Virus record (IMG/VR): IMGVR_UViG_3300017989_000062
Location: 85,483 to 149,482 of that record
Reading direction: 5' to 3' (one strand)
DNA from: a virus
Lineage: Duplodnaviria > Heunggongvirae > Uroviricota > Caudoviricetes
DNA: 64,000 nt
In this document: positions 1-64,000 of the stretch, one piece after another
Layout: each line of letters begins with the position of its first letter
Position numbering within the stretch: the first letter of the stretch is position 1
Made by a program: the position numbers and the translations under genes
Notes under the pieces: generated by a model
What the model saw: the letters and a program-made list of their open reading frames with translations, nothing else
Told to the model about the DNA's origin: nothing
Databases searched by the model: none

Positions 1-1
1 A

Positions 2-1114
2 ATGAAAGATACTGAGGATGACGTAATAAAGAAGGTTCTTGAGCATGAAGGTATGCATATTTTAAACCAACATATATCTAGACTGCTCAGAATTTTGGCA
101 AATGAGGTCATGCCAGAAGCGAAGTTCGTTAAATCGAGAATCTGGAATACAGCAGCTGATTGTGCTGTTAATCCTATCATTAAAATGCCAAGAGAATGTA
201 TGATTGGTGGGAAACCGTGGGCAGGTTGTTTTCCAGACATTTATGATATGGAAGATGGTAAATCAACTGAACACTACTACCATAATTTGCTGAATGAAGT
301 AAGAGAACAAATGAAGCAAATGGGTGGCGGGAAGATGCAATTCGGTGGTGGCGGTGAGGATTATGATGAAATTGATGATCATGGTTCTTGGGGTAAAGTG
401 ACGAGTCAAGTTTCTGATGTAAGTGCCTTATCTAGAAAGATGGAAGGGTATGTTCAGGACATTATCAAAGATTCGTTGAAGAATTTTCGAAAGAAAAGGG
501 GTGAGTTGCCTGGATATATAAAGGATTTAATAGACAGAGCACTCTCTCCACCAAAAGTTCCATATTATCAAGTTATTAGAAAGCTGGTAAGGGGTTCCAG
601 GTTGAGTAAATTCAAGAGATCTTTTACCAGAATTAATCGTAAACGGACTTATGTGTTTGCAATCGGAGAACAAAATCTCCCTCAAATATCTCCATTCCCA
701 GGTCGAACTCGAGATTTCACATTTGATATTGTGGTTTTGATTGATACATCCGGTAGTATGTCACCTGATGACATCAAAGAAGGTTTGAAAGGAATCAAGA
801 ACATAATTGAAAATGATCGTCATTGTAAAACGACGGTTATTGAAAATGACACGCAAGTTCAAAAAGAATATGTGTGTAAGAAGGTTCGAGATATTGACTT
901 TGAAGTAAAGGGTAGAGGTGGGACAACTTTGTCTCCTGGACTTATGCGAGCACGTGAGTTAAAACCTGATGTGGTATTAGCTTTCACAGATGGAGGTTGT
1001 GATAACATAAACAATATCCCAAGGCAGTTACTGCCTAAGAAAATAATATGGGTCGTGCAGAAGGACGGATCAATTACCCAGATCAATAAAACTGGATACA
1101 TAGTGAGGATATGA
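2..1114 (+). CDS. vWA-domain protein with an HExxH (HEGMH) motif; 5'-partial at the window edge
   Basis: MIDAS-like 'VLIDTSGSM' (DxSxS) at about 735-760. 'HEGMHILNQH' HExxH near the N-terminus. The ORF runs from the window edge. Confidence 0.5.
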   Translation: MKDTEDDVIKKVLEHEGMHILNQHISRLLRILANEVMPEAKFVKSRIWNTAADCAVNPIIKMPRECMIGGKPWAGCFPDIYDMEDGKSTEHYYHNLLNEVREQMKQMGGGKMQFGGGGEDYDEIDDHGSWGKVTSQVSDVSALSRKMEGYVQDIIKDSLKNFRKKRGELPGYIKDLIDRALSPPKVPYYQVIRKLVRGSRLSKFKRSFTRINRKRTYVFAIGEQNLPQISPFPGRTRDFTFDIVVLIDTSGSMSPDDIKEGLKGIKNIIENDRHCKTTVIENDTQVQKEYVCKKVRDIDFEVKGRGGTTLSPGLMRARELKPDVVLAFTDGGCDNINNIPRQLLPKKIIWVVQKDGSITQINKTGYIVRI

Positions 1115-1758
1115 GAGATTTAACAGATCAAAAGTTTAACAGGTGGTATGTAATTCGCAAAGACAGCCACAACAAAAGTTACTATATATGTCGTTGTGAT
1201 TGCGGTACTGTTCGATCTATACGATCTGATGGTCTTAAATCTGGCGCATCTAAAAGTTGTGGCTGTCTTAAATCAGAAAAATGGATTGAAAGAAATACCA
1301 AATACAAGAACGGAGAGAATGTTGACACACCATTTTATCGTAGATGGGAAGAAATGAGAGGAAGATGTCAACGTTATCAAAGATATCTTAAGAAAGGTAT
1401 TCAAGTTTGTGATCGGTGGTTAGATCCACAAGATGGGTTTAAGAATTTCCATGCTGATATGTATGAAGAATATGTAAGACACGTTGAAGAACATGGATTA
1501 AATGAGACCACTCTTGATAGGATTGATAATGATGGGGATTATGAGCCATCAAACTGTAGATGGGCAACAAGAGCAGAGCAAGTTCGAAATTCTGATCGTT
1601 GTAAGCCGTTTATAGCAATTCATGAAACAGGAGTTCAAAAACGAGCGAGAGTTGCTTTAGATTTTGCAGAAGAGCATAAGCTTAGTTCTGAAATGATCTT
1701 GCGTTGTTTGCATGGACAACAAGAAACACATAGAGGATGGAGGTTTAAATATGCCTAA
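1111..1758 (+). CDS. Free-standing HNH homing endonuclease
   Basis: 'YICRCDCGTVRS..SKSCGC' Cys cluster plus 'LDRIDNDGDYEPSNCRWATRAEQVRN' HNH-type motif. It is wedged between two genes with 4-8 nt overlaps. Confidence 0.6.
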   Translation: MRDLTDQKFNRWYVIRKDSHNKSYYICRCDCGTVRSIRSDGLKSGASKSCGCLKSEKWIERNTKYKNGENVDTPFYRRWEEMRGRCQRYQRYLKKGIQVCDRWLDPQDGFKNFHADMYEEYVRHVEEHGLNETTLDRIDNDGDYEPSNCRWATRAEQVRNSDRCKPFIAIHETGVQKRARVALDFAEEHKLSSEMILRCLHGQQETHRGWRFKYA

Positions 1759-3544
1759 ATATTCAGCAAAAGATGTACGTGTTTTGAAAGAGATGGAACA
1801 CGTACAATTAAACCCCTCGATGTATATTGGAGATACTGAACGACCAACCCATCTTGTGGAAGAAGCTCTTGATAATGCTTTAGACGAGGCACAAGGTGGT
1901 CATGTATCTATCATAGCAATAAACATCGATACAAAAACAAATGTTTGTGCTGTATTAGATAATGGTAGAGGAATTCCATTAAGCAATAACACACCAATAA
2001 CTATATCAAATAAGTTGTTTTCTGGAGCAAAATTTCAAGATAAGAAAACTGCTTATGAGATTGCATCGGGACTCCACGGAGTGGGTCTTGTGGCCTTGAA
2101 CGCTCTGAGTGATTTTTACATAGTGGAAGTTTACAGAAACAAAAAACATGGAGTTTTTCGGTTTGAGAAAGGCAAACTCAAAACCAAATCAATAAAACCT
2201 TACACCGACAAAAAACCCTTTTCAACAAAAATTCAATTCAAGCCTTCCAAGAAAATCTTTGAGAATCTCGTACCCGATGTTAAACGGATTAAGAGACGAC
2301 TATGCACTGCTTCAGCTGAACTCAGCAAAAACATGACGTTTATCTTAAATGTCGACAACAAAAGAGAACTTTTTAGACTTACGCTTGATGAGCATTTTAC
2401 GGATCACGTGTTACATGACGGAGAACAACACGTTGGTCTAATGAAGTTTTCTGCAGTGGAAAGACCTGAAGCTTTCCATGCTATGTTGACATATGCGACT
2501 AACGGAAGTGTATCACCAAGAGTATTGTCATCAGTCAATCTTTTACCTGTTGATAGCGGGGGAACACATGTTAATGCCCTCTACGAGATTCTCAGAGATT
2601 TCTTCATTACAAAAGGTAAGAAATTAGGGTTTAATTTTCAACCACCGGATTGTCTTATGGGTCTTAGAGCATATTTGATGCTCAGTTTAATAGAGCCAAA
2701 GTTTTCAGGGCAAACCAAGGATAAACTGACTAACAGAAAAGTATCGCTGGACAAGTTTGTGGCTCAATTGAAAACAAAAATTGAGGCACATTTTACAGCC
2801 AATCCTGAGCAATTAACTACTCTTCTTGAGAGATTTGCTGAATATCGAGCACGGCTTGATTCAAGAAAAGTCAAAGTGATGACAAATGGTAAACGAGCCG
2901 CTACAAAGTTTACCAAATTACGAGATTGCACATCTGCACAAGGTGAACTATTTATCGTTGAGGGTGACTCTGCTGGAGGCGGTTTTGTTGAATGTAGAGA
3001 TCCAAGGAAACATGCAATATTACCACTAAAAGGTAAGATTCCAAATGTGGTAAATGCGAAAGACATTATCAAAAACAAAGAAGTTTATGAAATGATAATG
3101 GCTCTTGGGACTGGAGTGGGTCCGGACTTTGATATCTCAAGATTAAAGTATGACAAGATAATAAGCGCCGTTGATGCTGATGCTGATGGTGGTCATATAT
3201 TTTGTTTGGCAACTTTGATTCTTGCAACGTTAGTTCCTGAGATTATTTTAGGCGGACATTATTATCTGGTTGAAACACCGCTATATGCAATCAATGAGAA
3301 AAACAATTTTGTGCCGTTATGGACGAAAGAAGAAATACAAGCGGCGAGAGATCAAAAACGCCCTATCATCCGACTTAAAGGTTTGGGTGAATTAAATCCA
3401 GACCAGCTCGGTGAAGTTGCAATCAATGAAAAGAAGAGGAAACTTGTTCCAGTAACAATGACGTCGAATATCGAAAAAATGTCAAAGTTATTTGCTGACG
3501 CAGCACAAAAGCGAAAATTGCTTGAGGGGACATGGGTGATTTGA
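1751..3544 (+). CDS. DNA topoisomerase II large subunit (GyrB/T4 gp39-like; GHKL ATPase plus TOPRIM)
   Basis: 'LVEEALDNALDEA' (GHKL N-box) and 'GLHGVG'. 'EGDSAGG' (TOPRIM, 2961-2981) and 'DADADGGHI'. Start set at MPKYSAKDVRVLKE after a GGAGG RBS. Confidence 0.85.
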   Translation: MPKYSAKDVRVLKEMEHVQLNPSMYIGDTERPTHLVEEALDNALDEAQGGHVSIIAINIDTKTNVCAVLDNGRGIPLSNNTPITISNKLFSGAKFQDKKTAYEIASGLHGVGLVALNALSDFYIVEVYRNKKHGVFRFEKGKLKTKSIKPYTDKKPFSTKIQFKPSKKIFENLVPDVKRIKRRLCTASAELSKNMTFILNVDNKRELFRLTLDEHFTDHVLHDGEQHVGLMKFSAVERPEAFHAMLTYATNGSVSPRVLSSVNLLPVDSGGTHVNALYEILRDFFITKGKKLGFNFQPPDCLMGLRAYLMLSLIEPKFSGQTKDKLTNRKVSLDKFVAQLKTKIEAHFTANPEQLTTLLERFAEYRARLDSRKVKVMTNGKRAATKFTKLRDCTSAQGELFIVEGDSAGGGFVECRDPRKHAILPLKGKIPNVVNAKDIIKNKEVYEMIMALGTGVGPDFDISRLKYDKIISAVDADADGGHIFCLATLILATLVPEIILGGHYYLVETPLYAINEKNNFVPLWTKEEIQAARDQKRPIIRLKGLGELNPDQLGEVAINEKKRKLVPVTMTSNIEKMSKLFADAAQKRKLLEGTWVI

Positions 3545-3545
3545 A

Positions 3546-3953
3546 ATGTACGAGAAAATTCAAGATTGGTATAATAAAAACCAACCAAGAGAAGATCTCA
3601 TTTATAAAGACGGGTTGTGGCCTCAAATTAAAATGTTCAGAGATACTCTTCCGAGCATTCTCGCTAGATCATCAGAAGAATTCAGGGGAACTCGCGAAGG
3701 AGTTATGGTCATTAGTACCCACACGTCAAAGTCAGTGACTCTTCCCGTTTTTGAGTTACAATGGAATGACTTTCTATTTATTGCACGATATAATTTTCAT
3801 GATTGGAAATTGTCTGTTCGTGCTCCGATCAGGGTCGAATTAGGTATTGATTTTCATGGATTGTTTAAACCAGATGCAAAAATCAACAAAGTATACTGTG
3901 AAGGATTTTCAGCTGAGTGGGTGTATGGTCCTTATTCGGAGAATCAAAGGTAG
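3546..3953 (+). CDS. Hypothetical protein between the topoisomerase subunits
   Basis: ORF with continuous coding in the operon; no recognisable motif. Confidence 0.4.
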   Translation: MYEKIQDWYNKNQPREDLIYKDGLWPQIKMFRDTLPSILARSSEEFRGTREGVMVISTHTSKSVTLPVFELQWNDFLFIARYNFHDWKLSVRAPIRVELGIDFHGLFKPDAKINKVYCEGFSAEWVYGPYSENQR

Positions 3954-4032
3954 TTCACCATTGAGTTATATAACGACTATCAACTCTACACTTTCTTTTG
4001 GATTTTAAGATATCATGTTCATGGAGGAACAC

Positions 4033-4257
4033 ATGGCAAAGAAGCAGGGAAAGAATGCGAGTCGTCCGTCAGCTCAGAGATATAAGGCGGAGAAAAGATC
4101 AGAGTTCAACAGGCTGCGTAAACAGGAGAAGCATAAAAGAAAGGTGGAAAAACAAGCCAAACGTAAAGAAGAACAAAAATTGCGTAAATTACAAACGGAC
4201 GCTGTTAAACGACATCAAGGAGAATCAGATGGACCAGTTAATACCGAAGTTGTATAA
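4033..4257 (+). CDS. Small highly basic (K/R-rich) protein, possibly nucleic-acid binding
   Basis: GGAGG RBS 7 nt upstream of ATG. 74 aa with more than 35% K/R. Overlaps the start of the topoisomerase A-like gene by about 29 nt. Confidence 0.35.
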   Translation: MAKKQGKNASRPSAQRYKAEKRSEFNRLRKQEKHKRKVEKQAKRKEEQKLRKLQTDAVKRHQGESDGPVNTEVV

Positions 4258-5575
4258 AGCATACGGAGACTATATCAATTCTTTCAGGTCGTTTCCATTA
4301 GATCTGGATGGGTTAAAACCAGTTGAACGTAGGGTATTACTGTCTGCTTATCTGGTCGCAAGAGAGAAGTTTGCAAAATGTCCAAGGGTGGATGGAACTT
4401 GTATCGCCAGGTTCCATCCACACAGCACGACATATGGAACTATTGTCCAGTTGGCAAACCAAGGATTCTTAGAAAAACAAGGAAACTTTGGAAGTAATAT
4501 TGGAATAGAACCATCTCCACCTGCGGCTATGAGATACACAGAATGTAAACTTAATCCAAGAACATATGAACTGATGTTTAAGTATGTCAAGCATGTTCCT
4601 TGGGTTGATAGTGAATCCAAAGATGATAAAGAACCTCTTTATCTCCCTACTATGTTTCCAGTATGTCTTATTGGTCATGATTTTTCACAGGGAATTGGAT
4701 TTGGATTTCGGACGGTAATTCCTACATATTTCATTGCTGATTTACAGAAGCGACTTTTGTGGCTCCTCGGAATCAGAAAAACAAAACCTACTATTACGCC
4801 AAGATCCAATTGTCAAATAACTGCAGATCAAGCAGCATTGGAGTCGTTATTAACCACTGGAAAAGCTTCAATATCCATGAAAGGAGTTATCAAGGCAAAC
4901 GCAGCTTTATGCAAGGTTATTGTAAAATCTTGGCCGCCCGGTCGTAGATTTGAGGCAATTCTAAACAAACCAACCATCAAAAAATTGCTAGACAATCAAG
5001 ATATTGGTTTTATTGATTCTTCTGGTAAAAATGTTGGGACGGAAATTGTTTTCAGTGTTTTAAAACAAAGAAATCGAGATAAGATATACCGATCTTGTCT
5101 CAAAGCTATTCAAGCTGCTACAAGCAGTTCTGTAACATTTGAAATAACAATGACTGACATTAACAATCAGACAAGGGTTGTCTCTGTTGATGAAATGTTA
5201 ATGAATACGTTTAAAATGTATACAGAAGTCAATAAGACCATGTTAAACCATGAAATTGGAAAGACACAGAGTGCTATTGTAGAGTTAAACGCGTTAGCAG
5301 CAATTCGAGATCCATTAGCATTGATGATGCAGGCAACAGCCACATTTGGAAGTTATTCTTTAGAAAAGAAGGTCAAATTAATTTCAGATCAATCTAAAGT
5401 TGCTCAAGATGTGGTTAAGGAAATTCTTTCCAAGTATCCCATTCAAAAGTTATTGACTCTCGATACGGATACCACCAAGCTCCAAGAAAAGGTAACAGAA
5501 ATACAAGAAAGTTTAACAAATATTACTAATTTCGTCTTGGATCAATATAGTAAGGCGGGAAAGGAATTGTTATGA
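4229..5575 (+). CDS. DNA topoisomerase II A subunit-like (GyrA/T4 gp52-like)
   Basis: 'LKPVERRVLL' and the catalytic-Tyr motif 'AAMRYTE' (4524-4544). Start at MDQLIPKLY after an AAGGAG RBS; the ORF-track start at 3998 is probably an upstream extension. Confidence 0.8.
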   Translation: MDQLIPKLYKAYGDYINSFRSFPLDLDGLKPVERRVLLSAYLVAREKFAKCPRVDGTCIARFHPHSTTYGTIVQLANQGFLEKQGNFGSNIGIEPSPPAAMRYTECKLNPRTYELMFKYVKHVPWVDSESKDDKEPLYLPTMFPVCLIGHDFSQGIGFGFRTVIPTYFIADLQKRLLWLLGIRKTKPTITPRSNCQITADQAALESLLTTGKASISMKGVIKANAALCKVIVKSWPPGRRFEAILNKPTIKKLLDNQDIGFIDSSGKNVGTEIVFSVLKQRNRDKIYRSCLKAIQAATSSSVTFEITMTDINNQTRVVSVDEMLMNTFKMYTEVNKTMLNHEIGKTQSAIVELNALAAIRDPLALMMQATATFGSYSLEKKVKLISDQSKVAQDVVKEILSKYPIQKLLTLDTDTTKLQEKVTEIQESLTNITNFVLDQYSKAGKELL

Positions 5576-6066
5576 ACGGGAAGAAGGGATTTACGTTATT
5601 CGAATTATTGATGGCAATTGTGATCATTGGTGCTTTGTTAAGTTTTGTGTTAGGAACGATAAAGGACAACAAAGAAGAACTCAAAGAAGGTGTTGCTAAC
5701 ATTAAAGAAATCCTCAATGTTACATCTGAGGATGGTCATGTTTCCATTAAGATCACAACTAAACTAAATGAGAAAAGACCTGAATCGAAAACAGTGTCTG
5801 GTGGAGCAATTATAGAATGTGAACATGGTGACGGTTATGGAGACGGGAGGTCGGTTGTTTTCATTAATAAAGAGAAGTTTTATTTCGGTGAGAAAGATAG
5901 CTACGGAGATATCAAATCTTTTCCATGTTATCAACTCAAAGGTGTATTAGCAACTCAATGCCAGGATGGAGAGAGTGTTCTCTATGTTGGTAATAGAAAG
6001 TTTTATCTTGGCCACGATGATGGCTGGGGTGATTTGAACCCAATTCCATGTGATGGAGGAAAATAG
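5572..6066 (+). CDS. Type IV pilin/pseudopilin-like protein (prepilin N-terminal methylation motif)
   Basis: 'KKG|FTLFELLMAIVIIGALLSFV' matches the class III signal (G|FTLxE, with Glu at +5). The C-terminal half has two internal repeats, 'FYFGEKDSYGDIKSFPC' and 'FYLGHDDGWGDLNPIPC', each ending in Cys. Confidence 0.55.
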   Translation: MNGKKGFTLFELLMAIVIIGALLSFVLGTIKDNKEELKEGVANIKEILNVTSEDGHVSIKITTKLNEKRPESKTVSGGAIIECEHGDGYGDGRSVVFINKEKFYFGEKDSYGDIKSFPCYQLKGVLATQCQDGESVLYVGNRKFYLGHDDGWGDLNPIPCDGGK

Positions 6067-6510
6067 ATGCCAGTTTATCGAGTAAGAAAAATCTTTAAAC
6101 TACCTATCGGACACCGATTGAGTAAACACGCAGGTTTATGTAAAAATATTCATGGACATAACATCCGGTGTGAAATTCAGATTTCGTGTTCTGAGTTAAA
6201 TCTGAATGATATGGTTGTAGATTTTCATGATATTAAGACTATTGTTAGTGCAATTCTGGAACGTTTCGATCACGCTGTATTGATTAATAACAGTGATAAG
6301 GAATTTCGAAAGTTTGCACACCAATTTGGAGTTCGAACAATTATTTTGGAATGTTATGATGATGCGAATGTAGACCCAACGGCTGAGGTTCTAGCGAGGT
6401 ATCTATTTCAACATATTAGCACTGAGTTTCAGAGTTATAACCCGAAGCTGGTTTTGGATTTCGTGAGAATCTGGGAAAACGACGACGGTATGGCGGAGTA
6501 TTCGGAGTAA
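6067..6510 (+). CDS. queD: 6-pyruvoyl-tetrahydropterin / 6-carboxy-tetrahydropterin synthase (QueD/PTPS family)
   Basis: 'CKNIHGHN' (Cx3HGH zinc/catalytic motif) at 6139-6162. Size of 147 aa is typical of the family. Confidence 0.7.
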   Translation: MPVYRVRKIFKLPIGHRLSKHAGLCKNIHGHNIRCEIQISCSELNLNDMVVDFHDIKTIVSAILERFDHAVLINNSDKEFRKFAHQFGVRTIILECYDDANVDPTAEVLARYLFQHISTEFQSYNPKLVLDFVRIWENDDGMAEYSE

Positions 6511-6513
6511 CAT

Positions 6514-7911
6514 ATGATTGAACTGACGAGAAGATCTGGCATTGCAATTCCTACATCGTTTCAAAATGAGACGTTCTATCAAAAAATTAGAGCGCACTTA
6601 TATAGGAGAGCAAGGCAATATAACACTCCAGATTACGTCATTCAAAAATTCTTCATAGAGACGGACAAATATCTAACCATTCCAAGATTCTTCCCTGTTC
6701 ATGAGTATGTCAATTGTAAGATCAAAGACATATCACATGAAGGGGAAGATATTGAGATTGAACATAGCATAACACCAAGAAATGTGACCCAGGAAAATGC
6801 GATCAAACATATGCTAAAATATGATAGCGGCATTGTTGAATTAAATCCTGGAATGGGTAAAACAGTGATTAGTATCTATATGATTGCTGAGAGAAAAAAG
6901 AAAACTATTGTTCTCGTTCACCGAGACGGTTTGGTGAAGCAATGGAGAAACAGAGTTGTTGAACATTCGAATTTGAATGAGAGTGATATTGCCATACTTT
7001 CCTCGACAAAGTTTGAGGAAGATTTAAAGAAACCAATTATCATTGCAACAAACCAATTAATCCTATCAATCCTAAAACGAAAACGGATGGAATTTTTGAT
7101 TGCTCTGGATAAAGCAAACATTGGGATCTTTATTGGAGATGAAGTTCATACTACAATTGGAGCGCCCACATTTTCAGAAGCATCTATTCATATTCCAGCT
7201 AAAGTAGTTTGGGGTTTGAGTGCAACGCCATATAGATGGGATGGGAATACAGACATCATAGATTACCATCTTGGTAAGACATACAGTGACGAAGACACAT
7301 CAGACACGATGCCAGCAAGAGTTACAGTCTTATTATTTGATTTTGGTATAGATATTCCAAAAAGATATAAATATCTTAGATGGGAGGGTCAATTCCAAAG
7401 GAGTAGGTATCTCAATCTGATAAAGAATTCTAAAATGGTGTTGGGAATTAGCAACTCAATACTTGAAAAGTTTCGCTCACGTCACGTATTATATGTTGCA
7501 GAAAGACTCAATCTTTTGGGATTAGTTTCTGATGCAATTGAACATGAGAGTAAAGCAATGTTTACTGCTGGTTGCCCATTGGAAGCATTGGAAGAAAATT
7601 TAACCTTTTCAACTCCAGGTAAGTGTCGAGATGGTATTGATGCTCCTTGGAAAGATGTTTGTGTGTTAACCTCACCAATCAAAAATATCCATCAGATGGT
7701 TGGTAGAATTAATCGTAAACATCCAGGTAAACAGGATCCAATAGTGGTCGATATGGTCGATATTGGTTGTCCTGAAATATCAAATACATATTTTGGACGC
7801 AATCAATATTACAATGACAAGGGATGGAAAGTACAGTATATAGTCGTTGATCAAGCACATAATCTCCATCCAGTTGATGAAAAGGTTGCTATTAACATTC
7901 TGCGGGGGTAA
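6514..7911 (+). CDS. SF2 DEAD/DEAH-box helicase (UvsW/Res-like)
   Basis: Walker A 'NPGMGKTV', DEVH box 'FIGDEVHT', motif III 'GLSATPYR'. Confidence 0.7.
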   Translation: MIELTRRSGIAIPTSFQNETFYQKIRAHLYRRARQYNTPDYVIQKFFIETDKYLTIPRFFPVHEYVNCKIKDISHEGEDIEIEHSITPRNVTQENAIKHMLKYDSGIVELNPGMGKTVISIYMIAERKKKTIVLVHRDGLVKQWRNRVVEHSNLNESDIAILSSTKFEEDLKKPIIIATNQLILSILKRKRMEFLIALDKANIGIFIGDEVHTTIGAPTFSEASIHIPAKVVWGLSATPYRWDGNTDIIDYHLGKTYSDEDTSDTMPARVTVLLFDFGIDIPKRYKYLRWEGQFQRSRYLNLIKNSKMVLGISNSILEKFRSRHVLYVAERLNLLGLVSDAIEHESKAMFTAGCPLEALEENLTFSTPGKCRDGIDAPWKDVCVLTSPIKNIHQMVGRINRKHPGKQDPIVVDMVDIGCPEISNTYFGRNQYYNDKGWKVQYIVVDQAHNLHPVDEKVAINILRG

Positions 7912-7933
7912 AGAATGATATCAGTGAGGAAAC

Positions 7934-8368
7934 ATGAAGTACAAAGCAAGCGAGGTGACAAATAGTTCTTCAACCTCATTTATGGTGTACATTCCACCAA
8001 ACCTTGATATTAGGAAATTTCTTCATTTAATTCCAGAACAGATACATAAGGATTATGAAGACCAATCTAAACATTATGATGGTGCTATCGATCCACTTTC
8101 AAAATTGGTTGTTGAAAGGTTCGAAATGGCTCAAGAATATGTTTCATCATCAGTTTATGATGAATCTATGTATCAAAGTGATAGAGCTTTGATGTCCATT
8201 TTACAAGAGTTAGATCTGATTATTGATGAATGGGATTCTTGTCTCGGAGGAGGACAGTTGATTAATATTGGACATTCAACTATTCAAGACGGTGTTAAAA
8301 ATATTAAAGAAGGGAATTGGGGTATTCGACATGGTGGTTGGGGATCGAAAGACGGAGACACAATATGA
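7934..8368 (+). CDS. Small acidic protein carrying the conserved N-terminal tag MKYKASEVTNSSSTSF (tag family member A)
   Basis: The N-terminal 16 aa are shared with four other ORFs in this window; the rest of the protein is unrelated to them. Confidence 0.6.
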   Translation: MKYKASEVTNSSSTSFMVYIPPNLDIRKFLHLIPEQIHKDYEDQSKHYDGAIDPLSKLVVERFEMAQEYVSSSVYDESMYQSDRALMSILQELDLIIDEWDSCLGGGQLINIGHSTIQDGVKNIKEGNWGIRHGGWGSKDGDTI

Positions 8369-9417
8369 AATTTATTAGTATAGCAGATTTACATCTCTCA
8401 ATGTATTCTCAAGATCCAATTTTACAGGGGGTGCCTGAGAGATTGTATTTTCTAGACTTAGTCCTGAGAAATATTGCAGAATATGCGATTGCTCAGAAAA
8501 TTCCAAAAATTGTTATTGCTGGAGACACGTTTCATACAAAAAGTGTGATACATGCTCTTGCACAATCTATGTTATTAGATTATGTAAGAGATTATCGTGA
8601 TAAAGTTGAATTTATTTCAATTGATGGAAATCATGATATGTCTTCAAAGTCTGGTGAAGGTGTGTCAGCTCTAAAATGTTTGGACGTAGAACCAAATGTG
8701 GATATGATTCACACACCAAAACAAATCGAAAATGTACTCTTTGTTCCGTGGCATGCAAAGACGATGGTAAAAACAATAAAAGAGAATGCTGCTGACGTGT
8801 TAGTGTCTCATTTCGGTTTAAACGAGGCACAATTAAACAGTGGTATATCTATTATATCAGACATCGGGATCGGCGACCTGCGGAGCTATAAGCGGTGCAT
8901 AATCGGACATTACCATGCTCCCCAAGAGCTAGGAAATGTTATTATACCTGGTTCAATCATACAATTGGATTGGGGTGAGAAACATGAGGAAAAACGATTT
9001 ATTGTAATGGATACGGAGACGGATAAAGTTCAATCTATTCCAACTTCGGGATATAAGAAACATTACGTTATCGAGATTACCTCAGAAAACAAAGATGAAC
9101 AAGTTATTGAAGCTTTGAAACTAAAGGAAGAAGGACATGCAGTAAACATTCATAGAGTATCAAACGATGTGGATGTTGAAGATTTGCGAGAAAATTTTAG
9201 AGTTGTTGACAAGGTAGAAAAGGATATAACAAATAGAGGAATAGACTCGAGCATGTCAACTGCTGATAAATTACGCCGCTATATGGAAATACAAGAAATT
9301 CCAGAAGAGGATAGAGAAGAATACCTCAAATGCGGCTTAGATATTATCAGCACAGTGACGGGAGGAGAAACAGAATGTACATCTTACTCATCATCTTGTG
9401 GCTTGGTATCGGTATAA
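8365..9417 (+). CDS. Mre11/SbcD-like nuclease (T4 gp47-like; calcineurin-like phosphoesterase)
   Basis: 'IADLHL' (DxH), 'IAGDTFH' (GD) and 'IDGNHD' (GNHD/E) phosphoesterase motifs. Start at MKFISIADLHL. Confidence 0.75.
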   Translation: MKFISIADLHLSMYSQDPILQGVPERLYFLDLVLRNIAEYAIAQKIPKIVIAGDTFHTKSVIHALAQSMLLDYVRDYRDKVEFISIDGNHDMSSKSGEGVSALKCLDVEPNVDMIHTPKQIENVLFVPWHAKTMVKTIKENAADVLVSHFGLNEAQLNSGISIISDIGIGDLRSYKRCIIGHYHAPQELGNVIIPGSIIQLDWGEKHEEKRFIVMDTETDKVQSIPTSGYKKHYVIEITSENKDEQVIEALKLKEEGHAVNIHRVSNDVDVEDLRENFRVVDKVEKDITNRGIDSSMSTADKLRRYMEIQEIPEEDREEYLKCGLDIISTVTGGETECTSYSSSCGLVSV

Positions 9418-9560
9418 CAACTTCTGTAACGGTCGGAATTTCGGATTATCGGAAAAACAAAGAACTAAAACCTGATTATTACTTTCTACTGATATTGGCT
9501 GGTCCATTGTATCATATCAGTGGGGCAATTGATTACTATTTTAGAGAGAGGAAAAGTTAA
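9375..9560 (+). CDS. Small membrane protein
   Basis: Strong GGGAGGAG RBS before MYILLIILWLGIGITT. Two predicted TM helices. Confidence 0.4.
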   Translation: MYILLIILWLGIGITTSVTVGISDYRKNKELKPDYYFLLILAGPLYHISGAIDYYFRERKS

Positions 9561-9877
9561 TGGCTAATGTTGATCTAGGACAAGATATGAATAAAGGTCT
9601 CCCAAAGACAGAAGAGGATCTAAAGAAACAAAAAATGATTTATATGAATATTCCAACGGTTACGATGCTGTTGTTGGATATTAAAGATTACGCTAACTGT
9701 CGGAGATATGTAAAAGCTCTAGTACAATCAATTCGAAACTCGATGTCCAAAAGAGAACTCAGAAAAGAGTTATTTAAAACATTCGGAGTCAAAACTTTGA
9801 AAAAAATGAAGGCACTCAAACCAAAAGAATTTGAACTATTAAAACAAGTTTATGGCGACGATATATGGGGAGAATAA
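9560..9877 (+). CDS. Hypothetical protein
   Basis: ORF sits between the Mre11-like and Rad50-like genes, as the small gene does in T4-like modules. Confidence 0.4.
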   Translation: MANVDLGQDMNKGLPKTEEDLKKQKMIYMNIPTVTMLLLDIKDYANCRRYVKALVQSIRNSMSKRELRKELFKTFGVKTLKKMKALKPKEFELLKQVYGDDIWGE

Positions 9878-9878
9878 A

Positions 9879-12059
9879 ATGAAACAAGTTTTCTTCCAAA
9901 AGATTGGAATGAAGAACTTCTGTAATCATATTGACCCCGTTGAGATCACCATGGTAAACGGACAACTTGTGTTGGTTACTGGTCCAAATGGTTCCGGAAA
10001 AACTTCAATGTTTCAAGCTTTACCTTACGCGTTATATGGACAATGTGAGAAGGGTAGAGGAGAAGATGTTTTAAATGACAAAACACGAAAAAATTGTCAT
10101 GTGTGGGTTGAATTTCTAATAGGAGATGACACATACCGTGTTGATAGATATGTAAAGTATACAAGACTTGGTAATACGGTAACTCTCAAAAAGAATGATG
10201 TTGTGACTCATAAAGGTCATAAAGAGGTTGTTCCTGAAATTGAAAATCTTCTTGTGCCTTATAAACTGTTCACTAATACTCTACTATTCGGACAGAAAGT
10301 AAAAACCTTCTTTACCGATTTAACTGATTCAGAACAGAAGGAAATTTTCAGAAGAATACTGAAACTTGATGATTATGTTTTGTATTACAAAGAAGCAGCG
10401 GATCGTTTCAAAGCAGTTGATGACTTAATACAAAGAACTGTTAATCAAATTTCTGTGCAAACTAGTTTGATTACAACAACTGCGGCTCAAATCGAAGCTC
10501 AGAAGGAAGAAGAAAGAAAATATTATGAGACACAGGAGAAGGAACTAAAAGATCTCCAAATTATCAACTCGATGCTTCAGACTAAAGTTTCTGACCTTGA
10601 GAGGAATTTAGAAAATACAGCAATTGCTGAAGCTCAGTTACAAACTATTTCTGAGTTACTAACTGAAGCATCAAGGGAGTATGCATCTCTTGTTGCTGAG
10701 CTGAATGATCAGAAACAAAAGATTCAAACCAGAGCTGAAGCAACAAAAGCTGGTATGGATAAGGATGCTGAGCAGGCGAAAAGAGAAATTATTCAGTCTA
10801 ATCAAAAGAAGCAGGAGGAAATTACAAGCCGATTTGGGGAAAAGATTAGAGATATTGAATCTCAAATATCCCTTATCACTTCAGATCGTCATGAACTGGA
10901 AGTTGTAACAGCTTCCCAGTATAGTGATATTAAAGGGTTTGAAACTCAAATAAGTGATTTGAGGATCGATCCAAAAATGATAGTATGTCCAACATGTCAC
11001 CAGAAAATTACAAAAGAATGTGTTGGTCATATTGATGAAAAAATAAACCAAATTCAAAGAAAAATACTTGCGACTAAAACGGCAATAGAAACAAATGAAG
11101 AGGCTCATAAGCGATCTACGTTGGAGATAGAACTTTTAGAAACAAAGAAACAAAAACTTGAGTCAGATCGAGATGAAGAGTATGAGCTTAATAATGAAGA
11201 CGAAACAAACATGTTGGTTGGCATTCAAGAGCGTTTAACAGCAGCTCATGGAAAATTAGCCACGATGGTGAAAGAAGCTGAAGCTGACTGGGAAAGGACA
11301 ATGAAGGACAAGGAAGTAAACCTTGGAGCTCAGATAATTTCCCTGACAGATCAGAGAGATCAGTTACAAAAGATAGTAAATGAAAGAAACATCAAGCATG
11401 ATGAATTACAAGCTGTGAAAGTAGAGCTTGCAACCAATCAAGAATCTGCAGCGAATCTTAAGAAACAAGAGTTTAATAAAACGCTGATAGAATCTTTAGA
11501 AATAAAGTTAGAAGAATTAAAAGTCCAGGTTCAATCATTAACGGACTCTCGTGTAGGCTTGGATCGAGAAAATACAATGCTCAAATTCTGGAAGGGTGGG
11601 TTTTCTCCATCTGGAATACAGTCGATGTTGATAGATGAAGCAATTCCATTTATGAATGATAAAATTGCTGCATATATGTATCAGTTGTCAAATGGGAGAT
11701 ACTCTGTAACATTTGATACATTGAAAGCAACCAAGGCTGGTGAGTTTAGAGATAAAATATCGGTTGATGTATTTGATAATACAACTCATGCGGATGCAAG
11801 AATCAAGTTGTCAGGAGGACAAGAGCGAATTGTTGATATTGGTACTATCCTCACTTTATGTGATTTGCAAAGTATGATTCAAGATGTGGAATTTAATCTC
11901 TTGCTCTTTGATGAGATATTCGATGCTCTTGATGATGAAAACATTGGGTTTGTTGCAAATCTCATTAAAATGGTATCAAAGAACAAATGGGTTGGTGTCA
12001 TTTCACATCGTCATATAGATCAGATTGAAGCAGATGAGGTTTTAAGCTTCAGGGGGTGA
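9879..12059 (+). CDS. Rad50/SbcC-like ATPase (T4 gp46-like)
   Basis: Walker A 'GPNGSGKTS' (9982-10008). Long coiled-coil. Zinc-hook 'CPTCHQ' (10987-11004). ABC signature 'LSGGQER'. Walker B 'LLLFDEIFDALD'. Confidence 0.85.
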   Translation: MKQVFFQKIGMKNFCNHIDPVEITMVNGQLVLVTGPNGSGKTSMFQALPYALYGQCEKGRGEDVLNDKTRKNCHVWVEFLIGDDTYRVDRYVKYTRLGNTVTLKKNDVVTHKGHKEVVPEIENLLVPYKLFTNTLLFGQKVKTFFTDLTDSEQKEIFRRILKLDDYVLYYKEAADRFKAVDDLIQRTVNQISVQTSLITTTAAQIEAQKEEERKYYETQEKELKDLQIINSMLQTKVSDLERNLENTAIAEAQLQTISELLTEASREYASLVAELNDQKQKIQTRAEATKAGMDKDAEQAKREIIQSNQKKQEEITSRFGEKIRDIESQISLITSDRHELEVVTASQYSDIKGFETQISDLRIDPKMIVCPTCHQKITKECVGHIDEKINQIQRKILATKTAIETNEEAHKRSTLEIELLETKKQKLESDRDEEYELNNEDETNMLVGIQERLTAAHGKLATMVKEAEADWERTMKDKEVNLGAQIISLTDQRDQLQKIVNERNIKHDELQAVKVELATNQESAANLKKQEFNKTLIESLEIKLEELKVQVQSLTDSRVGLDRENTMLKFWKGGFSPSGIQSMLIDEAIPFMNDKIAAYMYQLSNGRYSVTFDTLKATKAGEFRDKISVDVFDNTTHADARIKLSGGQERIVDIGTILTLCDLQSMIQDVEFNLLLFDEIFDALDDENIGFVANLIKMVSKNKWVGVISHRHIDQIEADEVLSFRG

Positions 12060-12114
12060 CGATATGTTTTTACGAGCTAAGTACCCATGTCATAGAGTAG
12101 TCATTGGGATAGCA

Positions 12115-12147
12115 AACGGGATTATTCTTTCAATCCCGTTTTGGGCG
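12115..12147 (+). terminator. Rho-independent terminator candidate after the Rad50-like gene
   Basis: 9-bp stem AACGGGATT/AATCCCGTT with an 8-nt loop, followed by TTTTGGG. Confidence 0.45.
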
Positions 12148-12184
12148 TTGGTGTTATGGTTGATATTCAAGTGAAGGAGAAAAT

Positions 12185-13231
12185 ATGGATAAAATTCAGA
12201 TTGTTAGTTGGTTGCTCACCAGGCGTTGTAATTTGAGATGTTCTTACTGTGCCCTCGTTCGAAATTACAAACATATGCCAGAAAAGTATCCTCAAATGAA
12301 ACACTATCATCAACATGAGATGTCAACAGAATATGTGATTGAGGTTCTTGGTAAATTGAAGGAGCATAATCCGAATGTTTTCAATATCTTATATGGCGGC
12401 GAACCGCTTCTAAGAAAAGATTTGGCTAAGATTGTGAATTTCTGTAATGATAATGACATTCATTATACAATCATCTCAAATAATACTGAAGAGATTCAGC
12501 CATTGCTTGATGCGTTAATGGATGATGTGGAATACATTAATGGCTATACAGCATCAGTGGACCCAGTTATTGTAATGGATCCGGCAAACGTTGATCCTTA
12601 TCGTTTGGACAAAAGTCTTGCTGGTTATGCAAAACTGGTAGCTTTAAAGAAACTATTTGGATCGGATTATGTAAAAGACCCAGTAGCGGAAATCACTGTT
12701 GACAATGAGTCAGTTCCTTATCTCCACAAACTAGTCTCTTTGCTGACTGAAAATGAGATTAGTAGCGACATCACATTTGTGGATATTGCAAAGAGTCCTT
12801 ACTATGACTTCTCAAATGTTAGTGATGAGAGTCAGTTGGTTCATAGATCTGATGAACTGAGCATTCAATTTGATAAAATCATCGATGACAAATTGGATGT
12901 TCATATGGCGGACAAACTCTTGCCGGCAATGTGGAAAATTCTTCCAGCAGATATGGATTGTGAAATTGAACGTAATGTTCATAATATGACCATTGATGCT
13001 GATGGTACTGTGAGGTTGTGTTTGAGGATTCGAGGAACAGCAACTCCGACGTTAAAAGCAATCGACGCATTTACCCCAACTGGATTAAATCCTATTCTTA
13101 AGGAGCATCTCAAACGGGATAAGGAACGTTATTGTCGAGGATGCAACTGGACCTGTATGTTAATGTCCCAAATACTCATGAAACAAAGTCATTTGTATCG
13201 TGAATTAGTGCACACCGAGAGGAGAAAATGA
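12185..13231 (+). CDS. Radical SAM enzyme with a C-terminal Cys cluster (SPASM/twitch-like); anSME/peptide-maturase-like
   Basis: 'CNLRCSYC' (Cx3Cx2C, 12228-12251), 'GGEPLL', and C-terminal 'YCRGCNWTC'. At 348 aa it is longer than QueE. Confidence 0.7.
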   Translation: MDKIQIVSWLLTRRCNLRCSYCALVRNYKHMPEKYPQMKHYHQHEMSTEYVIEVLGKLKEHNPNVFNILYGGEPLLRKDLAKIVNFCNDNDIHYTIISNNTEEIQPLLDALMDDVEYINGYTASVDPVIVMDPANVDPYRLDKSLAGYAKLVALKKLFGSDYVKDPVAEITVDNESVPYLHKLVSLLTENEISSDITFVDIAKSPYYDFSNVSDESQLVHRSDELSIQFDKIIDDKLDVHMADKLLPAMWKILPADMDCEIERNVHNMTIDADGTVRLCLRIRGTATPTLKAIDAFTPTGLNPILKEHLKRDKERYCRGCNWTCMLMSQILMKQSHLYRELVHTERRK

Positions 13232-13782
13232 AATATAAAGTGAGTGAAGTCACGAATTCTTCATCAACTTCATTCTTGATGGCATTTGCAGGAAACCACA
13301 TTGGTCTGTATAAAGCAATGCTCAAATATGAAGACCATTTTAGTTTAGAAAATGACTACTGGGAGGGCGGAAAATCCACTATTGATGTATGGGATGTTAT
13401 TCAAGCGTTAGATGGAGCAATTAAATCTAATCCAGAGCAGTTATGGTTAAGACCAGAAATCAAAACGATAGATGAAGCCATCAAAGGTTTGGAGGAAGAT
13501 GCAGCATCGTGGAAAAACCAAATCCGAGAATCAGCAGAAGAAGACAAATCTGGAGATGTCACATTTGATTGGGAAAAGGAAGCTCTCCGAAAGGCAATAA
13601 GTACTCTTCACCTTTTACAAAAGGGAAAGGAGCGAGGACTCACTTCGGTTATAAAAGTTGGATTTGGTGATAATCATGGTGAAATTTCCGGAGATATTGT
13701 TGGTTGTACAATGGATTATCGTGGCCGTCATATTCGGATAGATGAATCTGATTTTATCGTAGTAACGGAGCAAAATCGATGA
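13228..13782 (+). CDS. Tag-family member B (MKYKVSEVTNSSSTSF...), acidic
   Basis: Conserved N-terminal 16-mer. Immediately downstream of the radical SAM gene with a 4-nt overlap. Confidence 0.6.
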   Translation: MKYKVSEVTNSSSTSFLMAFAGNHIGLYKAMLKYEDHFSLENDYWEGGKSTIDVWDVIQALDGAIKSNPEQLWLRPEIKTIDEAIKGLEEDAASWKNQIRESAEEDKSGDVTFDWEKEALRKAISTLHLLQKGKERGLTSVIKVGFGDNHGEISGDIVGCTMDYRGRHIRIDESDFIVVTEQNR

Positions 13783-14387
13783 AATACAAGTCGAGTGAGG
13801 TGACGAATTCATCCAGTACCAGTTTTGTAATATCAGCATATGCATCTGGGTTTGTTATGGGTATTCCCCATGATGATTTATTTATGTGGGTGGAAAAATT
13901 TTGGCCTACTGCTATCCCAAAATCATTTCTATCAATTGGTACAGAAGAGATAACAGTAGAGTTGTTGATTGAAAATTTCGATGAGGACTGGCCGGATAAC
14001 GATGGTGTTGTTTTAGTGAACTTAACCAAGGCTACAAGGAGGGTTGGTTCGACACTTTCTAAAATTGAACCGGTAACTCAAGTTATAATGCAAGCTACTG
14101 GTCCTGTTACAATAAGGGCTAAACAAAAGATTACATTTAACAAACTCCGTAATTTATATACACAAGTTTGTGAACATTGTCTGGTTGGTGATGGAGAGGG
14201 AGAATTATACTATTCTCAACAACCAGTAGATTTTTCTGGTGATGGTTGGGATGGTGGTGACCCAATGGGCGATTACGCTTATACTGACGATTGTAAAGTT
14301 GCAGAATCAATACTCACTAAGATTATATGTGTAAAACGTGACGGAGTTATAAAAATGGGGGAGGAACGGAAAGATGGCAACACCTGA
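13779..14387 (+). CDS. Tag-family member C (MKYKSSEVTNSSSTSF...), acidic
   Basis: Conserved N-terminal 16-mer. In tandem with member B with a 4-nt overlap. Confidence 0.6.
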   Translation: MKYKSSEVTNSSSTSFVISAYASGFVMGIPHDDLFMWVEKFWPTAIPKSFLSIGTEEITVELLIENFDEDWPDNDGVVLVNLTKATRRVGSTLSKIEPVTQVIMQATGPVTIRAKQKITFNKLRNLYTQVCEHCLVGDGEGELYYSQQPVDFSGDGWDGGDPMGDYAYTDDCKVAESILTKIICVKRDGVIKMGEERKDGNT

Positions 14388-14709
14388 TGATGTAATAACG
14401 AGCGCAACTGCGTTCTTTTCAAAGGTAAAGGAGGAAGATCGTGTCACCATAAAGTTTGTGAAGAAAGATGGAACAGAGAGGACAATGAAATGTACTCTTA
14501 ATTTTAATCATGTTCCATTGTCTAAACGACCGAAAGATGTAAACGTGGCAAAGATTCTTACACGATTGAACAAACATGGGATTATTAACGTATATGATCT
14601 CGAGAAGCAAGATTGGCGTAGTGTGCCGTTTAAACAAGTTCAATGGTTAGAGACAGGTGAAGAAAATCAAGTTGATCGAAAGAGGTTTAGAATACAACCA
14701 CCGAGGTGA
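14374..14709 (+). CDS. Hypothetical protein
   Basis: ORF in the operon; no recognisable motif. Confidence 0.4.
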   Translation: MATPDDVITSATAFFSKVKEEDRVTIKFVKKDGTERTMKCTLNFNHVPLSKRPKDVNVAKILTRLNKHGIINVYDLEKQDWRSVPFKQVQWLETGEENQVDRKRFRIQPPR

Positions 14710-15287
14710 AAATGAAATTCGTAACAGCAGATTACCATTTAGGACATCATGGTATTATTGAAAGTTGCGATCGACCTTTTACACAAATTAGACATATGGA
14801 TAGCGCGATCATCAGAAATCATAACAAAGTAGTTGGTGATAATGATGATGTATACATTCTTGGGGATTTCTCCATGATGACAAAAAGACATCGCGGAACT
14901 ATTGAAGGATATGTCAGTAAGTTGAAAGGCCGAAAACATCTGATTATGGGAAACCATGATGTAAAAGACCCATGGTTTTGGATAGACATGGGATTCTGGT
15001 CAGTTCATGCACCATATTTTGAACTTGAAGATTTTATTCTCGTACATGATCCTGCTCTGTCTCAAGTCTGGACAAACAAGTGGTTTCTTTGTGGGCATAT
15101 ACATACTCTATTTTACATGCAGCGAAATTGTCTGAATGTTGGAGTGGACATGCATAATTTTACACCACTAACAATAGAACAAGTGAGGGATCAAATTCAA
15201 AGATATGAGGATGGAGAACGTTATACAGCAAGAAAGTGGTTGCAGAATATGAAAAGAGAACGAGAAAGGAGTATAATGCATGGTTAG
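14706..15287 (+). CDS. Calcineurin-like metallophosphoesterase / Ser-Thr phosphatase-like
   Basis: 'ADYHLGHH' (DxH), 'ILGDFS' (GD) and 'GNHD' motifs. Confidence 0.65.
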   Translation: MKMKFVTADYHLGHHGIIESCDRPFTQIRHMDSAIIRNHNKVVGDNDDVYILGDFSMMTKRHRGTIEGYVSKLKGRKHLIMGNHDVKDPWFWIDMGFWSVHAPYFELEDFILVHDPALSQVWTNKWFLCGHIHTLFYMQRNCLNVGVDMHNFTPLTIEQVRDQIQRYEDGERYTARKWLQNMKRERERSIMHG

Positions 15288-15669
15288 AAAAGACTTAGCC
15301 ATCGCATCCTTAGAAGTGGACCCAAAAGAAGGAAAATTATGGTTAAACACATCAAGGTGTATTTTACGTATCACTAATTTACAATTCACTGGTGAGATAA
15401 AAGAGCAGTTTGACATGCTTGAAATAAACGGTAGTGAAGGTTATATGGTTAGTGATGCAATGCCAGTAGATGAATCTGATGATCTCATGACATTCTTGAT
15501 GAATACAGCCAATTTTCTTCAATCAGAAATAAACCACAATAAACATATACTTGATAAGGGTGCGTTTTTAGACAGAATGCTTACTACCATGAGACAATTA
15601 GTTGATACAGATTATCGAGATGAAGGGAGCGATGATGGGAATATTAGAGCAACTGTTGTCAGAGATTGA
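15280..15669 (+). CDS. Hypothetical protein
   Basis: ORF only. Confidence 0.35.
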   Translation: MVRKDLAIASLEVDPKEGKLWLNTSRCILRITNLQFTGEIKEQFDMLEINGSEGYMVSDAMPVDESDDLMTFLMNTANFLQSEINHNKHILDKGAFLDRMLTTMRQLVDTDYRDEGSDDGNIRATVVRD

Positions 15670-15997
15670 AGATAAAGAACTTGATCAAAAAGTTAAGAAG
15701 CTTTGTGATCAAATAACAGACGAAGAAAGAGGCAAAGAAGAGTATACTGGTCCTGAAGGTCCGAATATTTTCCTATCACTTGAAGCCAGGACAACGGACA
15801 AAGAAGAGTTCTTTCTGACTCTTGAACGAGAGGAGGCTGAAAAATATATAGTGTGCTTTTACGCAAGATTTGTTGCAAGTCCTACAGGTCCGAGAAAACC
15901 CTTGAAAAGAATCAATTCATGGGAAGTCAAGGATGATAGAGCCAATAAGATTGTAAGGATGTTTGCGGAAAAGCTCAAATATGTTAGAGGTGAGTGA
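15632..15997 (+). CDS. Hypothetical acidic protein
   Basis: ORF; likely start at MMGILEQLL after a GAAGGGA RBS. Confidence 0.35.
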   Translation: MMGILEQLLSEIEDKELDQKVKKLCDQITDEERGKEEYTGPEGPNIFLSLEARTTDKEEFFLTLEREEAEKYIVCFYARFVASPTGPRKPLKRINSWEVKDDRANKIVRMFAEKLKYVRGE

Positions 15998-16017
15998 TTT
16001 CGAAAGGAGATCGAATT

Positions 16018-18531
16018 ATGATGGAAGAAATCGTGTTAAACGATTATTACGCGAGTCTTGTGATAAGCGCTGAACGAGAAGGGAATGATCCTACGTTTAC
16101 TCCATATCGGAGAAGACGAATAATAAAGATGGATGAGTTTAATCAAAGATTTGGAGAGGCAACAAATCAAGCAGGAATGATTTTGCCACAAAATACTCGA
16201 TATGTTGAACGTGTGGGTCGTCAAGGTTTACTCCTTGTTATTGAGGAATCTCCAAGAGTTCGGACCGTTAATGTTGAGATGGATATGGTTGGAACAATAG
16301 AGAAGCTCAAAATCACTGGACATTTGAAAGAGTATGGGTATGAAAACTGGTTAGAGGAGAATAAAAAAATACCATACAAATTTCGGCTTGCATTTCCTTA
16401 CATTGTATATGTGATGTTTATGGATGGAGGTTCATTAGTATCAGCTCATCCATATTACAGATTACACCCATTAACCTCTTTAGAAGATTATCTTCTTAAA
16501 CCAAATCTTCCAAATATCGGTAGTGGTGGGGCACTATGTCTTGGCTCGAATCCTCAAGATGGACATACAAAGAATCCATTTGAAGCGGCAAATGTTGCTC
16601 TTGAGAAATTCTGGGTAAATGCCTTTAATACAGATTATGCCTCAAGATATACTTCATATGATAAAATACCTTTTGTATCCGACTGGTTAACGTGGCAATA
16701 TCATACAATTCAGGATCCAATGTTTATCTATTCAGTGCCTTGGATTAAAGAACCAAAGATCTTGATAGATGCAATTAAGGATGTTATTGAAAGAGATCGA
16801 AGATATGGTACAGGTGTGGCATTAAGTTTTGACTCGTTGAGAAGCATTTTTACAAAACGAGTTCCTTCAAAAGATGACCCTATGTTTTATCATAATGTGA
16901 CTGAATCGGTTATCGTGGGTAGTGCGACGCTGGCGATTGGGGATGAAGTAGAATACCAAAAGAAACCTTACTATGTTCACTCGTTTTCTGGTAAACGACT
17001 TTGCCGTCCTGTTTCTGTCAATCTTGAAGATGATGAGGGTAATATCAAAGAAGTAAATCTTACTGCATCAACAGAAAAACAATTTGAGAAACAACTTCTT
17101 GGAGAGAAGCGACTGAAATATGTAACAGTTCAAGACCAAGAAGTGTCAGTTGGAGATATTCTGGTATTAAGTTATCCAGAAAATGCGTATCGTAAAGTAT
17201 CAAAAATACGACAAGGTAGAGATGGTAAAATTGAGGTACAATGTAATCAAACTGATTACTATCTTCTTGAGAACTTAAAATTTTCTCGATTTACTGATAA
17301 CCTAATTAACATAGATGGAGTTGAGGTTGGGAAGGATGAAGAGGTTTATCTCCTTGATATACATAACAGTTCCTCGAATCCTCTATGCGTTGGATCAAAA
17401 GTTGTTTTCTGTGGATTTTCGGATACAAGGGATGGAGTTCTTATTGGTGAGTTTAAAGATGTTGATACTGACCAGCCAGAAATCCATAGTGTTCGACTTC
17501 AGAATAGCTCAAAACGTTTGGTGAAGATGGAGGATATGTATATTCCACCAGTATATCGAATATTCTGTAATTTACATACCAATACTCCACGAGATACCCC
17601 TCAGTATCCTTTGATGAGAAAATATGGGTCTTTGACTCCACGTAGAGGCACAGAGGGTAACAGATACCATCAGGCATATGCCACAAAGAAAATCTTATCT
17701 GAAGATAAATCAGAACTTCATATTCCCGGGTTTGATATTGATATCAACTTTAAAGTTGGGGATAGTGTTGTGATCTCAGATTGGGAACATCCTTTGGAGA
17801 TGTTAAAGGTTAGAACCATTCAATCTTTTACAATAGAAGGATCGGCGTTGTTTGTCAATACAATTACCGCGAAGGGAGTTGAACGAAAAGATCTGTATAT
17901 TAACCTTATAACTGGGTGTATTTGGACTGGCACAATTCGTCATATAATGCCAGAATTTGGTGGAATAAAGGCTGGAGATAAAATACGAGCAAATACTCCT
18001 GGTATTACAATGTTCCCGAAGAAAGACACAAACACAGTTATTGGTTTCTTATCGGATTGTGGTGAAGATCATTATCCACTGATGTTGTGTTCTAACTGTT
18101 GTACACAATGGGCAAGTCCTGCAGGTCTAAGTCGATTTGATGTTATCAGAAGAGGAACTCCTCAGTGGATGAAAGCTAAAAATGCCCCAATACAAATAAG
18201 TAAAATCAAATATCAATGTGGAGATATGGTTTGTAGTTTGAATGACTCACCGCAATTTTATGTAGGAGTATATCATAAATACGGTGGAGAAGTTAGAATG
18301 ACCGATCTCAGACAATGGGGTACAGGATATTATAACGATATTACTGAATACACTCGTGAACGTTGGAGAAGAGTAGGATTCATATCTCCTCGTTATCAAC
18401 AAAGAGTGTTGGGTGAGTTAAGACGCAGACAAAAAGCGGGGTTTTCAAATCTACATAACGGTTTTACTCCATATCCAACAACAGAAAATCGATACAGGGA
18501 GGACTGGGATTATGTTCAATGTCTGGATTAA
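16018..18531 (+). CDS. Large (about 837 aa) protein of unknown function heading the JAB/E1/E2 operon; contains a possible divergent UBC-like motif
   Basis: AAGGAG RBS before MMEEIVLN. 'VYVMFMDGGSLVSAHPYYRLHP...IGSGGALCLGS' (about 16440-16560) loosely resembles the E2 HPN...G.ICL core. Confidence 0.45.
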   Translation: MMEEIVLNDYYASLVISAEREGNDPTFTPYRRRRIIKMDEFNQRFGEATNQAGMILPQNTRYVERVGRQGLLLVIEESPRVRTVNVEMDMVGTIEKLKITGHLKEYGYENWLEENKKIPYKFRLAFPYIVYVMFMDGGSLVSAHPYYRLHPLTSLEDYLLKPNLPNIGSGGALCLGSNPQDGHTKNPFEAANVALEKFWVNAFNTDYASRYTSYDKIPFVSDWLTWQYHTIQDPMFIYSVPWIKEPKILIDAIKDVIERDRRYGTGVALSFDSLRSIFTKRVPSKDDPMFYHNVTESVIVGSATLAIGDEVEYQKKPYYVHSFSGKRLCRPVSVNLEDDEGNIKEVNLTASTEKQFEKQLLGEKRLKYVTVQDQEVSVGDILVLSYPENAYRKVSKIRQGRDGKIEVQCNQTDYYLLENLKFSRFTDNLINIDGVEVGKDEEVYLLDIHNSSSNPLCVGSKVVFCGFSDTRDGVLIGEFKDVDTDQPEIHSVRLQNSSKRLVKMEDMYIPPVYRIFCNLHTNTPRDTPQYPLMRKYGSLTPRRGTEGNRYHQAYATKKILSEDKSELHIPGFDIDINFKVGDSVVISDWEHPLEMLKVRTIQSFTIEGSALFVNTITAKGVERKDLYINLITGCIWTGTIRHIMPEFGGIKAGDKIRANTPGITMFPKKDTNTVIGFLSDCGEDHYPLMLCSNCCTQWASPAGLSRFDVIRRGTPQWMKAKNAPIQISKIKYQCGDMVCSLNDSPQFYVGVYHKYGGEVRMTDLRQWGTGYYNDITEYTRERWRRVGFISPRYQQRVLGELRRRQKAGFSNLHNGFTPYPTTENRYREDWDYVQCLD

Positions 18532-19675
18532 TGATGGGACTACAGAGATGCCTTCCGACGATATTCTATACATTGTCTCAAAAGAAGGCATCTTCTTAAA
18601 GAAAAAACTAGGGTTGTTTGAAAGCATGGCTCCTGTAGACGGTATCAGTATTCTGAATGAGCTTGAATCTTATGCACATATGGATATTTACCAGATTCCA
18701 GGAAAGATGTTCTCTCAAGTTTTGTATTTCTTCATTGCTGTTCTCAAAGAATACAAAGGAGAAGCAAATGTTATTATTCATTATAATCAAACCACTGGAA
18801 ACTATAAGTTTGAAATACCAGAGCAAAAGGTTGCTCCAGCGGGAACTGCATATGAAAGTGAGGTGAGTTATAAAAACTTTGTAAGATTAGGAACAATTCA
18901 TAGTCATTGTAATTTCTCAGCTTTTCATTCTCCAACTGATAAGGGTGATGAAGCAACATGGGATGGTTTACATATTACCATCGGAGATATTTTTAAACCA
19001 GCCTTCTCATGTACGGCATCTATTGTAGCAAATGGAACAAGGTTTGTGGTCAATCCAACAGACTATGTTGAAGGGTTGGAGCTTACAGAAGTTGAAACAA
19101 TAACTAATCCTCAGTACGCTGCATATCTGGAAAGGGAAGGAAAGGAAATTCCAGAAACTATGATTAAAAAGACGCTTGGATATAAAATCAATGTTGATGC
19201 AAAAGGATATCCAGCCAAATGGATGTCCAGCATATCCAAGAAGGAATACAAACCTGTTGTATATGGCTCAAATGGAGATCGAAGATATGGACATTGGGGA
19301 CAATGGCATCGAGATGTTCGACAACCAGGACTTTTTGATGGTACTGGAAACACAGTATTTCCAGATCAATCAATGTTGATTCCAGATCCAGGAAAGTCAT
19401 ATTCTGATCTTCTCTTTCGACAGTTTGGGGGAACGGAATGGAATCCCTGTGAGGAATGTCCTTATAAGAATCACAAGGTTGATTTACTTATGGAATCTAT
19501 TCTAGAAGAGCTTGATCTAGATGACGACCAACTTGAAAAACTTGGTTTTGAGGTTGATGATGAACAAACTGAACTGAATAGTGACGAACCTCATAACTAT
19601 ATTCCAGAGCATTATCAACAAGAAGGGTTTAGGACACCTGAAGAAGCCATTAACGGAGGTGTGCATGAGGATTAA
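18512..19675 (+). CDS. JAB/MPN+ (JAMM) metalloprotease, deubiquitinase-like
   Basis: Exact JAMM signature HxHx7Sx2D in 'HSHCNFSAFHSPTD' (about 18893-18934), with an upstream Glu. Confidence 0.65.
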   Translation: MFNVWINDGTTEMPSDDILYIVSKEGIFLKKKLGLFESMAPVDGISILNELESYAHMDIYQIPGKMFSQVLYFFIAVLKEYKGEANVIIHYNQTTGNYKFEIPEQKVAPAGTAYESEVSYKNFVRLGTIHSHCNFSAFHSPTDKGDEATWDGLHITIGDIFKPAFSCTASIVANGTRFVVNPTDYVEGLELTEVETITNPQYAAYLEREGKEIPETMIKKTLGYKINVDAKGYPAKWMSSISKKEYKPVVYGSNGDRRYGHWGQWHRDVRQPGLFDGTGNTVFPDQSMLIPDPGKSYSDLLFRQFGGTEWNPCEECPYKNHKVDLLMESILEELDLDDDQLEKLGFEVDDEQTELNSDEPHNYIPEHYQQEGFRTPEEAINGGVHED

Positions 19676-20450
19676 AATTATTGGTTTGGGTGGAGTTGGT
19701 ACATATCTCTGTGATGCATTATGTAGATACTTAAACTATGGAGAAGCTTCTGATATCATTGTTACGATGGTTGATGGAGATTCATACGAGCAAAAGAATC
19801 TACAACGGCAGGTATTCACCGATTTTGGAAATAAAGCTGAAACAAAGAAAGCAGATATGCAGGAGCTTTATGACCGACTGAAGTTTGAGAACATTAACTC
19901 TTTCGTAAATTCAGAAAACATTAGGAGGATAGTGTACAGTGGTGATATCGTGTTTGTGTGTGTTGATAACCATCAGACGAGAAAAGTTGTTTCTGATTAT
20001 GCAACAACCTTGGACGATATTACAATAATTTCGGGCGGTAATGAATTTACCGACGGTAATGTCCAAATTTATGTGAGGAAAGGAGGCATTGATATTACGC
20101 CATCACTTACGGACTACCACCCGGAAATTGAAACCCCAGGTGACCGGTCACCTGAGGATATGGGGTGTGAAGAATTGGCAAAGGCAGCACCACAGCTTTT
20201 GTTTACCAACCTAACAGTAGCTACGATTATGTGTTGGGTATTCTACGCACTTATTCTGCAAAAAGATCCAGTTGCATTTGCAGAGATTTATTTTGACCTT
20301 GAGACCATGAGCGTGAGATCTCAAATCAGAAAACCAGTAACGAAAGGAGTTCGATCGAATGACCAAAGTAACGTTGAACGAAAAGACAGTAGCGGAACTA
20401 CGCCAAATGTGTCGGGATCAGGATATTCCTGGTATGAGCAAGAAGCGTAA
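19665..20450 (+). CDS. ThiF/MoeB/E1-like adenylyltransferase (E1-like subunit a)
   Basis: Rossmann 'IIGLGGVGTYL' and 'DGDSYEQKNLQRQVF', which is ThiF-family Dx-D...NLxRQ. GGAGG RBS before MRIKIIGLGG. Confidence 0.65.
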   Translation: MRIKIIGLGGVGTYLCDALCRYLNYGEASDIIVTMVDGDSYEQKNLQRQVFTDFGNKAETKKADMQELYDRLKFENINSFVNSENIRRIVYSGDIVFVCVDNHQTRKVVSDYATTLDDITIISGGNEFTDGNVQIYVRKGGIDITPSLTDYHPEIETPGDRSPEDMGCEELAKAAPQLLFTNLTVATIMCWVFYALILQKDPVAFAEIYFDLETMSVRSQIRKPVTKGVRSNDQSNVERKDSSGTTPNVSGSGYSWYEQEA

Positions 20451-20850
20451 GGATGTCATCATTGACGCAATTTTGAAAGCCAACAGGACAACAACCAAGG
20501 CAGCTTCTTCTGGAAGAAAGAAGGCTGGACATATGGCTGCGTTGGCAACACAAGCTGGTGTGGAACAAGTTACCAAGGCTGATTTCCAAATGTCAAGCGT
20601 TTTGACTCATCCATCGAAAAAGCCTGGGGATAGATGTACCACGGCTATTCGAGTATCCTGTGGCGCCAACTCTGGCAAGTTCCCAGTGACTGGCAAGACA
20701 GTCGGGGCAGTTGGTGAGTTCTTGAGGGAAGTCCTCAATGTTGATAGACTCGCCGAGGGTATTGTAAACGGTGACAAGGTTGACGGAGCTTACGTTCTCA
20801 AAGATGGGGATGATCTTGAGTTCTTGAAACCCGCAGGCCGTAAAGGCTAG
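20359..20850 (+). CDS. SAP/Rho-N-like domain fused to a ThiS/MoaD-like beta-grasp (ubiquitin-like) domain
   Basis: The N-terminal 'TVAELRQMCRDQDIPGMSKKRKDVIIDAIL' has a SAP/HeH pattern. The C-terminal 'VNGDKVDGAYVLKDGDDLEFLKPAGRKG*' resembles the ThiS/MoaD end 'NG..V....LKDGDEV.i.PPVSGG'. AAGGAG RBS. Confidence 0.55.
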   Translation: MTKVTLNEKTVAELRQMCRDQDIPGMSKKRKDVIIDAILKANRTTTKAASSGRKKAGHMAALATQAGVEQVTKADFQMSSVLTHPSKKPGDRCTTAIRVSCGANSGKFPVTGKTVGAVGEFLREVLNVDRLAEGIVNGDKVDGAYVLKDGDDLEFLKPAGRKG

Positions 20851-20860
20851 TATCTGAGCT

Positions 20861-20900
20861 AAGGAGTAGCTCGGTTACTAGTAGTCGGGCTACTCCTTTC
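20861..20900 (+). terminator. Strong stem-loop / terminator candidate after the Ubl-like gene
   Basis: 10-bp perfect stem AAGGAGTAGC/GCTACTCCTT with an 18-nt loop containing the TACTAGTA palindrome, followed by TTTCTT. Confidence 0.5.
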
Positions 20901-20915
20901 TTAAAAGGAGATAGT

Positions 20916-21509
20916 ATGGATGGAGTTAGTGTTGTAGAAGAACATCCCGACTACTATGTGCTTGAAAAAGATGGAGAGCAATTTGAAGCTCTTAAAATTA
21001 AGAAAGATGTAGTACAAAAAATACAAGACGAATCAAATCGAAAGGTTGCAGAAAAACTTACTAAAGATGATATGTACCAATTACTTTCTACTCTTACAGA
21101 TATTATGAATGATATCCCAACAGTAGAGACTTTCGAATTTGTAACAAATAAGCTGGCTGATTATCTACAAGTATTGTATGATAAAGTCGGCAGACCCAAC
21201 TTGTTTCATCATCCAATTAAGAATCTTCATACTGAGTGTTACGGGAAAGCTCAAACGTTTATGAAGGAAGTGTTACAATTATACGAGACAGCCATCGAGA
21301 TTGCTGAAATGATGAAAGAAATGGGAAAGTTGTCTGAAGTAGAGACAGCTCAAATACCCTATAAAAAATATACGATTCAATTCAATGGTGAAGGTTCAAC
21401 ATACTTTACATCTGATTTGGTCCAATTATCTGAAAAGCACAGAGATGAAGGGAAAGATGTTAAACTAAGGCAACAAGCGATACATAGAACTTTTACAAAA
21501 ATCGCTTGA
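20916..21509 (+). CDS. Hypothetical protein within the E1/E2 operon
   Basis: ORF with a GGAG RBS; no recognisable motif. Confidence 0.45.
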   Translation: MDGVSVVEEHPDYYVLEKDGEQFEALKIKKDVVQKIQDESNRKVAEKLTKDDMYQLLSTLTDIMNDIPTVETFEFVTNKLADYLQVLYDKVGRPNLFHHPIKNLHTECYGKAQTFMKEVLQLYETAIEIAEMMKEMGKLSEVETAQIPYKKYTIQFNGEGSTYFTSDLVQLSEKHRDEGKDVKLRQQAIHRTFTKIA

Positions 21510-21584
21510 TTTGTGAAACAAATTTATTTATAAAGAACAAATAACAAACCTTATAGGTCTAGAGAGAAAAGATGGAGGATACCC

Positions 21585-22460
21585 GTGGAGAAAGTGGCGA
21601 TTGTAGGGTGCGGTAGTTTGGGTAGTCATTTAGCACAAAGTCTCTCAGAGCTTGACGAAGTGAAAGAACTCGTGTTGATTGATCACGATAAGGTTGAGAA
21701 GAGAAATCTCAGAAACGCGTGTTTTAGAAAAGGAGATATTGGAACATATAAAACAGAAGCAGTATGCTCGTCAATTACACAAAGAAGAGATGATATTGTG
21801 TTGACAGCTGTAAATGAGAAGTTTCTTGAAGGACAAACCCCAATACCAGAGTGTGATCTGGTTATTGATTGCAGAGATTATGTATATGATCGAAAGGGTA
21901 GCATTCATGTTCGAATGTATATGTCTTCAAGATATCTAATTGTTGATGGCCGACAAGATGTCGAGTATGCTGCAAATCATCAAGGACGTTATTTACATAA
22001 ACTCACCAAAACAGATCTTAGAGTGGCAGCATTTAGTGCTTCTACTTTAATACAAAAAGGTCTCATTTCAGATATTATCAACAAACAACTTATCCATAAA
22101 ATTGAGTTGGATTATCTCAATCGTGATATAGCACAAAGTATGGCACTTGTTAGAAGAGCGCCGGATGAAATTTTGGAATATCAAGATGGAGAAAAGAAAC
22201 TCACCAACCTTTATGAAAATCTACCTCGAATAAAAGAGATGAATCAAATGAATCCAGTCTTCATATTCGTAGGTAGTAAGGATTATCCAATCGTTAAACG
22301 AAAAATACCGGCAGGGTCAATACGAGATTCAAATGACGCAATTGCCTGCTTGATTTCCTCACTCGACTTACCTTTTGTATTTAACACTTACATAGTATCA
22401 CCTGGCTGTGATAATGGTTGTCATTACGTAGAGTTAATAGCAGAAACAGGAGCAGCATAA
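21585..22460 (+). CDS. ThiF/E1-like adenylyltransferase (E1-like subunit b; GTG start)
   Basis: 'VAIVGCGSLGSHLAQ' Rossmann and 'LIDHDKVEKRNLRNACF'. GGAGG RBS before the GTG start. Confidence 0.6.
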   Translation: MEKVAIVGCGSLGSHLAQSLSELDEVKELVLIDHDKVEKRNLRNACFRKGDIGTYKTEAVCSSITQRRDDIVLTAVNEKFLEGQTPIPECDLVIDCRDYVYDRKGSIHVRMYMSSRYLIVDGRQDVEYAANHQGRYLHKLTKTDLRVAAFSASTLIQKGLISDIINKQLIHKIELDYLNRDIAQSMALVRRAPDEILEYQDGEKKLTNLYENLPRIKEMNQMNPVFIFVGSKDYPIVKRKIPAGSIRDSNDAIACLISSLDLPFVFNTYIVSPGCDNGCHYVELIAETGAA

Positions 22461-22484
22461 ATAAGGGTATGGAGGAGAACACAA

Positions 22485-22823
22485 ATGATTACTGTCCCGG
22501 TTCAAGTAGAAATAGTTCCAGATAGATTGATCTTTAAACAACAAGTAAAACCAATTATAGATGTTGACGAGAAATTTGTGTTCTATGGGTTCACAATGCA
22601 ATTTTCAGATGATAATCTTCTGAGAAGGGTAAAAATACCTGGAGTGCATCCAAACTGTGACCCAAGCTCTGGTTTACTATGTTTGCCTAAAGATCTTGAA
22701 TTTCAACAAAGAAGCGAGTTTCTTATTCCAACTGTAATCAGTCTTCTAAAAACTTTTAACTTAGATGATAGCTATTTTCAGCCCTGGAATGAGTTTGAAT
22801 GGATTGAAAGCAAGGAGGATTAA
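22485..22823 (+). CDS. UBC-like E2 ubiquitin-conjugating enzyme homologue
   Basis: 'VKIPGVHPNCDPSSGLLCLPKDL...VISLLKTFN' matches the E2 HPN-x(3-5)-G-x-[IL]CL...SLL core (about 22641-22690). Confidence 0.55.
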   Translation: MITVPVQVEIVPDRLIFKQQVKPIIDVDEKFVFYGFTMQFSDDNLLRRVKIPGVHPNCDPSSGLLCLPKDLEFQQRSEFLIPTVISLLKTFNLDDSYFQPWNEFEWIESKED

Positions 22824-22825
22824 AA

Positions 22826-23080
22826 ATGGAAGTGAAGACCGCGTTAAAAAATCTTGGAGAAAAGCTAAGACCTGTCGTTGTAGAACTTATTCAAGGTTTG
22901 GAAAAACCAATGAAAGAGGGAGGAGAAAAAGCGGCGCAAATTTTGCTAGCTGAGGCACAAGGAAAGATAGCAAAACAATGGGATAAAGGTAAAGACAAAA
23001 TCATTAAGAAATTAGAGAATGAGGAGGGGGATACAGATGCCCAAGAAAGCGAAACCGCAGGATCTGGAGAAACTCTCTAG
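22826..23080 (+). CDS. Hypothetical small protein
   Basis: ORF with an RBS. Confidence 0.35.
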   Translation: MEVKTALKNLGEKLRPVVVELIQGLEKPMKEGGEKAAQILLAEAQGKIAKQWDKGKDKIIKKLENEEGDTDAQESETAGSGETL

Positions 23081-23294
23081 CCTGTTTGGTAACCTAATGG
23101 ATTTGGAGAATGTGGCAACATCATTTGTTGAGGATATCGTTGAAAAGAAACAAGCCAAACTAACCAAAAAAGATATCAAAACAATTTCTCAAGATCTGAT
23201 GCCTGATTTGGACAAGATGATTTCTAAAAGAGTGAAAGAACATTTACAATTCTTAGTCGATACATTGAATAAAGCAATTAAAAAGGGGGAGTAA
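23037..23294 (+). CDS. Hypothetical small protein
   Basis: GGAGGGGG RBS before MPKKAKPQ. Confidence 0.35.
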   Translation: MPKKAKPQDLEKLSSLFGNLMDLENVATSFVEDIVEKKQAKLTKKDIKTISQDLMPDLDKMISKRVKEHLQFLVDTLNKAIKKGE

Positions 23295-23297
23295 CTT

Positions 23298-25997
23298 ATG
23301 CCATGCCTTCTGGACTATGCACAATTCTGTGAAGAATTACCCGAAGTTAGATCCTCAAAAATCATGGATAAGAAACATTTTCATCCAGAGGGTTTATTTT
23401 CGGAGCAAATCTTTGGTCCTCTTAAAAACTATACGTGTCAATGCGGAACCTACCATGGAGTGTCAAAGTCTGGAGGGACATGTGGTGAATGCGGTGTTGA
23501 CATTGTAAATAGTGATGAGAGACGTCGGAGATTTGCAAAAATTATACTGCCGATAGAGGTTATGAATCCAGTATTTTATGATTTGATTGCTGATGTGGGC
23601 GGTAAAGATATTAAAGGTGCGATTGATACACTTTTGAAAAAAGAAGATGCTGTTATGTATATGGATGAAGAAGAATTTGTTGTGACAACTCAAGAGCATC
23701 TTCCTGAGAATGTGACCAAATGGGAACGTCTGGAAGCAATTAATGAACTAGTTACTGGTCTTGCAGATAAGTTATGTGTGGAGATGGATGAATGGCAGTT
23801 AATTAAAAATAATATTGACAGGTTATTCTTAAGGTCAATTATCGTTCTACCTCCAGATCTTAGACCAGCGGCAAAAGGTGTTGAAAGAAATAGCCAGGTC
23901 GTGGATAAGATTAATCGTTTCTATAATCAAATCCTAAACAAAAAAGAAACTATGGAAGCAACGCTAGTTGACGTGTTGCGAGATAAGCAACTTTTCTATA
24001 GTTACTTTAAACAATTACAAAAAGACGTCAATGATCTATACAGTCACATAGTAGAAAAAATGTCTAAGAAGGAAGGTTTGATTCGAGGAAACATTCTTGG
24101 CAAACGAATTGATTTCTCTGGTCGAGCTGTTATTATTCCTGATCCAACGATTAACCTTGATGAGTGTGTTTTGCCGTATGCAATGGTTTTAGAATTATTT
24201 AAGTTGCAAATTGCAAAGAAGTTAATTGATATAGAGAAATTCAAAACCTTGAATCAAGGAATTGATTTTGTTGATGAATGTATTGAATATCAAATACCCG
24301 TCTTGTTCAAGATTTGCCAAGAGATGGTTAAAGGTGAAGTGTGTTTGCTTAACCGTCAACCATCACTACATAGACTCAGTATGCTAGGGTTTAAGGTCCA
24401 GGTATCTCTTGATAATGTTATTAAGATTCATCCTTTAGCCTGCCCTCCATTTAACGCAGACTTTGATGGAGATCAGATGGCAGTTTATATCCCTATATCC
24501 AAGAAAACAAAAGAAGAGGTTCTTGAGAAGTTTCTTATTACAAGAAATTTTACAAACCCAGCTAATGAAAGTCTCACAACCACACCCAGTCAAGATATCA
24601 TTTTGGGTATTTATACGCTTACAAATAATGAGTTTCCACAGTTGCAGAAAACAGTTGAATTGAAGGGTTCTATGATATCAGAAGGAAGAGCATTGTTCAA
24701 TAAATGTCTTCCAGAAGATTATCCAGTTGTTGACGAAGTGGTTCGAGCAAAAGATCTAATGAAAATATTGGATCGAATTAAGCGAGAATATAGTTACCAA
24801 ATACTGGCAGTAGTCCTAGATGAAATTAAACGTCTGGGTTTTAAATATAGTACATTATATGGTTCTTCTATGTCACTACAAGCATCTCGAGTAGAAGGAG
24901 CCAATGAATTACAAAAAAGTCTGTATGTAGATGATGATATTAGGGAACAGTTAAATAAAGTTTCTAGTAATGTAACACAAAAATTTCTGGAAGATCACTT
25001 TTCATATTCCTATATGATTGAGTCTGGAGCGAGAGGTTCATGGGATCAGGTTAGACAAATAGTACTAACTCGAGGATTTATCTCTAACTTCAAAGGTCAA
25101 ATTATTCCTCATCCAATTAAACACAGTTTTCTTAACGGGTTGACTCAGAAAGAGTTCTTTGATTCAACTTATGGAAGTCGAAAAGGGTTGCTGGACGTTG
25201 CTCTAAATACTGGCTCGTCAGGCTATCTTTCTAGAAAACTAATCTTTGCTTGCACCAATTTGATTCTGAACACAGATGTTGAAGATTGTGGTACAACAGA
25301 TTTCTTAGAAGTCTTTGTGGCAGATAAAAAGAAAGCAAGGATGTTGATTGGGAAATGGATGAAGACTGATAACGGGTTGGTTGCAATTACAGAAGAAAAC
25401 AATCAAAGTCTTGAAGGCACAACTATACAAGTAAGAAGTCCTATTTTCTGTAAGAATCCAGGTATCTGCTGTAAGTGTTATGGGGAGTTGTATAAAACCA
25501 TAGACAGTAGATTTGTAGGAGTTATTGCTGCTCAGTCAATGGGAGAAACAAATACTCAGTTAGTTTTAAGAACCTTCCATACAAGTGGGGTTGCTGTTAT
25601 TAAGGATCTCCAAGATGAAGATATGAAGCAAATGGATATTGTAAACGATTTGTCTATAGCTTCAAAGTTACTTCATCAGTTTAAAGGTGAAACACACACA
25701 TCCTTAGTTCATAAACTTTGTGAAGTGTATAATAACAGTCGATCAATACATCATGTTCATTTTGAATGTGTGGTAGCTCAGTTAATGTGGTTTGGTTATA
25801 CAAAATGGCGATTGTTACATAACAGAGATAAATACGCACCAGAATTTCACTCTGTGCAGACTGTTCCTTCATACGAGAGTTGGTTATTGGCTCTAGCATT
25901 CTCCAACCCGAAGCGAAGTATCCTAAAGGGTATTCTCTACAGTGGTCGGTATACTGGAGTTATGGATACAATTCTGAAGGGAGGTATGGTTGTATGA
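23298..25997 (+). CDS. Multisubunit RNA polymerase beta-prime-like subunit (unsplit)
   Basis: N-terminal zinc-binding 'CQCGTY...CGECGV'. The universal catalytic motif 'NADFDGDQMAV' at about 24441-24480. Confidence 0.85.
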   Translation: MPCLLDYAQFCEELPEVRSSKIMDKKHFHPEGLFSEQIFGPLKNYTCQCGTYHGVSKSGGTCGECGVDIVNSDERRRRFAKIILPIEVMNPVFYDLIADVGGKDIKGAIDTLLKKEDAVMYMDEEEFVVTTQEHLPENVTKWERLEAINELVTGLADKLCVEMDEWQLIKNNIDRLFLRSIIVLPPDLRPAAKGVERNSQVVDKINRFYNQILNKKETMEATLVDVLRDKQLFYSYFKQLQKDVNDLYSHIVEKMSKKEGLIRGNILGKRIDFSGRAVIIPDPTINLDECVLPYAMVLELFKLQIAKKLIDIEKFKTLNQGIDFVDECIEYQIPVLFKICQEMVKGEVCLLNRQPSLHRLSMLGFKVQVSLDNVIKIHPLACPPFNADFDGDQMAVYIPISKKTKEEVLEKFLITRNFTNPANESLTTTPSQDIILGIYTLTNNEFPQLQKTVELKGSMISEGRALFNKCLPEDYPVVDEVVRAKDLMKILDRIKREYSYQILAVVLDEIKRLGFKYSTLYGSSMSLQASRVEGANELQKSLYVDDDIREQLNKVSSNVTQKFLEDHFSYSYMIESGARGSWDQVRQIVLTRGFISNFKGQIIPHPIKHSFLNGLTQKEFFDSTYGSRKGLLDVALNTGSSGYLSRKLIFACTNLILNTDVEDCGTTDFLEVFVADKKKARMLIGKWMKTDNGLVAITEENNQSLEGTTIQVRSPIFCKNPGICCKCYGELYKTIDSRFVGVIAAQSMGETNTQLVLRTFHTSGVAVIKDLQDEDMKQMDIVNDLSIASKLLHQFKGETHTSLVHKLCEVYNNSRSIHHVHFECVVAQLMWFGYTKWRLLHNRDKYAPEFHSVQTVPSYESWLLALAFSNPKRSILKGILYSGRYTGVMDTILKGGMVV

Positions 25998-26224
25998 TAA
26001 GTTATTTACATACAATGAGGCGACCAAGAAAACCAGCTATGAAACCAGGATACAATATCTGGAGTCTTAACGGGTTTTGGTATTGGTCGTATGTTTCATC
26101 AAATGGAACAATGATGGCGAAGTGTGGTGCAGGTTTAACATCCAAAGCAAACATACAGAGATCACTGAACAGATTTATCAAGCTAGTAAAAACATATTAC
26201 ACTCCAATTCATTTTCACGACTAG
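25994..26224 (+). CDS. Possible small Trp/Tyr-rich ORF between the RNAP subunit genes
   Basis: ORF 25880..26224 continues past the beta-prime stop. Only the part after the internal Met can be independent. No RBS evaluated. Confidence 0.2.
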   Translation: MISYLHTMRRPRKPAMKPGYNIWSLNGFWYWSYVSSNGTMMAKCGAGLTSKANIQRSLNRFIKLVKTYYTPIHFHD

Positions 26225-26238
26225 GGAGGAGGAACACA

Positions 26239-29200
26239 TTGAAATTTGTTAATCCGATGTTTAAACCTAAGGAAGATAACATCTTTCTTATACGACAACG
26301 GGAATTTGATGCATTAGAATCCACAATTCTTCAAATATTGCAACCAGTTGTTGATATTGGTTTTGAAATTGTGGATTTCGGCATTAAAGATCCAAAAATG
26401 GCATCAGGAGAATTACAACCAACCCTTAGAAAGAATTTAATTATCAAATTACAAAGAGGGACGTCAAACATTGATCTCTCTATGCAAATACCAGCTCTAA
26501 TTGATGACAACTATATTATCATCAATGGAAGAAAGAAAATCCCTCTGTTTCAATTATTTGATATTCCTGTTGTGACAAGGGGGAAAGCAATTAAAATTAG
26601 AACTAACGTCGCTACTATGATGTTGTTTGAGGAAAAGAATCCACCCTACGTCTATCTTAGTATATTGGGAAAAAGGGTTCCATTCTGTATGATTATGTTT
26701 GCGAAGTATGGTTATGAAGTATTAGATAGTCGATTTGATTTTGCGAATCTCGATCCATCGTTGGATACGATTTACGGAAAGCTTCTATATGATTTGAAAC
26801 TAATGTATGAAGCTGGAGAATCTACCCAAGTGGACATCTTTCGAGAAATTGGTAGAATCTACTCCAAGTATAACTTCTTGGCGAAGGGTGAAACATTACT
26901 CTATGCTCTCGACATCATGCTTGCAGTAGATCCATACTCTGCAAAATTCTTTAAGACAGATTCCGTTATTGAGGAATTTATCGACGTTATGCAGAATCCA
27001 GATTACGATGATACCGACTATCAAAATAAAAGAATCAGGTGTTTTGAGTATGCCGTAGCATCAAAGGTTTCCAAAGCTGTATTTGATTTATGTCTTGCTC
27101 ACAGAACCACAAGAAATGCCAAATTCAATGTCAACTCAACAAAAATACTGACTGAATGCAATGTGTCTGATATTGTTCAGTTCGATTTCTCTATTAATCC
27201 AATTGAAGAGTTAACCAAACTTTCAAGAACTAGTTTGGTAGGACCTGGTGGATTTAAACGAGAAAATGTTCCTGAGCATCTCAGAGATCTTAGCGACACA
27301 ATGTTTGGTCGAATGTGTCCTGTTGATACTCCTGATCGAGATAACTGCGGAGTATTGCAGAATCTTTTAGTTAACACAAAGTTTGACGAGAATCTCAGAT
27401 TTACAAATGAAACTCTTGTGGATGCACCAATCTCTATCCCAGTATCAATGGTTCCATTTCTCGAACATGATGATCAGACCAGACTGCAAATGGCTTCTTC
27501 ACAGATGAGACAAGCTGTATTGTTAAAGAAGTTTGATACACCAATGGTCCAATCTGGGTGTGAAGGATTATATACAGATCATACTCAGTTTGTAAAACTT
27601 GCTAAGAAAAATGGAGAAGTTGTTTATATCAATGACAAACATATGATCGTTGTTTATGATGACAAATCTATTGACATCTTCAACGTTGGATATCGAAAAA
27701 TCTATGTTGAAAACATGGATTTAATTAATGTATATGTCAAACAGGGAGATAAGTTCAAAGCAGGTGATATACTTGCTGAAAGCAACTATTGTACCGATGG
27801 TAGTATAAACATTGGTAAAAATTTACTTACGGGAGTTATGATCTATTATGGTCATAATTATGAGGATGGTATTGTTATCTCAGACAGGTTGGTAAATGAT
27901 GGGTCTTTTACATCAGTACATTATAGAGACTTCTCATTCACATTACCACCAGATAAGGTTCTTCTGAGTCTTGAAGAAGATTCATATAAACCTCTACCTG
28001 ATGTATTTGACAAGGTTACGATTGGTTCTACGTACGCTATTATGAAGAAGGTTCCACAGGGTCCAACAGACTTCTGTTCAATCTTTGAAGAGCCGATTGA
28101 ACTTACAACAAAAAAGTCCGTAGTAATTACTGAAGTTAACATTTACCCCAATACATGGAATGAAGGTATTCCAGAGTTTAAAGATTGGGTTGAAGCAAAA
28201 ATTGAAACTCAATTACAAAAAGAGAAAGAAATACAAGACATATTAAAGTCTCACTTACCAAAAGAAGTTGTGTCAAGATATATTAGAGACAATGGATTCG
28301 ATAAGAGTAGTTTTGTTAGAAAATACAAGGTGAAGAAAGAAAAGGTTAATGGTATACAAGTTGAGATGTATGGTATATACACTCGCAAAATACAAGTTGG
28401 AGATAAGATCGGAAATCGGCATGGTAACAAAGGTGTTATTTCAACTATAGTTCCTCATGAAATGATGCCCCAACTAGCTGATGGACGACATGTAGATATT
28501 TGCATTAACCCACTCGGAATTATCAGTCGAATGAACATTGGTCAATTATTTGAATTACATTTGAGCATGGCTTTAGATGATCTCAAGAAGAATCTTTTGA
28601 AAATGATAGAGAATAAACAAGGTCAAGCACAACTTAAATTATATTTAACTGGTTTTTACAAGGCAATTGATAATACAAAAACTGGTTGGTATACAAAACA
28701 ATATATGGAGCAAATACCCGAAGTCATTGATAAAGACTTTGTTGAGCATCTTACAGTAATACAACCGCCATTTGAATCTGTTACTGCAACCATGCTTGAA
28801 GAAGTTCTAAAGTATACAGAAACATCATTTGAACAGAAACTCTTAGATCCAGTTTCTGGACAACATTTGTTAAATACTGTCGCAGTTGGGTTCATGTACT
28901 TCTTTAGAATGGTTCATATTGCTGAGTCAAGATTAGCAGCGAGAGGGATTGGATCATATGCAAGAAGAACATTACAACCGTTAGCCGGGAGAAAAAATAA
29001 AGGTGGACAAAGACTTGGTGAAATGGAAACAGCATGTCTAATTGCTCACGATGCACCATACAATATAGCTGAATTCTTAACTACAAAATCAGACTGTATT
29101 GATATGAAAAATAGATTTCTTAGAAATACAATTGAAACTGACTTACTAAAAGATGAAAGCAATGGGGATTCAATAGTGGCTGAATCAGTTAAGTTACTTG

Positions 29201-29280
29201 AAGCCTATTTGCTTGCGATTGGAGTGCAGCCAAATGACAGACGTCAAACACAAACCGAGGATAGCGGTATACGCGGGTAG
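26239..29280 (+). CDS. Multisubunit RNA polymerase beta-like subunit (unsplit)
   Basis: 'GDKIGNRHGNKGVIS' matches bacterial beta 'GDKxAGRHGNKGVIS' (about 28408-28440). GGGAGGAGG RBS with TTG at 26239 or ATG at 26257 as possible starts; the ORF-track start at 26077 is likely too far upstream. Confidence 0.85.
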   Translation: MKFVNPMFKPKEDNIFLIRQREFDALESTILQILQPVVDIGFEIVDFGIKDPKMASGELQPTLRKNLIIKLQRGTSNIDLSMQIPALIDDNYIIINGRKKIPLFQLFDIPVVTRGKAIKIRTNVATMMLFEEKNPPYVYLSILGKRVPFCMIMFAKYGYEVLDSRFDFANLDPSLDTIYGKLLYDLKLMYEAGESTQVDIFREIGRIYSKYNFLAKGETLLYALDIMLAVDPYSAKFFKTDSVIEEFIDVMQNPDYDDTDYQNKRIRCFEYAVASKVSKAVFDLCLAHRTTRNAKFNVNSTKILTECNVSDIVQFDFSINPIEELTKLSRTSLVGPGGFKRENVPEHLRDLSDTMFGRMCPVDTPDRDNCGVLQNLLVNTKFDENLRFTNETLVDAPISIPVSMVPFLEHDDQTRLQMASSQMRQAVLLKKFDTPMVQSGCEGLYTDHTQFVKLAKKNGEVVYINDKHMIVVYDDKSIDIFNVGYRKIYVENMDLINVYVKQGDKFKAGDILAESNYCTDGSINIGKNLLTGVMIYYGHNYEDGIVISDRLVNDGSFTSVHYRDFSFTLPPDKVLLSLEEDSYKPLPDVFDKVTIGSTYAIMKKVPQGPTDFCSIFEEPIELTTKKSVVITEVNIYPNTWNEGIPEFKDWVEAKIETQLQKEKEIQDILKSHLPKEVVSRYIRDNGFDKSSFVRKYKVKKEKVNGIQVEMYGIYTRKIQVGDKIGNRHGNKGVISTIVPHEMMPQLADGRHVDICINPLGIISRMNIGQLFELHLSMALDDLKKNLLKMIENKQGQAQLKLYLTGFYKAIDNTKTGWYTKQYMEQIPEVIDKDFVEHLTVIQPPFESVTATMLEEVLKYTETSFEQKLLDPVSGQHLLNTVAVGFMYFFRMVHIAESRLAARGIGSYARRTLQPLAGRKNKGGQRLGEMETACLIAHDAPYNIAEFLTTKSDCIDMKNRFLRNTIETDLLKDESNGDSIVAESVKLLEAYLLAIGVQPNDRRQTQTEDSGIRG

Positions 29281-29845
29281 TTTTGACCCACCAACTAATG
29301 GACACCAATGGGTTATCAATCAAGGAGCACACCTGTTTGATAAACTTCTTATTGCAATCGGTATAAACCCAGAAAAGAAATCTTACTTTAGCCAGTTTGA
29401 ACGTTTGGCGATGATGAGTCAAATGGCTTCAATCTACCCAAACGTTCAAGCTGTGGTTTTAGGAAATGAGTATTTAGTTGACTTTGCAGCTTCACACAAA
29501 GCGAACTATATTCTTCGAGGGATTCGTTCTAGAACAGACTTTGCTTTTGAAAATACAATGAGACAATTTAATGGCGGGTTGAAACCATGGATAAACTCGG
29601 TGTTTCTTATCCCGCCTGCATCATTAATTAATGTAAGTTCTAGCACCATTAAAGGTTTAATCGGTCCCAAGGGTTGGCAAGAGGTTGTCAAAAAGTTCGT
29701 GCCAGAAAATGTGTTTGAAGCTATATCAAACAAACACAAGGAGAAAACAGATGTCTCAAAAGTCCGACCAATCAGTACCGACCCCCTCTTCTTCAGAGCT
29801 ACCAGACATTCAGGAGACGACACCAAAAATAAAAAGACCGATTAA
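29234..29845 (+). CDS. coaD: Phosphopantetheine adenylyltransferase (CoaD/PPAT family nucleotidyltransferase)
   Basis: 'RIAVYAGSFDPPTNGHQW' (GxFDPxTxGH) and 'ILRGIRSRTDFAFE...SVFLIPP...SSSTIKGL' are collinear with E. coli CoaD. The real C-terminus is probably near ...FEAISNK, and the ORF tail overlaps the next gene. Confidence 0.7.
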   Translation: MTDVKHKPRIAVYAGSFDPPTNGHQWVINQGAHLFDKLLIAIGINPEKKSYFSQFERLAMMSQMASIYPNVQAVVLGNEYLVDFAASHKANYILRGIRSRTDFAFENTMRQFNGGLKPWINSVFLIPPASLINVSSSTIKGLIGPKGWQEVVKKFVPENVFEAISNKHKEKTDVSKVRPISTDPLFFRATRHSGDDTKNKKTD

Positions 29846-30671
29846 ACAAGTGGGTGTTGAAAACGTTATGGTTCCTTTTGTATTGGAATCTAAATATGGT
29901 GGATTTAAATCAATGGTAGCAAACGTGTCAATGAGAACCAATCTTGATGCTGATACCAAGGGCATTTCAATGTCAAGATTGATTAGGACATTAAAGAAAT
30001 ATCTAGATCTCCCTCTCAAGAAAGAATTGATTAGGGGAATTCTTTTAGATCTGATGCATAATGTTGGGTCTACAAGAAGTTATATGAGTTTTGATTTTCA
30101 ATTACCGATTACAAGATCGTCTGCGCTGTCGGAAAATCATTTTCCAATCTTTCATAAAAGCAGATTTGAGGGACAGTTAATTCAACATGAATCTAAGGAC
30201 CCTGGTAAGGATGCATTAGAATTTCGATTCTTTCAAGGTGTTATAGTTCAATATGCAAGTTACTGTCCTTGTTCTGCGGAACTGTGTAAAGATCTCTTTG
30301 CGAAAGGAAGTGTTGGTTTTCCACATGCGCAGCGATCTTTTGCTCATATCATCACAGAAAAAGATATGATTCAAGAGAATAACTATGTATGGTTAGAGGA
30401 TATTGTGGAGTGTGTTGAGAGAGCAATTAAAACACTCCCATATCCAATAATCAAACGAGAAGACGAACAAGAGATTGCTCGTATAGCCGGAGAAAATCCT
30501 ATATTCGTTGAGGATGCGATTCGCTCTATAAGCGATCAATTAGACGCCCTGCCTGGTGTACGTGACTGGATAGTTAAGAGTATTCATGAGGAAAGTATTC
30601 ACACCTCAGAAGCGATAGCGGTCAATTACAAGGGTGTTGAGGGTGGTTTTGATTACCATTATTTCCTTTAG
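29751..30671 (+). CDS. folE2: GTP cyclohydrolase FolE2/MptA family (GCYH-IB)
   Basis: N-terminal 'DIQETTPKIKRPIKQVGVENVMVPF' resembles the FolE2 'DVQ...PI.QVGI' opening. 'YCPCSAELC' and C-terminal 'HEESIHTSEA' are present. AAGGAG RBS before MSQKSDQ. Confidence 0.6.
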   Translation: MSQKSDQSVPTPSSSELPDIQETTPKIKRPIKQVGVENVMVPFVLESKYGGFKSMVANVSMRTNLDADTKGISMSRLIRTLKKYLDLPLKKELIRGILLDLMHNVGSTRSYMSFDFQLPITRSSALSENHFPIFHKSRFEGQLIQHESKDPGKDALEFRFFQGVIVQYASYCPCSAELCKDLFAKGSVGFPHAQRSFAHIITEKDMIQENNYVWLEDIVECVERAIKTLPYPIIKREDEQEIARIAGENPIFVEDAIRSISDQLDALPGVRDWIVKSIHEESIHTSEAIAVNYKGVEGGFDYHYFL

Positions 30672-31024
30672 TGGGGGTGTTGTTTATGAACAGTTGCACG
30701 AAAGTTATGATAGGCTTTCTTGTATGGTTCGTTTTGACAATAATTTCCGCAAGAGCCTGGTCTGGTGAGATTCTACATACAGCTAATAAAGGAGTGCCTT
30801 ACAAAGTTCAAGAGAAGGGTTGGAATTCTCGTTCCTTTGGTATTGTGTATTGTGGGTTGATAAATGTAGGTCGATATTCAGTTGCCGGCACAAGTCGTAG
30901 CGCTGTTAATCTTTACTGGGCAACAACAGATAAACTCATATATGTAGATTATGAACAACTAGAAGTTGTACATGTGACTGATTGGTGCATCCAGTTTAAA
31001 ATCAGGAGCGGTAATTATGAATAA
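30671..31024 (+). CDS. Small protein with an N-terminal signal/TM segment
   Basis: 'MIGFLVWFVLTIISARAWSG' hydrophobic segment. Confidence 0.4.
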   Translation: MGVLFMNSCTKVMIGFLVWFVLTIISARAWSGEILHTANKGVPYKVQEKGWNSRSFGIVYCGLINVGRYSVAGTSRSAVNLYWATTDKLIYVDYEQLEVVHVTDWCIQFKIRSGNYE

Positions 31025-31214
31025 AGTAATGAGATTCGGTCTTATTTTAATGATTGCTTCAATACCTCTAGTGATCTTTGGAGTTGAATATGACCAGTCT
31101 TGGTTGAGAATATTCTCAGGATTTATTGGAGGTGTTGGAGCCAGTCTGTTCTTTACTGGGAACTTTAAGACTAAGATAAACTGGCGAGAATTTTGGAGGA
31201 AGTGGGGATTTTAA
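31017..31214 (+). CDS. Small two-TM membrane protein
   Basis: Two hydrophobic helices in 65 aa. Confidence 0.4.
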   Translation: MNKVMRFGLILMIASIPLVIFGVEYDQSWLRIFSGFIGGVGASLFFTGNFKTKINWREFWRKWGF

Positions 31215-31522
31215 TGACATTAACTAGAGAGGATATTGTTAAGAGTAAAATGGATCTACTTACTCATGCAGACTTGATTTTATGTTTCATACAAGGCAAG
31301 ATGACAATTTATAAAAGTCGATATACACATCCGGATGATGGTTTGACTATTATGGACGCAATAAAAACATTCGCTATAATGCTCAGACCAAATTCTGGTA
31401 TTGATGTATTTGATGATTTTGCTAGGGAGGAAATCGAAGAGGCAGTCACAAAAATACTATATCGTCATTCTGTGGGAGGTGACCATGCAAATAAGTTACA
31501 ACGGATTCATGAATCTGGTTAA
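31214..31522 (+). CDS. Hypothetical protein
   Basis: ORF; RBS before MTLTRED. Confidence 0.35.
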   Translation: MTLTREDIVKSKMDLLTHADLILCFIQGKMTIYKSRYTHPDDGLTIMDAIKTFAIMLRPNSGIDVFDDFAREEIEEAVTKILYRHSVGGDHANKLQRIHESG

Positions 31523-31811
31523 TGAATATTCAATGATCGTTGGATTCAATCGTGGTCGTGCAGCAATTCTCAAGATGCCTTGGAATGATCCAAACGCGGA
31601 CACAGTTGCAGAATTATCAGATGACGAAAGGATTTGGTTATTGATCCATCTCATAAGACCAGATCTCTACATTGAGCATTTTGATGTTGCTGCTCGGGTT
31701 GAACTAAAAGAAAGTATTGTGGAAATTTTAGAGAAACATCGCCCAAGCGGGGAGGTGATTAATGCGTCAGGACATTCTAAGATTAGAGAATTATGGGATC
31801 ACCCCAAATGA
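31485..31811 (+). CDS. Hypothetical protein
   Basis: GGGAGG RBS before MQISYNG. Confidence 0.35.
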   Translation: MQISYNGFMNLVNEYSMIVGFNRGRAAILKMPWNDPNADTVAELSDDERIWLLIHLIRPDLYIEHFDVAARVELKESIVEILEKHRPSGEVINASGHSKIRELWDHPK

Positions 31812-32157
31812 AAGAGTACCAGACATTGCCAGAAGTCATGGAAATATGGGAAGACCAAGACATAACTATGAGTATGAATATGAGTATGAATTTGTAAATC
31901 CTAACAGCAAGAGACTTAGTTTAGAAAGGGGGGATGTTTTTAGATTTAGTTCTTCTGTAAGACCAGAGTATGCCAGAAACCAAATGGGAATGATTATTGA
32001 TCGATACCGGAAAGTCAAACATAAGGGTATTAAATATATTGACTACTGTGCAGTTGTGATGGTAATAACTGGTCCACAGAAGGGCAGGGTTTTTAGATTT
32101 TCAATGAATCACGCAGGACAACTAGACAAAACGATAGGAGGACAAATCGATGACTGA
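31762..32157 (+). CDS. Hypothetical protein (contains a YEYEYEF stretch)
   Basis: GGGGAGG RBS before MRQDIL. Confidence 0.35.
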   Translation: MRQDILRLENYGITPNERVPDIARSHGNMGRPRHNYEYEYEYEFVNPNSKRLSLERGDVFRFSSSVRPEYARNQMGMIIDRYRKVKHKGIKYIDYCAVVMVITGPQKGRVFRFSMNHAGQLDKTIGGQIDD

Positions 32158-33295
32158 AAGGAAACATGTCGCAAAAACGTTGAAGAATGTATTGGATCAC
32201 CCCGTAATGAAAAGTGTTTTGGACAAAACAGAAGATCCAATGTTGGCTGTGGAGCAGGTCACGAAGTGGTGGGGTTTTGATCTCTACAGTCGTAAACCAG
32301 GTGCAGCACTCCGTGATGGAGTATTTGTCGGGACCGATCTTGATCTCGCCTGCTTTCTCAGTGCCATTGCTGACAGAGGCGCCGTGATCAATATTCCAAA
32401 TTACAAATCCATGCGCCCCAAGACGATCAAGGAAGGAGAAAGGGTTGTATCCAAGTCCAACAGACACGGACCTGTTGTGAATCTGGTCTCCAATAAGGAT
32501 GTCTTCTCATTCTCAATCCGGATCATGGATCACAACGTCATCACAACTGACAAAGTTGGTGATTACCGGACCTACTCCCTGACCGATCCTTCTGGTGAAT
32601 GGTATGACGGATGGAGTTGTATTCAATGGGACCCGAGCGCGAAGGAGAATGCTTTTCTCCGAGAGAACAGTCTCTGGACTGGCAACCGAGTCGTATTTAA
32701 GAACTTTGTGCATCCCAACCGATGGACCAGTTTCTACGGCCAGCATTATTTTATCACCAAGGCTCTGATTCAGCGCCTGACTGACGAAGCAAAGTTCTAC
32801 GGTCTGGAGATAAAAAGACTTCAGGAAGCCGGTGCACGTTTTCCTGAGTCTGGTGATGGCGCAAAGAAAGTATGGCCGAAATCTTCCAAGGACGCCGGCA
32901 AGTCTGTCAAGTTCCGATCTCTTGAGGTTGAGATTGACATTCCTGAGTATACCGGTGAGTGGCAACAGTGTGATGTTTCACAAACGAATTTGATTGACCT
33001 GGATGAAAGGCGTCGACAGATCAATAGTACGATCATTCCCAATCTACGTTTTGCTACCAGGTGTACAGAGCTCGCCTTCTTTAAACATGCGATGAACGAC
33101 GAGTTACACAGGATGCCAGCATGGTTGGCAGGCGGAACAAAATGGCAAAAAAATTATGTCCCAAAAGGGAAAAGGACCAAATGGGAGAGATTAGTCCTTT
33201 TTCAGCCTTCTGTGGGTGAAAGAGCTGTCGCTATCAGAATGAGGGTAAAGGAAAAGTCTGAGATTATGGCGATGAATTATCGTGGTGGTGTATGA
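32150..33295 (+). CDS. Hypothetical protein (381 aa)
   Basis: AGGAGG RBS; no recognisable motif. Confidence 0.45.
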   Translation: MTERKHVAKTLKNVLDHPVMKSVLDKTEDPMLAVEQVTKWWGFDLYSRKPGAALRDGVFVGTDLDLACFLSAIADRGAVINIPNYKSMRPKTIKEGERVVSKSNRHGPVVNLVSNKDVFSFSIRIMDHNVITTDKVGDYRTYSLTDPSGEWYDGWSCIQWDPSAKENAFLRENSLWTGNRVVFKNFVHPNRWTSFYGQHYFITKALIQRLTDEAKFYGLEIKRLQEAGARFPESGDGAKKVWPKSSKDAGKSVKFRSLEVEIDIPEYTGEWQQCDVSQTNLIDLDERRRQINSTIIPNLRFATRCTELAFFKHAMNDELHRMPAWLAGGTKWQKNYVPKGKRTKWERLVLFQPSVGERAVAIRMRVKEKSEIMAMNYRGGV

Positions 33296-33816
33296 TTCGA
33301 TACACCTGTTCAGTTTGTGGGAAGTCTTTTGAAAACAAATATGCTTACTGGGGTCATAAGACTTCCCATGTTTTAAAAGAGTGTCCAAAATGTGGTCGAA
33401 CAATTCGAGCTTCTACAATGAAACTACACCTAAAATACTGCGGTAAGCGAATTGTAGGATCTAGAGGAGATGTCATAATCTCAGATCAAAACGGAAATCG
33501 GGTTCTTGAACACACTCTTGTGGCTGAAGAAATACTAGGGCGAAAGTTACTGCCCGAGGAAGTTGTTCATCATAAAGATGGAAACCACCAAAACAATTCT
33601 AGGTTGAATTTAGAAATTACGACACAAGATAGACACGCTAAGAACCACGCCTTAGCTGGCCAATGTAATCGAAAGATGACAGAACAACAAGTTAGAGAAA
33701 TTCGTAAGTTACTAAATCGTGGACATTCAGCCAGCTCTGTGGCAAGGCAGTATGGAGTTCGTTCAACTACAATTGATAACATTAAACATAACAGATCGTG
33801 GAGATGGTTAGAATAG
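33292..33816 (+). CDS. HNH endonuclease with N-terminal zinc fingers and a C-terminal HTH
   Basis: 'CSVCGK...HKTSH' and 'CPKCGR...HLKYCGK' zinc fingers. 'VVHHKDGNHQNNSRLNLEITTQDRHAKNH' is an HNH motif. C-terminal 'REIRKLLNRGHSASSVARQYGV' is HTH-like. Confidence 0.6.
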   Translation: MIRYTCSVCGKSFENKYAYWGHKTSHVLKECPKCGRTIRASTMKLHLKYCGKRIVGSRGDVIISDQNGNRVLEHTLVAEEILGRKLLPEEVVHHKDGNHQNNSRLNLEITTQDRHAKNHALAGQCNRKMTEQQVREIRKLLNRGHSASSVARQYGVRSTTIDNIKHNRSWRWLE

Positions 33817-33830
33817 GAGGAATCTAACGA

Positions 33831-34199
33831 ATGGACAAACAAACCCTCATTGACCTTTACGTCAAAGAGAGAAAGTATCAAGAAACAGTGTTCGGAGATT
33901 ACAAAAACGACCCTGATTTAAGTCTCGCAAGCTTTCTATTGTTTATAGAAGAGTATGTTCTAAAGGCAAAAAGAAAGTTTGTCCAAAAGTGGGATAAAGA
34001 TCTTCCTATCTGGATGTCAGGGTGTAAAGAGTCAACTGGGGGTAAGGCAGCACCAGTAGGAGCATATGAAGATCTGATAAAGGTTTTCGCTCTTACTGGC
34101 GCTGCCCTTGAAGCTTATCTTGACGTGGAGCCTGAACGTTGGCGAGAAGATGGTATTAATCCAAAATGGTTAGAGCAGGAGGAAGCACAAGATGGATGA
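33831..34199 (+). CDS. Hypothetical protein
   Basis: ORF. Confidence 0.35.
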   Translation: MDKQTLIDLYVKERKYQETVFGDYKNDPDLSLASFLLFIEEYVLKAKRKFVQKWDKDLPIWMSGCKESTGGKAAPVGAYEDLIKVFALTGAALEAYLDVEPERWREDGINPKWLEQEEAQDG

Positions 34200-34443
34200 T
34201 AAAAAAACAAAAGAAGTATCTGTATCAAAAGACAAAGATATCTATCACAAGTTACCGTTGACTGCCACAGGTGATTTAACGGTTTCAAAAACACCAATCC
34301 CGAAAGGAGAAGCAGTTAACGCTAAAACTGGTCTTCCGCCTGTTGGAACAAGGTTTATGATCGCTGGTAAATCCTTCGAGGTTGTATATCTTAACGAAGG
34401 TAAGGGACGGTTTACAGCCAAACCAATCAAGGGGCAGTATTAG
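34192..34443 (+). CDS. Hypothetical small protein
   Basis: ORF. Confidence 0.3.
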   Translation: MDDKKTKEVSVSKDKDIYHKLPLTATGDLTVSKTPIPKGEAVNAKTGLPPVGTRFMIAGKSFEVVYLNEGKGRFTAKPIKGQY

Positions 34444-34507
34444 AAACTTTCTTACTTTCTCCGAACATATTTAAAATAGAAACTTTTATGAAAGGAGATT
34501 GAAGTTT

Positions 34508-35248
34508 ATGAACGATAATCTAACTTCAATGATCGATCAGGCTGATCAACACTCTACTGATTTGCCAACAGAAACTGACTTGATGGTAGAGGATTCATCA
34601 ACTGTTTCTCAGCCTGCTTTAGAACGTTTCGATATTGGAGTCGCAGCATTTCCTGACTGGTTTGATGAAAACCATGTAAGATTTGCAGACATCGGGCACG
34701 TCCGTGCTTCGATTGCAGATGTAGATCCTCGTCAAGATCTGATTTTCAAGATTCCAGATCCGAAAGGGGAAACATTCGAGGATGGAAGACTGAAAAAGCG
34801 ACTTCGATTATTTGAAGATGCGAACAAGATTCCAGTGTTGAATTTGCCTGGGTCTGATATGACTGTTTACAAGAATAACAGTTTCCGAATTGTATATGAT
34901 CTTGGTGACGGCAAATTCATCAAGAGTTACGGTGTTAAGACAGGATTGATCAATGTGTTTTGTGTTTTGATTAACAATGTTTTGATTCCGTACGCCAAAG
35001 AGAAAATGAAACGAAAGAATGATGGCATTAATATTATTGAACCTAACCTAACACGAATTAATTCAAAGTTGGCTGAACAAGTTGATACAGAAGCTCTTCA
35101 GTTACATTACAAACAAATCACGAAGAGTATTGCTGAAATTTCGACTGCGCAGTCGGCTGTGAATTGGTTTCAGACCAAGGTCGGTGATGTGCAAGATGTC
35201 AATCATCTTCTACAAATTGATGACGTTATCATCATGCTTGTGAACTAG
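34508..35248 (+). CDS. Hypothetical protein
   Basis: AAAGGAG RBS before ATG (MNDNLTS). Confidence 0.45.
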   Translation: MNDNLTSMIDQADQHSTDLPTETDLMVEDSSTVSQPALERFDIGVAAFPDWFDENHVRFADIGHVRASIADVDPRQDLIFKIPDPKGETFEDGRLKKRLRLFEDANKIPVLNLPGSDMTVYKNNSFRIVYDLGDGKFIKSYGVKTGLINVFCVLINNVLIPYAKEKMKRKNDGINIIEPNLTRINSKLAEQVDTEALQLHYKQITKSIAEISTAQSAVNWFQTKVGDVQDVNHLLQIDDVIIMLVN

Positions 35249-35261
35249 GGAGGAACACGAA

Positions 35262-36032
35262 ATGGCGAATGACAAGAAGGGTGGTCTGCTCCATGAAGTA
35301 TTGGCTGTGGTTGGTAGTCTCCAAGGTGCGAAGGATAAAATCGCTGCTGAGACTGTTGTGACGTTTACTAAGAAACCAACACATTTTACCGGCCATCATC
35401 GAGAATTGAGAATGCTTGATGAAGCCCGAAAGAGTGAAGGCGGTGTCGACCAGCATGTTGAGATGGTCACAACGGTCATGGAAAAACTCAACTATATGAC
35501 CGGCGCCTTTATCAAATTCTGGGATGCCAAGTTTCAAAAAGAACTAGGTGCACAGGAAGCGAAAGCAGACATTGAGGTGGATGGTGTAGTTTTGGTTCAG
35601 GGTGTTCCAGTGTATTTTCTCCTTGAGATGGAGAAGGAACTCGGTGCCTTGAGATCAATCTATGAATCCATTCCAACTCTTGCGCCTGGTGCTAAATGGG
35701 ATCGAGCTCCTGACAGAGGAGATGGTGTGTGGGAATCCATGCATGTGGTTGAAGATGACAAAACGGAAAAGGTGTTCAAAAGTAATGTTATCGTTCCGGC
35801 TACCGACCATCATCCAGCTCAGATTCGGGAGTGGACTGAGAATGTGGTGGTAGGAAAATATGCCCTTGATCGATGGAGTGGCTGTCTTAGTCCTGCTGAG
35901 AAGTCAGTCATTATCGGAAGAGTGGACAAACTACGACGTGCCGTGAAGCGTGCTCGACAGAGAGCAAACACCCAGGAAGTTCCGAAGGCAAAAATGGGTA
36001 AAGCTCTTTTCGAATACATTCACACAACATAA
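35262..36032 (+). CDS. Hypothetical protein
   Basis: GGGAGG RBS before MANDKKGG. Confidence 0.45.
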   Translation: MANDKKGGLLHEVLAVVGSLQGAKDKIAAETVVTFTKKPTHFTGHHRELRMLDEARKSEGGVDQHVEMVTTVMEKLNYMTGAFIKFWDAKFQKELGAQEAKADIEVDGVVLVQGVPVYFLLEMEKELGALRSIYESIPTLAPGAKWDRAPDRGDGVWESMHVVEDDKTEKVFKSNVIVPATDHHPAQIREWTENVVVGKYALDRWSGCLSPAEKSVIIGRVDKLRRAVKRARQRANTQEVPKAKMGKALFEYIHTT

Positions 36033-36044
36033 GATCTGGTTAAG

Positions 36045-36062
36045 CTTATACTTATACTTATA
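36045..36062. repeat. Tandem hexamer (CTTATA)x3
   Basis: 'cttatacttatacttata' lies directly after the stop of the upstream gene. Confidence 0.6.
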
Positions 36063-36227
36063 CTTGCTTGGTCGAAGACAATATGTCCCGTAGAAGCCGG
36101 CTCTATAAATGAATAAGACCGGTGGAGGGAATCATCTTTGGCCGCTTCATACTCGACCTTATTGACCAGACAAGCTCATACTCGTAGAACATATTTACTA
36201 CTTGGTAATTAACTCGAATTCTATCTC

Positions 36228-36334
36228 AGGTCGAAGGTTCAAATCCTTCCTGGGCGTCCATAATGTAATTTCATTAGAAGTTATATTATGACCGCCCAGT
36301 AGCTCAGTGGAAGAGCAGAGTAGGTGTCATACTG
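36228..36334 (+). ncRNA. tRNA-like element in permuted order (3' half upstream of 5' half)
   Basis: 36228-36260 reads AGGTC + T-arm GAAGG-TTCAAAT-CCTTC + acceptor 3' strand CTGGGCG + T + CCA. 36293-36334 reads acceptor 5' strand CGCCCAG, which has 7/7 complementarity to the upstream 3' strand, followed by TA, D-arm GCTC-AGTGGAA-GAGC and a possible anticodon-arm-like hairpin. The two pieces are separated by a 32-nt spacer. Confidence 0.35.
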
Positions 36335-36421
36335 AAGTTAATTGCTCGAGGAAAGATATGGGTCTAAACTTTCTATAGATGTTGTTACTAACAATAACAA
36401 TAATATGATAAAGTAGACTTG

Positions 36422-36454
36422 GGGGAGATGTGGCAGGATAGTCTACATCTCCCC
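36422..36454 (+). other. Perfect 10-bp GC-rich hairpin (GGGGAGATGT / ACATCTCCCC) with a 13-nt loop
   Basis: Read directly from the sequence. Confidence 0.6.
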
Positions 36455-36477
36455 TTACTTATTAATAATAAACTAAC

Positions 36478-36508
36478 GGGGGTAGAAGAAATATATTCTT
36501 CTACCCCC
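36478..36508 (+). other. Perfect 13-bp hairpin (GGGGGTAGAAGAA / TTCTTCTACCCCC) with an ATATA loop
   Basis: Read directly. No U-tract follows; it lies 18 nt upstream of the next gene's RBS. Confidence 0.6.
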
Positions 36509-36525
36509 AACATCCGTCGGAGGGT

Positions 36526-36960
36526 GTGATGGGAATACCAAAGGAATGGTTGAAGGAGTTCGAAGATGAAGAAAATTGCCGATACTTTTATATTGTCGGT
36601 GTGAGAATGCGAATGAACAGACAAATGGAACCCGAGTATAATTGTGATTTCGTGATTGGATATAACACAAAAGATATCATGAGAACAGAGTTAGCTCAAA
36701 TGATGTCTGCAAACAAACTTTGTCCTACATCAAGAAAGGACGCCGTAGAGGCTGTTGATTTAAGTAATCTAAACGCAACATTAAACGCCGTAAGCTTAAG
36801 AGTTAGATTCAATCCGGAAATCACAGTGCATAAATTTCACTCTGATTTTCCAATCGAAGAAGAATGGTTTGATATGTATATCAAATCCGCAAGTGTTTGT
36901 AAGGACGTGAAGCAAAAACTAATTGAATCAAAAATGAAAATATCTGGAGGACAAATATGA
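36526..36960 (+). CDS. Hypothetical protein
   Basis: GGAGGG RBS. Confidence 0.45.
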   Translation: MMGIPKEWLKEFEDEENCRYFYIVGVRMRMNRQMEPEYNCDFVIGYNTKDIMRTELAQMMSANKLCPTSRKDAVEAVDLSNLNATLNAVSLRVRFNPEITVHKFHSDFPIEEEWFDMYIKSASVCKDVKQKLIESKMKISGGQI

Positions 36961-37667
36961 AAACATTAGTAGGTTTGTTGGGGATCGTTTTATGTTGCTT
37001 GGTGTTGACTGCATGTGATGACTACTCAGAAGGTGATATGACCGCTGGTAACACATGGCCACTTATGACTGTTCAAGAAATGCAATATTACAATGCAGTT
37101 CAATCTGTGTGGGGTCAAAGTTATTTGGCAAATTTGAGATCAGCAATCCGCAATCGAACAGACAAACCAAAAGAGGACGAAATTCCATTTATCGATCTTG
37201 GACCTATTATCAAAACAACAGAAGAAATTGAAATGGTTACCAAAGATAATTGGAAGAGTGATCATATAAAGAAGGCAAACAACGCTCGGTTTAGTACTAT
37301 AGATCCTCAGTGGTATAAGTTGATTACAAAGTCAGAACCGCCTGTTTATCCAGATCCAGTGGAGGAAGAGGAATCTCTGGAGAGGGATACGGGAGACGAT
37401 GAAATAAAGAATTCCCGGATTCAGATGCCTAGGAAAGCATCTTATGAATCCCAGAACAAAAGACAAATGGATCTAACTGACTTTGTTTCTGCTGATGTCT
37501 ATGATGATATTAAGTTTGATATAAGGAGTTGCCCAGAAGCAAAAACCTTCTTTAATCAAATTGTTCTTAATGAAGGACGGCCACTTACAGTGGAAGATTG
37601 CAGAATAATCAGGCAGCATGTGTTATTATGTAAAGCAAAAGAAATAAGTGAATCTATGAAGGAATAG
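36957..37667 (+). CDS. Lipoprotein (signal peptide plus lipobox)
   Basis: 'MKTLVGLLGIVLCCLVLTAC|DD' with the L-T-A-C lipobox. Confidence 0.55.
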   Translation: MKTLVGLLGIVLCCLVLTACDDYSEGDMTAGNTWPLMTVQEMQYYNAVQSVWGQSYLANLRSAIRNRTDKPKEDEIPFIDLGPIIKTTEEIEMVTKDNWKSDHIKKANNARFSTIDPQWYKLITKSEPPVYPDPVEEEESLERDTGDDEIKNSRIQMPRKASYESQNKRQMDLTDFVSADVYDDIKFDIRSCPEAKTFFNQIVLNEGRPLTVEDCRIIRQHVLLCKAKEISESMKE

Positions 37668-37670
37668 GTA

Positions 37671-38393
37671 ATGGAAATTAACAAGTCTTGTAAGTTACTC
37701 CTGAAAGATGTGTATCTTTATGATATATCAGCATGTCATTACCAGATCATTCAAAGACTTGGTTTTGACTTAACTCACATTGATAAAGAAGACAAGTTAA
37801 AAAGAAATACACAAATCGGAATAATGATGCGAGACGATCCTCGCCTGACCAGTATTATTCGTGGAATTACAAACTCAACAATCGGAGACTTTCTCACCAA
37901 AAACCATGTCAAAGAAGAGGAGTTAATATTACGTCAGTATGATGGTGTGATTACAACGAAACTTCTGCGAGAGACCAGCCAAAATATTCCGCTCGACCTC
38001 AGAGCATGTTTCGAAGCAATGTTAATTTCTTCAGATAGGAAAACCTACATCGCGATCTATAACAGAAATGTAATGATCAAAGGAATTCCATATCGTTATC
38101 CAGCGATGGATGCGATGTTTGAGAAGTTGATAAAGGTTTGTAATTCAAAGAAGTATAAAATCTTTACAACATTGCAGGAGATTAGAGACGAAATCATTAC
38201 ATCTGAAAATCCGTACTTATATGCAATACCAGTTGCGAATAATATGTGTAATGTATTTTTGAAATACTTTGGTCAAACGCAAATCTCAAAGAGTATGATT
38301 AGAATTATGGATCCTGTGGACATTGATAGAGAACGGTATTATGATTTTTACATTCGACCATTTGCAGAAAGCTTGGTTATGGAATTCGCGTAG
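37671..38393 (+). CDS. Hypothetical protein
   Basis: ORF. Confidence 0.4.
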   Translation: MEINKSCKLLLKDVYLYDISACHYQIIQRLGFDLTHIDKEDKLKRNTQIGIMMRDDPRLTSIIRGITNSTIGDFLTKNHVKEEELILRQYDGVITTKLLRETSQNIPLDLRACFEAMLISSDRKTYIAIYNRNVMIKGIPYRYPAMDAMFEKLIKVCNSKKYKIFTTLQEIRDEIITSENPYLYAIPVANNMCNVFLKYFGQTQISKSMIRIMDPVDIDRERYYDFYIRPFAESLVMEFA

Positions 38394-38404
38394 GAGGTTG
38401 TACA

Positions 38405-38809
38405 ATGAAGTATAAAGCAAGTGAGGTTACCAATTCTTCAAGTTCAAGTTTTGTGGTGTGGGGTCTTTATATGGGTCTCGACGATATCAAAGAAAAATAT
38501 GGACACACCATCTGGGAAAAGGAATGTGTTATTCTTGGACCAGCAATTGCAAACAAATCAGAAGAAGATTTCATGGATGAGTTTGATTCTGAAAGGTTAT
38601 CTGAACTTTGTGATAAACATGGACTTGATCATTCTAGAATGGCTTATGATGATTATGAAACAATGATTGGAATCTCACCATTTACAATGAAGGAGGACCA
38701 AACACTTAGGGAGTTTAAAGAGGAAATATCTAAGAAATTTTCAGATATGGGTATTAATCTATCAGCGGATGAACTTCAACAAATTGAAGAAGCCTGGATG
38801 GACAACTAG
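38405..38809 (+). CDS. Tag-family member D (MKYKASEVTNSSSSSF...), acidic
   Basis: Conserved N-terminal 16-mer. GGAGG RBS. Confidence 0.6.
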   Translation: MKYKASEVTNSSSSSFVVWGLYMGLDDIKEKYGHTIWEKECVILGPAIANKSEEDFMDEFDSERLSELCDKHGLDHSRMAYDDYETMIGISPFTMKEDQTLREFKEEISKKFSDMGINLSADELQQIEEAWMDN

Positions 38810-38821
38810 AAGGGAGGCACT

Positions 38822-39043
38822 ATGTGTGAATGTGGGAGCAACAGAATCATGGAAGTCAGTGGAAAATGTTCGGATCTGTTTCATGCTGAGTCTGGAGATT
38901 ATGAACATTTCGGATACGTTCCTGATGGTCTTGGAATTGGAAGCGGAGATTACATGGAGTTATCTTACTGTCTAGAGTGTGGGAGAATCCAGGGCAACTT
39001 TCCCATCCCAACACCGATTTCAAAGGAGGAAGAGGACGAATGA
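38822..39043 (+). CDS. Small zinc-ribbon-like protein
   Basis: 'CEC...C' and 'CLECGR' Cys pairs. AGGGAGG RBS. Confidence 0.4.
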   Translation: MCECGSNRIMEVSGKCSDLFHAESGDYEHFGYVPDGLGIGSGDYMELSYCLECGRIQGNFPIPTPISKEEEDE

Positions 39044-39666
39044 TATCAGTCTTGAATATTGCGGCCGGTAAGATACTATGTCCTTTGAATGAAGAGGATA
39101 ATAAGGACATTTTCGTTGTCAATCTTGACACGATGTACTACAACGCTTATGAACCAGAAGACATTGAAAGTGTGTACAACTACTGGGTTGAGAAGGACGG
39201 TGTATTTGATCCAGAGAAATATCCTGAGAATCGACGGTCAATTAGAAAGATGAATTCCGATGCGATCGAGTTCATGGAAAGAACAACTATTCCGTTTGAC
39301 AAGATTGTCTGTTACCGGTATTTGGAGCATGTCCCTTTTACAAACGTTTTATATTTCATATACTTGATGTCGACCTCACTCAAAATTGGAGGCGAGGTTG
39401 AAATCATTGTACCGGATTATTCAATCCTCGCCAGACGAATCTTAGACGAGAAGGTAGGAAGTCCAGGGTGGGAAGCAGAGAATATCATCACAACTACAGA
39501 GATTGTAAATGATCCTGGATGTCCTCATGCTTCTATCTGGACTGTCGCAAGATTGGAGTATTTCTTTGAACTCGAGAAAAGATTTGAAACTGTAGCCATC
39601 GAACCAAACTTTGAATTTGATGGTAGGGATATATACGTCCACTACAGAGGAAGGCGGGTTGCATAA
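39040..39666 (+). CDS. Possible class I SAM-dependent methyltransferase
   Basis: 'YRYLEHVPF....LKIGGEVEIIVPD' resembles the Methyltransf_11/23 post-motif II/III region. AAGGAGG RBS before MISVLNIAAG. Motif I is not clear. Confidence 0.35.
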   Translation: MISVLNIAAGKILCPLNEEDNKDIFVVNLDTMYYNAYEPEDIESVYNYWVEKDGVFDPEKYPENRRSIRKMNSDAIEFMERTTIPFDKIVCYRYLEHVPFTNVLYFIYLMSTSLKIGGEVEIIVPDYSILARRILDEKVGSPGWEAENIITTTEIVNDPGCPHASIWTVARLEYFFELEKRFETVAIEPNFEFDGRDIYVHYRGRRVA

Positions 39667-40014
39667 ATGCCGACGAAGCGGATCGGGAAAAATGTAATTG
39701 AAGTTCTTAAATTCTGTAGAAACTGTGGAGAAGAAAATCCTCCAGGCCGTTCTGTGTATTGTTCTAAAACTTGTATGAAGGAATATTACAAGAAGCCAGA
39801 AATAAGAAAGAAATATGCAGTCGAGAAAAAGGAATATCAAGATGATTATTGTGGCGTTGACCCTGACTTCAAAACAAAAATGGTGGAGTGTATTTGTCCT
39901 AAATGTAGAAGGACACACAAGAAGAAACTGTTATGGACTGGTAGAGGAAAACCAAGAAAATATTGCTGGGACTGTTACGAAATAGCGAATACAATTGATG
40001 CGGAAGCTGCTTAA
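39667..40014 (+). CDS. Cys-rich zinc-finger protein
   Basis: 'CRNCGEE', 'CSKTC', 'CICPKCRR' and 'CWDCY' motifs. Confidence 0.45.
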   Translation: MPTKRIGKNVIEVLKFCRNCGEENPPGRSVYCSKTCMKEYYKKPEIRKKYAVEKKEYQDDYCGVDPDFKTKMVECICPKCRRTHKKKLLWTGRGKPRKYCWDCYEIANTIDAEAA

Positions 40015-40221
40015 GGATTTGGGGTCCTGTGGGTTTGTGGTGATTGACCCAAGGTTATGCAGGCGTTTTCATGCGATCGTCTGCCGCCATGCGAGTAGGT
40101 TCTCAGTAGTCCTGCATGTAAAATTCTGTTGCTACGAGAACGTCCTTTGAGGAAAGAAGCCGGGGGTCTAATCCTGAATGAACAATGGCGGCTACCCCCA
40201 CCCTTTTGAAAGAGAGGCAAC

Positions 40222-40368
40222 ATGTTTAAAACACTCAAAAAATGGTTTGAAAGGAAACCAACAATATATGATCCTCCAAAATCATGTCCGGATTGTGGTT
40301 GCATTATGTTGATGGTTGCAGACACACAAGTTCATTGGAAATGTACTAAGTGTCGGAGAGGATGGTGA
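40222..40368 (+). CDS. Tiny zinc-ribbon ORF (48 aa), below the ORF-track size cutoff
   Basis: Translation MFKTLKKWFERKPTIYDPPKSCPDCGCIMLMVADTQVHWKCTKCRRGW*. Has CxxC...CxxC. Its stop overlaps the ATG of the next gene. Confidence 0.3.
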   Translation: MFKTLKKWFERKPTIYDPPKSCPDCGCIMLMVADTQVHWKCTKCRRGW

Positions 40369-40369
40369 T

Positions 40370-40876
40370 ATGACAGAAGAAGAGCAAAGAAGTGAAAGCT
40401 ATCTCAAGGATTGGGAAGAGAATGGTGTTTGGCTTCAACTATCAACTTGCATTAAAATAGCTGCCGAGCGCCATGAACACCAACTCGACAAATCTGGAAA
40501 ACCGTATATTCTCCATCCTTTGAAAGTCATGTCTCATTTTACTGACCCGAAGGATATGATGGCTGCAATACTCCATGACATCATTGAAGATACACCAGTG
40601 ACAATCGACGATCTATATGGATATGGTATTCCGTATGATGTGGTTACTACAGTCATTGCATTATCAAGGAGAGAAGGAGAAACGGTTAAAGAATATTACG
40701 CTCGAATTAAGAAAGATGAACGAGCAGTAAGAGTTAAAATGAGAGATCTAGAACACAACATAGATGTTCTTAGATTTAAAAGACTCTTACGAAAGGAGGA
40801 CATTTCCAGATTAAAAATGTATCACCAGAAGCATTTAGAATTGTGGGAGGTTGAGAATGAAGTTCAAAGCAAGTGA
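40370..40876 (+). CDS. HD-domain hydrolase, RelA/SpoT-hydrolase-like (small alarmone hydrolase-like)
   Basis: 'HEHQLDKSGKPYILHPLKV' (H...H) and 'AAILHDIIEDT', which matches the SpoT/Mesh1 'LLHDVVEDT' HD motif (40571-40594). Confidence 0.55.
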   Translation: MTEEEQRSESYLKDWEENGVWLQLSTCIKIAAERHEHQLDKSGKPYILHPLKVMSHFTDPKDMMAAILHDIIEDTPVTIDDLYGYGIPYDVVTTVIALSRREGETVKEYYARIKKDERAVRVKMRDLEHNIDVLRFKRLLRKEDISRLKMYHQKHLELWEVENEVQSK

Positions 40877-41234
40877 AATAACCAATTCGTCAAGCACTAC
40901 CTTCTTACTTGGCATCATGACTGGTGATGGTTCTGTTGACCTCAACATTGAGCTGAGAGTGGTCGTCAATTTGAAGGAGTTTTTGGAACGTACTCTTAAG
41001 TCTGTAGAAGATTTGGATGCATGGGTTGATGATTGGTATGGCGACCCAAGCGCTTTACCTTCTAATGAGTACGATAGATGTAAAAATATCTTAGAGAAAG
41101 GAGGTGTAGTTCAACTGTTGTATGTTACAGACGAAAGTGATAATCCATTGGAAGTATTTCTAACACAGAATGGAATCGAAAATGTGAATTTACCAGACAA
41201 CATCGTTGTCATTAGAGGACAAGGAGGATACTAA
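40857..41234 (+). CDS. Tag-family member E (MKFKASEITNSSSTTF...), acidic
   Basis: Conserved N-terminal 16-mer, slightly diverged. GGGAGG RBS. Confidence 0.55.
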   Translation: MKFKASEITNSSSTTFLLGIMTGDGSVDLNIELRVVVNLKEFLERTLKSVEDLDAWVDDWYGDPSALPSNEYDRCKNILEKGGVVQLLYVTDESDNPLEVFLTQNGIENVNLPDNIVVIRGQGGY

Positions 41235-41236
41235 AA

Positions 41237-42559
41237 ATGGCTAAAGATAGTTACAAAAAAGATGCTCAAGAGCAAATGAGTTGGCAAGAGCAGGAAATGT
41301 TGAAGAAACGTGCCTTGATTAAGAAGTTTGCCGGCCTGGCTGTGTTGGTTGTTATTGGTCTTGTTGGGTTGGTGCTGTCGCCAAAGATCTTCGATACGGT
41401 TGAAAAAGGCACATACCAGATCAAGCAGGCCGCTGTCACTGGAACAATGTCCGCGAAAATGGATCCGGGTCTTTGGTTGCAGTTGTTTGGTGATATTACC
41501 GTATGGCCTACCGCTGAGACTTTCTTCTTCACCAAGGATTCTGATGAAGGTACAGCAGCAGACCAGTCAATTGAAGTCCGATTCAATGACGGTTCTCTCT
41601 GTGATGTTTCAGGAACCCTTCGAAATATAATGCCTACAAATCCACAAGATGCAGTCAACCTCGTTACCGTTAGAGGTCATAAGACCTACTACGATGTGCA
41701 ACAAAAGTTGATTCTCCCTCATGTGAGAAACTCATTACGTTTGACGGCCAACTTGATGTCCGCCAGAGAATCTTATGCAGAGAAGAGAACCGACTTTCTA
41801 TACTGGGCGGCTGATCAGATTCAGAATGGTATCTACCAAACGGATGAAGAAACAAAGAAAATTATGGATCCGATCACCGGCGAGATGGTTACCAGGACCG
41901 TCAAGAGAATCAAGATGGGTGAAAATGGTTTACCGCTTCGACAAATGAATCCTCTGCAAGATACCGGTATACACCTGGTCAACTTTGAAATCAAAGCGTT
42001 CGAATACGCGGACAAGGTGAAAGCACAAATCGGCGCTCAGCAAGAGGCTCTCATGGCTGTTGCTACCGCACGAGCCAAAGCACAAGAAGCCGAGCAGGAC
42101 AAGTTGACCATTGAGGCTCAGGGTGAGGCAAAGGTCGCCAAAGCCAGATATTTGGAATTGGAAAAGAAAGCAACCGCAGTTGTCCAGGCCGAAAGGGACA
42201 AGGAAGTTGCTGAGACCCATGCTCAGAAGGAACTCGAAGTTGCTAAACTGGCTAAAGCAGCCGCCAAGGAAACCAAAGAGAAAGACATCCTACTCGGTCA
42301 AGGTCAAGCTGAGAAGAAACGTCTAGTTATGCAGGCTGACGGCGCCCTGAAACAGAAATTGGAAGCGTTGGTTGAGATCAACAAAAATTATGCCAATGCT
42401 TACAAAGAGAGGAAAGTTCCTCAAGTGTATATGGCCGGCGGTTCCGGTGCTAACGGAACATCAAATCCGGATGATGAATTCAGTCGATTTATGAACCTGA
42501 TGAATATTCGTAACGCCAAAGAACTGGCAATTGATATGAACATCAAAGGCCAGAAATAG
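41237..42559 (+). CDS. SPFH/band-7 (prohibitin/HflKC-like) membrane protein with a C-terminal coiled-coil
   Basis: N-terminal TM helix, central globular domain, then an Ala/Glu/Lys-rich heptad region (AQQEALMAVATARAKAQEAEQDK...). Lies in the GC-rich island. Confidence 0.5.
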   Translation: MAKDSYKKDAQEQMSWQEQEMLKKRALIKKFAGLAVLVVIGLVGLVLSPKIFDTVEKGTYQIKQAAVTGTMSAKMDPGLWLQLFGDITVWPTAETFFFTKDSDEGTAADQSIEVRFNDGSLCDVSGTLRNIMPTNPQDAVNLVTVRGHKTYYDVQQKLILPHVRNSLRLTANLMSARESYAEKRTDFLYWAADQIQNGIYQTDEETKKIMDPITGEMVTRTVKRIKMGENGLPLRQMNPLQDTGIHLVNFEIKAFEYADKVKAQIGAQQEALMAVATARAKAQEAEQDKLTIEAQGEAKVAKARYLELEKKATAVVQAERDKEVAETHAQKELEVAKLAKAAAKETKEKDILLGQGQAEKKRLVMQADGALKQKLEALVEINKNYANAYKERKVPQVYMAGGSGANGTSNPDDEFSRFMNLMNIRNAKELAIDMNIKGQK

Positions 42560-42569
42560 TTATTGAATA

Positions 42570-42600
42570 AAGTGGGGACTCTGAAACGGGTCCCCACTAA
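42570..42600 (+). terminator. Stem-loop / terminator candidate
   Basis: AGTGGGGAC...GTCCCCACT 9-bp stem. Confidence 0.45.
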
Positions 42601-42615
42601 ACTGGAGGTGACTGT

Positions 42616-43008
42616 ATGTTTGCGCAAGGATTAATTGTTTTACTAATCTTTGGCTGCATTGTATATTTTGGTTGGAAGATTATTGGCAAACGCCTTACAG
42701 CCAAAGTGGAAGAAGAGTTAACGGAGCCAAAGACTCCAGAAGAAGAAGCAGCGGCGTTGAAGCTGAAAATCGCGGCGTTGAAACGATCCAAAATGAAACT
42801 GGAAGCAGTTCAAGAAGAAATTGATGTGACTGCGGACCTGACTAAAGTCAAGACTACATTGTTCAAGGCGGAGAATAGACTCAAGACCCTTGACGAGAAA
42901 CTTGAAAACGTTGGTGTTCAAGTTGCAAAACATGATGACAAGATACAAACGGAGACAACTCCGGATGGCAGTGTGGAAGAAGCACCGGCAGAAACGCCAA
43001 AACAATAG
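42616..43008 (+). CDS. Single-pass membrane coiled-coil protein
   Basis: N-terminal TM 'LIVLLIFGCIVYFGWKIIG' followed by a charged coiled-coil. Confidence 0.45.
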   Translation: MFAQGLIVLLIFGCIVYFGWKIIGKRLTAKVEEELTEPKTPEEEAAALKLKIAALKRSKMKLEAVQEEIDVTADLTKVKTTLFKAENRLKTLDEKLENVGVQVAKHDDKIQTETTPDGSVEEAPAETPKQ

Positions 43009-43033
43009 AAAGTGATCGAAAGGAGATCAAAAG

Positions 43034-44152
43034 ATGGAAAATTTGGACTTGGAACAAATGGCTGAAGAAGATGGTGCTGTTGAAGGCGCCGTAGAAGAAA
43101 CTGTTGAGACCAACGGTGAGTTGGTGATGGAAGATGACCTGGACGCAGCGGTAGAGGATGCTGCAGACCCTACCGACGAAGAGACGTCCGCCGAAGAAGC
43201 TTCTACAGATGGAGACACGGAAGAAGCCGCGCCAGCAAGATTGGATTTTGAAGCTCGTGCCGAAGCGATGGGTCTGACCCCACTGGGAGCAGAAGGTTGT
43301 TTCCATTACGCAGATGAATTTTCAGAAGTCGTATATCGCCTGTTGCAAACGGGTAGTGGCGCCGGCCTGGTAGATGATGTCCAGGTTCCGCCTGTCGGTC
43401 TTTTCACCAAGCCTGCCGGAATCGATGGAGAATTCGGATGGGTCGGTATCGTTTCCATGTATTATAAGTTCGAGGGAAACGGAGCTTTGATCGGCCGGAT
43501 TCGTGAATCTGTTGCCGCAGTTGGGAATCCCATCATGTCCGAGAACACTGTTATGGCGCCCAACCTGGCCAGCATCCGTCACGACATTGTGATTCAACAT
43601 GCTACCAATGTGCCCGCAGTCGGAGATATGTATCCGGTTCTGATCGTCACCAATAGCTATGACGGCACGAAAGCTGCCAACGTTGCTTTTGGTTTGAGTT
43701 TCAACGATGGGGAACAAGACATCCGGTTCTGTTCCCACAAGAAGCTTGGCTCCCTTCGCCAGATCCATTTGGAAGGTGCCGATACGACCATGCAGGCTGA
43801 GGTTGGTGGTTACATCACCGCCTTCGCCGGCAATATTGGAGACATGATCCAGGCCAACATGGAAAGCACCATCACGGAAGATGATATGATGAGTGTGCTT
43901 GACATGATTGAGAAGCAGACCGGCAAGACCAGGCGCGAGGCAATCTCCGCCGTTATTACCGAAGCTCATCCCACAGAGGGTATTGAGTCTTGGACAATGA
44001 CCAGCTGGCAGCTCTTCAATGCCATTACGAAGTTCAGCTCCCTTGAGGCGAACCTCAATTCCAAGAAGATTTTGGAGAGTGTTGCCGAACGTGTGCTGAT
44101 CATTCCGGCGCAAATGGTCGAAGCCGTGGCCGCCCTCAGAACTGCAGAATAA
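43034..44152 (+). CDS. Protein with a highly acidic N-terminal about 70 aa followed by a globular domain; function unknown
   Basis: AAGGAG RBS. D/E-rich N-terminus. Follows the operon direction. Confidence 0.5.
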   Translation: MENLDLEQMAEEDGAVEGAVEETVETNGELVMEDDLDAAVEDAADPTDEETSAEEASTDGDTEEAAPARLDFEARAEAMGLTPLGAEGCFHYADEFSEVVYRLLQTGSGAGLVDDVQVPPVGLFTKPAGIDGEFGWVGIVSMYYKFEGNGALIGRIRESVAAVGNPIMSENTVMAPNLASIRHDIVIQHATNVPAVGDMYPVLIVTNSYDGTKAANVAFGLSFNDGEQDIRFCSHKKLGSLRQIHLEGADTTMQAEVGGYITAFAGNIGDMIQANMESTITEDDMMSVLDMIEKQTGKTRREAISAVITEAHPTEGIESWTMTSWQLFNAITKFSSLEANLNSKKILESVAERVLIIPAQMVEAVAALRTAE

Positions 44153-44165
44153 TGGTCTGAGGAGT

Positions 44166-44208
44166 ACAAAAAAAATGAGGCGTCCGAAAGGGCGTCTCAT
44201 TTTTTTGT
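44166..44208. terminator. Bidirectional rho-independent terminator
   Basis: A8 tract, then an 11-bp stem ATGAGGCGTCC/GGGCGTCTCAT with a GAAA tetraloop, then a T7 tract. Confidence 0.8.
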
Positions 44209-44316
44209 TGTTAATATCTTCTTGGCTTCCCACCACAAAAGCATCTTACCATATCATATAGAAGCGATGGGAAGAACCAAAGTAGATACACAATTGCTGA
44301 TATGGTTTGTAATGGT

Positions 44317-44481
44317 TTAAGTTTCATTTTCTCCATCCCCATCCTCGACGAATGAAAGATCATATTCAAATCCTAGAGTGCCTTTGATAACGTTGTACCC
44401 TATTAGTGGTACCCAGAATCCGAGGATTAAACAACTACCCAGCAAGGTTAAAACCAAGCTTGTTAATGAAGGTTCATTCAT
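44317..44481 (-). CDS. Small single-TM protein with an acidic C-terminus
   Basis: Minus strand. GGAGG RBS before MNEPSL. One hydrophobic helix. Confidence 0.35.
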   Translation of the reverse strand: MNEPSLTSLVLTLLGSCLILGFWVPLIGYNVIKGTLGFEYDLSFVEDGDGENET

Positions 44482-44645
44482 GACGTCCCGCCTCCTAGTG
44501 CCATTATTATTGCAAGCGCAGTACCTGCACACCCTAATAGAAATATCACAAGTGCGACTCTCTGCGCATGTTCGATGCATACTTCACATTCAGTATCATC
44601 GATCAATAATGGACGACCACATTTACACTTAGCCAATTCCATCAT
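44478..44645 (-). CDS. Small zinc-ribbon plus TM protein
   Basis: Minus strand. AAAGGAGG RBS before MMELAKCKCG....CEVC, then a hydrophobic tail. Confidence 0.35.
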   Translation of the reverse strand: MMELAKCKCGRPLLIDDTECEVCIEHAQRVALVIFLLGCAGTALAIIMALGGGTS

Positions 44646-44702
44646 CGCACCTCCTTTGGCAGTTTTATATTTCATAGTATATTTTAAACAATCTTGCTTC
44701 TC

Positions 44703-44790
44703 TAGTTATTAATATATATAGTAATTCGGTTTCTACGGACGGTTCTAAAAGTATTAAAAATACTTAGTTAATATATAGATGTAATTTCCC
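44703..44790. promoter_or_regulatory. AT-rich divergent promoter region with two copies of a TAATATATA(G) motif
   Basis: 'agttattaatatatatagtaattc' and 'cttagttaatatatagatgtaattt'. A third copy lies at 46299-46315 upstream of the terminase gene. Confidence 0.4.
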
Positions 44791-44822
44791 GAACAAAATA
44801 TAAACAACAAGGAGTTTACGAA

Positions 44823-46040
44823 ATGGCTAATACCATACTTGCACCACAAAGAAGTTATCTTTTTGAACTGAAAATCAAGGGTATAGATTATACGCCAGAT
44901 ATTTATCAAGTTCGAGTTACTACATCAATTGCCGCTCCATGGCCAGTTGTTGTTTTGAATATTTTTGTAGATGTAAATGATGTAATATTAGAAGGATTGT
45001 GGGGACAGGATCCATGTGAATTAAACATCATCTTACTTGGACAAACAGGATTACAAAGCGACCAAATCAAATTAGATTTGATGGTTGTAGATATGAATCT
45101 TGACATCCAAACAAAAGATCAAATGTCAGAAGGAAAACAAAAAGATCGAACCCCAATAACAATTACTACAGTTGCTAGAGATGCCTTCAAAACCATGACA
45201 ACAATGGTAAATGATGTTTTTGAAAATATGTCCTTAAAAGATATTATTTCTAGTTTAGTATCAACAGCAGGTGGAACATTAATTTATGATGCAAAGAACG
45301 AAAACACAGAAAAGATATCACAAGTTGTCGTACCACCAACAACATTATATCGAGTGATTCAATATCTTGATTCAACATTTGGTTTGTTTGAAGGAGTTCC
45401 TGTTGCTTTCTGTGATTTAGAAAACAACGTTCATATTTATAACTTGTCAGAACGTATGAATAAAAGTCAAACATTTACCATCACACAATTAGCAAGTGGA
45501 ATGAATACAACAGATATTGTTGAAAATACATCATCAGGTAAAGAGTTTTACACATATTCTGTAGTGAAGACAAGATATAGAGGAAATGCAACATATGCTG
45601 TTTTAGCAAGTAACATGGCTTTTATTGCAAAACCAAAAGATTCATTATACTATCCTGTTGATCTAACCTTAGATGGGATATGTAAAGATAATGGTTTAAT
45701 ATCCAGAAACAGTAAAATACCGACAGATACAAATATCGCTCACAGAAAAACATATTATATTAATCAAACAGGGTACAACTATACAGAAGCTTTTGCTCGT
45801 TCAATAATGGCGAAAAGAATATCTTCTTTATCAGAAGTCAATATTAGTATTGAAAAAAATCTACCTGTTTGGAATTTACTTCAAGTTGGGGAACCTGTTA
45901 AATTTATTCCTCGAACCGTCGAGTTTATTAACCTTTCTGGAAAATATATTTTAAAAGCATCTGATTTATATTTCAAAAAAAATAAAGACTGGGAATCAAC
46001 TGCAAATATTTATTTGATCAGAACTAACAGAACTATATAA
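44823..46040 (+). CDS. Hypothetical late protein (possibly structural)
   Basis: AAGGAG RBS. First gene after the late-promoter-like region. Confidence 0.45.
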   Translation: MANTILAPQRSYLFELKIKGIDYTPDIYQVRVTTSIAAPWPVVVLNIFVDVNDVILEGLWGQDPCELNIILLGQTGLQSDQIKLDLMVVDMNLDIQTKDQMSEGKQKDRTPITITTVARDAFKTMTTMVNDVFENMSLKDIISSLVSTAGGTLIYDAKNENTEKISQVVVPPTTLYRVIQYLDSTFGLFEGVPVAFCDLENNVHIYNLSERMNKSQTFTITQLASGMNTTDIVENTSSGKEFYTYSVVKTRYRGNATYAVLASNMAFIAKPKDSLYYPVDLTLDGICKDNGLISRNSKIPTDTNIAHRKTYYINQTGYNYTEAFARSIMAKRISSLSEVNISIEKNLPVWNLLQVGEPVKFIPRTVEFINLSGKYILKASDLYFKKNKDWESTANIYLIRTNRTI

Positions 46041-46402
46041 AAAAGAAACAACAAAATTTGACTAGAGCCTGAGGCTCCAGTCTAGAAGACTTGGATTGAT
46101 TTTGATTTCAGTTGAGTGTTGAATAGCTTTAGTCTGGGCTTCTTCTTAGCTGCGGGTAGACTAAAACCATCCAATCAGACTGGTTAGTGACGAGTTAACC
46201 TCTGAAATCAAAAGCGTCTCTTCCGTGTGGTCGGGTCACGGTAGACGAGGATACGTAATGAATAAGACTAATTGACAACAATTCTCCTTATTCAATAAGT
46301 AATATATATAATTCTTAGTTCTAACCAAAAACTATTGGATAAATAGAACAAACTTTAAAGGGATATCTTCCATCGACATTACGCCGGAAAGTAGAGGAAA
46401 AA

Positions 46403-48082
46403 ATGGCTAAAGCAACTAGGTCTGTTAAATCACAAGCAGAATTTTATGTGCAAGAATATCTTAAATGTAAGAATTCATTTAAGTATTTTGTACCGAGATA
46501 CATCCTGCTTGAACTGACCGGTGGTGACCAACATTTTACTCCTTATGGTAAACAGTTTGAATTGATTGATTTAATTCTTTCTAATAAGTTTGTGCTTGTA
46601 TTGAAGAGTAGACAGATTGGTATTTCAACTGTTATGAAGGCATTTGTTGTTTGGTTAACTATATTTCATGATAACGTTGTAGTTGGAATTATTTCAAAGG
46701 ATGCTCCAGAAGCTACAGATTTTACTCGTGATATCATTTCAATGATTGAAAAACTTCCAACATGGTTACAGCCAAAATTCAAAAAGAATACCGAAAGAAC
46801 TTTTATTTTAGACAATGGATCTAAATGTTATGCTTCTCCGGTTGTTCCTAATGCTCCAGAAAAAACTCTTCGAGGTAAATCAATTACGTTCCTAGTTATT
46901 GACGAGGCCGCGTTTATTCATCATATTGACACAGCTTGGACTTCCATTATTCCTACTCTTTCAACAAATCAGATGCATGCTAGAAAAGCTGGAGTTCCTT
47001 ATGGAACTATTTTATTATCAACACCCAACAGAGCAGTTGGAGTCGGAGCATGGTTCTTTAAGAAGTATTCAGATGCAGTTTCTGGAGAAAGTACTTCTCT
47101 AACACCATTTGTAATTCATTGGAAAGATATACCAGAGTTAGCAGATGATCCTTATTGGTATAAAGGTATTTGTGATCTATTTGACAATGATCCTCGTAAA
47201 ATTGAACAGGAACTTGAACTAAAGTTTCTTAGTACTGAAGGTTCATTCTTTAGCGAAATCACTAGTGCTAAATTACAAGACGGTGTTAAGAAACCAATAG
47301 AGAAGTTTCATATTTTTAACGGCGAGATTTGGACATGGCAAGAACCAAATAGAAAACAATTCTATTTAACAGGAGTTGATACAGCGCCAGAACATGGACA
47401 CGATAAGTCAGCTATTGTTGTTTTCGATTATGAAACAATGGAACAAGTTTGGGAATTTAGTGCTAAATGTTCTGTAACTGACTTTATTAAAGTTGTCATG
47501 TTAGCTTGTACAAAATATCCAGGTCAGGTTATTATTGAATCCAATTCATATGGAAATCATGTCGTTGAAGCAATGTATCGATCTGAACATGCTCCAATGG
47601 TTTACAAAGAGAAAAGGGGACTCAATACTATTGTTCCTGGCCTCAGTACAAACGCTAAAACAAGACCACTAATGGTTGACTCGTTATATTCATTTGTAAC
47701 TGACTTTCCAGAAATAGTCAAATCTCAAAGATTAGCTTTAGAACTAATTGGTTTGATTACAAAACCCAACGGTAAAGTAGAAGCTGATCTTGGATGCCGA
47801 GACGACCTTGCAATTGCAACATCACTATGTACATACGTTCGTAAATATGATCCCCCTCTGTTAATTGATAAGGGTTTTACACATAGTGTACAAAAAGATT
47901 TTACTGATATCATGAGCACAAATACAGAGGAATTTTTTGGAACCATGACAAGTTCAAATGTAATGCGACATATTAAAGACCATAATATTGGTGGAATTAT
48001 TGATATTATGAGTTTTTATAATCTAAGTTCAGGAGTGGCTGAAGATGACAAAGAAGATGAAAACAACAGAACAGGAGCTTAA
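46403..48082 (+). CDS. terL: Terminase large subunit
   Basis: 'LKSRQIGISTVM' Walker-A-like. 'FLVIDEAAF' Walker B. A C-terminal nuclease region with conserved acidic residues. Confidence 0.8.
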   Translation: MAKATRSVKSQAEFYVQEYLKCKNSFKYFVPRYILLELTGGDQHFTPYGKQFELIDLILSNKFVLVLKSRQIGISTVMKAFVVWLTIFHDNVVVGIISKDAPEATDFTRDIISMIEKLPTWLQPKFKKNTERTFILDNGSKCYASPVVPNAPEKTLRGKSITFLVIDEAAFIHHIDTAWTSIIPTLSTNQMHARKAGVPYGTILLSTPNRAVGVGAWFFKKYSDAVSGESTSLTPFVIHWKDIPELADDPYWYKGICDLFDNDPRKIEQELELKFLSTEGSFFSEITSAKLQDGVKKPIEKFHIFNGEIWTWQEPNRKQFYLTGVDTAPEHGHDKSAIVVFDYETMEQVWEFSAKCSVTDFIKVVMLACTKYPGQVIIESNSYGNHVVEAMYRSEHAPMVYKEKRGLNTIVPGLSTNAKTRPLMVDSLYSFVTDFPEIVKSQRLALELIGLITKPNGKVEADLGCRDDLAIATSLCTYVRKYDPPLLIDKGFTHSVQKDFTDIMSTNTEEFFGTMTSSNVMRHIKDHNIGGIIDIMSFYNLSSGVAEDDKEDENNRTGA

Positions 48083-48950
48083 AGAACTCTTTGTTTTACC
48101 GTTTGGTCTGAAAAAGATTGCAACATTAGATGGTTTAGACTTATTCGGGTCTGACCGTTTAAATAAAAGTTTTGTGAAAACAATGAGTAAGACTGGACGA
48201 GGAAAAGCCATTGCTTCAACTATTGAATCTATGATAGCCAAACAACAATTCTTACCTGCTTTTGTTAGTAAAAACATTTTTGCTTTGATTAAACGTAAGG
48301 TATTTCCAGGTGGACTGCCAAAAGGTATAATGGGGTTCTATTCACTACGACATAAAGTTATTATGTTATGCTTGGATAACAATATTAAGTTTGGATTTGC
48401 AAATGATGATTGGATGGCTAGATTAACAATACATGAAGGAATGCATAAAATGGCTTCAGAGCATTCTTCTGCATTTATGTCATTTTTCAAAAAAGATTTA
48501 GAAGATTATTATGCAGCTTTGTTTACTCGTTTGTTTTCTTTAAAAACAAGACCAAAAGAAATGGATAAGATAGTAAAGTTTATTTTCTTTAAAGTTGAAC
48601 AAGGTCAGAAATGGCATGATAACTCTGTTATTATGTCTTACTATAAAATGCTGCAAACAACATTAAAGAAATATACAACTTTGCCTGATGAAGCATTTGA
48701 AGGAATGGTGAGGGACTATATTGTTACATGGAAAGTTTACGTTAAAGCACCTTATTTATTGTTTCAAAATATTCAAAAATATGCTCACATTCTAAGGCCA
48801 ATAGCATACGCATATAAAGACGTTTATGGTAAATTTGTAAACAGAAATTTTTACATACAAGAAATAGGAATACCTTCAGAAGTAATTGCTATTAGATCAG
48901 AAATCAAAGGGGATTCTCTGACTTATAAAGCATTTTCTAAACTAGGATAG
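48045..48950 (+). CDS. Hypothetical protein with an HExxH motif ('TIHEGMHKM')
   Basis: The HEGMH motif also occurs in the first ORF of the window. Confidence 0.4.
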   Translation: MTKKMKTTEQELKELFVLPFGLKKIATLDGLDLFGSDRLNKSFVKTMSKTGRGKAIASTIESMIAKQQFLPAFVSKNIFALIKRKVFPGGLPKGIMGFYSLRHKVIMLCLDNNIKFGFANDDWMARLTIHEGMHKMASEHSSAFMSFFKKDLEDYYAALFTRLFSLKTRPKEMDKIVKFIFFKVEQGQKWHDNSVIMSYYKMLQTTLKKYTTLPDEAFEGMVRDYIVTWKVYVKAPYLLFQNIQKYAHILRPIAYAYKDVYGKFVNRNFYIQEIGIPSEVIAIRSEIKGDSLTYKAFSKLG

Positions 48951-48962
48951 AGGTAAACTAGT

Positions 48963-51900
48963 ATGGCAAACAATGATGATATCTTAAAAGCGGCGGATCG
49001 AGAATCGAAAGAACGACTTCGCCAGATTGACATGGTTACATCAAATGTGTCCAAGTTGCGCGCCGAAATTAATCGAAAAATGACAGAGGTGGATCGCCGA
49101 TCCACTCAAATGTCTACGATGACTGATAGATCAATAGCAAAGTTAAGTACAGATCTTGGAACGATCAAGAAGGGAATGGCGAGACAGAATAGTGCTATTC
49201 AAACAATTGGAAATCAAAAAGGAATAAGAGAAGTTCAGACATCTGTTAATACAATGATGAAGACCATGAGTAAATCTGTTGATTATCTTGCTCGTGGTGT
49301 TAGAACTACATCAGCAGAAACTATGAGAATGACCAAAAACGCTATTGGTCAATATGGAAAAGCGATTAGTGAAGATATTAGTATAAACAAACAAAATACA
49401 ATTGCAATGGCGATGGCCAAATCATCTCCACTATTTGGTTACTTTGCATCAAAGTTTATGGAGACTGAGGTCTATTCTGAATTTACAGATAAAATTAAAC
49501 AAAAATTTAGTGACGCGTTTAAAGCTATTACTCCATTGTTTACAGGAATCTTTAGACAACTTGGAGAGAAACTTTCGAACCTCCGCTATCTATTTGCTAG
49601 AAAACCAAAAATTGAATACTCAGATGAATCCTTACGAGCGATGGGTAATGTTGCAGCAACTGTTCGAGGATATGGTGAAAAAGCTGCTGCTAGAAATAAT
49701 AAAAAGAAGAAGATTCCTCACCTTGCGTCCGGTGGTACGATTAAGAAATCAGGGTTAGCTAAAGTCCATAAAGGTGAAGTAGTAATGCCAATGGACGAAC
49801 TCCTGAGAGAAATTGATAGAAAAGCAGAACAGCAAGGGGATTCTAAACTTGCTAGAACTTTTATGGGCGGTTTGACCGTCATGTCTCAGGATATGGCCAA
49901 CATTGAAAAGTATGTTGCCAGAGCTGAGATGGAGAAGCCAAGAGAAAGAAAGGGACTTGCAAGAACGTTTGTAGACGCATTTAAGAAAGCCAAAGACTCT
50001 GATACTTTACAATGGCAAGAACGTCTTCTTAGAGCTACTCTTGAACTAAAAACAGAATTAGTTGGTTCAACTGATAGAATGAAGTTAGCATGGCAAGAAA
50101 CTCTTATTCAACATCCAACTTTTCGTAATATTCTTGCACTTACAAAAGGTTTACATGCAGCTTTCACACTTCCTCTGAGATATCTTTTCGCAGCTCGTGG
50201 TGGGTTCATGGGTCTGTGGAGAAAAGCAACCAGATCTAAAAACATATTTCAAAATATGGTTTCTGGTCTTGGATTGATGTACACTCAGTGGTCGCCTAAG
50301 TTTGATTTGATGGCGAAAAGTCTTTCTCAGTTGTCTGATGAGGAATATAAGAAAGCAGCTACAGATAAAACTCATACACAATTCGACAAGTTAAAAGCTT
50401 GGGTTGAAGGAAAAGAATCTCCAGGTGGTAAACCAAAGAAGTTTGGTGAAACACTTTTTACCGCGTATACTAGTTTCTTAGGTCTTGATAAAGCAGAACT
50501 TGATAAAGCAGGGATAACTACATTTTCTGATATGAACCCAAAGACGCTCATGGAGAAAGCTGGGGTTTCAAAGAAAGTTCTTCAAGAAAAATGGCGTCAA
50601 TCATTTAGAAAAACAGGTGCTGATGTAGCAACATCTGAAGCAAAAGCTAAATTAAATCCGTTAGCTGATGTTATTAAAGATAGAATTGATGACGTAGTTT
50701 TTGATGCAACATTTGCTCTAAAAGGAATTAAAAAGGGTGGTGTTGCAGGTGCCAAATTAAGAGCTCAAGCAGTTGGTACTAGAATAAAAGGTGTTGGTAG
50801 CAAAGTCAAACAAAAGATATCAGATGCTGATAAGAAAAAAATGGCTGTTCAAGCTGGAATTTTACTAGCTTCTGGTGGCTGGTCCACTGGTATGGGTCTT
50901 GTTGGTGAAGGTGGATCTTTTAATAAAGAAGAATGGGCGAGAAAGAAGCAATCAGTTAAAGATTTACCTGACACATTAAAGGGACTTCCAGAAGAATTTC
51001 GAAAAGACCCAAAAGGAATGTTGAAGAAATCTGGTAAGTTTGGATTGAATCATGGCTTGACAGCTTACATGCTTGGAAGTAGATTTTTACCCCGTGCTGC
51101 TAAGGGCGGAGTTATACATAAAACTGGAAAACTAATTGGACATAAGGGTGAAGTAATTTTACCTCTTAGAAAAGTTTTTGAACTTATAAATACATTTGCA
51201 CGCAGTACGTGGGCACTTGTTCAAAAACTTAACCCCTTAACAAAGCTTGGGGAGATTTTCAAAAAGGGACAATCTAAATTTCCATTTCAACTTAAAAGCA
51301 AATTAGCAGATTCTTCTAAAATTGGCACCAAGTTGATGGGAGTTTACTCTACCATTTTACAAAAGAAACATGAATTCTGGGCGAGAAGAACATGGAAGAA
51401 AGAAGTAAAATTACAAAAAGAAACTCTACGGGAAAGAGAAAGATTTGCAAGAAAATTTGAAAAAATTCGAGACAAGAGTGATACCATTTCTGAGAAGGCT
51501 AGAACCAAATTAGAAAAAAGATCTGAAAAGTTTTATGAAAGATCAGAAAATCTTAGAAATAAATCAGCAGAGAATACACAAAAGCGTCAAACGAGATGGG
51601 AAAAAATTAGAGCAAGAGTACAACAAAAGTTTGATGCTAAAGTAGACAGAATGCGTGAATATGCTGGCATGAAAGCAGCAAGAAAACAAGCAAAAGTACT
51701 TTCTAAATATGATCGATTAATGCATAAGGATCGAGTAACGTATGCAAAAAAAGCTCGAGATTACAAAAAACAACTAAACGATGAAATAATTGGAGAGGCT
51801 AAAGCTCTACAAAAACATCATCGTAGAACAATGACATTTTATAGAAGACTTCATGGCTGGTTTGCTGGTAGAGAAGAGCGACGCCAAAAAAGAATGGAGA

Positions 51901-53657
51901 AATCTCAACAAAAGATAGCGAACCAACGTGAAAAGATAATGAAGAAGACTGCTAAAATTAGAGAAAAAATTGAGAAAGACAAATTAAAATTTGCGTTAAA
52001 ACTTGAAAGAGCAAAGGCTAAGCAACAAGGTAAAGCTGCAAGAAGACTTCAAAAAATGAAGTTGAAATTAGATCTTCAAAAACAAAAAATACAAGCTAAG
52101 AAAGATCAGAAGAAAAATAGAATCAAATTGAAGTTAGATAGAGAAAGAATGAAGGTAGAAGCGATTCAGATGAAGAAAAAATGGAAGATTGAACGCGCTA
52201 ATATGAAAATAGAAACAAAGAAGATGAAGGAACAATTAAAAGAAGAAAAGAAGACATTGAAAAAAGAACGAAAGGCTGCTAGAAAAGAACGAAGACAAGC
52301 CAGAATGGAATATTGGTCAAAGAGATGGGAACAGATTAGAGAATTTCCTAAATCAGTAGAAAAGTTTAGAAGTGATGCAAGAAATGCAACAAGCAAGCAG
52401 TATAAAATATTAAAAGACCAAAGAGATAGTTTGTCCACCATCAGAGGTGTGCAATTAAAGATGAAAAAAGTATTTCCAACATTCACAAGAATGCTTGGAG
52501 GTATTGGTAAGGGTATAAAGAAACTAGGCGGCGGTTTTTTGAAATACTTAATGATGGGATTTAGTTTCTTATCAAAAATGGTAGGACCTGGAATCATTGC
52601 TCTAATTAAATGGCTTCCTGCTATAGCAATATCACTTGGTCAGAAAGCTCTTGGTGGTATTGGAAGTGCTGTAGGTGGGATTGGTAGTAGATTAGCCGCA
52701 GGTGGTGCCGGTGCGTTCGCGGGAGCTGCAGCAGGTGTTGGAGGTTTAGCCTGGGGCGCCATGGATGCTTACAAAGGTGTCGGTAAAGCTAAAGAGTGGG
52801 GTACATCAAAAACCGGAGCTGGTATTGGTGGTTTCCTTGGAGGAACAGAAGAGCAATTTTCTGCTGCTGGAGCAATGAAAGGCGCTGGAAAAGGCGCAAT
52901 GATTGGAGCAGGGATTGGAACACTAGTTGGTGGACCTTTTGGAACAGCTATTGGTGGAGCTATTGGAGCAATTGCTGGTGGTATTCTTGGTTTTGTCGGT
53001 GGTCAGAATATTGCTAAAGCGATGGATTGGATCGGAAATAAGATTAAATCTCTAGTTAAGGGTGTTGTATCATTCATTACTTGGCCGTATAGAATGATGT
53101 GGAAAGCATTGCAATGGGCGAAGGACAAAATGATCTCGGGTCTTTCAAAGATTCCTTTCATTGGAAAGTACATTAAGAAGTGGGCAGTAGGTGAAAAAAC
53201 CGACGACGAGAAATTTGAAGAAGCTAAAGGAAAGTGGGCGGAACGTAATAAAAATATAAAAACACCAACTATGCAACGAGGTGGTATTGTAAGACACCCA
53301 ACAAAAGCTAATCTTCATGGTGGAGAAGTAGTTGTTCCTCTCCCACCTGGAGTTGCAGAAACAATGGCGAGATCAGTTATGAGTCCTAGTGAACTTGCTA
53401 AAAGACAAGCTGGTATGGATATTGCAAGAACTAGAGCTGGAGTTAACCCACTATTAGCATCTGATGCTGCCACAAGAAACTCAATGGGACAAGGTAATGG
53501 AGCAGTTGTTACAAGCGTAAATAATATAGTTAGTGCAGTATCAGCAAATAATTCAACAGCGTCTACTACTGCCAATTCTGGTGTAGGTGGAGGCGCAGGA
53601 ATGATGAACGGTGGGATTGATTATGCATCACAAGTAGTAATGGGAGATATAGGATAA
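48963..53657 (+). CDS. Very large (1564 aa) coiled-coil protein with a Lys/Arg-rich low-complexity core and a Gly-zipper TM region; tape-measure-like
   Basis: Extended K/R/E coiled-coil region (about 51400-52330). 'GGxxG' repeats with hydrophobic helices at 52500-53000. Confidence 0.45.
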   Translation: MANNDDILKAADRESKERLRQIDMVTSNVSKLRAEINRKMTEVDRRSTQMSTMTDRSIAKLSTDLGTIKKGMARQNSAIQTIGNQKGIREVQTSVNTMMKTMSKSVDYLARGVRTTSAETMRMTKNAIGQYGKAISEDISINKQNTIAMAMAKSSPLFGYFASKFMETEVYSEFTDKIKQKFSDAFKAITPLFTGIFRQLGEKLSNLRYLFARKPKIEYSDESLRAMGNVAATVRGYGEKAAARNNKKKKIPHLASGGTIKKSGLAKVHKGEVVMPMDELLREIDRKAEQQGDSKLARTFMGGLTVMSQDMANIEKYVARAEMEKPRERKGLARTFVDAFKKAKDSDTLQWQERLLRATLELKTELVGSTDRMKLAWQETLIQHPTFRNILALTKGLHAAFTLPLRYLFAARGGFMGLWRKATRSKNIFQNMVSGLGLMYTQWSPKFDLMAKSLSQLSDEEYKKAATDKTHTQFDKLKAWVEGKESPGGKPKKFGETLFTAYTSFLGLDKAELDKAGITTFSDMNPKTLMEKAGVSKKVLQEKWRQSFRKTGADVATSEAKAKLNPLADVIKDRIDDVVFDATFALKGIKKGGVAGAKLRAQAVGTRIKGVGSKVKQKISDADKKKMAVQAGILLASGGWSTGMGLVGEGGSFNKEEWARKKQSVKDLPDTLKGLPEEFRKDPKGMLKKSGKFGLNHGLTAYMLGSRFLPRAAKGGVIHKTGKLIGHKGEVILPLRKVFELINTFARSTWALVQKLNPLTKLGEIFKKGQSKFPFQLKSKLADSSKIGTKLMGVYSTILQKKHEFWARRTWKKEVKLQKETLRERERFARKFEKIRDKSDTISEKARTKLEKRSEKFYERSENLRNKSAENTQKRQTRWEKIRARVQQKFDAKVDRMREYAGMKAARKQAKVLSKYDRLMHKDRVTYAKKARDYKKQLNDEIIGEAKALQKHHRRTMTFYRRLHGWFAGREERRQKRMEKSQQKIANQREKIMKKTAKIREKIEKDKLKFALKLERAKAKQQGKAARRLQKMKLKLDLQKQKIQAKKDQKKNRIKLKLDRERMKVEAIQMKKKWKIERANMKIETKKMKEQLKEEKKTLKKERKAARKERRQARMEYWSKRWEQIREFPKSVEKFRSDARNATSKQYKILKDQRDSLSTIRGVQLKMKKVFPTFTRMLGGIGKGIKKLGGGFLKYLMMGFSFLSKMVGPGIIALIKWLPAIAISLGQKALGGIGSAVGGIGSRLAAGGAGAFAGAAAGVGGLAWGAMDAYKGVGKAKEWGTSKTGAGIGGFLGGTEEQFSAAGAMKGAGKGAMIGAGIGTLVGGPFGTAIGGAIGAIAGGILGFVGGQNIAKAMDWIGNKIKSLVKGVVSFITWPYRMMWKALQWAKDKMISGLSKIPFIGKYIKKWAVGEKTDDEKFEEAKGKWAERNKNIKTPTMQRGGIVRHPTKANLHGGEVVVPLPPGVAETMARSVMSPSELAKRQAGMDIARTRAGVNPLLASDAATRNSMGQGNGAVVTSVNNIVSAVSANNSTASTTANSGVGGGAGMMNGGIDYASQVVMGDIG

Positions 53658-55021
53658 TGGCAACAACAGGACCTACTATAACATCAAAACATACAACAGA
53701 ACCTAAAGAACAACCTGGCGGATGGTCAAAAGATGACTGGGCGTTTCATCAAGCCAAACTCGCAGCTCGTGCAAGGATGAAGAAAGAAGAAGCTGCGGCT
53801 CGGGCAGCACGAGAAGGAAAAGGAACACCATTAGAATCAGTTTTGGGTCTTCCGCCTGGAAACTATACTACAGATGATGTGATTAAAGCTTCTATGCCCA
53901 TAGCGCGTATAACTCCTTGCGAGCCAGAATTTCAGCCAGGGTTTACATTATTTAAAATCGCACCGAAACAAAGGATGTATCTTGATCTTCTTGAATCTCA
54001 TGGGTTTACCACAAAAATGCCTCTACAGCTTGCATTCTTAGCGGACAGTTTTCCAACTGATACATTTTCTAATGAATACGGTGAAAGTTTTTTACAGAAA
54101 ACTACTGATGTTGCATCTTCAGCTGCTGGTGAAATTAATCAAATAATGGGAACTAAAAAAGCCACAGATGCGATGGACAAAATTACAAAAGCATTGGAAG
54201 GAACAAAGACAAAGAGTGCAGGAGTTAATGCCGTAGTCGGTGGAATTGGCTCTGCTCTAGATTTTACTAAATCTGGTCTTACCGGTCTTGGTAATATGCT
54301 GGCAAATAACACTGGTGGTTTCGGAGGGATGGCCAAAAGCGGAGCCAATCTTGTTGATAGAATGTTGGCTGGAGCAAGAGTTGACTTTCCTCAAGTATGG
54401 AAAAATAGTGGATTTGCTCCATCATATACTATGACTGTTAGATTGTATAATCCCAGTCCTGGTAATTTAGAATCTACTCGACGACATATTATTGGTCCTA
54501 TATGTGCTATCATGTTACTTGGTATTCCTAGAACGATAGATGGGAGTACATATAACTGGCCGTTTTTACATAAAATTCAAGCGCCAGGAATTTATAATCT
54601 AGACCCTGCTTTTATCACAAATATCACAGTTATTAAGGGTGGTGATCAACAATCTATTGGTTGGAATCAACGCTTAGCAATGGTAGATGTCAGAATTGAT
54701 TTTGGTAGCTTATACAATAGTATGATTGCTGGTGAGAAGTATGAATCTCAATCAAGACCAACACTTAAGAATTATCTTGCAGCATTAGAGGAACAAGAAG
54801 AAGTTGAAACGGGGTTGATGTATAAGAAAAGTATAGATCATAATTGGCCTAAATATGTACAAAACAATACTGCCGACAAAAATATGGCAAAGGTGTTGTC
54901 TAAACAAGATCCAGATCCAGAAACGACACCAGACAATCGAGTAGCGAGTTCTAAGAAAAACAAGGCTCTTGAACTAGCTTTAGCGGCAGAAGGTGCTGCA
55001 TTTGAACTTTATGCTGTTTAA
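53657..55021 (+). CDS. Hypothetical structural protein
   Basis: ORF with a start overlapping the upstream stop (ATAATGG). Confidence 0.45.
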   Translation: MATTGPTITSKHTTEPKEQPGGWSKDDWAFHQAKLAARARMKKEEAAARAAREGKGTPLESVLGLPPGNYTTDDVIKASMPIARITPCEPEFQPGFTLFKIAPKQRMYLDLLESHGFTTKMPLQLAFLADSFPTDTFSNEYGESFLQKTTDVASSAAGEINQIMGTKKATDAMDKITKALEGTKTKSAGVNAVVGGIGSALDFTKSGLTGLGNMLANNTGGFGGMAKSGANLVDRMLAGARVDFPQVWKNSGFAPSYTMTVRLYNPSPGNLESTRRHIIGPICAIMLLGIPRTIDGSTYNWPFLHKIQAPGIYNLDPAFITNITVIKGGDQQSIGWNQRLAMVDVRIDFGSLYNSMIAGEKYESQSRPTLKNYLAALEEQEEVETGLMYKKSIDHNWPKYVQNNTADKNMAKVLSKQDPDPETTPDNRVASSKKNKALELALAAEGAAFELYAV

Positions 55022-56160
55022 CTATACTTCTTTCTTTTATCTGCTGTTAGTCCACAAAGATCATTGCGTAGAATCATTGTGATGTATAGAGCGAGGTAGG
55101 AATTGATGGAGAATTTTGTTTGATTTGTTAAACTATCATATTTTTTATCGTAAGCTATTTCTTTCAATAACATCATGAGTAATTCATACACCTGTTGTTT
55201 AAAGTAAATTTGTTCTCTTGTTCGTTTAATACCCATAAGCTTCTTAACATATGGATAAAAACCCTTCCCACAAATAGCGTTTACATTCTTCAAATTCTTT
55301 AAAAACAACTGTAAACACATTCTGATATTGTCTGTATATTTGACATTACATAATTTAGCACTAAGCTGTGTTGCAAGAGCGGTGCTAATTTTGGTGTATT
55401 TCTTCGCATCCATTATTGCTTTTTTGTCAATTTCTTTATATACAGTTATTTTCTTCACAATATCATTAATAACATTTACATATCTTTCTTGTGATTGAGT
55501 TTGATATTGATTCTCATCTTCATTAGGTTCAGGTTCAGTTTTGATTCCCCCGCCTTTAGCTCCTTGATAATAAACAGATGCAAAGCTCTTAATGCTCTGA
55601 CTAATCCTTGTACGATATTCTGTAATAAATGCTGAAATTTTATCTCGATTTAGAGTTTCTAAACCAATGGTATGTCGTTTGATCATTGCTTTTGATAAGA
55701 AATAAATTCCATTACCAATAGTCTTCTCTCTAAAAAAGAGATGTGTTTTTGCTAGATGTTCAAGAGCGTATCGAAAATAATCATCATTACAATGTGGTAT
55801 TTGTCTATACATTAAATTCGCATATGTTCTAATCCCCATAAATAACATCATGGTTGGATAACTACCACGTTGTGATTTGTTAATTAGAAGATTATGCATA
55901 CAAAATACATAAAACATTGTAACACGGTCGGTCGGAAGTAATCTCGTTGCTTCAGGCATTCCCTTCCAGAATCTCTTCGGAAAAGGTCTTAAGTCTTCAT
56001 CTTTCAGTCCACAAATACTAAGAAACTCATGGTAATGTTTATGGTGAGCAGGGTAATAACAAGGCTCACTCATTCTCATTAGTTCCGTACCAGCGGTTTT
56101 ATTGAGATAACTCTTAAGCCGAGTATAATTTATATTTGCTTTTGATAGTAATATATCCAT
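55018..56160 (-). CDS. Hypothetical protein
   Basis: Minus-strand ORF, convergent with the previous gene with a 4-nt overlap. Confidence 0.45.
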   Translation of the reverse strand: MDILLSKANINYTRLKSYLNKTAGTELMRMSEPCYYPAHHKHYHEFLSICGLKDEDLRPFPKRFWKGMPEATRLLPTDRVTMFYVFCMHNLLINKSQRGSYPTMMLFMGIRTYANLMYRQIPHCNDDYFRYALEHLAKTHLFFREKTIGNGIYFLSKAMIKRHTIGLETLNRDKISAFITEYRTRISQSIKSFASVYYQGAKGGGIKTEPEPNEDENQYQTQSQERYVNVINDIVKKITVYKEIDKKAIMDAKKYTKISTALATQLSAKLCNVKYTDNIRMCLQLFLKNLKNVNAICGKGFYPYVKKLMGIKRTREQIYFKQQVYELLMMLLKEIAYDKKYDSLTNQTKFSINSYLALYITMILRNDLCGLTADKRKKYS

Positions 56161-58661
56161 TATGCTTCCACCGAAGATAATACTCTACATATAATATTTG
56201 ATTTTGTAAAATACACAAACTCTGGAGCATATTCCAACAATTCTGTTTGTGTAAACTCCTCTAACTTGTAGTTAAAGAATATATTTGAGGTTGGTCTTAT
56301 GAGTCTACAGTGTTTTACACCATCAACATTTTGCACAACATCGATGATTTCAGACCGATAAATATTAACATTCGGGCCAAAACGGCTCTGAAATTCACTA
56401 TACAAGCCATTTTTAACACTATCAACAATCTGCGCTTCTGTTGCATCACTGTTTGGATCTCGTATTATTTCAAGTTCAATAATTAGAGGAATTTGATAGC
56501 TAGGAACAACCCATCCTCTTTGAGTATAGATATATTTCGTTGCTTTGTCAGTAACTGTTAGGATATCATCTGTGTTTGGAGTTGTGAATGTCCATGTCTG
56601 AGCTGTTGAATCTACACATAAAGCAATATCATGATCATGTCCATCCCAATCTCCACCTTCTTTTCCGCTAACAATATATCGATCCCCAACACTTCCAATC
56701 GGAACGGAACAATCTCCAAAGTCAATTACAGGCTGCTTTGTTGGGGTGTTTAAAAGCATATTTGTCATCAATCCTGTTGTGTTACTAAACTTAACATTGA
56801 TAAAATCAGTTAACATTCTATAGTTGACAAAGTCCATTGATTGCATGGTGGCTTGAAGTATTTGGAGTTCGAAAGTTCTCTGGTCAATTGCATCATAGTA
56901 AGATTTTTTAACAACAGGAATGTCATAAATGATTGTACTTGTACCATCAATAACAGTATTGGATAACATAAACTCGTCAAGATCTTGTCGAAAAACTAAT
57001 GATGTTGAGTATTCAGAAATTAATCCACCAGGATTACTCAATCTGAAATAATATGTATTGTTGTTTTCAGGAACGTTAGTGTATGGATTAAATGTATATT
57101 CGAAATAACCACCATTAACTCCCGGAACATTTGTCATTGTATAAGAGGTTTCATTTTCAACAATTGACATGGTGCATGTGCATAAATTAAAATTAGATTC
57201 ATCTGAGTAGTATGATAATCTATATACTGCAGTATTTCCAGATTTGATTACTTCAAGATTATTAACATACAAAGAGTAGGGATTACTAGCAAAACTTTGA
57301 ACTAAAATAGGAACCAGTTCAACTTCAGACATGATATAATGATAATATGCTGCGGAGTTCATTATATCTACTGTCATATCAAACAATGTATAATAATCGG
57401 TTCCATTAATAGATATTACGGTATCTCTTGGAATATATGACGTACCACCAAGAACTTCAAGCAATGCGTTTCTCATTGGGACAAGATCATCACCGTATTC
57501 AAGAGTTGTAAATAATTGAACTTCATTAACTGTAAGGTCAGATCGTTTTAACACAGGGATGGAATTATTAGCAAGAGGTGAATTTTCTATTACAACATTT
57601 GCATTTTCAAAATCACTTTTGGTAACGAGTCTTCCCAACGCTGTTAGGGATGCAATTGCATTCTGTCTTGTTGCTTCTAAGTCCTCTTCATCACTACCGC
57701 CGCTTGCTGGTGATGGATTTGTCAGAGAATAGTTAACTGATTGTGTTAATGGAGGACTACCCTGTTGTGTGTAAATTTTATCTCCTTGAGTAATGGAGCC
57801 AGCGATAACGTTTCCATCTGCTCCCCCTGTTTCAAGAATATCAACAACAATTGTAGAACCTGGAGTTGGTTGTATACCAATAAGACCATTACCAAAGAAT
57901 AACATTACACCTTCATCTGTTCTTCTATAAACATAACCATAATCAGTAGACGACATAAGATAAAGACTGTCAAATGATTCGTATAATCTTCCTGTATCAT
58001 TGGGCGGTGAGCCTGGTTCTTTAATATGAACTTCAATATCAGAAATTTTACCTGCGAATGGAACAGCAATGTCGCTAAACTGATAAATTTGAAGATCAGA
58101 ATCCATTTGAAATTCTTGTGTTGTTGTTTTATATTGTCTAACAGGTAATAGAAAACTAAATTGATTTTCTCCTGTAGTATCAATATCAACAGGAATAGGA
58201 AACACGCTTCCGTCTCGATTAATCTCAACGTATGCAGAAACATTATTTGTTACTGTAATTGTTGTGGTATAAAATGGATGAAAAATAATTTCTCCAGCTT
58301 TAAACTGAAAGTCTTCATCAATAGAAAATGTTACACTTGCATCTGTAAACCCGAAGGGAATTGATACAAGAACATTAGCTGTGGCATACTTAGCTACTGC
58401 CGGACGATATCCAATGAAAGCGGCTAAATTCAAAACAGATTCTTGAAGTTGAGCTTTGGTGAGAAAGAATTCTCTATAAACAGAAGTTTGGTAGAATAGA
58501 AGATTAGACGTAAGAGTTGCAAGGGTGTCTATTACAAAAGAAAGAAAAGATGATTTCGAAAGATCTACATTCTCTAGTTCTAAATAGTCTTTCATAAAAT
58601 CGGAGATTTGCAGTCTTATCTGATCTCTCGATAAATAAATTTGTGTCGAAATATCTGTCAT
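56160..58661 (-). CDS. Large baseplate/tail protein (833 aa), possibly baseplate-J/gp6-like by position
   Basis: Minus-strand ORF downstream, in transcription order, of the gp25-like gene. Assignment is by synteny only. Confidence 0.35.
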   Translation of the reverse strand: MTDISTQIYLSRDQIRLQISDFMKDYLELENVDLSKSSFLSFVIDTLATLTSNLLFYQTSVYREFFLTKAQLQESVLNLAAFIGYRPAVAKYATANVLVSIPFGFTDASVTFSIDEDFQFKAGEIIFHPFYTTTITVTNNVSAYVEINRDGSVFPIPVDIDTTGENQFSFLLPVRQYKTTTQEFQMDSDLQIYQFSDIAVPFAGKISDIEVHIKEPGSPPNDTGRLYESFDSLYLMSSTDYGYVYRRTDEGVMLFFGNGLIGIQPTPGSTIVVDILETGGADGNVIAGSITQGDKIYTQQGSPPLTQSVNYSLTNPSPASGGSDEEDLEATRQNAIASLTALGRLVTKSDFENANVVIENSPLANNSIPVLKRSDLTVNEVQLFTTLEYGDDLVPMRNALLEVLGGTSYIPRDTVISINGTDYYTLFDMTVDIMNSAAYYHYIMSEVELVPILVQSFASNPYSLYVNNLEVIKSGNTAVYRLSYYSDESNFNLCTCTMSIVENETSYTMTNVPGVNGGYFEYTFNPYTNVPENNNTYYFRLSNPGGLISEYSTSLVFRQDLDEFMLSNTVIDGTSTIIYDIPVVKKSYYDAIDQRTFELQILQATMQSMDFVNYRMLTDFINVKFSNTTGLMTNMLLNTPTKQPVIDFGDCSVPIGSVGDRYIVSGKEGGDWDGHDHDIALCVDSTAQTWTFTTPNTDDILTVTDKATKYIYTQRGWVVPSYQIPLIIELEIIRDPNSDATEAQIVDSVKNGLYSEFQSRFGPNVNIYRSEIIDVVQNVDGVKHCRLIRPTSNIFFNYKLEEFTQTELLEYAPEFVYFTKSNIICRVLSSVEA

Positions 58662-58670
58662 ATCAATCCT

Positions 58671-59360
58671 CTAAACTTGGTAAAATCCTGAGTTTGGATC
58701 CCACAATGATGTTAGTCTTTTCTTCAAGGTTTCATTTTTTGCCAGTAATTTAGCAAGAGCTAACCCATCATCTAATGTATGAACTTTCTTATCATAGTCA
58801 AAAAATACATAAGTGTTCACAACATGAGGTTCAACCTCTTCTAATGCATAACTATGATATGGTCGAATTGTCAACTTCCAAAATCTTTTATCAGTATTTG
58901 GATGAATTTCTCTTCCTTCAACAACAAATAGAGGGTATTTGTTATTAGTTGGTCTCATATAAGCTTGTTCTAATTTTACAATGTCTCCAGCATAAGGTGT
59001 GATGCCATATGAACTTGGGATTACGAAAGTTGAAACTTGTTCTTTATTAAGTCCAGTTTCTTGAGCATCAAAACCAGTTGTTATTTCATCAAAGAAGTAG
59101 CAAGGAAGAAGAAGATACTTGTCCATTCTCACACCTGATAAGTCACCAGTCCATTCGTAAGGACCTCCCATCATCTCTTCATCATCCCAGATAGTATCAT
59201 CTCTGTTAATGTTATAGTAGTTAACAAGAAACGCCACACCAGTTTTGGAATAGTAATCATAAACAAGTCTCTGATAATCGTGAATATAACTATAGAGCCT
59301 TTCCCAGTTTTGCATGACTATCCATCCCCTAATATATTTATGAACATAACACCAGTCCAA
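58671..59360 (-). CDS. Hypothetical structural protein
   Basis: ORF. Confidence 0.4.
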   Translation of the reverse strand: MDWCYVHKYIRGWIVMQNWERLYSYIHDYQRLVYDYYSKTGVAFLVNYYNINRDDTIWDDEEMMGGPYEWTGDLSGVRMDKYLLLPCYFFDEITTGFDAQETGLNKEQVSTFVIPSSYGITPYAGDIVKLEQAYMRPTNNKYPLFVVEGREIHPNTDKRFWKLTIRPYHSYALEEVEPHVVNTYVFFDYDKKVHTLDDGLALAKLLAKNETLKKRLTSLWDPNSGFYQV

Positions 59361-59370
59361 GACGCGCTGC

Positions 59371-59943
59371 TTAGTCTTGAGCAGCCATTTTACGTGCTTT
59401 CATTCTAGCTTTCAATACTGCTTCTCGTAATTTTGCCTCTGCTTTAACAAGCTTGTGACGTTGTGCCGACATGAGTTTATAGAGTTTCTTCTCACAATTT
59501 TTATGGTGTTTTGGATTTGGTAATTTCTTACATTTATGAAACTCTCTTGTTACTATACGCAATGATTCAGAAACAGCACGATACCTACAATGAGCATAAG
59601 CTAGATTTTTATCTGGTGCATTTGAAGCTTCAACTCGTTGGATACATTTATATCTAGCTGAATCCACCATATAGTTAATTACTAAAGCCAATCCTGGTAT
59701 TGGATATTTAATAGTAGCTGCTGTTAGACCAATCTTAAGAATTAGTTCAATTTTAGGATTGGATTTAACTGGTGGTGGGAGCTCTGCCTCTTTGAGAGTT
59801 GCGCATAGCCTTTTTAGTTGAGGTTCTGGCATCTTAGAGATACCGTGATATAGATTCAAATGTTCTTCAAATGATAATTCTTTTCTTATAGTAGGACTGT
59901 TCGAGATGACGTTTAATAGGTTTTCTCTATTAAGTTTTGTCAT
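59371..59943 (-). CDS. Cys/His- and Lys-rich protein, paralogue of the next gene
   Basis: Shares 'LSFEE', 'LK[IY]GL' and 'CEKKL.K......KL.K..AK' blocks with 59952..60563. Confidence 0.4.
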   Translation of the reverse strand: MTKLNRENLLNVISNSPTIRKELSFEEHLNLYHGISKMPEPQLKRLCATLKEAELPPPVKSNPKIELILKIGLTAATIKYPIPGLALVINYMVDSARYKCIQRVEASNAPDKNLAYAHCRYRAVSESLRIVTREFHKCKKLPNPKHHKNCEKKLYKLMSAQRHKLVKAEAKLREAVLKARMKARKMAAQD

Positions 59944-59951
59944 TTTAAATC

Positions 59952-60563
59952 CTACCCTTTTACTCTATTCATATCTGGACGTTTTGAAGAGGTTAAAGCT
60001 GCTTTTGCTTTTTGTAATTTAACTAATTGTTTCTCTAATTTCTTTGACCATTTGATTAACACTTTGTTTAGTTTTTTCTCACAAGCGATTGGTCTTTTTG
60101 AACCTGAACAACGACTTATTTGTGATTTAATATCATTGACAACACTCTGTGCTGCTCGAACTTGGCATTCATATTTACAAACTTTTCTTTCAAGTGGCTT
60201 ACCAAACTTTCTTAAACATACCTGATAACATGGGTCTGTGGCCTTTCGAAAGAAATAATATGTGACCATAGTAATTGTAGGACCGCCTTTTCCCATAAAC
60301 ATTCCGCCAGCGATCGCGGCTAAACCATATTTAAGAAACTTCTTAAATTTAGATTCGAAGTCACGAACACCTACTTCTGAAAGAGGTTGGCAGTTATAAA
60401 AAATTGCAGATATAGATTGTTCATAGGACATATCCCTAACCCACTCAGCCATTTTGACTTGCTCTTTAAAAGATAGAGATTCATGGATATGTTTACTTTG
60501 AACAACGAGATCTAGCAGAGCTCTTTTACAACTCCATTCAATTAATTTTTTATTAGAACCCAT
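59952..60563 (-). CDS. Cys-rich protein, paralogue of the previous gene
   Basis: See above; these are tandem paralogues. Confidence 0.4.
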   Translation of the reverse strand: MGSNKKLIEWSCKRALLDLVVQSKHIHESLSFKEQVKMAEWVRDMSYEQSISAIFYNCQPLSEVGVRDFESKFKKFLKYGLAAIAGGMFMGKGGPTITMVTYYFFRKATDPCYQVCLRKFGKPLERKVCKYECQVRAAQSVVNDIKSQISRCSGSKRPIACEKKLNKVLIKWSKKLEKQLVKLQKAKAALTSSKRPDMNRVKG

Positions 60564-60573
60564 AAGGTTACTC

Positions 60574-61080
60574 CTACTTTAAAACTTTTCTAGCAAGTGC
60601 AACTCTTTGTCGCATTTTACCGGCTTGAAATGTATCAGAGACAAAATCTTCTACTTTGATATCACCTGTCAATTTAAAAACTTGTTCACGAGCTTGACGA
60701 CTTACCTGTTGATCATACTCCAAAACAAAATCTGCCATGTATTTAGATTTCGGTATTTTAACTTCAAAATTGCCTATGTCTAGCTTTTTTGCTTTACAAG
60801 CAGCCGATTCAATTACTACAAATGGATGATCAGGGTTTCGTGCAGTGTATTCTTCTTGTGTATCAAAAAAGTTTTGCATTTTTTGAAGAGGACCCTTCTG
60901 TACCACAATCGCCCAGAATGCTTTTTCAAGATCCTCTCGAAGTTCTCCAGCTAAAACAAATACATAAAATTGTTGATTATCAACTGGAGTTACAAGCACA
61001 ATTAACATGGATTCAAAAGTTCTCTTTTTTGAGAAGAAGGCTTTTTTATAATGTTTGACAGCACAAAGATGAGCTTCCAT
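60574..61080 (-). CDS. Hypothetical protein
   Basis: ORF. Confidence 0.4.
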   Translation of the reverse strand: MEAHLCAVKHYKKAFFSKKRTFESMLIVLVTPVDNQQFYVFVLAGELREDLEKAFWAIVVQKGPLQKMQNFFDTQEEYTARNPDHPFVVIESAACKAKKLDIGNFEVKIPKSKYMADFVLEYDQQVSRQAREQVFKLTGDIKVEDFVSDTFQAGKMRQRVALARKVLK

Positions 61081-61090
61081 ATTTAAACTC

Positions 61091-61516
61091 CTATTCTAAT
61101 AAACTCAAACTATTTGGATCTATTGTAGCACTTAGTTCTCCAATGTTCCCATCATATCGACATTGAATATCAACAACAAATCCTTTTCGGTTTGGTAAAA
61201 ATGAAACGTCCACGCTCACAATAGTAGCTCTATCATCAAACAAAGGAAGTCGAAAATAAATTTCTTCCTTTATTGTATCAAGAGTGTTCTTATCAGCTGG
61301 ATCAAAAACGTATTTATATAAGTCACTGCCATAGTTTGGATCAAAGCTTGCTGATCGAAGTGGGGTTAGTAAAATATTTCGCCAGGAATTCAAGATAACA
61401 TTTAGGTCAGCAATTCTTTTAAAATCCCCAGTTGCAGCAATTGATGACGTATAATCCGCAATGCGTCCCTGCGATCCAACAATATGCTTTTGAAATTTTT
61501 CTAAAATCCCTGACAT
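61091..61516 (-). CDS. Baseplate wedge protein, gp25/GpW-like (lysozyme-like fold)
   Basis: 'RNILLTPLRSASFDPNYGSDLYKYVFDP' matches the GpW/gp25 block 'iLtT..GER.m.PdFGs.L..l.FeP'. Confidence 0.5.
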   Translation of the reverse strand: MSGILEKFQKHIVGSQGRIADYTSSIAATGDFKRIADLNVILNSWRNILLTPLRSASFDPNYGSDLYKYVFDPADKNTLDTIKEEIYFRLPLFDDRATIVSVDVSFLPNRKGFVVDIQCRYDGNIGELSATIDPNSLSLLE

Positions 61517-61526
61517 ATATTACCTC

Positions 61527-61757
61527 TTACTTATTTGCTTCCTCTTCCATCATTTTTTGTTTTTCTTCTTCCAAGTTAGATTTCCATTTAATGTAAGCAT
61601 AGAACTTATAAATGGGCATCATCATAACTTGTTGATAAGATTGTTTACTCATCTCCATACAAGTGAAAATGTTTTGATCGAGATTATTACGAAATTTATC
61701 TATAAGATCATACGCTGTAGAGTACTCGAAAAAAGGCAGACACCAAATCGATGTCAA
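61527..61757 (-). CDS. Hypothetical small protein
   Basis: ORF. Overlaps the end of the next gene by 50 nt, so its start is uncertain. Confidence 0.3.
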   Translation of the reverse strand: MTSIWCLPFFEYSTAYDLIDKFRNNLDQNIFTCMEMSKQSYQQVMMMPIYKFYAYIKWKSNLEEEKQKMMEEEANK

Positions 61758-62538
61758 TCACCTCCTCCGCCCCACAGTGTGTACAGGAACTGCGCATTTT
61801 TAACTCGATTCCATATTGTCCAAAAGATTCTCTATACTGTTTATATATAGCTCGTTTGTCCATAGCTGGAAGAGTTAAATAGGCATCTAGAATATCAGCT
61901 CTATCATCATAGATTGTAGGTTCAACTTTTTTCTCAATATCTTGTTCGAATTTAGAAACAATTAAAGTTTCTGTTACAACTTCTGGAGTTGCATTTGGTC
62001 TATGTCCAAGAGTTTTCATTGCGTTTGCTTCATCAGCCAGAGTTGGTTGTTTAACAAATGCAGTAACCCCTTGGGATCTTGGAAGTTCTACTTTTTCTGT
62101 TTGTGATAATATTGTTTTGCCGGGAAAATGCTTGAAAGTAAATGTATCAGAAGCTTGCACGGTGACAGCATAATCCTTTCGGCATGAAGAACACGTAACA
62201 TCATAATCTCGTATTTCTCCATACGAAATATGATAGAGACCATATAAAAGAGCATCTCGATCTTTTAATGTAACCCCTTGCATGAAAGCATCATAATCTT
62301 TAATTGCAGTGGGTTTTTTAACAATCGCTTCAAATATACATTTATTAAGATGATCAGTAACCTTTTGAGGCGTCATTAAACTTCCCTTCAAACGTTCTTC
62401 TTCTTGGACATTTAATGACCGCACTGTAAACGATTGCTTTGTTTGTGGTGTAATAACTTCATACTCTGGATATGTTAGATTAAAACCTTGAAATGACATG
62501 ATAAAACTCCTTTCTTTCTTGTCTAGTCTGTTATTCAC
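61708..62538 (-). CDS. Hypothetical baseplate-module protein
   Basis: ORF. Confidence 0.4.
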   Translation of the reverse strand: MNNRLDKKERSFIMSFQGFNLTYPEYEVITPQTKQSFTVRSLNVQEEERLKGSLMTPQKVTDHLNKCIFEAIVKKPTAIKDYDAFMQGVTLKDRDALLYGLYHISYGEIRDYDVTCSSCRKDYAVTVQASDTFTFKHFPGKTILSQTEKVELPRSQGVTAFVKQPTLADEANAMKTLGHRPNATPEVVTETLIVSKFEQDIEKKVEPTIYDDRADILDAYLTLPAMDKRAIYKQYRESFGQYGIELKMRSSCTHCGAEEVIDIDLVSAFFRVLYSV

Positions 62539-62539
62539 A

Positions 62540-62587
62540 AAAAGACCCGCTCAAACAAAATGTCTAAGCGGGTCTTTTTAGATTTAA
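62540..62587. terminator. Bidirectional intrinsic terminator
   Basis: A5 tract, then a 9-bp stem AGACCCGCT/AGCGGGTCT, then a T5 tract. Confidence 0.65.
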
Positions 62588-63715
62588 TTAGCCTCTTAAT
62601 TTATTTTGAAGCTTAGCAACTCTTGCTTGAATTCCAGCCTTACATTTTGCTGGATCTTTGGACTTCGCACATGCTGCTGCTCCCTTCTGGGTTGCTGCGA
62701 TTTGTGCTTTAACAGCTACTTGTCTAGCCTTGGCCATACAACCTGCTTTATCAGCAGCGCCCTTACAGGATTGTGCCGCCTTACTAAAGTAGTTTTTATA
62801 AACCTTTGTTCCGGCGTAGATAGCTGTAGCTAATGCTGCTGTAGCAGCCATTGCCTTTGCTCCAGGAACCTTTGATAGACTTTTGACTGCACCACCAACA
62901 GATTTGCCAGCTTTACCCATTTGTTGGCCAGCTTTACCCATGTCAGCTTTTGCACCACGTAGATGAGCACCAGCAGCCTTTTTCATTCCTCTTGCTTTTA
63001 CTTGAGCATCAAAAGCTGCATTCTTCCCTTTCTCAACACCAGCGGCAACAGCTTTCTTTCCAGATGCTACTGCGCCTCTAGCTGCGGATGAAACTTTAGC
63101 ACCTTTGTGGGCTGCTTGTTTCTTGAGAGCTCTACCCTTAAACTGGGCGTCAAACTTAGCTGCAGATGCCTTATCAGCAACTTTACCAGCAGCTTTCTTT
63201 GCACCTTCAACACCCTTCTTAGCGGCGCCAACTACAGCTTTCTTTGCTTTACCAGCTTTATAAGCAGCTCTCTTTTTCAAGGCTCTTGCTTTAAACTGAG
63301 CATCAAACGCCATGTCCTTGGGACTCTTTTCTTCTAGATATCCAGACTGAGTCAGAAACTCAAGAACTGGAACAGCAGAAGACAGACCATCACCAGAAAT
63401 AGGACCGACTTCATAAAGCAAGTTCATTGTAAGTTTTTTACCAAGCCATTCAGAGATCTCGGCATAGTTTTCAACAACCGTTTCTCTGAATCTAGCAAAA
63501 ACTTCTGCCTCTGCAATGTCATTATATTTTTCTTCAGGTACTTCACCATCCATAACCATTGAGATTACTTGATAGTCGGTAGCCTCGTTAATAACAAAAT
63601 TACAAAGAGCTGTTTTTGCATCCTTGTCCATGTTTTCATTTAGTCTAATAACCTCTCGTAGAGCTATACGTGCTGAACCAAGAAATAGCAACGAGTCAGA
63701 AACATTATGTTCCAT
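62588..63715 (-). CDS. Lys/Ala-rich protein with three about 27-aa tandem repeats (FDAQFKARALKK...)
   Basis: Repeats 'AAFDAQFKARALKKRAAYKAGKAKKA', 'AKFDAQFKGRALKKQAAHKGAKVSSA' and 'AAFDAQVKARGMKKAAGAHLRGAKA'. Confidence 0.45.
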   Translation of the reverse strand: MEHNVSDSLLFLGSARIALREVIRLNENMDKDAKTALCNFVINEATDYQVISMVMDGEVPEEKYNDIAEAEVFARFRETVVENYAEISEWLGKKLTMNLLYEVGPISGDGLSSAVPVLEFLTQSGYLEEKSPKDMAFDAQFKARALKKRAAYKAGKAKKAVVGAAKKGVEGAKKAAGKVADKASAAKFDAQFKGRALKKQAAHKGAKVSSAARGAVASGKKAVAAGVEKGKNAAFDAQVKARGMKKAAGAHLRGAKADMGKAGQQMGKAGKSVGGAVKSLSKVPGAKAMAATAALATAIYAGTKVYKNYFSKAAQSCKGAADKAGCMAKARQVAVKAQIAATQKGAAACAKSKDPAKCKAGIQARVAKLQNKLRG

Positions 63716-63748
63716 TATTATATCCTCCTGTATTTTTTCTTAATTTTA

Positions 63749-64000
63749 TTATGGCGTTGGTTGATATGAATTCACGTGGTTCTTTGCTGTCATGTAAATG
63801 CCTTCAGAGAAGCTCTTGCATTTATCATAGACCCATTTCTCATGCCAAGCATAATCGACATTAAATTCAATCTCGATATCTAGTCGACCCACTGTTTCAA
63901 CATCACTTGTAAACAAATCTTGTGGATCTTTGGATGGGAACATTCCGTCATAACACGCATAGTATTCAATAGTCTGTGCATCCGGTGCTGTAGTCCAGTA
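63749..64000 (-). CDS. Minus-strand ORF running off the window edge (3'-partial in window terms)
   Basis: The ORF 63749..63943 may extend upstream beyond position 64000. Confidence 0.25.
   Translation of the reverse strand, partial: YWTTAPDAQTIEYYACYDGMFPSKDPQDLFTSDVETVGRLDIEIEFNVDYAWHEKWVYDKCKSFSEGIYMTAKNHVNSYQPTP

Follow-up and report, generated by a model that had tools for sequence, protein, structure and literature searches.

The internal proteins IPI, IPII, IPIII, and Alt of phage T4 share a nearly invariant N-terminal peptide of ~10 aa, the CTS, which ends in an L/I-x-E prohead-protease site and is confined to virions; in phiKZ-like phages, the prohead-protease site is S/A/G-x-E. In one-maturase RiPP systems, such as the prochlorosins and ProcM, a single maturase serves many precursors that have a common N terminus and varied downstream sequences. 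Some radical SAM (rSAM) enzymes of the SPASM type act instead on a short motif within a full-size protein: formylglycine in sulfatases is made from Ser or Cys by anSME and AtsB, and cross-links in the QHNDH γ-subunit are made by QhpD. A radical SAM protein is also encoded in the KpAvs2 operon, which consists of the Avs2 STAND NTPase, Avap1 (radical SAM), and Avap2, the assignment of which to DUF6375 took HHpred (Bechon et al. 2024, PMC11564622). In that operon, Avap1 is dispensable against some phages and Avap2 is essential, the small accessory protein directly binds the STAND protein, and what the radical SAM and small accessory proteins of Avs2 operons do is an acknowledged question (PMC11564622).

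The present study concerns a 16-residue N-terminal peptide, here called the tag, that heads five proteins encoded in a 64,000-nucleotide stretch of a Caudoviricetes genome (the window; IMG/VR record IMGVR_UViG_3300017989_000062, positions 85,483 to 149,482) and is genomically coupled to a family of radical SAM enzymes, rSAM-A. A literature search on the motif and on phage rSAM/RiPP systems found no published description of the tag. Like the T4 CTS, it is a nearly invariant N-terminal peptide on unrelated, fast-evolving small phage proteins at several loci; unlike the CTS, it has a Glu that is clade-specific, is found in bacteria as well, and is associated with an enzyme gene. As in one-maturase RiPP systems, a SPASM/twitch radical SAM gene lies beside genes that have a common N terminus and varied downstream regions, further tagged copies are dispersed in the genome, and the nearest sequence relatives of the enzyme are rSAM/SPASM maturases (MftC, PqqE, SkfB, and WgkB). 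In contrast to those systems, the tagged clients are folded proteins of 100-230 aa, up to 507 aa, rather than peptides, and searches turned up neither a leader protease or exporter nor, in Pfam and NCBIfam, an RRE with rSAM-A. The conserved part also differs from a RiPP leader in spanning 16-18 residues at the very N terminus and in containing an invariant polar triplet, and thus the tag is probably the site itself rather than a removable leader. The action proposed here for rSAM-A, on a short motif within a full-size protein, recalls anSME/AtsB and QhpD, but the tag has no C/S-x-P-x-R motif or conserved Cys and no sulfatase or dehydrogenase context, and the scores give no support for membership in either family.

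Five Proteins of One Phage Start with the Same Peptide

The pattern MK[YF]K[ASV]SE[VI]TNSSS[TS][ST]F begins exactly five ORFs of the 64-kb window, all on the + strand, which confirms the observation made in an initial annotation of this DNA. A six-frame regular-expression search found no further copies in the window, and a degenerate DNA version of the pattern matched these five sites exactly, with 0.00 matches expected (100 shuffles). Tagged ORF 1 (7934-8368; 144 aa, pI 4.8), with its tag MKYKASEVTNSSSTSF at 7934-7981, has a helicase gene on one side and an Mre11-like gene on the other. Tagged ORF 2 (13228-13782; 184 aa, pI 5.0) and tagged ORF 3 (13779-14387; 202 aa, pI 4.7) carry the tags MKYKVSEVTNSSSTSF at 13228-13275 and MKYKSSEVTNSSSTSF at 13779-13826. 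Tagged ORF 4 (38405-38809; 134 aa, pI 4.4) starts with MKYKASEVTNSSSSSF at 38405-38452, and tagged ORF 5 (40857-41234; 125 aa, pI 4.2), which is flanked by an HD-domain gene and an SPFH gene, one on each side, starts with MKFKASEITNSSSTTF at 40857-40904. The pI values, 4.2-5.0, bear out the description of these proteins as acidic. None of the five proteins had a significant match in Pfam or PHROGs, and megablast and tblastn found no match among INPHARED phages; a word-index protein search with residues 1-45 as the query likewise gave no match, the query probably being too short for that tool.

Conservation among the five proteins is limited to their start. All 11 invariant columns of their alignment fall within residues 1-16, the short hydrophobic stretch noted after the tag corresponds to residues 16-18, and likeness ends at about residue 18. 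Nucleotide identity is 70% over the tag and 30% over the following 16 codons, where amino-acid identity is 5.6%. Within the tag, 160 codon pairs were compared; the residue is the same in 137, and in 75 of these (55%) the codons differ, including AGY/TCN serine switches. Because synonymous codons differ to this extent and the bodies are unlinked, the tag is under selection at the peptide level and does not reflect a recent DNA duplication, as had been proposed. Each of the five ATGs is preceded, 6-10 nt upstream, by a GGAG/GAGG-like Shine-Dalgarno sequence. Together with the position of the motif, at residues 1-16 in >300 homologues, this indicates that the start codons are sound and argues against the possibility, raised in the initial annotation, that the annotated starts are wrong and the peptide is not translated.

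Orthologs of the tagged genes in related phages keep the tag on diverging bodies. In the closest relative, the tag is retained and the bodies are only 39-52% identical, compared with ~80% for neighboring core genes. The ortholog of tagged ORF 1 (L004, 5527-5961; tag MKFRASEVTNSSSTSF) has a body 47% identical and that of tagged ORF 2, also in L004 and also tagged, a body 52% identical; the ortholog of tagged ORF 4 in L024 (tag MKFKMTEVTNSSSTSF) has a body 39% identical. Orthologs of tagged ORF 5 are present in L002 (79%) and L024 (48%), and L017 has a remote one. A strict window-type DNA pattern matched only L001/L003 and L002 among IMG/VR and JGI metagenomes, which first suggested a near-unique tag; this was misleading, since relatives use Arg at position 4 or Asp6-Phe7. 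The tag of the window's closest relative, for example, starts MKFRASEV.

The Tag Is a Widespread N-Terminal Module

The tag is real, as the initial annotation held, but its range extends far beyond this phage: it stands at the head of many hundreds of phage and bacterial proteins. Its general consensus is M-K-I-K-x-D-F-[VI]-T-N-S-S-S-[TS]-x-[FY]-[IV]-[ILV], and, judged from these sequences, the 16-mer of the window is a local clade variant of a widespread, strictly N-terminal module. The motif occupied residues 1-16 in every one of >300 homologues. Logos of 119 and 220 independent tagged proteins show N10, S11, and S12 to be invariant and always residues 10-12. The tagged proteins have a median length of 128 aa and a range of 59-234 aa, with 507 aa in the longest context. 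A single 39-nt degenerate pattern, with essentially no chance matches, serves as a practical search key for the family.

Other positions vary in ways that bear on proposed roles. Glu7 occurs in just 2 of the 119 and 6 of the 220 proteins, all from the window's clade, and the general consensus is Asp6-Phe7. Cleavage at Glu7 was accordingly rejected, and the suggestion that the tag is a protease site is weakened. Arg replaces Lys at position 2 in 7% of the family and at position 4 in 16%, and in protein P0064 (MRIRSDF...) both positions are Arg and the tag has no Lys at all; a conserved acceptor Lys was therefore also rejected.

Tagged Genes Are Coupled to a Radical SAM Enzyme Family

The genome to which the window belongs encodes an rSAM-A enzyme ~1.5 kb beyond the 3′ end of the window. 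The last 123 nt of the window (63878-64000) are identical to the start of contig L001 (blastn, 100%), which places the rSAM-A gene at window-equivalent positions 65,547-66,737 (L001:1670-2857, + strand). A sixth tagged gene (window-equivalent 66,694-67,056, + strand; 120 aa, tag MKYKITEVTNSSSANF) overlaps its 3′ end. The 156-kb contig L289, ENA ERZ27256770 k141_823530, is 99.99% identical to window positions 52588-64000 and contains L001 at 100%. The cassette sits in the tail/baseplate region, with the sheath gene on one side and baseplate genes on the other. A search of IMG/VR for close relatives of this rSAM returned L001 alone.

The rSAM-A proteins form one radical-SAM/SPASM(twitch) family, in which Pfam Radical_SAM matches 31 of 31 members and SPASM 20 of 31. 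The radical-SAM cysteines and four C-terminal auxiliary-cluster cysteines are invariant, and rSAM-A is therefore probably catalytic. Among solved structures its closest relative is SkfB, a peptide maturase, and its best NCBIfam neighbors are MftC, PqqE, WgkB, and NirJ2, all with scores far below the curated cut-offs. Just ~45-60 conserved residues precede the CxxxCxxC motif, and neither Pfam nor NCBIfam gave a match to an RRE (PqqD-like) domain. No leader protease, exporter, or other conserved third gene was found in the phage cassette.

Coupling of tag and enzyme is evident from both directions. Among 120 loci found by the tag pattern, 46 contain rSAM-A, always upstream and on the same strand. 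Reciprocally, at 61 of 80 IMG/VR loci found by rSAM-A homology alone, a tagged gene starts within 1 kb downstream (within 100 nt at 32), whereas one lies within 5 kb upstream at only 2 and on the opposite strand at none. The arrays behind rSAM-A comprise 1-6 tagged genes on the same strand, and the first gene 3′ of the enzyme belongs to at least nine different body clusters. Many of the phage loci are related and thus not fully independent, a concern lessened by the bacterial and Firmicutes contexts described below, with which the coupling is seen in three independent genomic contexts. Two observations count against rSAM-A as the enzyme that serves the tag: at ~20% of its loci a tagged gene is lacking within 1 kb, and three of the five tagged genes of the window adjoin no rSAM.

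A different enzyme adjoins tagged ORF 2. This radical SAM/SPASM protein, here called rSAM-B (12185-13231, + strand; 348 aa; Pfam Radical_SAM, E 4e-12), has a stop codon that overlaps the ATG of tagged ORF 2 (ATGA). It gives weak full-length NCBIfam matches, below cut-offs, to the PapB and QhpD maturases and has no BLAST similarity to rSAM-A. rSAM-B is kept in 20 related phage loci, often with a tagged gene within 1.5 kb, but in most of the distant relatives WYL_2, not a tagged gene, comes directly after it, which weakens rSAM-B as a universal partner. Of the four roles proposed in the initial annotation, recognition by a radical-SAM/SPASM enzyme is thus the only one to gain real support, with the difference that the strong, reciprocal, cross-kingdom linkage belongs to rSAM-A and not to the adjacent enzyme that was meant.

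Bacterial Operons Combine the Tag with an Avs2-Like STAND NTPase

Bacteria carry a near-identical tag in STAND operons, both chromosomal and, in A. tumefaciens, on the plasmid pAt. The pAt operon of strain Ach5 has four genes, with the products WP_038496262, WP_038496259, WP_051489734, and WP_038496256. The gene order is STAND NTPase, an untagged paralog in which the tag is degenerate, a tagged protein of ~135 aa, and a radical SAM gene whose product is 32-36% identical to phage rSAM-A (E ~1e-50). The tagged proteins are helical and have conserved C-terminal motifs of their own. The STAND NTPase is NLR-like and resembles Avs2 (PADLOC Avs2, E 2e-24; NCBIfam Avs2, E 3e-15 but far below the cut-off), with SMEK or REase domains as N-terminal effectors, and the operons often lie near restriction-modification genes. 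In a Firmicutes metagenome-assembled genome, the gene for a tagged 507-aa membrane protein begins within that of an rSAM-A homolog (hhalign, E 2.8e-70).

These operons are reminiscent of KpAvs2 in that they have an Avs2-like STAND NTPase and small accessory proteins, and in that they occur in similar taxa, including Nitrospirae and Desulfobacterota; their radical SAM protein is a candidate counterpart of Avap1. The phage cassette departs from KpAvs2 in having many tagged clients rather than one; a STAND NTPase is absent from the window and from those phage loci that were examined. Homology of the tagged protein with Avap2/DUF6375 could not be established: hmmscan gave no DUF6375 hit in tagged or untagged small proteins at E up to 1, and precomputed Pfam annotation was empty for the 120 homologues listed. 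If the two systems are homologous, the dispensability of Avap1 and the requirement for Avap2 would imply that the small protein has a function independent of the enzyme.

The Bodies Behind the Tag Fall into Many Unlinked Groups

Once the tag is trimmed, the bodies form 42 BLAST clusters, of which hhalign joins just four pairs ({3,14}, {7,9}, {4,8}, and {13,15}), and they make up at least 10 groups with no profile-level link. The five bodies of the window were called unrelated in the initial annotation, with ordinary paralogy, detectable by remote homology, as the alternative; as far as tag-trimmed BLAST and profile-profile comparison go, they remain five unlinked groups. The body of tagged ORF 1 is linked (hhalign, 96%) to cluster 3, which occurs in rSAM-A arrays of other phages, as does cluster 9, to which tagged ORF 2 belongs; tagged ORF 4 falls in cluster 1 (32 members), found directly 3′ of rSAM-A in other phages. 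Tagged ORF 5 belongs to cluster 4, and tagged ORF 3 to the largest of the body families, in which a second motif, GDGWDGGDPMGxY, is also invariant. Within the best body family, mean column identity is 20%, compared with ~100% for the tag.

One body family folds confidently in AF2. In the model of the protein encoded at 13779, residues 1-9 are unstructured, which fits an accessible docking peptide. Residues 11-20 are confident (mean pLDDT 89) and run into the fold, with residues 16-18 beginning strand β1, and hence the Ser run could be structural rather than exposed. A fold search with this model gave weak AdoMetDC-like or TBP-like similarity in the PDB and no match in BFVD. An AdoMetDC-like, pyruvoyl self-processing enzyme, for which clear membership in that fold and an internal Glu-Ser or Ser-Ser processing site would be needed, was rejected.

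Discussion

These results establish a genuine tag that selection maintains as a peptide, that heads unrelated protein bodies, and that is genomically coupled to rSAM-A. Beyond this, we infer a physical interaction, a modification, its site, and its purpose. The reading we favor, and consider reasonably likely, is that the tag is the docking site and probably the modification site of rSAM-A, one enzyme thereby serving many protein-sized substrates. The tag would be the handle by which rSAM-A engages its client proteins, which would include the genes arrayed behind it and scattered copies such as the five in the window. The basic, flexible residues 1-8 may dock onto the enzyme, so that the invariant Asn10-Ser11-Ser12(-Ser13) and the invariant aromatic residue 16 would be presented to the radical-SAM active site, and the Asn-Ser-Ser stretch would gain a posttranslational modification, possibly a dehydrogenation or a cross-link. 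Residues 15 onward would form the first β-strand of whichever domain comes next. Such a system would extend the RiPP principle, in which many precursors depend on a single maturase, to folded proteins of 100-200 aa. If the tag is indeed a client site of rSAM-A, large phages would contain a protein-level counterpart of RiPP biosynthesis, in which one radical-SAM enzyme matures a set of diversifying small acidic proteins, the kind of gene product usually involved in host takeover or counter-defense.

That the tag is instead an unmodified docking or assembly peptide, adding a β-strand to a conserved partner and leaving the bodies as cargo or specificity domains, seems to us unlikely, but of the alternatives it survives best. 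The partner might be a STAND NTPase, a second tagged protein, or rSAM-A itself in a scaffolding or adaptor role. This proposal explains the same tag-rSAM-A linkage and agrees with the fixed position of the tag relative to Met1 in >300 proteins. The bacterial pairing of a tagged protein with a degenerate-tag paralog suggests a heterodimer, and in KpAvs2 it is the small accessory protein that contacts the STAND protein (PMC11564622). However, a polar Asn-Ser-Ser that never varies, in phages or in bacteria, is more usual for a chemical site than for a binding strand, the invariant cysteines of rSAM-A suggest an enzyme that is probably catalytic, and no STAND partner lies in the examined regions of phage genomes with tagged arrays.

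We regard as more doubtful the notion that large phages and bacterial NLR-like, Avs2-type immune operons share the rSAM-A/tag module and that tagged phage effectors, matured by the phage's own enzyme, serve as decoys for, or inhibitors of, host STAND sensors reliant on the same tag-enzyme pair. If this is true, then the modified Asn-Ser-Ser would define a new class of matured proteins, the tagged genes (six or more in this genome) would represent an expanding, fast-evolving arsenal, and a first function would emerge for Avap1-type radical-SAM accessory proteins.

Extreme paralogy appears improbable. On this view, a single ancient domain, with its N-terminal hairpin as a structural or ligand-binding core, would be the ancestor of every tagged protein, the bodies would have diverged too far to be recognized, and the link to rSAM-A would be metabolic (e.g., binding of its small-molecule product). 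Residues 10-26 do lie within the fold in the one good model, the invariant Gly/Asp-rich motif of the largest family could build a binding site with the tag, tandem arrays and fused tandem units suggest birth by duplication, and four cluster pairs are linked by profile. Nevertheless, the window bodies and most clusters lack profile-level similarity, the contrast between 20% column identity in the best family and near-complete conservation of the tag is steep, and the same tag heads a 507-aa membrane protein and helical bacterial proteins of ~135 aa. Moreover, a ligand site needs no fixed distance from Met1.

That the tag directs packaging or capsid targeting in the manner of the T4 CTS, which would make the tagged proteins internal proteins injected with the DNA, is very unlikely, although it would be compatible with modification by rSAM-A. 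In anatomy the tagged proteins, which are small, mostly acidic, and fast-evolving behind an invariant N terminus, resemble the T4 internal proteins, the rSAM-A cassette lies among tail and baseplate genes, and the x-S-E of the window variant at residues 5-7 resembles a prohead-protease site. This role is weakened by the near-identical tag on bacterial chromosomes and the pAt plasmid, where there is no virion; in addition, the general consensus has Asp6-Phe7 and no Glu7, no prohead protease was found in the window, and the rSAM linkage is left unexplained.

Least credible is a role of Lys2 and Lys4 as acceptors for a ThiF/PRTRC-like (E1/E2-like) module, or of the tag as a protease or degron signal: the window encodes a ThiF (19665-20450) and a weak PRTRC-A-like protein (18512-19675), and both lysines are invariant in its five tagged proteins, but Arg freely replaces them across the family, at position 4 even in the window's closest relative, bacterial tag operons have no ThiF, and in related phages the ThiF block is retained with no tagged gene beside it.

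For the question of what the radical-SAM and small accessory proteins of Avs2 operons do, the 16-mer offers a testable handle, a defined peptide with residues N10, S11, S12, and aromatic 16. Cultured sources of the tag are A. tumefaciens Ach5, on pAt, and Tissierella praeacuta DSM 18095.

The Five Tagged Proteins

Five ORFs of the window, all on the + strand (7934-8368, 13228-13782, 13779-14387, 38405-38809, and 40857-41234), begin with the same 16-residue tag, MK[YF]K[ASV]SE[VI]TNSSS[TS][ST]F. This shared start, recognized in the initial annotation, is confirmed as far above chance: a degenerate DNA pattern built on the tag matches the five sites and no others, against 0.00 expected matches in 100 shuffles, and a six-frame regular-expression search of the whole window found no sixth copy. 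The 11 invariant columns of the five-protein alignment all fall within residues 1-16. Within the tag, 70% of nucleotides are identical, versus 30% in the next 16 codons, over which amino acid identity is 5.6%. The reported synonymous divergence of the tag DNA also holds: the residue is the same in 137 of 160 pairwise codon comparisons and the codon differs in 75 of those 137, AGY/TCN serine switches included. Shine–Dalgarno-like GGAG/GAGG sequences lie upstream of all five ATGs. The proteins are acidic, as described (pI 4.2-5.0), and Pfam and PHROG scans of the five gave no family match.

The Tag Is Widespread and Precedes Mostly Unlinked Bodies

The tag also occurs beyond this phage, and the finding is larger in scale than the first reading assumed. 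The strict window-type pattern matched only two other contigs, and further loci were fetched via conserved neighboring genes rather than the tag; in each 21-kb piece of these lineage loci, between one and three ORFs open with M[KR]x[KR]xDF[VI]TNSSS..[FY]. In the closest relative of the window, whose core genes are ~80% identical, four of the five tagged genes have orthologs with bodies (the protein behind the tag) just 39-52% identical and an intact tag, MKF[RK]xSEVTNSSSTSF. A profile search seeded with the 13779 family against 1.84 billion representatives returned 120 proteins; the motif is present in 119, at residues 9-13 every time, with N10, S11, and S12 invariant. In IMG/VR, a general DNA pattern found at least 120 stretches, often with two to five tandem genes, giving 220 unique complete proteins (median 128 aa) with an unchanged logo. 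The sole peculiarity of the window clade is Ser6-Glu7 where the family has Asp6-Phe7.

Two metagenomic proteins, P0097 (211 aa) and P0112 (189 aa), consist of two complete tagged units fused head-to-tail, the second with its own M-K-x-K-x-D-F-V-T-N-S-S start; they are probably tandem genes minus a stop codon, or gene-calling read-through. A tagged ORF homologous to the 40857 protein (L017 8734-9084, +) has an apparent ATA start (IIKTKSDFITNSSS...), which could be a noncanonical start, a sequencing error, or a pseudogene.

When 338 tagged proteins were trimmed of their first 18 residues, BLAST placed the bodies in 42 clusters, and profile–profile comparison joined just four pairs of clusters. 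The bodies from the window belong to five unlinked groups, so the original view that they are unrelated stands at the sensitivity available. The tag is also found on membrane proteins of 480-507 aa and on bacterial proteins of ~135 aa whose C-terminal motifs differ.

A Radical-SAM Enzyme Is the Genomic Partner of the Tag

Tag and enzyme are genomically linked. The commonest co-occurring gene among the 120 tag-fetched loci listed encodes a radical-SAM protein, rSAM-A, first seen in L001, a contig overlapping the window end. It occurs in 46 of those 120, upstream and on the same strand in all 46; the nearest tagged gene usually begins at its stop codon or tens of nucleotides off, and arrays reach five genes. 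In a reciprocal test free of tag bias, 80 loci were fetched by rSAM-A homology alone: a tagged gene starts within 1 kb downstream in 61 (within 100 nt in 32), lies within 5 kb upstream in 2, and is on the opposite strand in none. The first gene behind rSAM-A is drawn from at least nine body clusters, including those of window proteins 38405, 13228, and 7934.

Members of the rSAM-A family (~330-350 aa) carry a CxxxCxxC motif plus four additional invariant cysteines, with Pfam Radical_SAM in 31 of 31 and SPASM in 20 of 31. SkfB and BtrN are the closest relatives with solved structures. Because the best curated neighbors (MftC, PqqE, WgkB, and NirJ2) all score far below cut-off, rSAM-A is, judged by sequence, an undescribed SPASM/twitch subfamily. 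In four MAG contigs labeled Thermoplasmatales and Promethearchaeota (L232, L252, L270, and L276), rSAM-A precedes three to five tandem tagged genes and is accompanied by Rad50/Mre11-like genes such as this phage lineage typically has; the contigs represent either phage sequence binned by mistake with archaeal MAGs or archaeal viruses.

One of the candidate roles in the initial annotation was that of a leader read by the adjacent radical-SAM/SPASM enzyme. The radical-SAM part of that proposal is strengthened; the enzyme now favored, rSAM-A, is encoded shortly beyond the window end. Over the final 123 nt of the window, the overlap with L001 is 100% identical, and L001 is contained at 100% in a 156-kb ENA contig that corresponds to the window (first 18,187 nt versus window 52588-64000, 99.99%). 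There, rSAM-A (396 aa, +) occupies window-equivalent 65,547-66,737, and its end overlaps the next gene, the sixth to carry the tag (MKYKITEVTNSSSANF..., 120 aa), after which come genes for a 366-aa protein and the tail sheath. This cassette layout beside baseplate genes recurs in 17 loci. The enzyme encoded in the window, rSAM-B (12185-13231), has no BLAST similarity to rSAM-A; its gene runs into the start of tagged gene 13228. In most distant relatives WYL_2 follows rSAM-B directly, although upstream there is often a tagged gene no more than 1.5 kb away. The block at 12185-20450 (+) runs from rSAM-B through WYL_2 (14374), small proteins, an 837-aa protein (16018), and a 387-aa weak PRTRC-A match (18512) to ThiF (19665), a synteny conserved in ~20 loci of related phages. 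No ubiquitin-like protein turned up.

Tag and Enzyme in Bacterial STAND Operons

The general pattern matched 60 stretches of bacterial and archaeal genomes; complete chromosomes are among them, as is an isolate, Tissierella praeacuta DSM 18095. A four-gene operon is present in 36-47 of these 60 loci. Its genes encode a STAND NTPase that matches Avs2 models and in some loci begins with a SMEK or REase domain, a paralog of ~130 aa in which the tag is degenerate, a protein of ~135 aa carrying the tag, and a radical-SAM protein. Full-length alignment of this bacterial enzyme with phage rSAM-A gives 32-36% identity (E about 1e-50). The operon is annotated on plasmid pAt of A. tumefaciens Ach5, where the small protein begins MKLKMDFVSNSSSTSF; its family comprises 745 clusters at 90% identity, without names or Pfam domains. 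The paralog lies immediately upstream of the tagged gene (e.g., L235:2043-2450, L285:5188-5616, and L287:4228-4593; BLASTP E 5e-6), its N terminus a decayed tag such as MEMRYDFDSYNSLLLV in L272; this arrangement suggests that tagged protein and untagged paralog may form a heterodimer.

A Firmicutes MAG encodes an rSAM-A homolog (hhalign E 2.8e-70) whose gene runs into the start of that for a 507-aa membrane protein bearing the tag. The rSAM-A homolog at L259:4275-5366 (-), upstream of the tagged membrane protein, has an expanded cluster motif, C-x8-C-x6-C (GHCAHGKSGLCSKSGVQCYQ), instead of CxxxCxxC. Hence the tag travels with rSAM-A in three different architectures: phage arrays, bacterial STAND operons, and the Firmicutes membrane-protein pair. 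Across them the enzymes are down to about a third identity, and the tag is still nearly letter-perfect.

Among published systems, the KpAvs2 operon comes closest, with accessory proteins Avap1 (radical SAM) and Avap2 (DUF6375); Avap2 is indispensable and binds Avs2, Avap1 is required against some phages only, and the roles of both are stated to be unknown (PMC11564622). The tag operons pair an Avs2-like STAND NTPase with a radical-SAM and a small protein; hmmscan of the small proteins gave no DUF6375 match at E up to 1. The literature searched contained no description of the tag motif in this context or of phage arrays of tagged genes behind a radical-SAM gene.

A Model for Tag Function

Since rSAM-A, which belongs to an enzyme class that modifies peptides and proteins, is the sole partner conserved across all contexts, the most economical model makes the tag its site, and we lean toward a docking and probably modification site through which one enzyme serves many clients. 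The earlier notion of a shared recognition tag holds. Binding, modification, and its chemistry at the tag are what we infer. Residues 1-8, basic (K or R tolerated) and flexible, would act as a docking strand; the chemical site would be the invariant Asn10-Ser11-Ser12(-Ser13) plus aromatic residue 16, and hydrophobic residues 16-18 would form the junction to the client fold. A single rSAM-A could serve adjacent and dispersed clients alike.

That the tag is a docking peptide that stays unmodified has a modest chance. Extreme paralogy, with the tag as part of a ligand site, is rather unlikely: at the sensitivity available, no one domain extends well past 16 residues in all five proteins. The capsid-targeting role first considered, resembling that of the T4 CTS, is improbable, given the bacterial occurrences and the nonconserved Glu7. 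An E1/E2 acceptor or protease signal is very improbable, the K-to-R replacements arguing against E1/E2 recognition through the lysines.

SPASM maturases with leader-bearing substrates are a known logic; new here would be its application to proteins, in large phages and in common with bacterial NLR-like operons. It is an attractive idea that the phage clients of rSAM-A are candidate counterdefense proteins against STAND sensors using the same module.

Genome Context

The window is part of a large tailed phage, with gyrase-like subunits, QueD, helicase, Mre11/Rad50-like proteins, the radical-SAM/SPASM enzyme, WYL_2, ThiF, the weak PRTRC-A-like protein, split RNA polymerase beta/beta' subunits, HD and SPFH proteins, terminase, tape measure, and baseplate; no relatives were found among deposited phages (INPHARED). 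Large ORFs at 23298-25997 and 26257-29280 (+) match phage multisubunit RNA polymerase beta/beta' PHROGs, so the phage has its own RNA polymerase. A 164-aa protein at 5572-6066 (+) carries a prepilin-type N-terminal cleavage/methylation motif (MNGKKGFTLFELLMAIVIIG; TIGR02532 E 1.3e-6), and a homolog with an N_methyl match occupies the equivalent relative position in a related phage (L027), which makes this a pilin-like protein conserved within a phage lineage. At 40370-42559 (+), the tagged 40857 gene stands between genes for an HD-domain protein and an SPFH/Band-7 protein, an order kept in L002 and L024.

Follow-up and report, generated by a model that had tools for sequence, protein, structure and literature searches.

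A short N-terminal tag is borne by at least 15 mutually unrelated families of small proteins in hundreds of uncultured large phages, and its conserved genomic partner, as judged from gene order, is rSAM2, a radical SAM gene of a different family from rSAM1, the enzyme that had been flagged beside two tag genes. Both the flagged enzyme and these two genes, B and C, lie in the window, the whole stretch of 64,000 nucleotides of phage DNA analysed here. An earlier note on this DNA had paired the tags with the neighbouring radical SAM enzyme. The tie between the tag family and a radical SAM/SPASM gene has held, but the gene in question is rSAM2, located outside the window, and the pairing with rSAM1 probably names the wrong enzyme. 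The flagged region consists of two things of different origin, namely the core gene rSAM1 and the tag genes B and C. On present sequence evidence, the tag is a candidate recognition or modification site of rSAM2, a reading whose chances fall just short of even.

Gene organisation in the window

The genes relevant to this analysis are the following.

6067-6510, + strand: QueD/6-pyruvoyl-tetrahydropterin synthase (Pfam PTPS, 1.4e-31)
7934-8368, + strand: tag protein A (cluster 1), in the helicase-Mre11 slot
12185-13231, + strand: rSAM1, radical SAM enzyme, 348 aa (open reading frame, Pfam Radical_SAM)
13228-13782, + strand: tag protein B, 184 aa (subfamily cluster 4)
13779-14387, + strand: tag protein C, 202 aa (subfamily cluster 9, GDGWDGGDPxG motif)
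14374-14709, + strand: WYL_2 (SH3-like) small protein (Pfam PF10902, 9e-10)
29685-30671, + strand: GTP cyclohydrolase FolE2 (Pfam GCHY-1, 1.5e-56)
38405-38809, + strand: tag protein D (cluster 0), placed by synteny with locus L328
40857-41234, + strand: tag protein E (cluster 5), directly upstream of an SPFH/Band_7 gene

The layout of rSAM1, B and C with overlapping starts and stops was recovered as the earlier note had described it. The junction between rSAM1 and B is an ATGA overlap (rSAM1 stop TGA at 13229-13231, B ATG at 13228), as is that between B and C (B stop at 13780-13782, C ATG at 13779), and a Shine-Dalgarno sequence, GAGAGGAG, precedes the start codon of B. The window phage also encodes a T4-type terminase, baseplate, topoisomerase II and Mre11/Rad50. 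A cytidylyltransferase-like gene adjoins FolE2. A search of INPHARED with the DNA of the region and the rSAM1 protein returned no match.

A portable N-terminal tag

The tag is 16 residues long, with the consensus MKIKxDFVTNSSS[ST]SF and the window version MKYKxSEVTNSSSTSF. Its pattern, M-K-x-K-x-[D/S]-[F/E]-[V/I]-T-N-S-S-S-[S/T]-x-[F/Y], is the sole feature common to the family. The conserved Ser/Thr-rich segment noticed earlier on B and C proved to be a real portable module: SEVTNSSSTSF stands at the extreme N-terminus of three more window proteins, so that A, B, C, D and E all carry it, and with gene F, outside the window, the genome has at least six family members. Between the five window tags the DNA differs synonymously, with serine codons switching between AGY and TCN, and the flanks are unalignable, indicating that the repeat is maintained at the protein level and not by chance; the synonymous differences rule out a DNA-level repeat.

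A total of 250 unique tag proteins from 164 loci was collected, always with the tag at residue 1, and an exhaustive HMMER search yielded 122 cluster representatives, nearly all aligned from residue 1. Without the tag, the remainders form 36 BLAST clusters. Among the 14 largest tag clusters the median HHalign probability is 0.3%, which excludes the possibility that the tags sit on one divergent domain family. No Pfam family was matched by 48 tag representatives, and scans of these together with B and C against Pfam, PHROG and NCBIfam gave only noise; the tag profile matched no sequence in the PDB, and a literature search on the tag strings and on phage-encoded SPASM/RiPP systems found nothing relevant. 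Five tag members show weak matches to phrog_7397, a family of no known function. Two established signals were rejected by inspection of the sequence: a type IV prepilin signal, as no hydrophobic helix follows the tag, and a PglB-type N-glycosylation sequon, as the acidic residue is wrongly spaced.

The tag proteins are 90-230 aa long. Protein B begins MKYKVSEVTNSSSTSF, and its orthologs, 34-55% identical, keep T9, N10, S11, S12, S13 and T14 invariant and carry a C-terminal FGDNxG...MDYxGR motif. The AF2 model of B (pLDDT 89) shows disorder over residues 1-10, with the first strand beginning at residue 13; a fold search with this model produced no match. About the first ten residues of the tag form a flexible extension, and its remaining residues open the first beta-strand of otherwise unrelated small folds. 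Each tag subfamily is a conserved orthologous set and is not hypervariable. The tag paralogs of one genome have all changed their tag together, implying that they share a trans-acting partner.

Polar linkage of the tag to rSAM2

rSAM2 is a second radical SAM/SPASM gene, unrelated to rSAM1, about 1.5 kb past the end of the window, and it shares 44 nt at its 3' end with F, a sixth tag gene. On contig ERZ27256770 k141_823530, rSAM2 occupies positions ~4041-5132 of the minus strand.

~65547-66734 (window-equivalent), + strand: rSAM2, outside the window
~66694-67056 (window-equivalent): tag gene F, outside the window

Linkage was counted in 62 non-redundant IMG/VR loci seeded with rSAM2. Downstream of rSAM2 on the same strand, a tag gene begins no more than 100 nt away in 27 of them, within 1.5 kb in 47 (76%) and at any distance in 51, while a tag gene lies within 1.5 kb upstream in only two (3%). 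The first downstream position is occupied by at least nine different tag subfamilies, and rSAM2 stands at the head of a tandem row of such genes in most related phages. Among 24 loci seeded with the B family, rSAM2 was present in 15 and rSAM1 in none. This synteny and its polarity are observed directly, as are the gene anatomy and the modularity of the tag.

The rSAM2 protein has a Cx3Cx2C motif and, in its C-terminal part, four conserved Cys with a C-x17-C hairpin among them; in the PDB its sequence comes closest to SuiB, SkfB and the twitch region of BtrN. More than 1,800 homologs were found; some contain a Pfam SPASM domain, and NCBI has given one of them the name radical SAM/SPASM. Vibrio phage D479 (GenBank; VPHD479_0110) has an rSAM2-like gene and a tag gene, and no rSAM1 homolog was found in it. 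The enzyme also appears to vary together with the tag, although this co-variation rests on one clade: where D6-F7 of the tag became S6-E7, the two rSAM2 copies carry 3 and 11 private changes at columns at least 95% conserved, against a family median of 1, and N160 and G181 are sites common to both. These two copies are 54% identical, compared with 82% for rSAM1 of the same clade, which has one private substitution (D139), equal to its family median and uninformative.

Comparison of gene order in locus L328 (FolE2...rSAM2-tags-Band_7-TerL) with that in the window (FolE2...D...E-Band_7-TerL) indicates that the tag array was broken up in the window phage. In related phages the array ends at the Band_7 gene, where E sits, and D is a remnant of the ancestral array. 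On this reading of the locus, D and E remained at the original place, rSAM2 and F relocated together, and B and C ended up behind rSAM1.

Several findings weigh against rSAM2 as the tag enzyme. No tag gene was detected in the downstream flank, up to 6 kb, of 11 of the 62 rSAM2 loci. The tag has no Cys and fits no known radical SAM substrate motif. The RiPP recognition element (RRE) is a PqqD-like domain, either fused to the maturase or encoded nearby; rSAM2 lacks a canonical RRE and has only a conserved N-terminal extension of about 45 residues. In cultured Slopekvirus phages (e.g., Klebsiella phage Matisse), distant rSAM2 homologs with 28% identity have no tag genes downstream, so the enzyme family is not tied to the tag across its whole range.

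From this linkage we infer an enzyme-substrate relation and a possible chemistry. The exposed N-terminal half of the tag would be bound by rSAM2 as a leader-like element, and radical H-abstraction would then occur on a residue of the invariant T-N-S-S-S stretch, leading to oxidation, epimerisation or cross-linking. Under this scheme an entire set of phage proteins could be matured by rSAM2. The more specific proposal, in which the TNSSS tag acts as acceptor or leader for a radical SAM-installed modification on 5-10 unrelated proteins, with rSAM2 as the primary enzyme and rSAM1 possibly as a second one, is tentative, with chances clearly below even.

A sorting signal as an alternative

The tag could instead be a sorting or propeptide signal that sends a variety of small proteins to the prohead or some other compartment, is then cleaved and involves no radical SAM chemistry. 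In T4, internal proteins that are otherwise unrelated carry a signal of this kind, the capsid targeting sequence, as an N-terminal propeptide of 10-19 residues (PMC9026906, PMC3012670). This sequence and the tag resemble each other in position and format, and the T4 sequences MKTYQEFIAE (IPII and IPIII) and MKTFKEFTSTTTPVSTITE (IPI) share M-K-x-x-x-acidic-F-x-[hydroxyl-rich] with MKIKTDFVTNSSS, although only 3 of 10 residues are identical, the common MK start included. The T4-type gene complement of the phage, the predicted disorder of B residues 1-10 and the concerted change of the tag across paralogs of one genome are consistent with such a signal. The T4 prohead protease cleaves the targeting propeptide after (L/I)-x-E; the tag has no conserved Glu at a gp21-type site of this kind, and neither a prohead protease nor a scaffold was found when looked for in the window. 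The conservation of each subfamily also argues against a sorting role, which leaves the strong polar linkage to rSAM2 unexplained. Overall, a cleaved sorting signal is considered unlikely. Capsid targeting would be compatible with modification by rSAM2.

rSAM1 as a core enzyme of a replication module

rSAM1 is a vertically inherited core enzyme in a large clade of uncultured phages, where it forms part of a conserved replication module, QueD-helicase-Mre11-Rad50-rSAM1-WYL_2. WYL_2 adjoins it in 20 of 20 rSAM1-seeded loci, and in 37 of the fetched loci overall. The protein belongs to the radical SAM superfamily (Pfam PF04055, 4e-12, 47.1 bits against a cutoff of 29.5) and has one predicted twitch/SPASM-like auxiliary-cluster domain. 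Homologs number 854 at E <= 0.001, and the best 120 of these, 328-364 aa long, keep C15, C19 and C22 in at least 119 of 120 sequences and have C87, C259, C279, C317, C320 and C324 invariant or nearly so. The Cx3Cx2C motif and the YCRGCNWTC cluster reported earlier are both present, as C15-x3-C19-x2-C22 and as C317, C320 and C324; the full C-terminal arrangement is C259-x14-G-x4-C279 followed by C317-x2-C320-x3-C324.

SPASM domains (PF13186 / TIGR04085) have seven Cys in the order Cx9-15Gx4C-gap-Cx2Cx5Cx3C-gap-C and two auxiliary clusters. In rSAM1 the first half of this motif is exact, only Cx2Cx3C follows, the terminal Cys is absent, and no Pfam SPASM match was reported at E <= 1. The twitch domain of BtrN, MoaA, SkfB and BlsE is a truncated SPASM with a Cx..Gx4C hairpin and a downstream Cx2C, which together supply four ligands to one cluster; the Cys pattern of rSAM1 fits this type, and the BlsE, SkfB and MoaA folds match at TM ~0.5. 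The AF2 model (pLDDT 93) has BlsE, SkfB, CteB, PqqE, MoaA and SuiB as nearest folds. An NCBIfam scan yielded no family at or above cutoff, with full-length alignments to the PapB and QhpD models. Of the SPASM/twitch assignment made earlier, the twitch/SPASM-like Cys domain survives and the full SPASM motif and profile do not, and the HMM classification proposed to separate SPASM from QueE places rSAM1 in neither profile. No PqqD-like RRE was matched in rSAM1 or in seven neighbours scanned, and the core begins at residue 1, leaving no N-terminal recognition domain.

rSAM1 could be a second tag enzyme or could belong to a GTP-derived pathway with QueD and FolE2. In the latter case it would act, unrelated to the tags, on a GTP-derived molecule or nucleotide, either as a non-canonical QueE replacement (7-deazaguanine) or in a MoaA-like reaction. 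This is suggested by its place as a core gene of a DNA metabolism module in which QueD/PTPS is syntenic at nearly all rSAM1 loci, by FolE2 and its cytidylyltransferase-like neighbour in the window, and by fold neighbours among which are viperin and two enzymes of nucleosides and sugar nucleotides, BlsE and DesII. When the rSAM1 profile is compared with PDB sequences, MoaA scores best, only at E = 1e-5; this radical SAM enzyme uses GTP and has a C-terminal cluster that binds the substrate. MoaA (GTP 3',8-cyclase) has a C-terminal Cx2Cx13C cluster and a GG tail; the Cys spacing of rSAM1 differs, and MoaA models score far below cutoff (TIGR02666, 34 bits against 284). QueE is about 210-250 aa long and, unlike rSAM1, has no auxiliary cluster. 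The QueE model TIGR03963 gives rSAM1 30.3 bits against a cutoff of 260 (residues 11-110) and a QueE-like PHROG gives 1.2e-4, both from the generic N-terminal core only, and QueE ranks 42nd in the fold search. Searches by tblastn with phage 9g proteins over the window and ~1.8 Mb of related loci found only QueD and one FolE, and no QueC/Gat-QueC, DpdA or canonical QueE. These results bear out the earlier claim that rSAM1 is not QueE. The window holds no QueE signature; the QueE alternative was nevertheless dismissed too fast on context, as QueD/PTPS and FolE2 are both encoded. A role in a GTP-derived pathway is judged improbable.

The remaining possibility, that modification of B, C and other tag proteins is the work of rSAM1, alone or after rSAM2, appears very unlikely. 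It is suggested by the ATGA overlaps that join rSAM1 to B and B to C, by the twitch/SPASM-like domain with its nearest folds among the peptide maturases SkfB, CteB, SuiB and PqqE, and by the full-length alignment to the PapB and QhpD models. A tag gene directly adjoins rSAM1 in 15 of 46 rSAM1-seeded loci (about a third), often with tight spacing and from at least five subfamilies, and rSAM1, rSAM2 and tags occur together on many large contigs. A slot control, however, leaves the adjacency claim unsupported, because the slots beside rSAM1 (Rad50-rSAM1 in 7/16 loci; rSAM1-WYL_2 in 2/17, window clade only) are filled with tag genes no oftener than the rSAM-free helicase-Mre11 slot (8/14). The slot directly upstream of rSAM1 holds mostly cluster 7, one orthologous subfamily, suggesting few independent events. 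Members of cluster 9, the subfamily of C, lie 1-3 genes upstream of rSAM1 in other phages. In 5 of 17 non-redundant rSAM1-seeded loci no tag gene was detected within 10 kb, and in other phages the orthologs of B are located behind rSAM2, over 10 kb away from rSAM1. Conservation of the rSAM1-B-C arrangement, offered earlier as a check, fails: the trio is confined to the window phage, and two sister contigs keep rSAM1-B without C. The absence of unusual rSAM1 substitutions in the clade with changed tags, the missing recognition domain and the presence of a tag gene without rSAM1 in Vibrio phage D479 also speak against this role.

Significance

If the tag is a radical SAM substrate, with rSAM2 as the preferred candidate enzyme, no phage system before it would have had a single maturase marking many unrelated folded proteins by way of a short, portable N-terminal tag. 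Such a system would extend RiPP logic to folded proteins, bring a kind of protein modification new to phages, possibly provide a compact tag-enzyme tool, and establish a new class of protein maturation system that thousands of uncultured large phages possess. Hundreds of tag proteins were found, which have no Pfam or PDB relative and are essentially confined to uncultured phages, and the system as a whole makes up a sizeable portion of viral dark matter. With Vibrio phage D479 the question could be taken to experiment, provided that the isolate can be obtained. rSAM1 is independently of interest as a core enzyme of a widespread phage replication module with QueD/PTPS.

Comparison with known systems

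The tags of T4 IPI, IPII, IPIII and Alt are likewise short, located at the extreme N-terminus and carried by unrelated small proteins of T4-type phages. The tag described here differs in spanning far more divergent phages and in its linkage to a radical SAM gene.

Phage QueE clusters likewise combine a radical SAM gene with FolE and QueD. rSAM1 is ~100 aa longer than QueE and has a conserved auxiliary Cys domain, and QueC and DpdA were not found.

The anaerobic sulfatase-maturing enzyme anSME, a SPASM radical SAM protein, acts on a full-size protein without an RRE and converts Ser or Cys to formylglycine, and by analogy a Ser-rich target is conceivable. The tag consensus lacks the (C/S)-x-(P/A)-x-R motif of anSME substrates, and the seven-Cys SPASM of anSME holds two clusters, compared with five C-terminal Cys in rSAM1 and four in rSAM2. 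No anSME model was among the best 25 NCBIfam matches listed for rSAM1. The anSME-like analogy drawn earlier is not upheld, given a tag without (C/S)xPxR and an incomplete SPASM motif in rSAM1.

SuiB, SkfB, CteB, PqqE and PapB likewise join a radical SAM core to a C-terminal Cys-rich auxiliary-cluster domain, and in SPASM/twitch RiPP loci the enzyme is likewise followed by one or more same-strand genes with a conserved N-terminal segment and a variable remainder. The candidate substrates in the phages are not short peptides: they are folded, range from 90 to 230 aa and belong to at least 15 families with no relation to one another, and the shared segment, unlike RiPP leaders, is only 16 residues long and merges into the first beta-strand. 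Neither a canonical RRE nor a Cys/aromatic cross-link motif is present, a transporter and a leader protease were not seen, and the system is phage-encoded.

A further parallel in organisation is that of the Nif11/NHLP precursors, paralogs with one shared leader and one maturase, reportedly described by Haft et al. in 2010. There, too, many paralogs per genome with a conserved N-terminus and divergent remainders lie beside a single maturase. Nif11/NHLP leaders are ~70 aa long and are cleaved to yield short peptides, whereas the phage "core" is a whole folded domain.

A shared N-terminal tag on unrelated proteins

A six-frame scan of the window recovered five small proteins, A to E, that start with MK[YF]K.SE[VI]TNSSS[ST][ST]F, a 16-residue segment referred to here as the tag. 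B and C lie behind rSAM1, a radical SAM enzyme gene, and the three-ORF layout with overlapping junctions claimed in an earlier note holds to the exact coordinate: both the rSAM1/B and B/C junctions are ATGA stop/start overlaps. A ribosome-binding site, GAGAGGAG, lies upstream of B.

Tag genes and rSAM1 in the window
7934-8368, tag protein A
12185-13231, + strand, rSAM1, 348 aa
13228-13782, + strand, tag protein B
13779-14387, + strand, tag protein C
38405-38809, tag protein D
40857-41234, tag protein E

The coding DNA of the five tags differs synonymously, including AGY/TCN serine switches, while its flanks are unalignable; the tag is therefore maintained by protein-level selection. An exhaustive HMMER search, with these five proteins as queries against 1.84 billion cluster representatives, yielded 122 families of 116-205 aa, matched from residue 1 in almost all. 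Across 250 unique tag proteins gathered from 164 loci (median length 129 aa), the consensus is M-K-I-K-x-D-F-[VI]-T-N-S-S-S-[TSAC]-S-[FY]-[IVL]-[VIL], always at residue 1. Stripped of the tag, the proteins form 36 BLAST clusters, 15 with two or more members, and A-E belong to five separate ones. HHalign among the 14 largest gave a median probability of 0.3%, with more than 40% in only three pairs. Pfam matched 0/48 representatives, the PDB sequence search found nothing for the family, and the fold of B had no relative in PDB or BFVD. In the AF2 model of B (pLDDT 89), residues 1-10 are disordered and strand 1 runs from residue 13. The tag is a portable module consisting of a flexible N-terminal half and the Ser-rich start of the first strand. 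S6-E7 replaces D6-F7 in every tag paralog of the window clade (the window phage and its sister contigs), a concerted change that argues for a common trans-acting partner.

A radical SAM enzyme heading tag-gene arrays

A second radical SAM/SPASM gene, rSAM2, and a sixth tag gene, F, lie beyond the window end.

rSAM2 and F, outside the window (coordinates of locus L245; together equivalent to window ~65547-67056, + strand)
4041-5228, - strand, rSAM2
3719-4081, - strand, tag protein F, starting MKYKITEVTNSSSANF

The 3' end of rSAM2 overlaps F by 44 nt. The protein carries CHNNCSFC and a Cys-rich C-terminus. Its family comprises 1,859 matches at E <= 1e-5, of which those with the best scores all measure 326-366 aa, and it conserves Cx3Cx2C, a ~45-residue N-terminal extension and four C-terminal Cys that include a C-x17-C hairpin. 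Pfam SPASM is present in some homologs. In PDB, rSAM2 matches best the sequences of two RiPP maturases, SuiB and SkfB, and of the twitch region of BtrN. Kinship with rSAM1 is only remote (HH probability 88%, identity 17%).

Among the loci listed, rSAM2 homologs occur in 44/118 tag-seeded and 15/24 B-seeded loci, and rSAM1 in 15/118 and 0/24. Linkage was assessed in 62 non-redundant rSAM2-seeded loci, a set considered unbiased. A same-strand tag gene starts <=100 nt downstream of rSAM2 in 27 of these and <=1.5 kb downstream in 47; one lies anywhere downstream in 51, and <=1.5 kb upstream in only two. The whole set holds a single opposite-strand tag gene. At least nine tag subfamilies occupy the first downstream position, so the linkage concerns the tag rather than one particular body. 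rSAM2 heads tag-gene arrays across related phages. In the altered-tag clade, private rSAM2 changes at conserved columns number 3 and 11 against a median of 1, with N160 and G181 as shared sites. The two rSAM2 copies are 54% identical, versus 82% for rSAM1.

The gene order of a related 207-kb phage is FolE2...RtcB-rSAM2-tag array-Band_7-...-TerL, and that of the window is FolE2...D...E-Band_7-...-TerL; by this synteny, D and E mark the ancestral array. In the reconstruction, rSAM2 and F relocated together, and B and C came to lie behind rSAM1 in the window lineage.

Every functional statement here is based on sequence, predicted structure and synteny. In the best-supported model, rSAM2 would recognise the tag by its exposed N-terminal half and then act by radical chemistry on the invariant residues T-N-S-S-S. 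The tag lacks Cys, a (C/S)xPxR motif and any aromatic conserved in all lineages. Its format resembles MKTYQEFIAE and MKTFKEFTSTTT, and it might be a signal for capsid targeting, or a propeptide, of the kind known from T4; this is unlikely as an alternative, leaving the rSAM2 linkage unexplained, although capsid targeting and modification by rSAM2 are compatible.

The phage and its replication module

The window comes from a metagenomic contig of 156 kb. Among the gene products of the phage are a T4-type topoisomerase II, a helicase, Mre11/Rad50, a large terminase and baseplate proteins, as well as FolE2, QueD/PTPS, two ThiF/E1-like proteins and the beta and beta' subunits of a multisubunit RNA polymerase. 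Twenty rSAM1-seeded loci keep the order QueD-helicase-Mre11-Rad50-rSAM1-WYL_2-...-845-aa protein-...-ThiF-ThiF.

Further genes in the window
2-1114, 1111-1758 and 33292-33816, + strand, HNH/homing-endonuclease-like
5572-6066, + strand, type IV pilin-like protein (Pfam N_methyl, 2.9e-6)
6067-6510, + strand, QueD/PTPS
14706-15287, + strand, metallophosphoesterase (phrog_547, 7e-39), after WYL_2 and before the following core gene
15994-18531, + strand, ~845-aa conserved protein
18512-19675, + strand, second core protein
19581-20450 and 21585-22460, + strand, ThiF/E1-like pair
20359-20850, + strand, Rho_N (SAP-like) domain protein between the pair
29198-29845, + strand, cytidylyltransferase-like protein
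29685-30671, + strand, FolE2
35262-36032, + strand, member of the uncharacterised DUF7873 family (1.5e-65)
43034-44152, DUF932-like gene

The ThiF pair downstream of rSAM1 is kept in nearly all related phages. The ~845-aa protein and its follower (390-600 aa, starting MFKV..NDG.QE.PDDDI in relatives) are core genes of the module without a Pfam or PHROG match. The metallophosphoesterase adjoins WYL_2 only in the window clade (L001, L002), and the L016 homolog lies elsewhere in its locus. The pilin-like protein, whose N-terminus reads MNGKKG then FTLFELLMAIVIIGALL, has tblastn matches in no more than 4 of the related loci fetched; the DUF7873 gene is present in nine. The DUF932-like gene sits inside a local GC peak (42001-44300, 0.49 versus ~0.37), and a long antisense ORF at 43322-44236 (304 aa) is probably spurious. 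One HNH-type gene just precedes the gene for the large subunit of topoisomerase II, and in another an HNH domain is joined to a C2H2 zinc finger. Beside QueD/PTPS, the cytidylyltransferase-like protein and FolE2, neither the window nor related loci yielded QueC, DpdA or a canonical QueE, and the pathway from GTP seems to be incomplete or non-canonical.

Enzyme type and neighbours of rSAM1

rSAM1 matches Pfam Radical_SAM (4e-12) and lacks an N-terminal domain, its core beginning at residue 1. No NCBIfam model came near its own cutoff: the top partial matches (NirJ, viperin, PapB, MoaA, QueE-Clost) scored 30-42 bits against cutoffs of 180-650, and the PapB and QhpD models align full-length. Homologs (854 matches at E <= 0.001) are nearly all on metagenomic contigs, and none was found in GenBank phages. 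The best 120 of the 854 (328-364 aa, mostly 50-60% identical) conserve C15, C19, C22, C87, C259, C279, C317, C320 and C324. C259-x14-G-x4-C279 is a SPASM/twitch hairpin signature, followed by Cx2Cx3C instead of the four-Cys SPASM element, and the C-terminal domain is here called twitch/SPASM-like on this residue pattern. In the HMM classification as SPASM or QueE, proposed earlier, QueE-Clost stays far below cutoff and Pfam SPASM does not match. The nearest structures to the confident AF2 model (pLDDT 93.4) in Foldseek are BlsE, SkfB, CteB, PqqE, MoaA, SuiB, DesII, EpeE and viperin (TM about 0.5), with QueE only at rank 42.

It is doubtful that rSAM1, QueD and FolE2 act together on a GTP-derived substrate. 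The synteny of QueD speaks for it, as does the top PDB sequence match of rSAM1, to MoaA (1e-5); but rSAM1 lacks the QueE signature, and a tblastn search of the window and ~1.8 Mb of related loci with phage 9g proteins detected neither QueC nor DpdA.

The earlier note also suggested that the tag could be a recognition leader or modification site for rSAM1. In the larger rSAM1-seeded set, a tag gene directly adjoins rSAM1 in 15/46 loci, mostly as one orthologous subfamily (cluster 7) directly upstream. Tags fill the helicase-Mre11 interval in 8/14 loci, Rad50-rSAM1 in 7/16, rSAM1-WYL_2 in 2/17 (window clade only) and all remaining module intervals in none. By this control, regarded as decisive, tags are attached to rSAM1 no more than to Mre11. 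The rSAM1-B-C arrangement is not conserved in related phages. B orthologs elsewhere belong to tandem arrays, each of 4-6 tag genes, >10 kb from rSAM1. At conserved columns, window-clade rSAM1 shows a single private substitution, the family median. That rSAM1 acts on the tag too is quite improbable.

Distribution and known phages

In GTDB species genomes, rSAM2 occurs only on five MAG contigs of inconsistent taxonomy, most likely mis-binned phage DNA. The literature searched does not mention the tag motif or such a system. Slopekvirus phages in GenBank carry distant homologs of rSAM2 (28% identity), without tag genes downstream; gp164 of the cultured, T4-like Klebsiella phage Matisse (NC_028750), annotated radical SAM/SPASM, is one. 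Vibrio phage D479 (OZ195776; VPHD479_0104, VPHD479_0110) carries both an rSAM2-like gene and one tag protein, which starts MKIRNGFVSNSSSSSF and is encoded ~1.4 kb upstream of the rSAM2-like gene.

Follow-up and report, generated by a model that had tools for sequence, protein, structure and literature searches.

The stretch of DNA analysed here, hereafter the window (64 kb, from a genome at least 156 kb long), comes from a large uncultured tailed phage, as indicated by a T4-like large terminase, a tape-measure protein, topoisomerase II, SbcCD and the phage's own RNA polymerase. Directly upstream of the RNA polymerase beta'/beta genes lies a ubiquitin-type module. Five of its proteins are encoded within 18512-22823, where a preliminary description of the sequence had placed the whole module, but the module begins earlier, with an 845-aa gene 5' of the JAB gene; this sixth conserved gene, which includes the probable principal E2, had been missed. 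A radical SAM enzyme, FolE2 and a cytidylyltransferase, possible nucleotide-modification genes, are found nearby. The features are as follows:

15994-18531, + strand: 845-aa protein with an E2_D-type N-terminal domain (Prok-E2_D matches in homologues)
16513-16539, + strand: putative catalytic motif N174-IGSGGAL-C182 of the E2_D domain
18512-19675, + strand: JAMM/JAB metallopeptidase, 387 aa (motif conservation, Rpn11 profile match)
18899-18940, + strand: JAMM motif HSHCNFSAFHSPTD (HxHx7Sx2D; translation, family conservation)
19665-20450, + strand: E1a, single-domain ThiF/MoeB-type adenylating enzyme (Pfam ThiF)
20359-20850, + strand: Ubl, 163 aa, Rho_N/SAP plus beta-grasp (domain searches, conservation)
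20916-21509, + strand: 197-aa ORF, variable insert, no family match (homologues in only 19 loci)
21585-22460, + strand: E1b, 291 aa, degenerate ThiF-like (Pfam ThiF, residues 3-100)
22485-22823, + strand: minimal UBC-fold E2, 112 aa (H55-P-N-x8-C66 motif)

The module genes are co-directional, carry GGAG-type ribosome-binding sites and either overlap their neighbours or lie at most 75 nt apart. The 197-aa ORF between Ubl and E1b, missing for example from locus L006, is outside the conserved part of the module, and the signatures of the five proteins at 18512-22823 are far beyond chance. The preliminary description had proposed looking for this gene order elsewhere, and the six conserved genes indeed recur in the same order, again just ahead of the RNA polymerase genes, in an uncultured clade with T4-like terminase that is represented by about 90 metagenomic contigs. 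The order is fixed in the 62 distinct loci that have all six genes, and the remaining loci are interrupted by contig ends, except L011, in which the small E2 is missing and E1b is kept. In about 70 distinct sequences the catalytic residues never vary, despite an overall identity of only 30-57%; conservation is highest in the Ubl beta-grasp (mean pairwise identity 61%) and in E1a (57%), and the small E2 stands at about 30% across the clade. Neither the Ubl nor the 845-aa protein occurs in any deposited phage, the search for Ubl homologues covering 50,697 phage records, and no phage system of this kind is described in the literature searched, in agreement with the earlier view that such a cascade is as yet uncharacterised.

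The exact JAMM motif reported before is present in the JAB protein as H130-S-H132-x7-S140-x2-D143, with E84 upstream, and these five residues are kept in 72/72 distinct homologues. The best PDB profile match is Rpn11, aligned on the JAMM motif (E=0.02); PRTRC_A matches at E=3.6e-5 over nearly its whole model, and the Pfam Prok-JAB match is weak (E=0.013, 15.8 bits, cutoff 25). The protein also has a conserved N-terminal domain and a CxxC knuckle at the C-terminus.

Both E1-like proteins match Pfam ThiF as previously proposed, but the NLxRQ motif ascribed to the two is intact only in E1a. In particular, E1a (E=8.5e-21, 74.6 bits; residues numbered from the ORF start at 19581) contains GLGGVG, KNLQRQ and VDNH, and a candidate for the catalytic cysteine looked for is the invariant Cys196 (codon 20166-20168) in the sequence ...EDMGCEEL, within the presumed crossover loop. 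At least 70 of 71 sequences keep the Gly loop, R76, Q77, K85, D129 and C196, and so do distant bacterial relatives. The E1a profile matches MoeB, BubCD and ThiF across the adenylation domain, and PRTRC_ThiF matches over the full length (E=1.5e-12). E1a is probably the active E1.

The Ubl consists of a Rho_N/SAP (HeH) domain (residues ~3-45) joined through a low-complexity linker to a MoaD/ThiS-like beta-grasp at ~77-163 that ends in ...LKPAGRKG, as the preliminary description had read it. About 30% of the Ubls have 1-5 residues beyond the terminal Gly, another has a 69-aa tail, and one relative encodes a head-to-tail (SAP-Ubl)x2 ORF; the tandem precursor and the short tails in relatives imply processing by JAB, a logic shared with Bil Ubls (10.1101/2023.09.26.559546) and with polyubiquitin. 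The overlap of the E1a and Ubl reading frames, put earlier at about 90 nt, amounts to 92 nt and is confined to the window's own lineage (the window, L001, L009 and L010), whereas in relatives outside it E1a stops before the Ubl gene. This restriction, together with the AAAGGAG Shine-Dalgarno sequence 9 nt upstream of the Ubl's ATG, speaks against the E1a-Ubl frameshift fusion that had been considered.

These properties bear on whether the Ubl might be a sulfur carrier, for which MoaD, ThiS, TtuB and Urm1 are the models: adenylated by E1a, it would be thiocarboxylated and donate sulfur for tRNA, DNA or cofactor thiolation, and JAB would only mature the carrier. Indeed, the beta-grasp is closest to the sulfur carriers MoaD/ThiS/SAMP, the bacterial relative from locus L096 clears the Pfam ThiS cutoff (25.0 bits vs 22.5), E1a is a single domain of MoeB/ThiF size, and the radical SAM, FolE2 and cytidylyltransferase genes are close by. 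Nevertheless, this reading appears quite improbable given two E2-like proteins with invariant Asn...Cys motifs, a Ubl that ends in KG rather than GG, is fused to a SAP domain and is encoded as a tandem precursor in one relative, the lack of any rhodanese domain found on E1a, and the lack of sulfurtransferase, PP-loop thiolase, MoaE or ThiG among the ORFs scanned (64 kb of at least 156 kb).

The first of the E2-like proteins is the 845-aa product, whose gene directly precedes JAB in virtually all related loci. Its E2-like domain, of Prok-E2_D type, spans residues ~50-262: Pfam PF14460 is matched by 50 of 56 homologous N-terminal domains (best E=4.1e-7), although the copy in the window itself falls short of E=0.1, and a standalone 259-aa homologue in L096 matches both Prok-E2_D (E=3.2e-5) and PRTRC_B (E=4.7e-4). 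The motif LPN-x7-C-L-G has the N-to-C spacing of HPN-x7-C in canonical E2s; across the 56 sequences of alignment A10 its N174 and C182 never vary, distant bacterial homologues retain both, and in hhalign comparisons the motif falls on HPN..C, both that of canonical E2s (P=0.007) and that of the 112-aa family (P=0.03). Since Pfam 'Prok-E2' labels are fallible, the Prok-E2_C domain of BilD being an inactive adenylation domain (10.1101/2023.09.26.559546), family membership is to be read with care; this domain is probably the principal E2. A C-terminal extension of ~580 aa follows, with a second conserved cysteine, C699, in LCSN..T.W.

The second is the 112-aa protein, whose earlier description as E2-like holds: it is a minimal UBC-fold protein with the C-terminal helices missing and an invariant HPN...C (H55-P-N-x8-C66, codons 22647-22682), and even the most distant matches of its profile lie in the same gene arrangement. 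Its gene is adjacent to, and often overlaps, that of E1b, which matches Pfam ThiF over residues 3-100 only (E=6.3e-18) and PDB profiles over residues 4-110 only. In E1b of the window the motif reads NLRNAC, with Asn-Ala in place of the Arg-Gln pair; the family consensus has Asn-Ser there. Lacking Arg-Gln throughout the family, E1b is unlikely to adenylate anything unaided. The degenerate motif fits the suggestion of a heterodimeric E1 composed of an active and an inactive subunit. Most probably, E1b has impaired catalysis and pairs with E1a and/or recruits the small E2, the E1a-E1b pairing itself being purely inferred.

It is also conceivable, if rather unlikely, that the locus holds two modules, namely E2_D/JAB/E1a/Ubl and an independent, split Cap2-like pair in which E1b and the 112-aa E2 would conjugate the C-terminus of E1b (...ETGAA), as type II CBASS does with the C-terminus of its CD-NTase. 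The Rossmann half of E1b scores best against PADLOC Cap2-type E1-E2 models (up to 1.3e-14) and also matches NCBIfam 6A-MBL cap2_3 (7e-10), the pair is missing from reduced bacterial systems, and E1b ends in an invariant ...ELIAETGAA-COOH whose T-G-A/G-A is nearly invariant across the family and never extended, after a stretch that by eye follows a beta-beta-alpha-beta-beta pattern. Set against this are the family-wide loss of Arg-Gln, the lack of detectable similarity of the E1b C-terminal domain to Ubls or PDB sequences, and L011, with E1b and no small E2.

Since the whole SbcCD-to-RNA polymerase region is syntenic across the clade, gene order within phages alone is weak evidence of functional linkage. 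Reduced four-gene sets (Ubl, E2_D, JAB, E1a) are found in bacterial mobile elements and chromosomes, namely Chloroflexota integrative-element contexts and chromosomes of the candidate phyla radiation (CPR), in a different order, which links the E2_D domain functionally to Ubl, E1 and JAB. Such relatives raise a question about biological role rather than chemistry: derived from mobile-element PRTRC-like cassettes, the module might be an accessory conflict system for counter-defence or superinfection exclusion, with defence proteins of the host or competing mobile elements as its tagged targets, outside the phage's own replication and transcription programme. Relatives lie in an integrative conjugative element and in PRTRC-like surroundings of the kind typical for mobile-element conflict genes (PMC3318190), and the known bacterial Ubl systems, Bil and CBASS, operate in phage-host conflict (PMC11601596). 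We regard this role as unlikely, however, as the module keeps the same position, between replication/repair and RNA polymerase genes, in essentially every member of a clade so deeply diverged that E2 identity is ~30%, the pattern of a core function and not of a patchy accessory gene set.

Collectively, the six conserved genes are best explained, with a probability of roughly 0.6, as a ubiquitin-like protein-conjugation system of the phage core genome. The claim that a phage carries a complete cascade is thus borne out by an E1/E2/JAB/Ubl set with intact catalytic motifs beside phage hallmark genes; given this full enzyme set and the SAP-fused Ubl, these phages probably tag proteins as eukaryotic cells do. 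Conservation of catalytic residues is seen for each step below, and the proposed chemistry follows that of the MoeB/ThiF, E2 and JAMM families. Where the Ubl is tailed or tandem, JAB would cut after the conserved ...AG[RK]KG and expose the terminal Gly; as the window's Ubl ORF already stops there, JAB is here proposed to act mainly as a de-conjugating isopeptidase. E1a would bind ATP, adenylate Gly163 of the Ubl and accept it as a thioester on Cys196. The Ubl would then be handed to an E2 cysteine, either C182 of the Prok-E2_D domain, the putative ancestral partner found also in the reduced bacterial versions, or C66 of the 112-aa protein, and finally be attached to target lysines. E1b may play the part that an inactive adenylation unit, be it a domain or a subunit, has in canonical E1s and in BilD, while the C-terminal part of the 845-aa protein may select substrates (E3-like) or itself be a substrate. 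With its SAP/HeH domain on a flexible linker, conjugation of the Ubl would fix a nucleic-acid-binding module onto targets; alternatively, the domain may restrict tagging to DNA-associated proteins.

Comparison with known systems does not sustain the label 'eukaryote-like', as the E2_D/JAB/E1a trio is most similar to the prokaryotic Prok-E2_D/PRTRC lineage and E1a is one MoeB/ThiF-size domain, without a separate Cys domain or recognisable UFD (the E2-recruiting ubiquitin-fold domain). The resemblance to eukaryotic machinery is architectural, with no specific sequence relationship found: active and degenerate E1s on separate polypeptides (SAE1-UBA2, NAE1-UBA3; here a presumed pair), an HPN...C motif in a UBC fold, in one relative a precursor built head to tail like polyubiquitin, and a very large E2-domain protein of 845 aa as in the giant hybrid E2/E3s UBE2O and BIRC6. 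SAMP/UbaA/HvJAMM1, TtuB/TtuC and Urm1/Uba4 share the MoaD/ThiS-like Ubl with C-terminal Gly, single-domain E1 and JAMM peptidase; however, their conjugation is E2-independent and their Ubls are also sulfur carriers with GG termini, whereas the phage Ubl ends in KG, carries a SAP domain and comes with two E2-like proteins.

Among bacterial systems, Bub (BubA/BubB/BubCD) lacks catalytic cysteines and uses Ser/Tyr oxyester intermediates (PMC11601596), unlike the phage E1a and both E2-like proteins, whose cysteines are invariant. In type II CBASS, Cap2 is an E2-E1 fusion, and the E1b Rossmann half is most similar to Cap2 E1 domains; further shared features are a minimal E2 without C-terminal helices and a JAB (Cap3) as reversing enzyme. 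The phage module has no CD-NTase or effector but a dedicated Ubl, its E1-like and E2 proteins are separate genes in opposite order, and E1b lacks the catalytic Arg-Gln. The anti-phage Bil systems (BilABCD, types I and II) likewise combine Ubl, E2, JAB and E1, with a conserved Ubl Gly followed by non-conserved residues that JAB removes and with paired inactive and active adenylation units (10.1101/2023.09.26.559546; PMC11601596), an arrangement that E1a and E1b may share. However, BilD is one polypeptide (IAD-AAD-CYS) whereas the phage has two genes and a Cys in the crossover loop, and its module is phage-encoded rather than host-encoded, with two E2-like proteins and a SAP-fused Ubl; PADLOC BilA, BilB and BilC models do not match it, and BilD does so only at 1e-4.

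Ubl/JAB or E1-like genes have been noted in prokaryotic viruses before (PMC1779556; 10.1101/2021.07.29.454249). The lambda/T1 tail-assembly proteins I (Ubl) and K (JAB plus NlpC/P60) have no accompanying E1 or E2, and Nidhogg Asgard viruses have only E1-like (ThiF-like) genes, with proposed exploitation of a host Ubl system. The closest parallel in enzyme families is the PRTRC (ParB-related, ThiF-related cassette; TIGR03735-03742) and other Prok-E2_D neighbourhoods of plasmids, integrative elements and genomic islands, a mobile-element-associated, uncharacterised group (PMC3318190), with the same JAB (PRTRC_A), Prok-E2_D-type (PRTRC_B) and short ThiF (PRTRC_ThiF) families. Yet scores lie far under the curated cut-offs (23 vs 102, 47 vs 145 and 20 vs 131 bits), PRTRC_C gave no match to the ThiS/MoaD-like Ubl, no partner resembling ParB was identified, and the reduced four-gene bacterial versions are only distantly similar to the cassette. 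The phage version adds the SAP domain on the Ubl, the 580-aa E2_D extension, E1b and a second, minimal E2, and may represent a new variant of prokaryotic Ubl systems, carried in the phage core genome.

The module lies in a tightly packed block of genes with one coding direction in a tailed-phage genome. The preliminary description had read 18512-22823 as a ubiquitin-type cascade, and its ORFs (18512-19675, 19581/19665-20450, 20359-20850, 20916-21509, 21585-22460 and 22485-22823) lie as it described them; its observation is essentially right and its interpretation is partly supported. The stretch belongs to the module, the first gene of which, encoding an 845-aa protein, it had missed. The genes are as follows.

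15994-18531, plus strand: 845-aa protein with a probable N-terminal E2 domain
18512-19675, plus strand: JAB, with the motif HSHCNFSAFHSPTD and an upstream Glu84 in its translation
19581/19665-20450, plus strand: E1a, with Pfam ThiF and the adenylation motifs
20359-20850, plus strand: Ubl, a SAP-fused beta-grasp protein
20916-21509, plus strand: 197-aa ORF, variable and often missing in relatives
21585-22460, plus strand: E1b, with Pfam ThiF over residues 3-100 only
22485-22823, plus strand: small E2, 112 aa, a new minimal E2 sequence family
23298-25997, plus strand: phage RNA polymerase beta', directly downstream of the module
26077-29280, plus strand: phage RNA polymerase beta, after beta' and downstream of the module

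The JAMM motif noticed in the JAB is present together with Glu84, and these five catalytic residues are invariant in 72/72 distinct homologues. Pfam Prok-JAB matches the window JAB weakly (E=0.013, 15.8 bits against a cutoff of 25), and the best PDB sequence for the homologue profile is Rpn11, with the alignment falling on the motif. Carrying the full E...HxHx7Sx2D, the protein is predicted to be a JAMM/MPN+ metallopeptidase. Long JAB variants of 500-627 aa (e.g. L006:7563-9269, from a related locus) have C-terminal extensions with at least 3 CxxC...CxxC zinc-ribbon-like pairs, and a single CxxC (C313, C316) is left in the window JAB. The real start of E1a is the ATG at 19665, which is preceded by a GGAGG ribosome-binding site. 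Its product reaches 74.6 bits with Pfam PF00899 ThiF (cutoff 28.1), its alignment with MoeB spans the adenylation domain, and 68/71 sequences or more keep GLGGVG, KNLQRQ, GNKA..K and VDNH; judged from sequence, E1a belongs to the ThiF/MoeB/E1 adenylating superfamily. Cys196 (...EDMGCEEL), the candidate catalytic cysteine, is invariant both in 71/71 homologues and in distant bacterial relatives, and it sits 67 residues past the Mg-binding Asp, a spacing close to that of MoeB C187 and ThiF C184.

The C-terminal beta-grasp expected in the Ubl was found by fold search. The Dun1 FHA domain, the top PDB profile match (E=0.012, on an NG..V..Y.L..GD motif), was dropped as the fold search gave a beta-grasp. 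The protein thus has both hallmarks of a beta-grasp modifier, the fold and a flexible Gly-ending tail, and in this tail (...LKPAG[RK]KG) G160, K162 and G163 are invariant. In about 30% of the homologues 1-5 residues follow the terminal Gly, Cys being the commonest, and one relative carries a 69-residue C-terminal tail (L074:9992-10621). A single ORF in another locus (L013:9980-10939) joins two full SAP-Ubl units in tandem, with ...PAGRKG closing the first and ADET... following it, and the bacterial relatives end in ...KGLVA, ...KGSF or ...KG. In ubiquitin and Bil Ubl precursors, trimming by a peptidase exposes the Gly (10.1101/2023.09.26.559546), and the tails and the tandem precursor of the clade match this pattern; by analogy, the co-encoded JAB is the obvious candidate for the peptidase that would trim the Ubl tails. 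One further Ubl (L087:9974-10618) has two SAP/Rho_N copies. The overlap of E1a with the Ubl gene, from which a frameshift fusion had been considered, is real and measures 92 nt, but the fusion is unsupported: the overlap arises from an E1a C-terminal extension of about 35 residues confined to the window's own lineage, outside which E1a stops ahead of the Ubl gene, and the Ubl start codon is served by a separate AAAGGAG site. Nothing calls for a fusion, and the idea is rejected.

Two proteins of the module resemble E2 enzymes. The 112-aa protein, already taken for a UBC-like E2, has the UBC fold, the HPN and the Cys 7-8 residues downstream that characterize the UBC/E2 superfamily; Foldseek against the BFVD viral models returned nothing significant for it. 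Some of its relatives are two-domain proteins (P0156, P0234, P0268, P0270, P0256 and P0190 of the small-E2 family, and L080:11783-12703), several of which have lost the catalytic Cys from one domain, an arrangement that recalls UEV-E2 pairs. In the N-terminal part of the 845-aa protein, Asn174 and Cys182, within LPNIGSGGALCLG, are invariant in a 56-sequence alignment, and the N-x7-C-L-G spacing equals that of canonical E2s. Of the 56 phage N-terminal domains, 50 match Pfam PF14460 Prok-E2_D with E-values up to 0.1 (the lowest 4.1e-7); the domain in the window itself scores worse than E=0.1. In hhalign the motif falls on HPN...C both in canonical E2s (P=0.007) and in the 112-aa family (P=0.03); a PDB sequence search with the domain gave nothing useful. 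The domain is a probable E2, graded so and not as proven also because the name of the Pfam Prok-E2_C family misled in BilD, where it proved to be an inactive adenylation domain (10.1101/2023.09.26.559546). The 580-aa extension that follows holds a second conserved Cys, Cys699. A sulfur-carrier role for Ubl and E1a fits in part, as the fold is MoaD/ThiS-like and the E1 is simple, but it leaves the SAP domain, the tandem precursor and two E2-like proteins with an invariant Cys unexplained, and no sulfurtransferase was identified among the window ORFs scanned.

The NLxRQ motif had been attributed to both E1-like proteins, which is right for E1a (KNLQRQ) and wrong for E1b because the Arg-Gln is replaced across the family, by Asn-Ala in the window and by Asn-Ser in the family consensus. 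The adenylation residues are complete in E1a; E1b, without Arg-Gln, retains the Gly loop, D33, K56 and D95 and falls short of the full adenylating-enzyme motif set. Its match to Pfam ThiF (65.2 bits) is confined to residues 3-100. Thus, E1b is a ThiF/MoeB/E1 member by fold and homology and, from its motifs, is probably not an active adenylating enzyme. The missing catalytic Arg-Gln also tells against reading E1b and the small E2 as a Cap2-like module of their own, which we consider of low probability for this reason. The E1b C-terminus (...ELIPETGAA-COOH, 22446-22457) is almost invariant and never extended in all homologues, and is preceded by what, judged by eye, appears to be a beta-beta-alpha-beta-beta unit. 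Alignment of this C-terminus to the Ubl family with hhalign gave zero similarity, a PDB sequence search with the C-terminal domain gave nothing useful, and sequence methods tie the region to no known family; it may act as a UFD-like domain that recruits E2, as a pseudo-substrate tail, or as another C-terminus open to conjugation, like that of CBASS CD-NTases.

Relatives of the module were collected as 8 contigs from exact-protein look-ups and 80 IMG/VR loci from a Ubl profile search, and their gene order was read with HMMs built from the six module families. The search for this order in other phage genomes, suggested in the preliminary description, found the same arrangement everywhere: ~850-aa protein, JAB, E1a, Ubl, a variable position, E1b and small E2. 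All six genes occur in 62 distinct loci, and the remaining loci are truncated by contig ends with the sole exception of L011 (L011:8443-8865), which keeps E1b and has a coiled-coil ORF at the small-E2 place. Even the weakest small-E2 profile matches sit in the identical gene arrangement. Mean pairwise identity falls from 0.61 (Ubl beta-grasp) and 0.57 (E1a) through 0.39 (JAB) and 0.38 (E1b) to 0.31 (small E2) and 0.30 (845-aa protein), so that the catalytic residues are kept against a strongly diverged background. The small neighbour ORFs and the entire stretch from SbcCD to RNA polymerase are likewise syntenic in the clade, and phage gene order alone is therefore not proof of functional linkage. 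Lineage-specific variants include an acidic Rho_N-only ORF upstream of the 845-aa gene (L018:5414-5776) and, in another lineage, an 845-aa gene present as two tandem paralogues (L072:3292-5649 and 5649-8093). Among 50,697 deposited phage records, tblastn found nothing for either the Ubl or the 845-aa protein, DNA similarity to 18000-24000 gave zero matches, and the E1b tblastn matches were discarded as unrelated ThiF-like genes, the Rctr197k locus being without a comparable module. PADLOC had no match for JAB, Ubl, small E2 or the 845-aa protein and PHROGs none for JAB, small E2 or the 845-aa protein; the PHROGs matches of the Ubl are of Rho_N type only and confined to its N-terminal domain.

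The genome around the module is that of a tailed phage whose large terminase is of T4 type (31% identical to that of Flavobacterium phage 'immuto', with T4-like cyanophages next), and the window also codes for a tape-measure protein, a split topoisomerase II, a helicase and SbcCD. A 156-kb metagenomic contig carries identical proteins. RNA polymerase beta' and beta lie directly 3' of the module in all related loci examined (all annotated cases), and a 91-aa ORF just before beta' (23019-23294) is conserved (n=74 loci). Three genes kept close to the module in relatives (12185-13231, 29198-29845 and 29685-30671) encode a weakly QueE-like radical SAM enzyme, a cytidylyltransferase-like protein and a FolE2-type GTP cyclohydrolase I, and may be nucleotide or 7-deazaguanine-type modification genes. 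Homing-endonuclease-type ORFs are found at 2-1114, 1111-1758 and 33292-33816; an HNH ORF (phrog_1314) and an I-HmuI-like NUMOD ORF adjoin the genes at 1712-3544 and 3998-5575 that encode the split topoisomerase II, and the third combines HNH_3 with a C2H2 zinc finger. An ORF at 35262-36032 matches Pfam DUF7873 strongly (E=1.5e-65). At 42001-44236 the G+C rises to 0.49 against a background of 0.35-0.38, and ORF 43034-44152 (weak DUF932 match) is overlapped by an antisense 304-aa ORF (43322-44236). The strand switches near 55000, with plus genes to 55021 and minus genes at 55018-63715, and the sign of the GC skew flips there too. The window holds no tRNA genes, and a promoter/terminator scan did not exceed shuffled sequence. 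The bins of related contigs (Thermoplasmatales, Heimdallarchaeia, 'uncultured bacterium') were not accepted as evidence of the host, as these assignments are probably mis-binning; ribosome-binding sites of strong GGAG type suggest that the host is a bacterium.

A Ubl profile scan over 185,579 species genomes yielded two further phage-type contigs and reduced relatives. Four Chloroflexota contigs carry, in this order, a Ubl of 90-107 aa without SAP, a standalone 259-aa E2_D homologue, JAB and E1a. The set of L096 (L096:1-20207, on a 533-kb contig) sits in surroundings that resemble an integrative conjugative element, where a VirB4/TraG-like ATPase, M23+SLT, a coupling ATPase, a Replic_Relax protein and a serine recombinase are encoded; an AAA_16 ATPase and a serine recombinase come after the set. 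In one contig each of Ca. Falkowbacteria and Ca. Nomurabacteria, JAB, E1a and a Ubl of 70-87 aa come after a protein of 745 or 489 aa that contains the E2_D domain, the Falkowbacteria set lying among housekeeping genes (PolA, RuvC, YebC, iPGM). E1b and the small E2 are absent from all six reduced sets. As the E2_D domain recurs with Ubl, JAB and E1a in differing gene order, it is functionally tied to the system. The 259-aa protein of L096 reaches 24.2 bits with Prok-E2_D (E=3.2e-5, cutoff 25) and 19.6 bits with NCBIfam PRTRC_B (E=4.7e-4, cutoff 131.45), PRTRC_A is matched by the JABs of L096 (7e-9) and of the window (3.6e-5, 23.4 bits against 101.8), and E1a matches PRTRC_ThiF over its full length (1.5e-12, 47.4 bits against 144.75); the Ubl has no match to PRTRC_C. 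Since every score is far under the curated cutoffs, the core trio of E2_D, JAB and E1a is not a member of the PRTRC system (TIGR03735/03736/03737) and is, by these profile matches, its distant relative. The PRTRC cassette is an uncharacterised gene set associated with mobile elements (PMC3318190), and the phage and four-gene bacterial versions, by defining a minimal set (Ubl, E2_D, JAB, E1), offer a functional handle on this Prok-E2_D/PRTRC family.

The position of the module between replication/repair and RNA polymerase genes, together with its universal presence, argues for a core role. An accessory role in conflict would agree with the mobile-element ancestry and is compatible with that ancestry only, being at odds with the core-gene distribution; the clade is deep and uncultured, with contigs of up to 277 kb, and the module is not a sporadic accessory. 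The most far-reaching reading, to which we give roughly one chance in three, is that this tailed-phage clade depends on its own SUMO-like system, in which a heterodimeric E1 (active E1a with degenerate E1b) and two E2s, one a giant E2/E3 hybrid, would covalently link the SAP/HeH Ubl to DNA-associated phage or host proteins. For the mechanism proposed for the module itself, the folds, motifs, conservation and gene association are observed, and the steps are borrowed from the MoeB/ThiF, E2 and JAMM families. The JAB would mature the Ubl and de-conjugate it; E1a would adenylate Gly163; a Ubl thioester would form on E1a Cys196 and be passed on to an E2-like cysteine (Cys182 in the E2_D domain, Cys66 in the small E2, or both); and an isopeptide would then form on targets. 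Going by architecture, the SAP/HeH domain would tether conjugates to nucleic acid or limit tagging to DNA-bound proteins, E1b would pair with E1a as a degenerate subunit, act as an adaptor for the small E2 (encoded by the next gene), or do both, and the 580-aa extension would serve as an E3-like or substrate part. In the SUMO-like reading, the targets could be the phage RNA polymerase encoded next to the module, or nucleoid and defence proteins of the host. The proteins of the module are small and should lend themselves to expression, which opens the adenylation and thioester-transfer steps, the JAB cut after ...KG and the targets to direct test.

Prokaryotic E1/E2/JAB/Ubl operons were predicted in 2006, with a Ubl+JAB pair in lambda/T1 tail assembly as an earlier case in viruses of prokaryotes (PMC1779556); experimental work exists on Bil, type II CBASS and Bub (PMC10097602, 10.1101/2023.09.26.559546, PMC11601596), and Nidhogg Asgard viruses carry E1-like genes (10.1101/2021.07.29.454249). 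Beyond the lambda/T1 pair and the Nidhogg genes, no phage-encoded cascade was found in literature of incomplete coverage, where absence is not proof. To our knowledge, experimental demonstrations of Ubl conjugation in prokaryotes are so far limited to host anti-phage defence (Bil, type II CBASS). Here what is predicted to be the same conjugation chemistry stands on the phage side, as a fixed core module beside the phage's own RNA polymerase. It is not a Bil (BilABCD) system: the PADLOC models of BilA, BilB and BilC gave no match and that of BilD matched the Rossmann part of E1a alone (1e-4), and the Bil E1 is a single IAD-AAD-CYS chain, whereas the phage E1 is split over two genes. In the literature found, there was no counterpart to a DNA-binding modifier, a polyubiquitin-style precursor, an apparent split into active and degenerate E1, or two E2-like proteins. 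If true, the SUMO-like reading would make this the first obligate Ubl conjugation pathway of a virus of prokaryotes, and the Ubl a protein tag with its own DNA anchor. All in all, the chemistry and the enzyme superfamilies are already known; what is new is the phage-core setting, the SAP-fused Ubl with a tandem precursor in one relative, the combination of E1a with a degenerate E1b, the two E2-like proteins, one of 845 aa, and the minimal-E2 sequence family.
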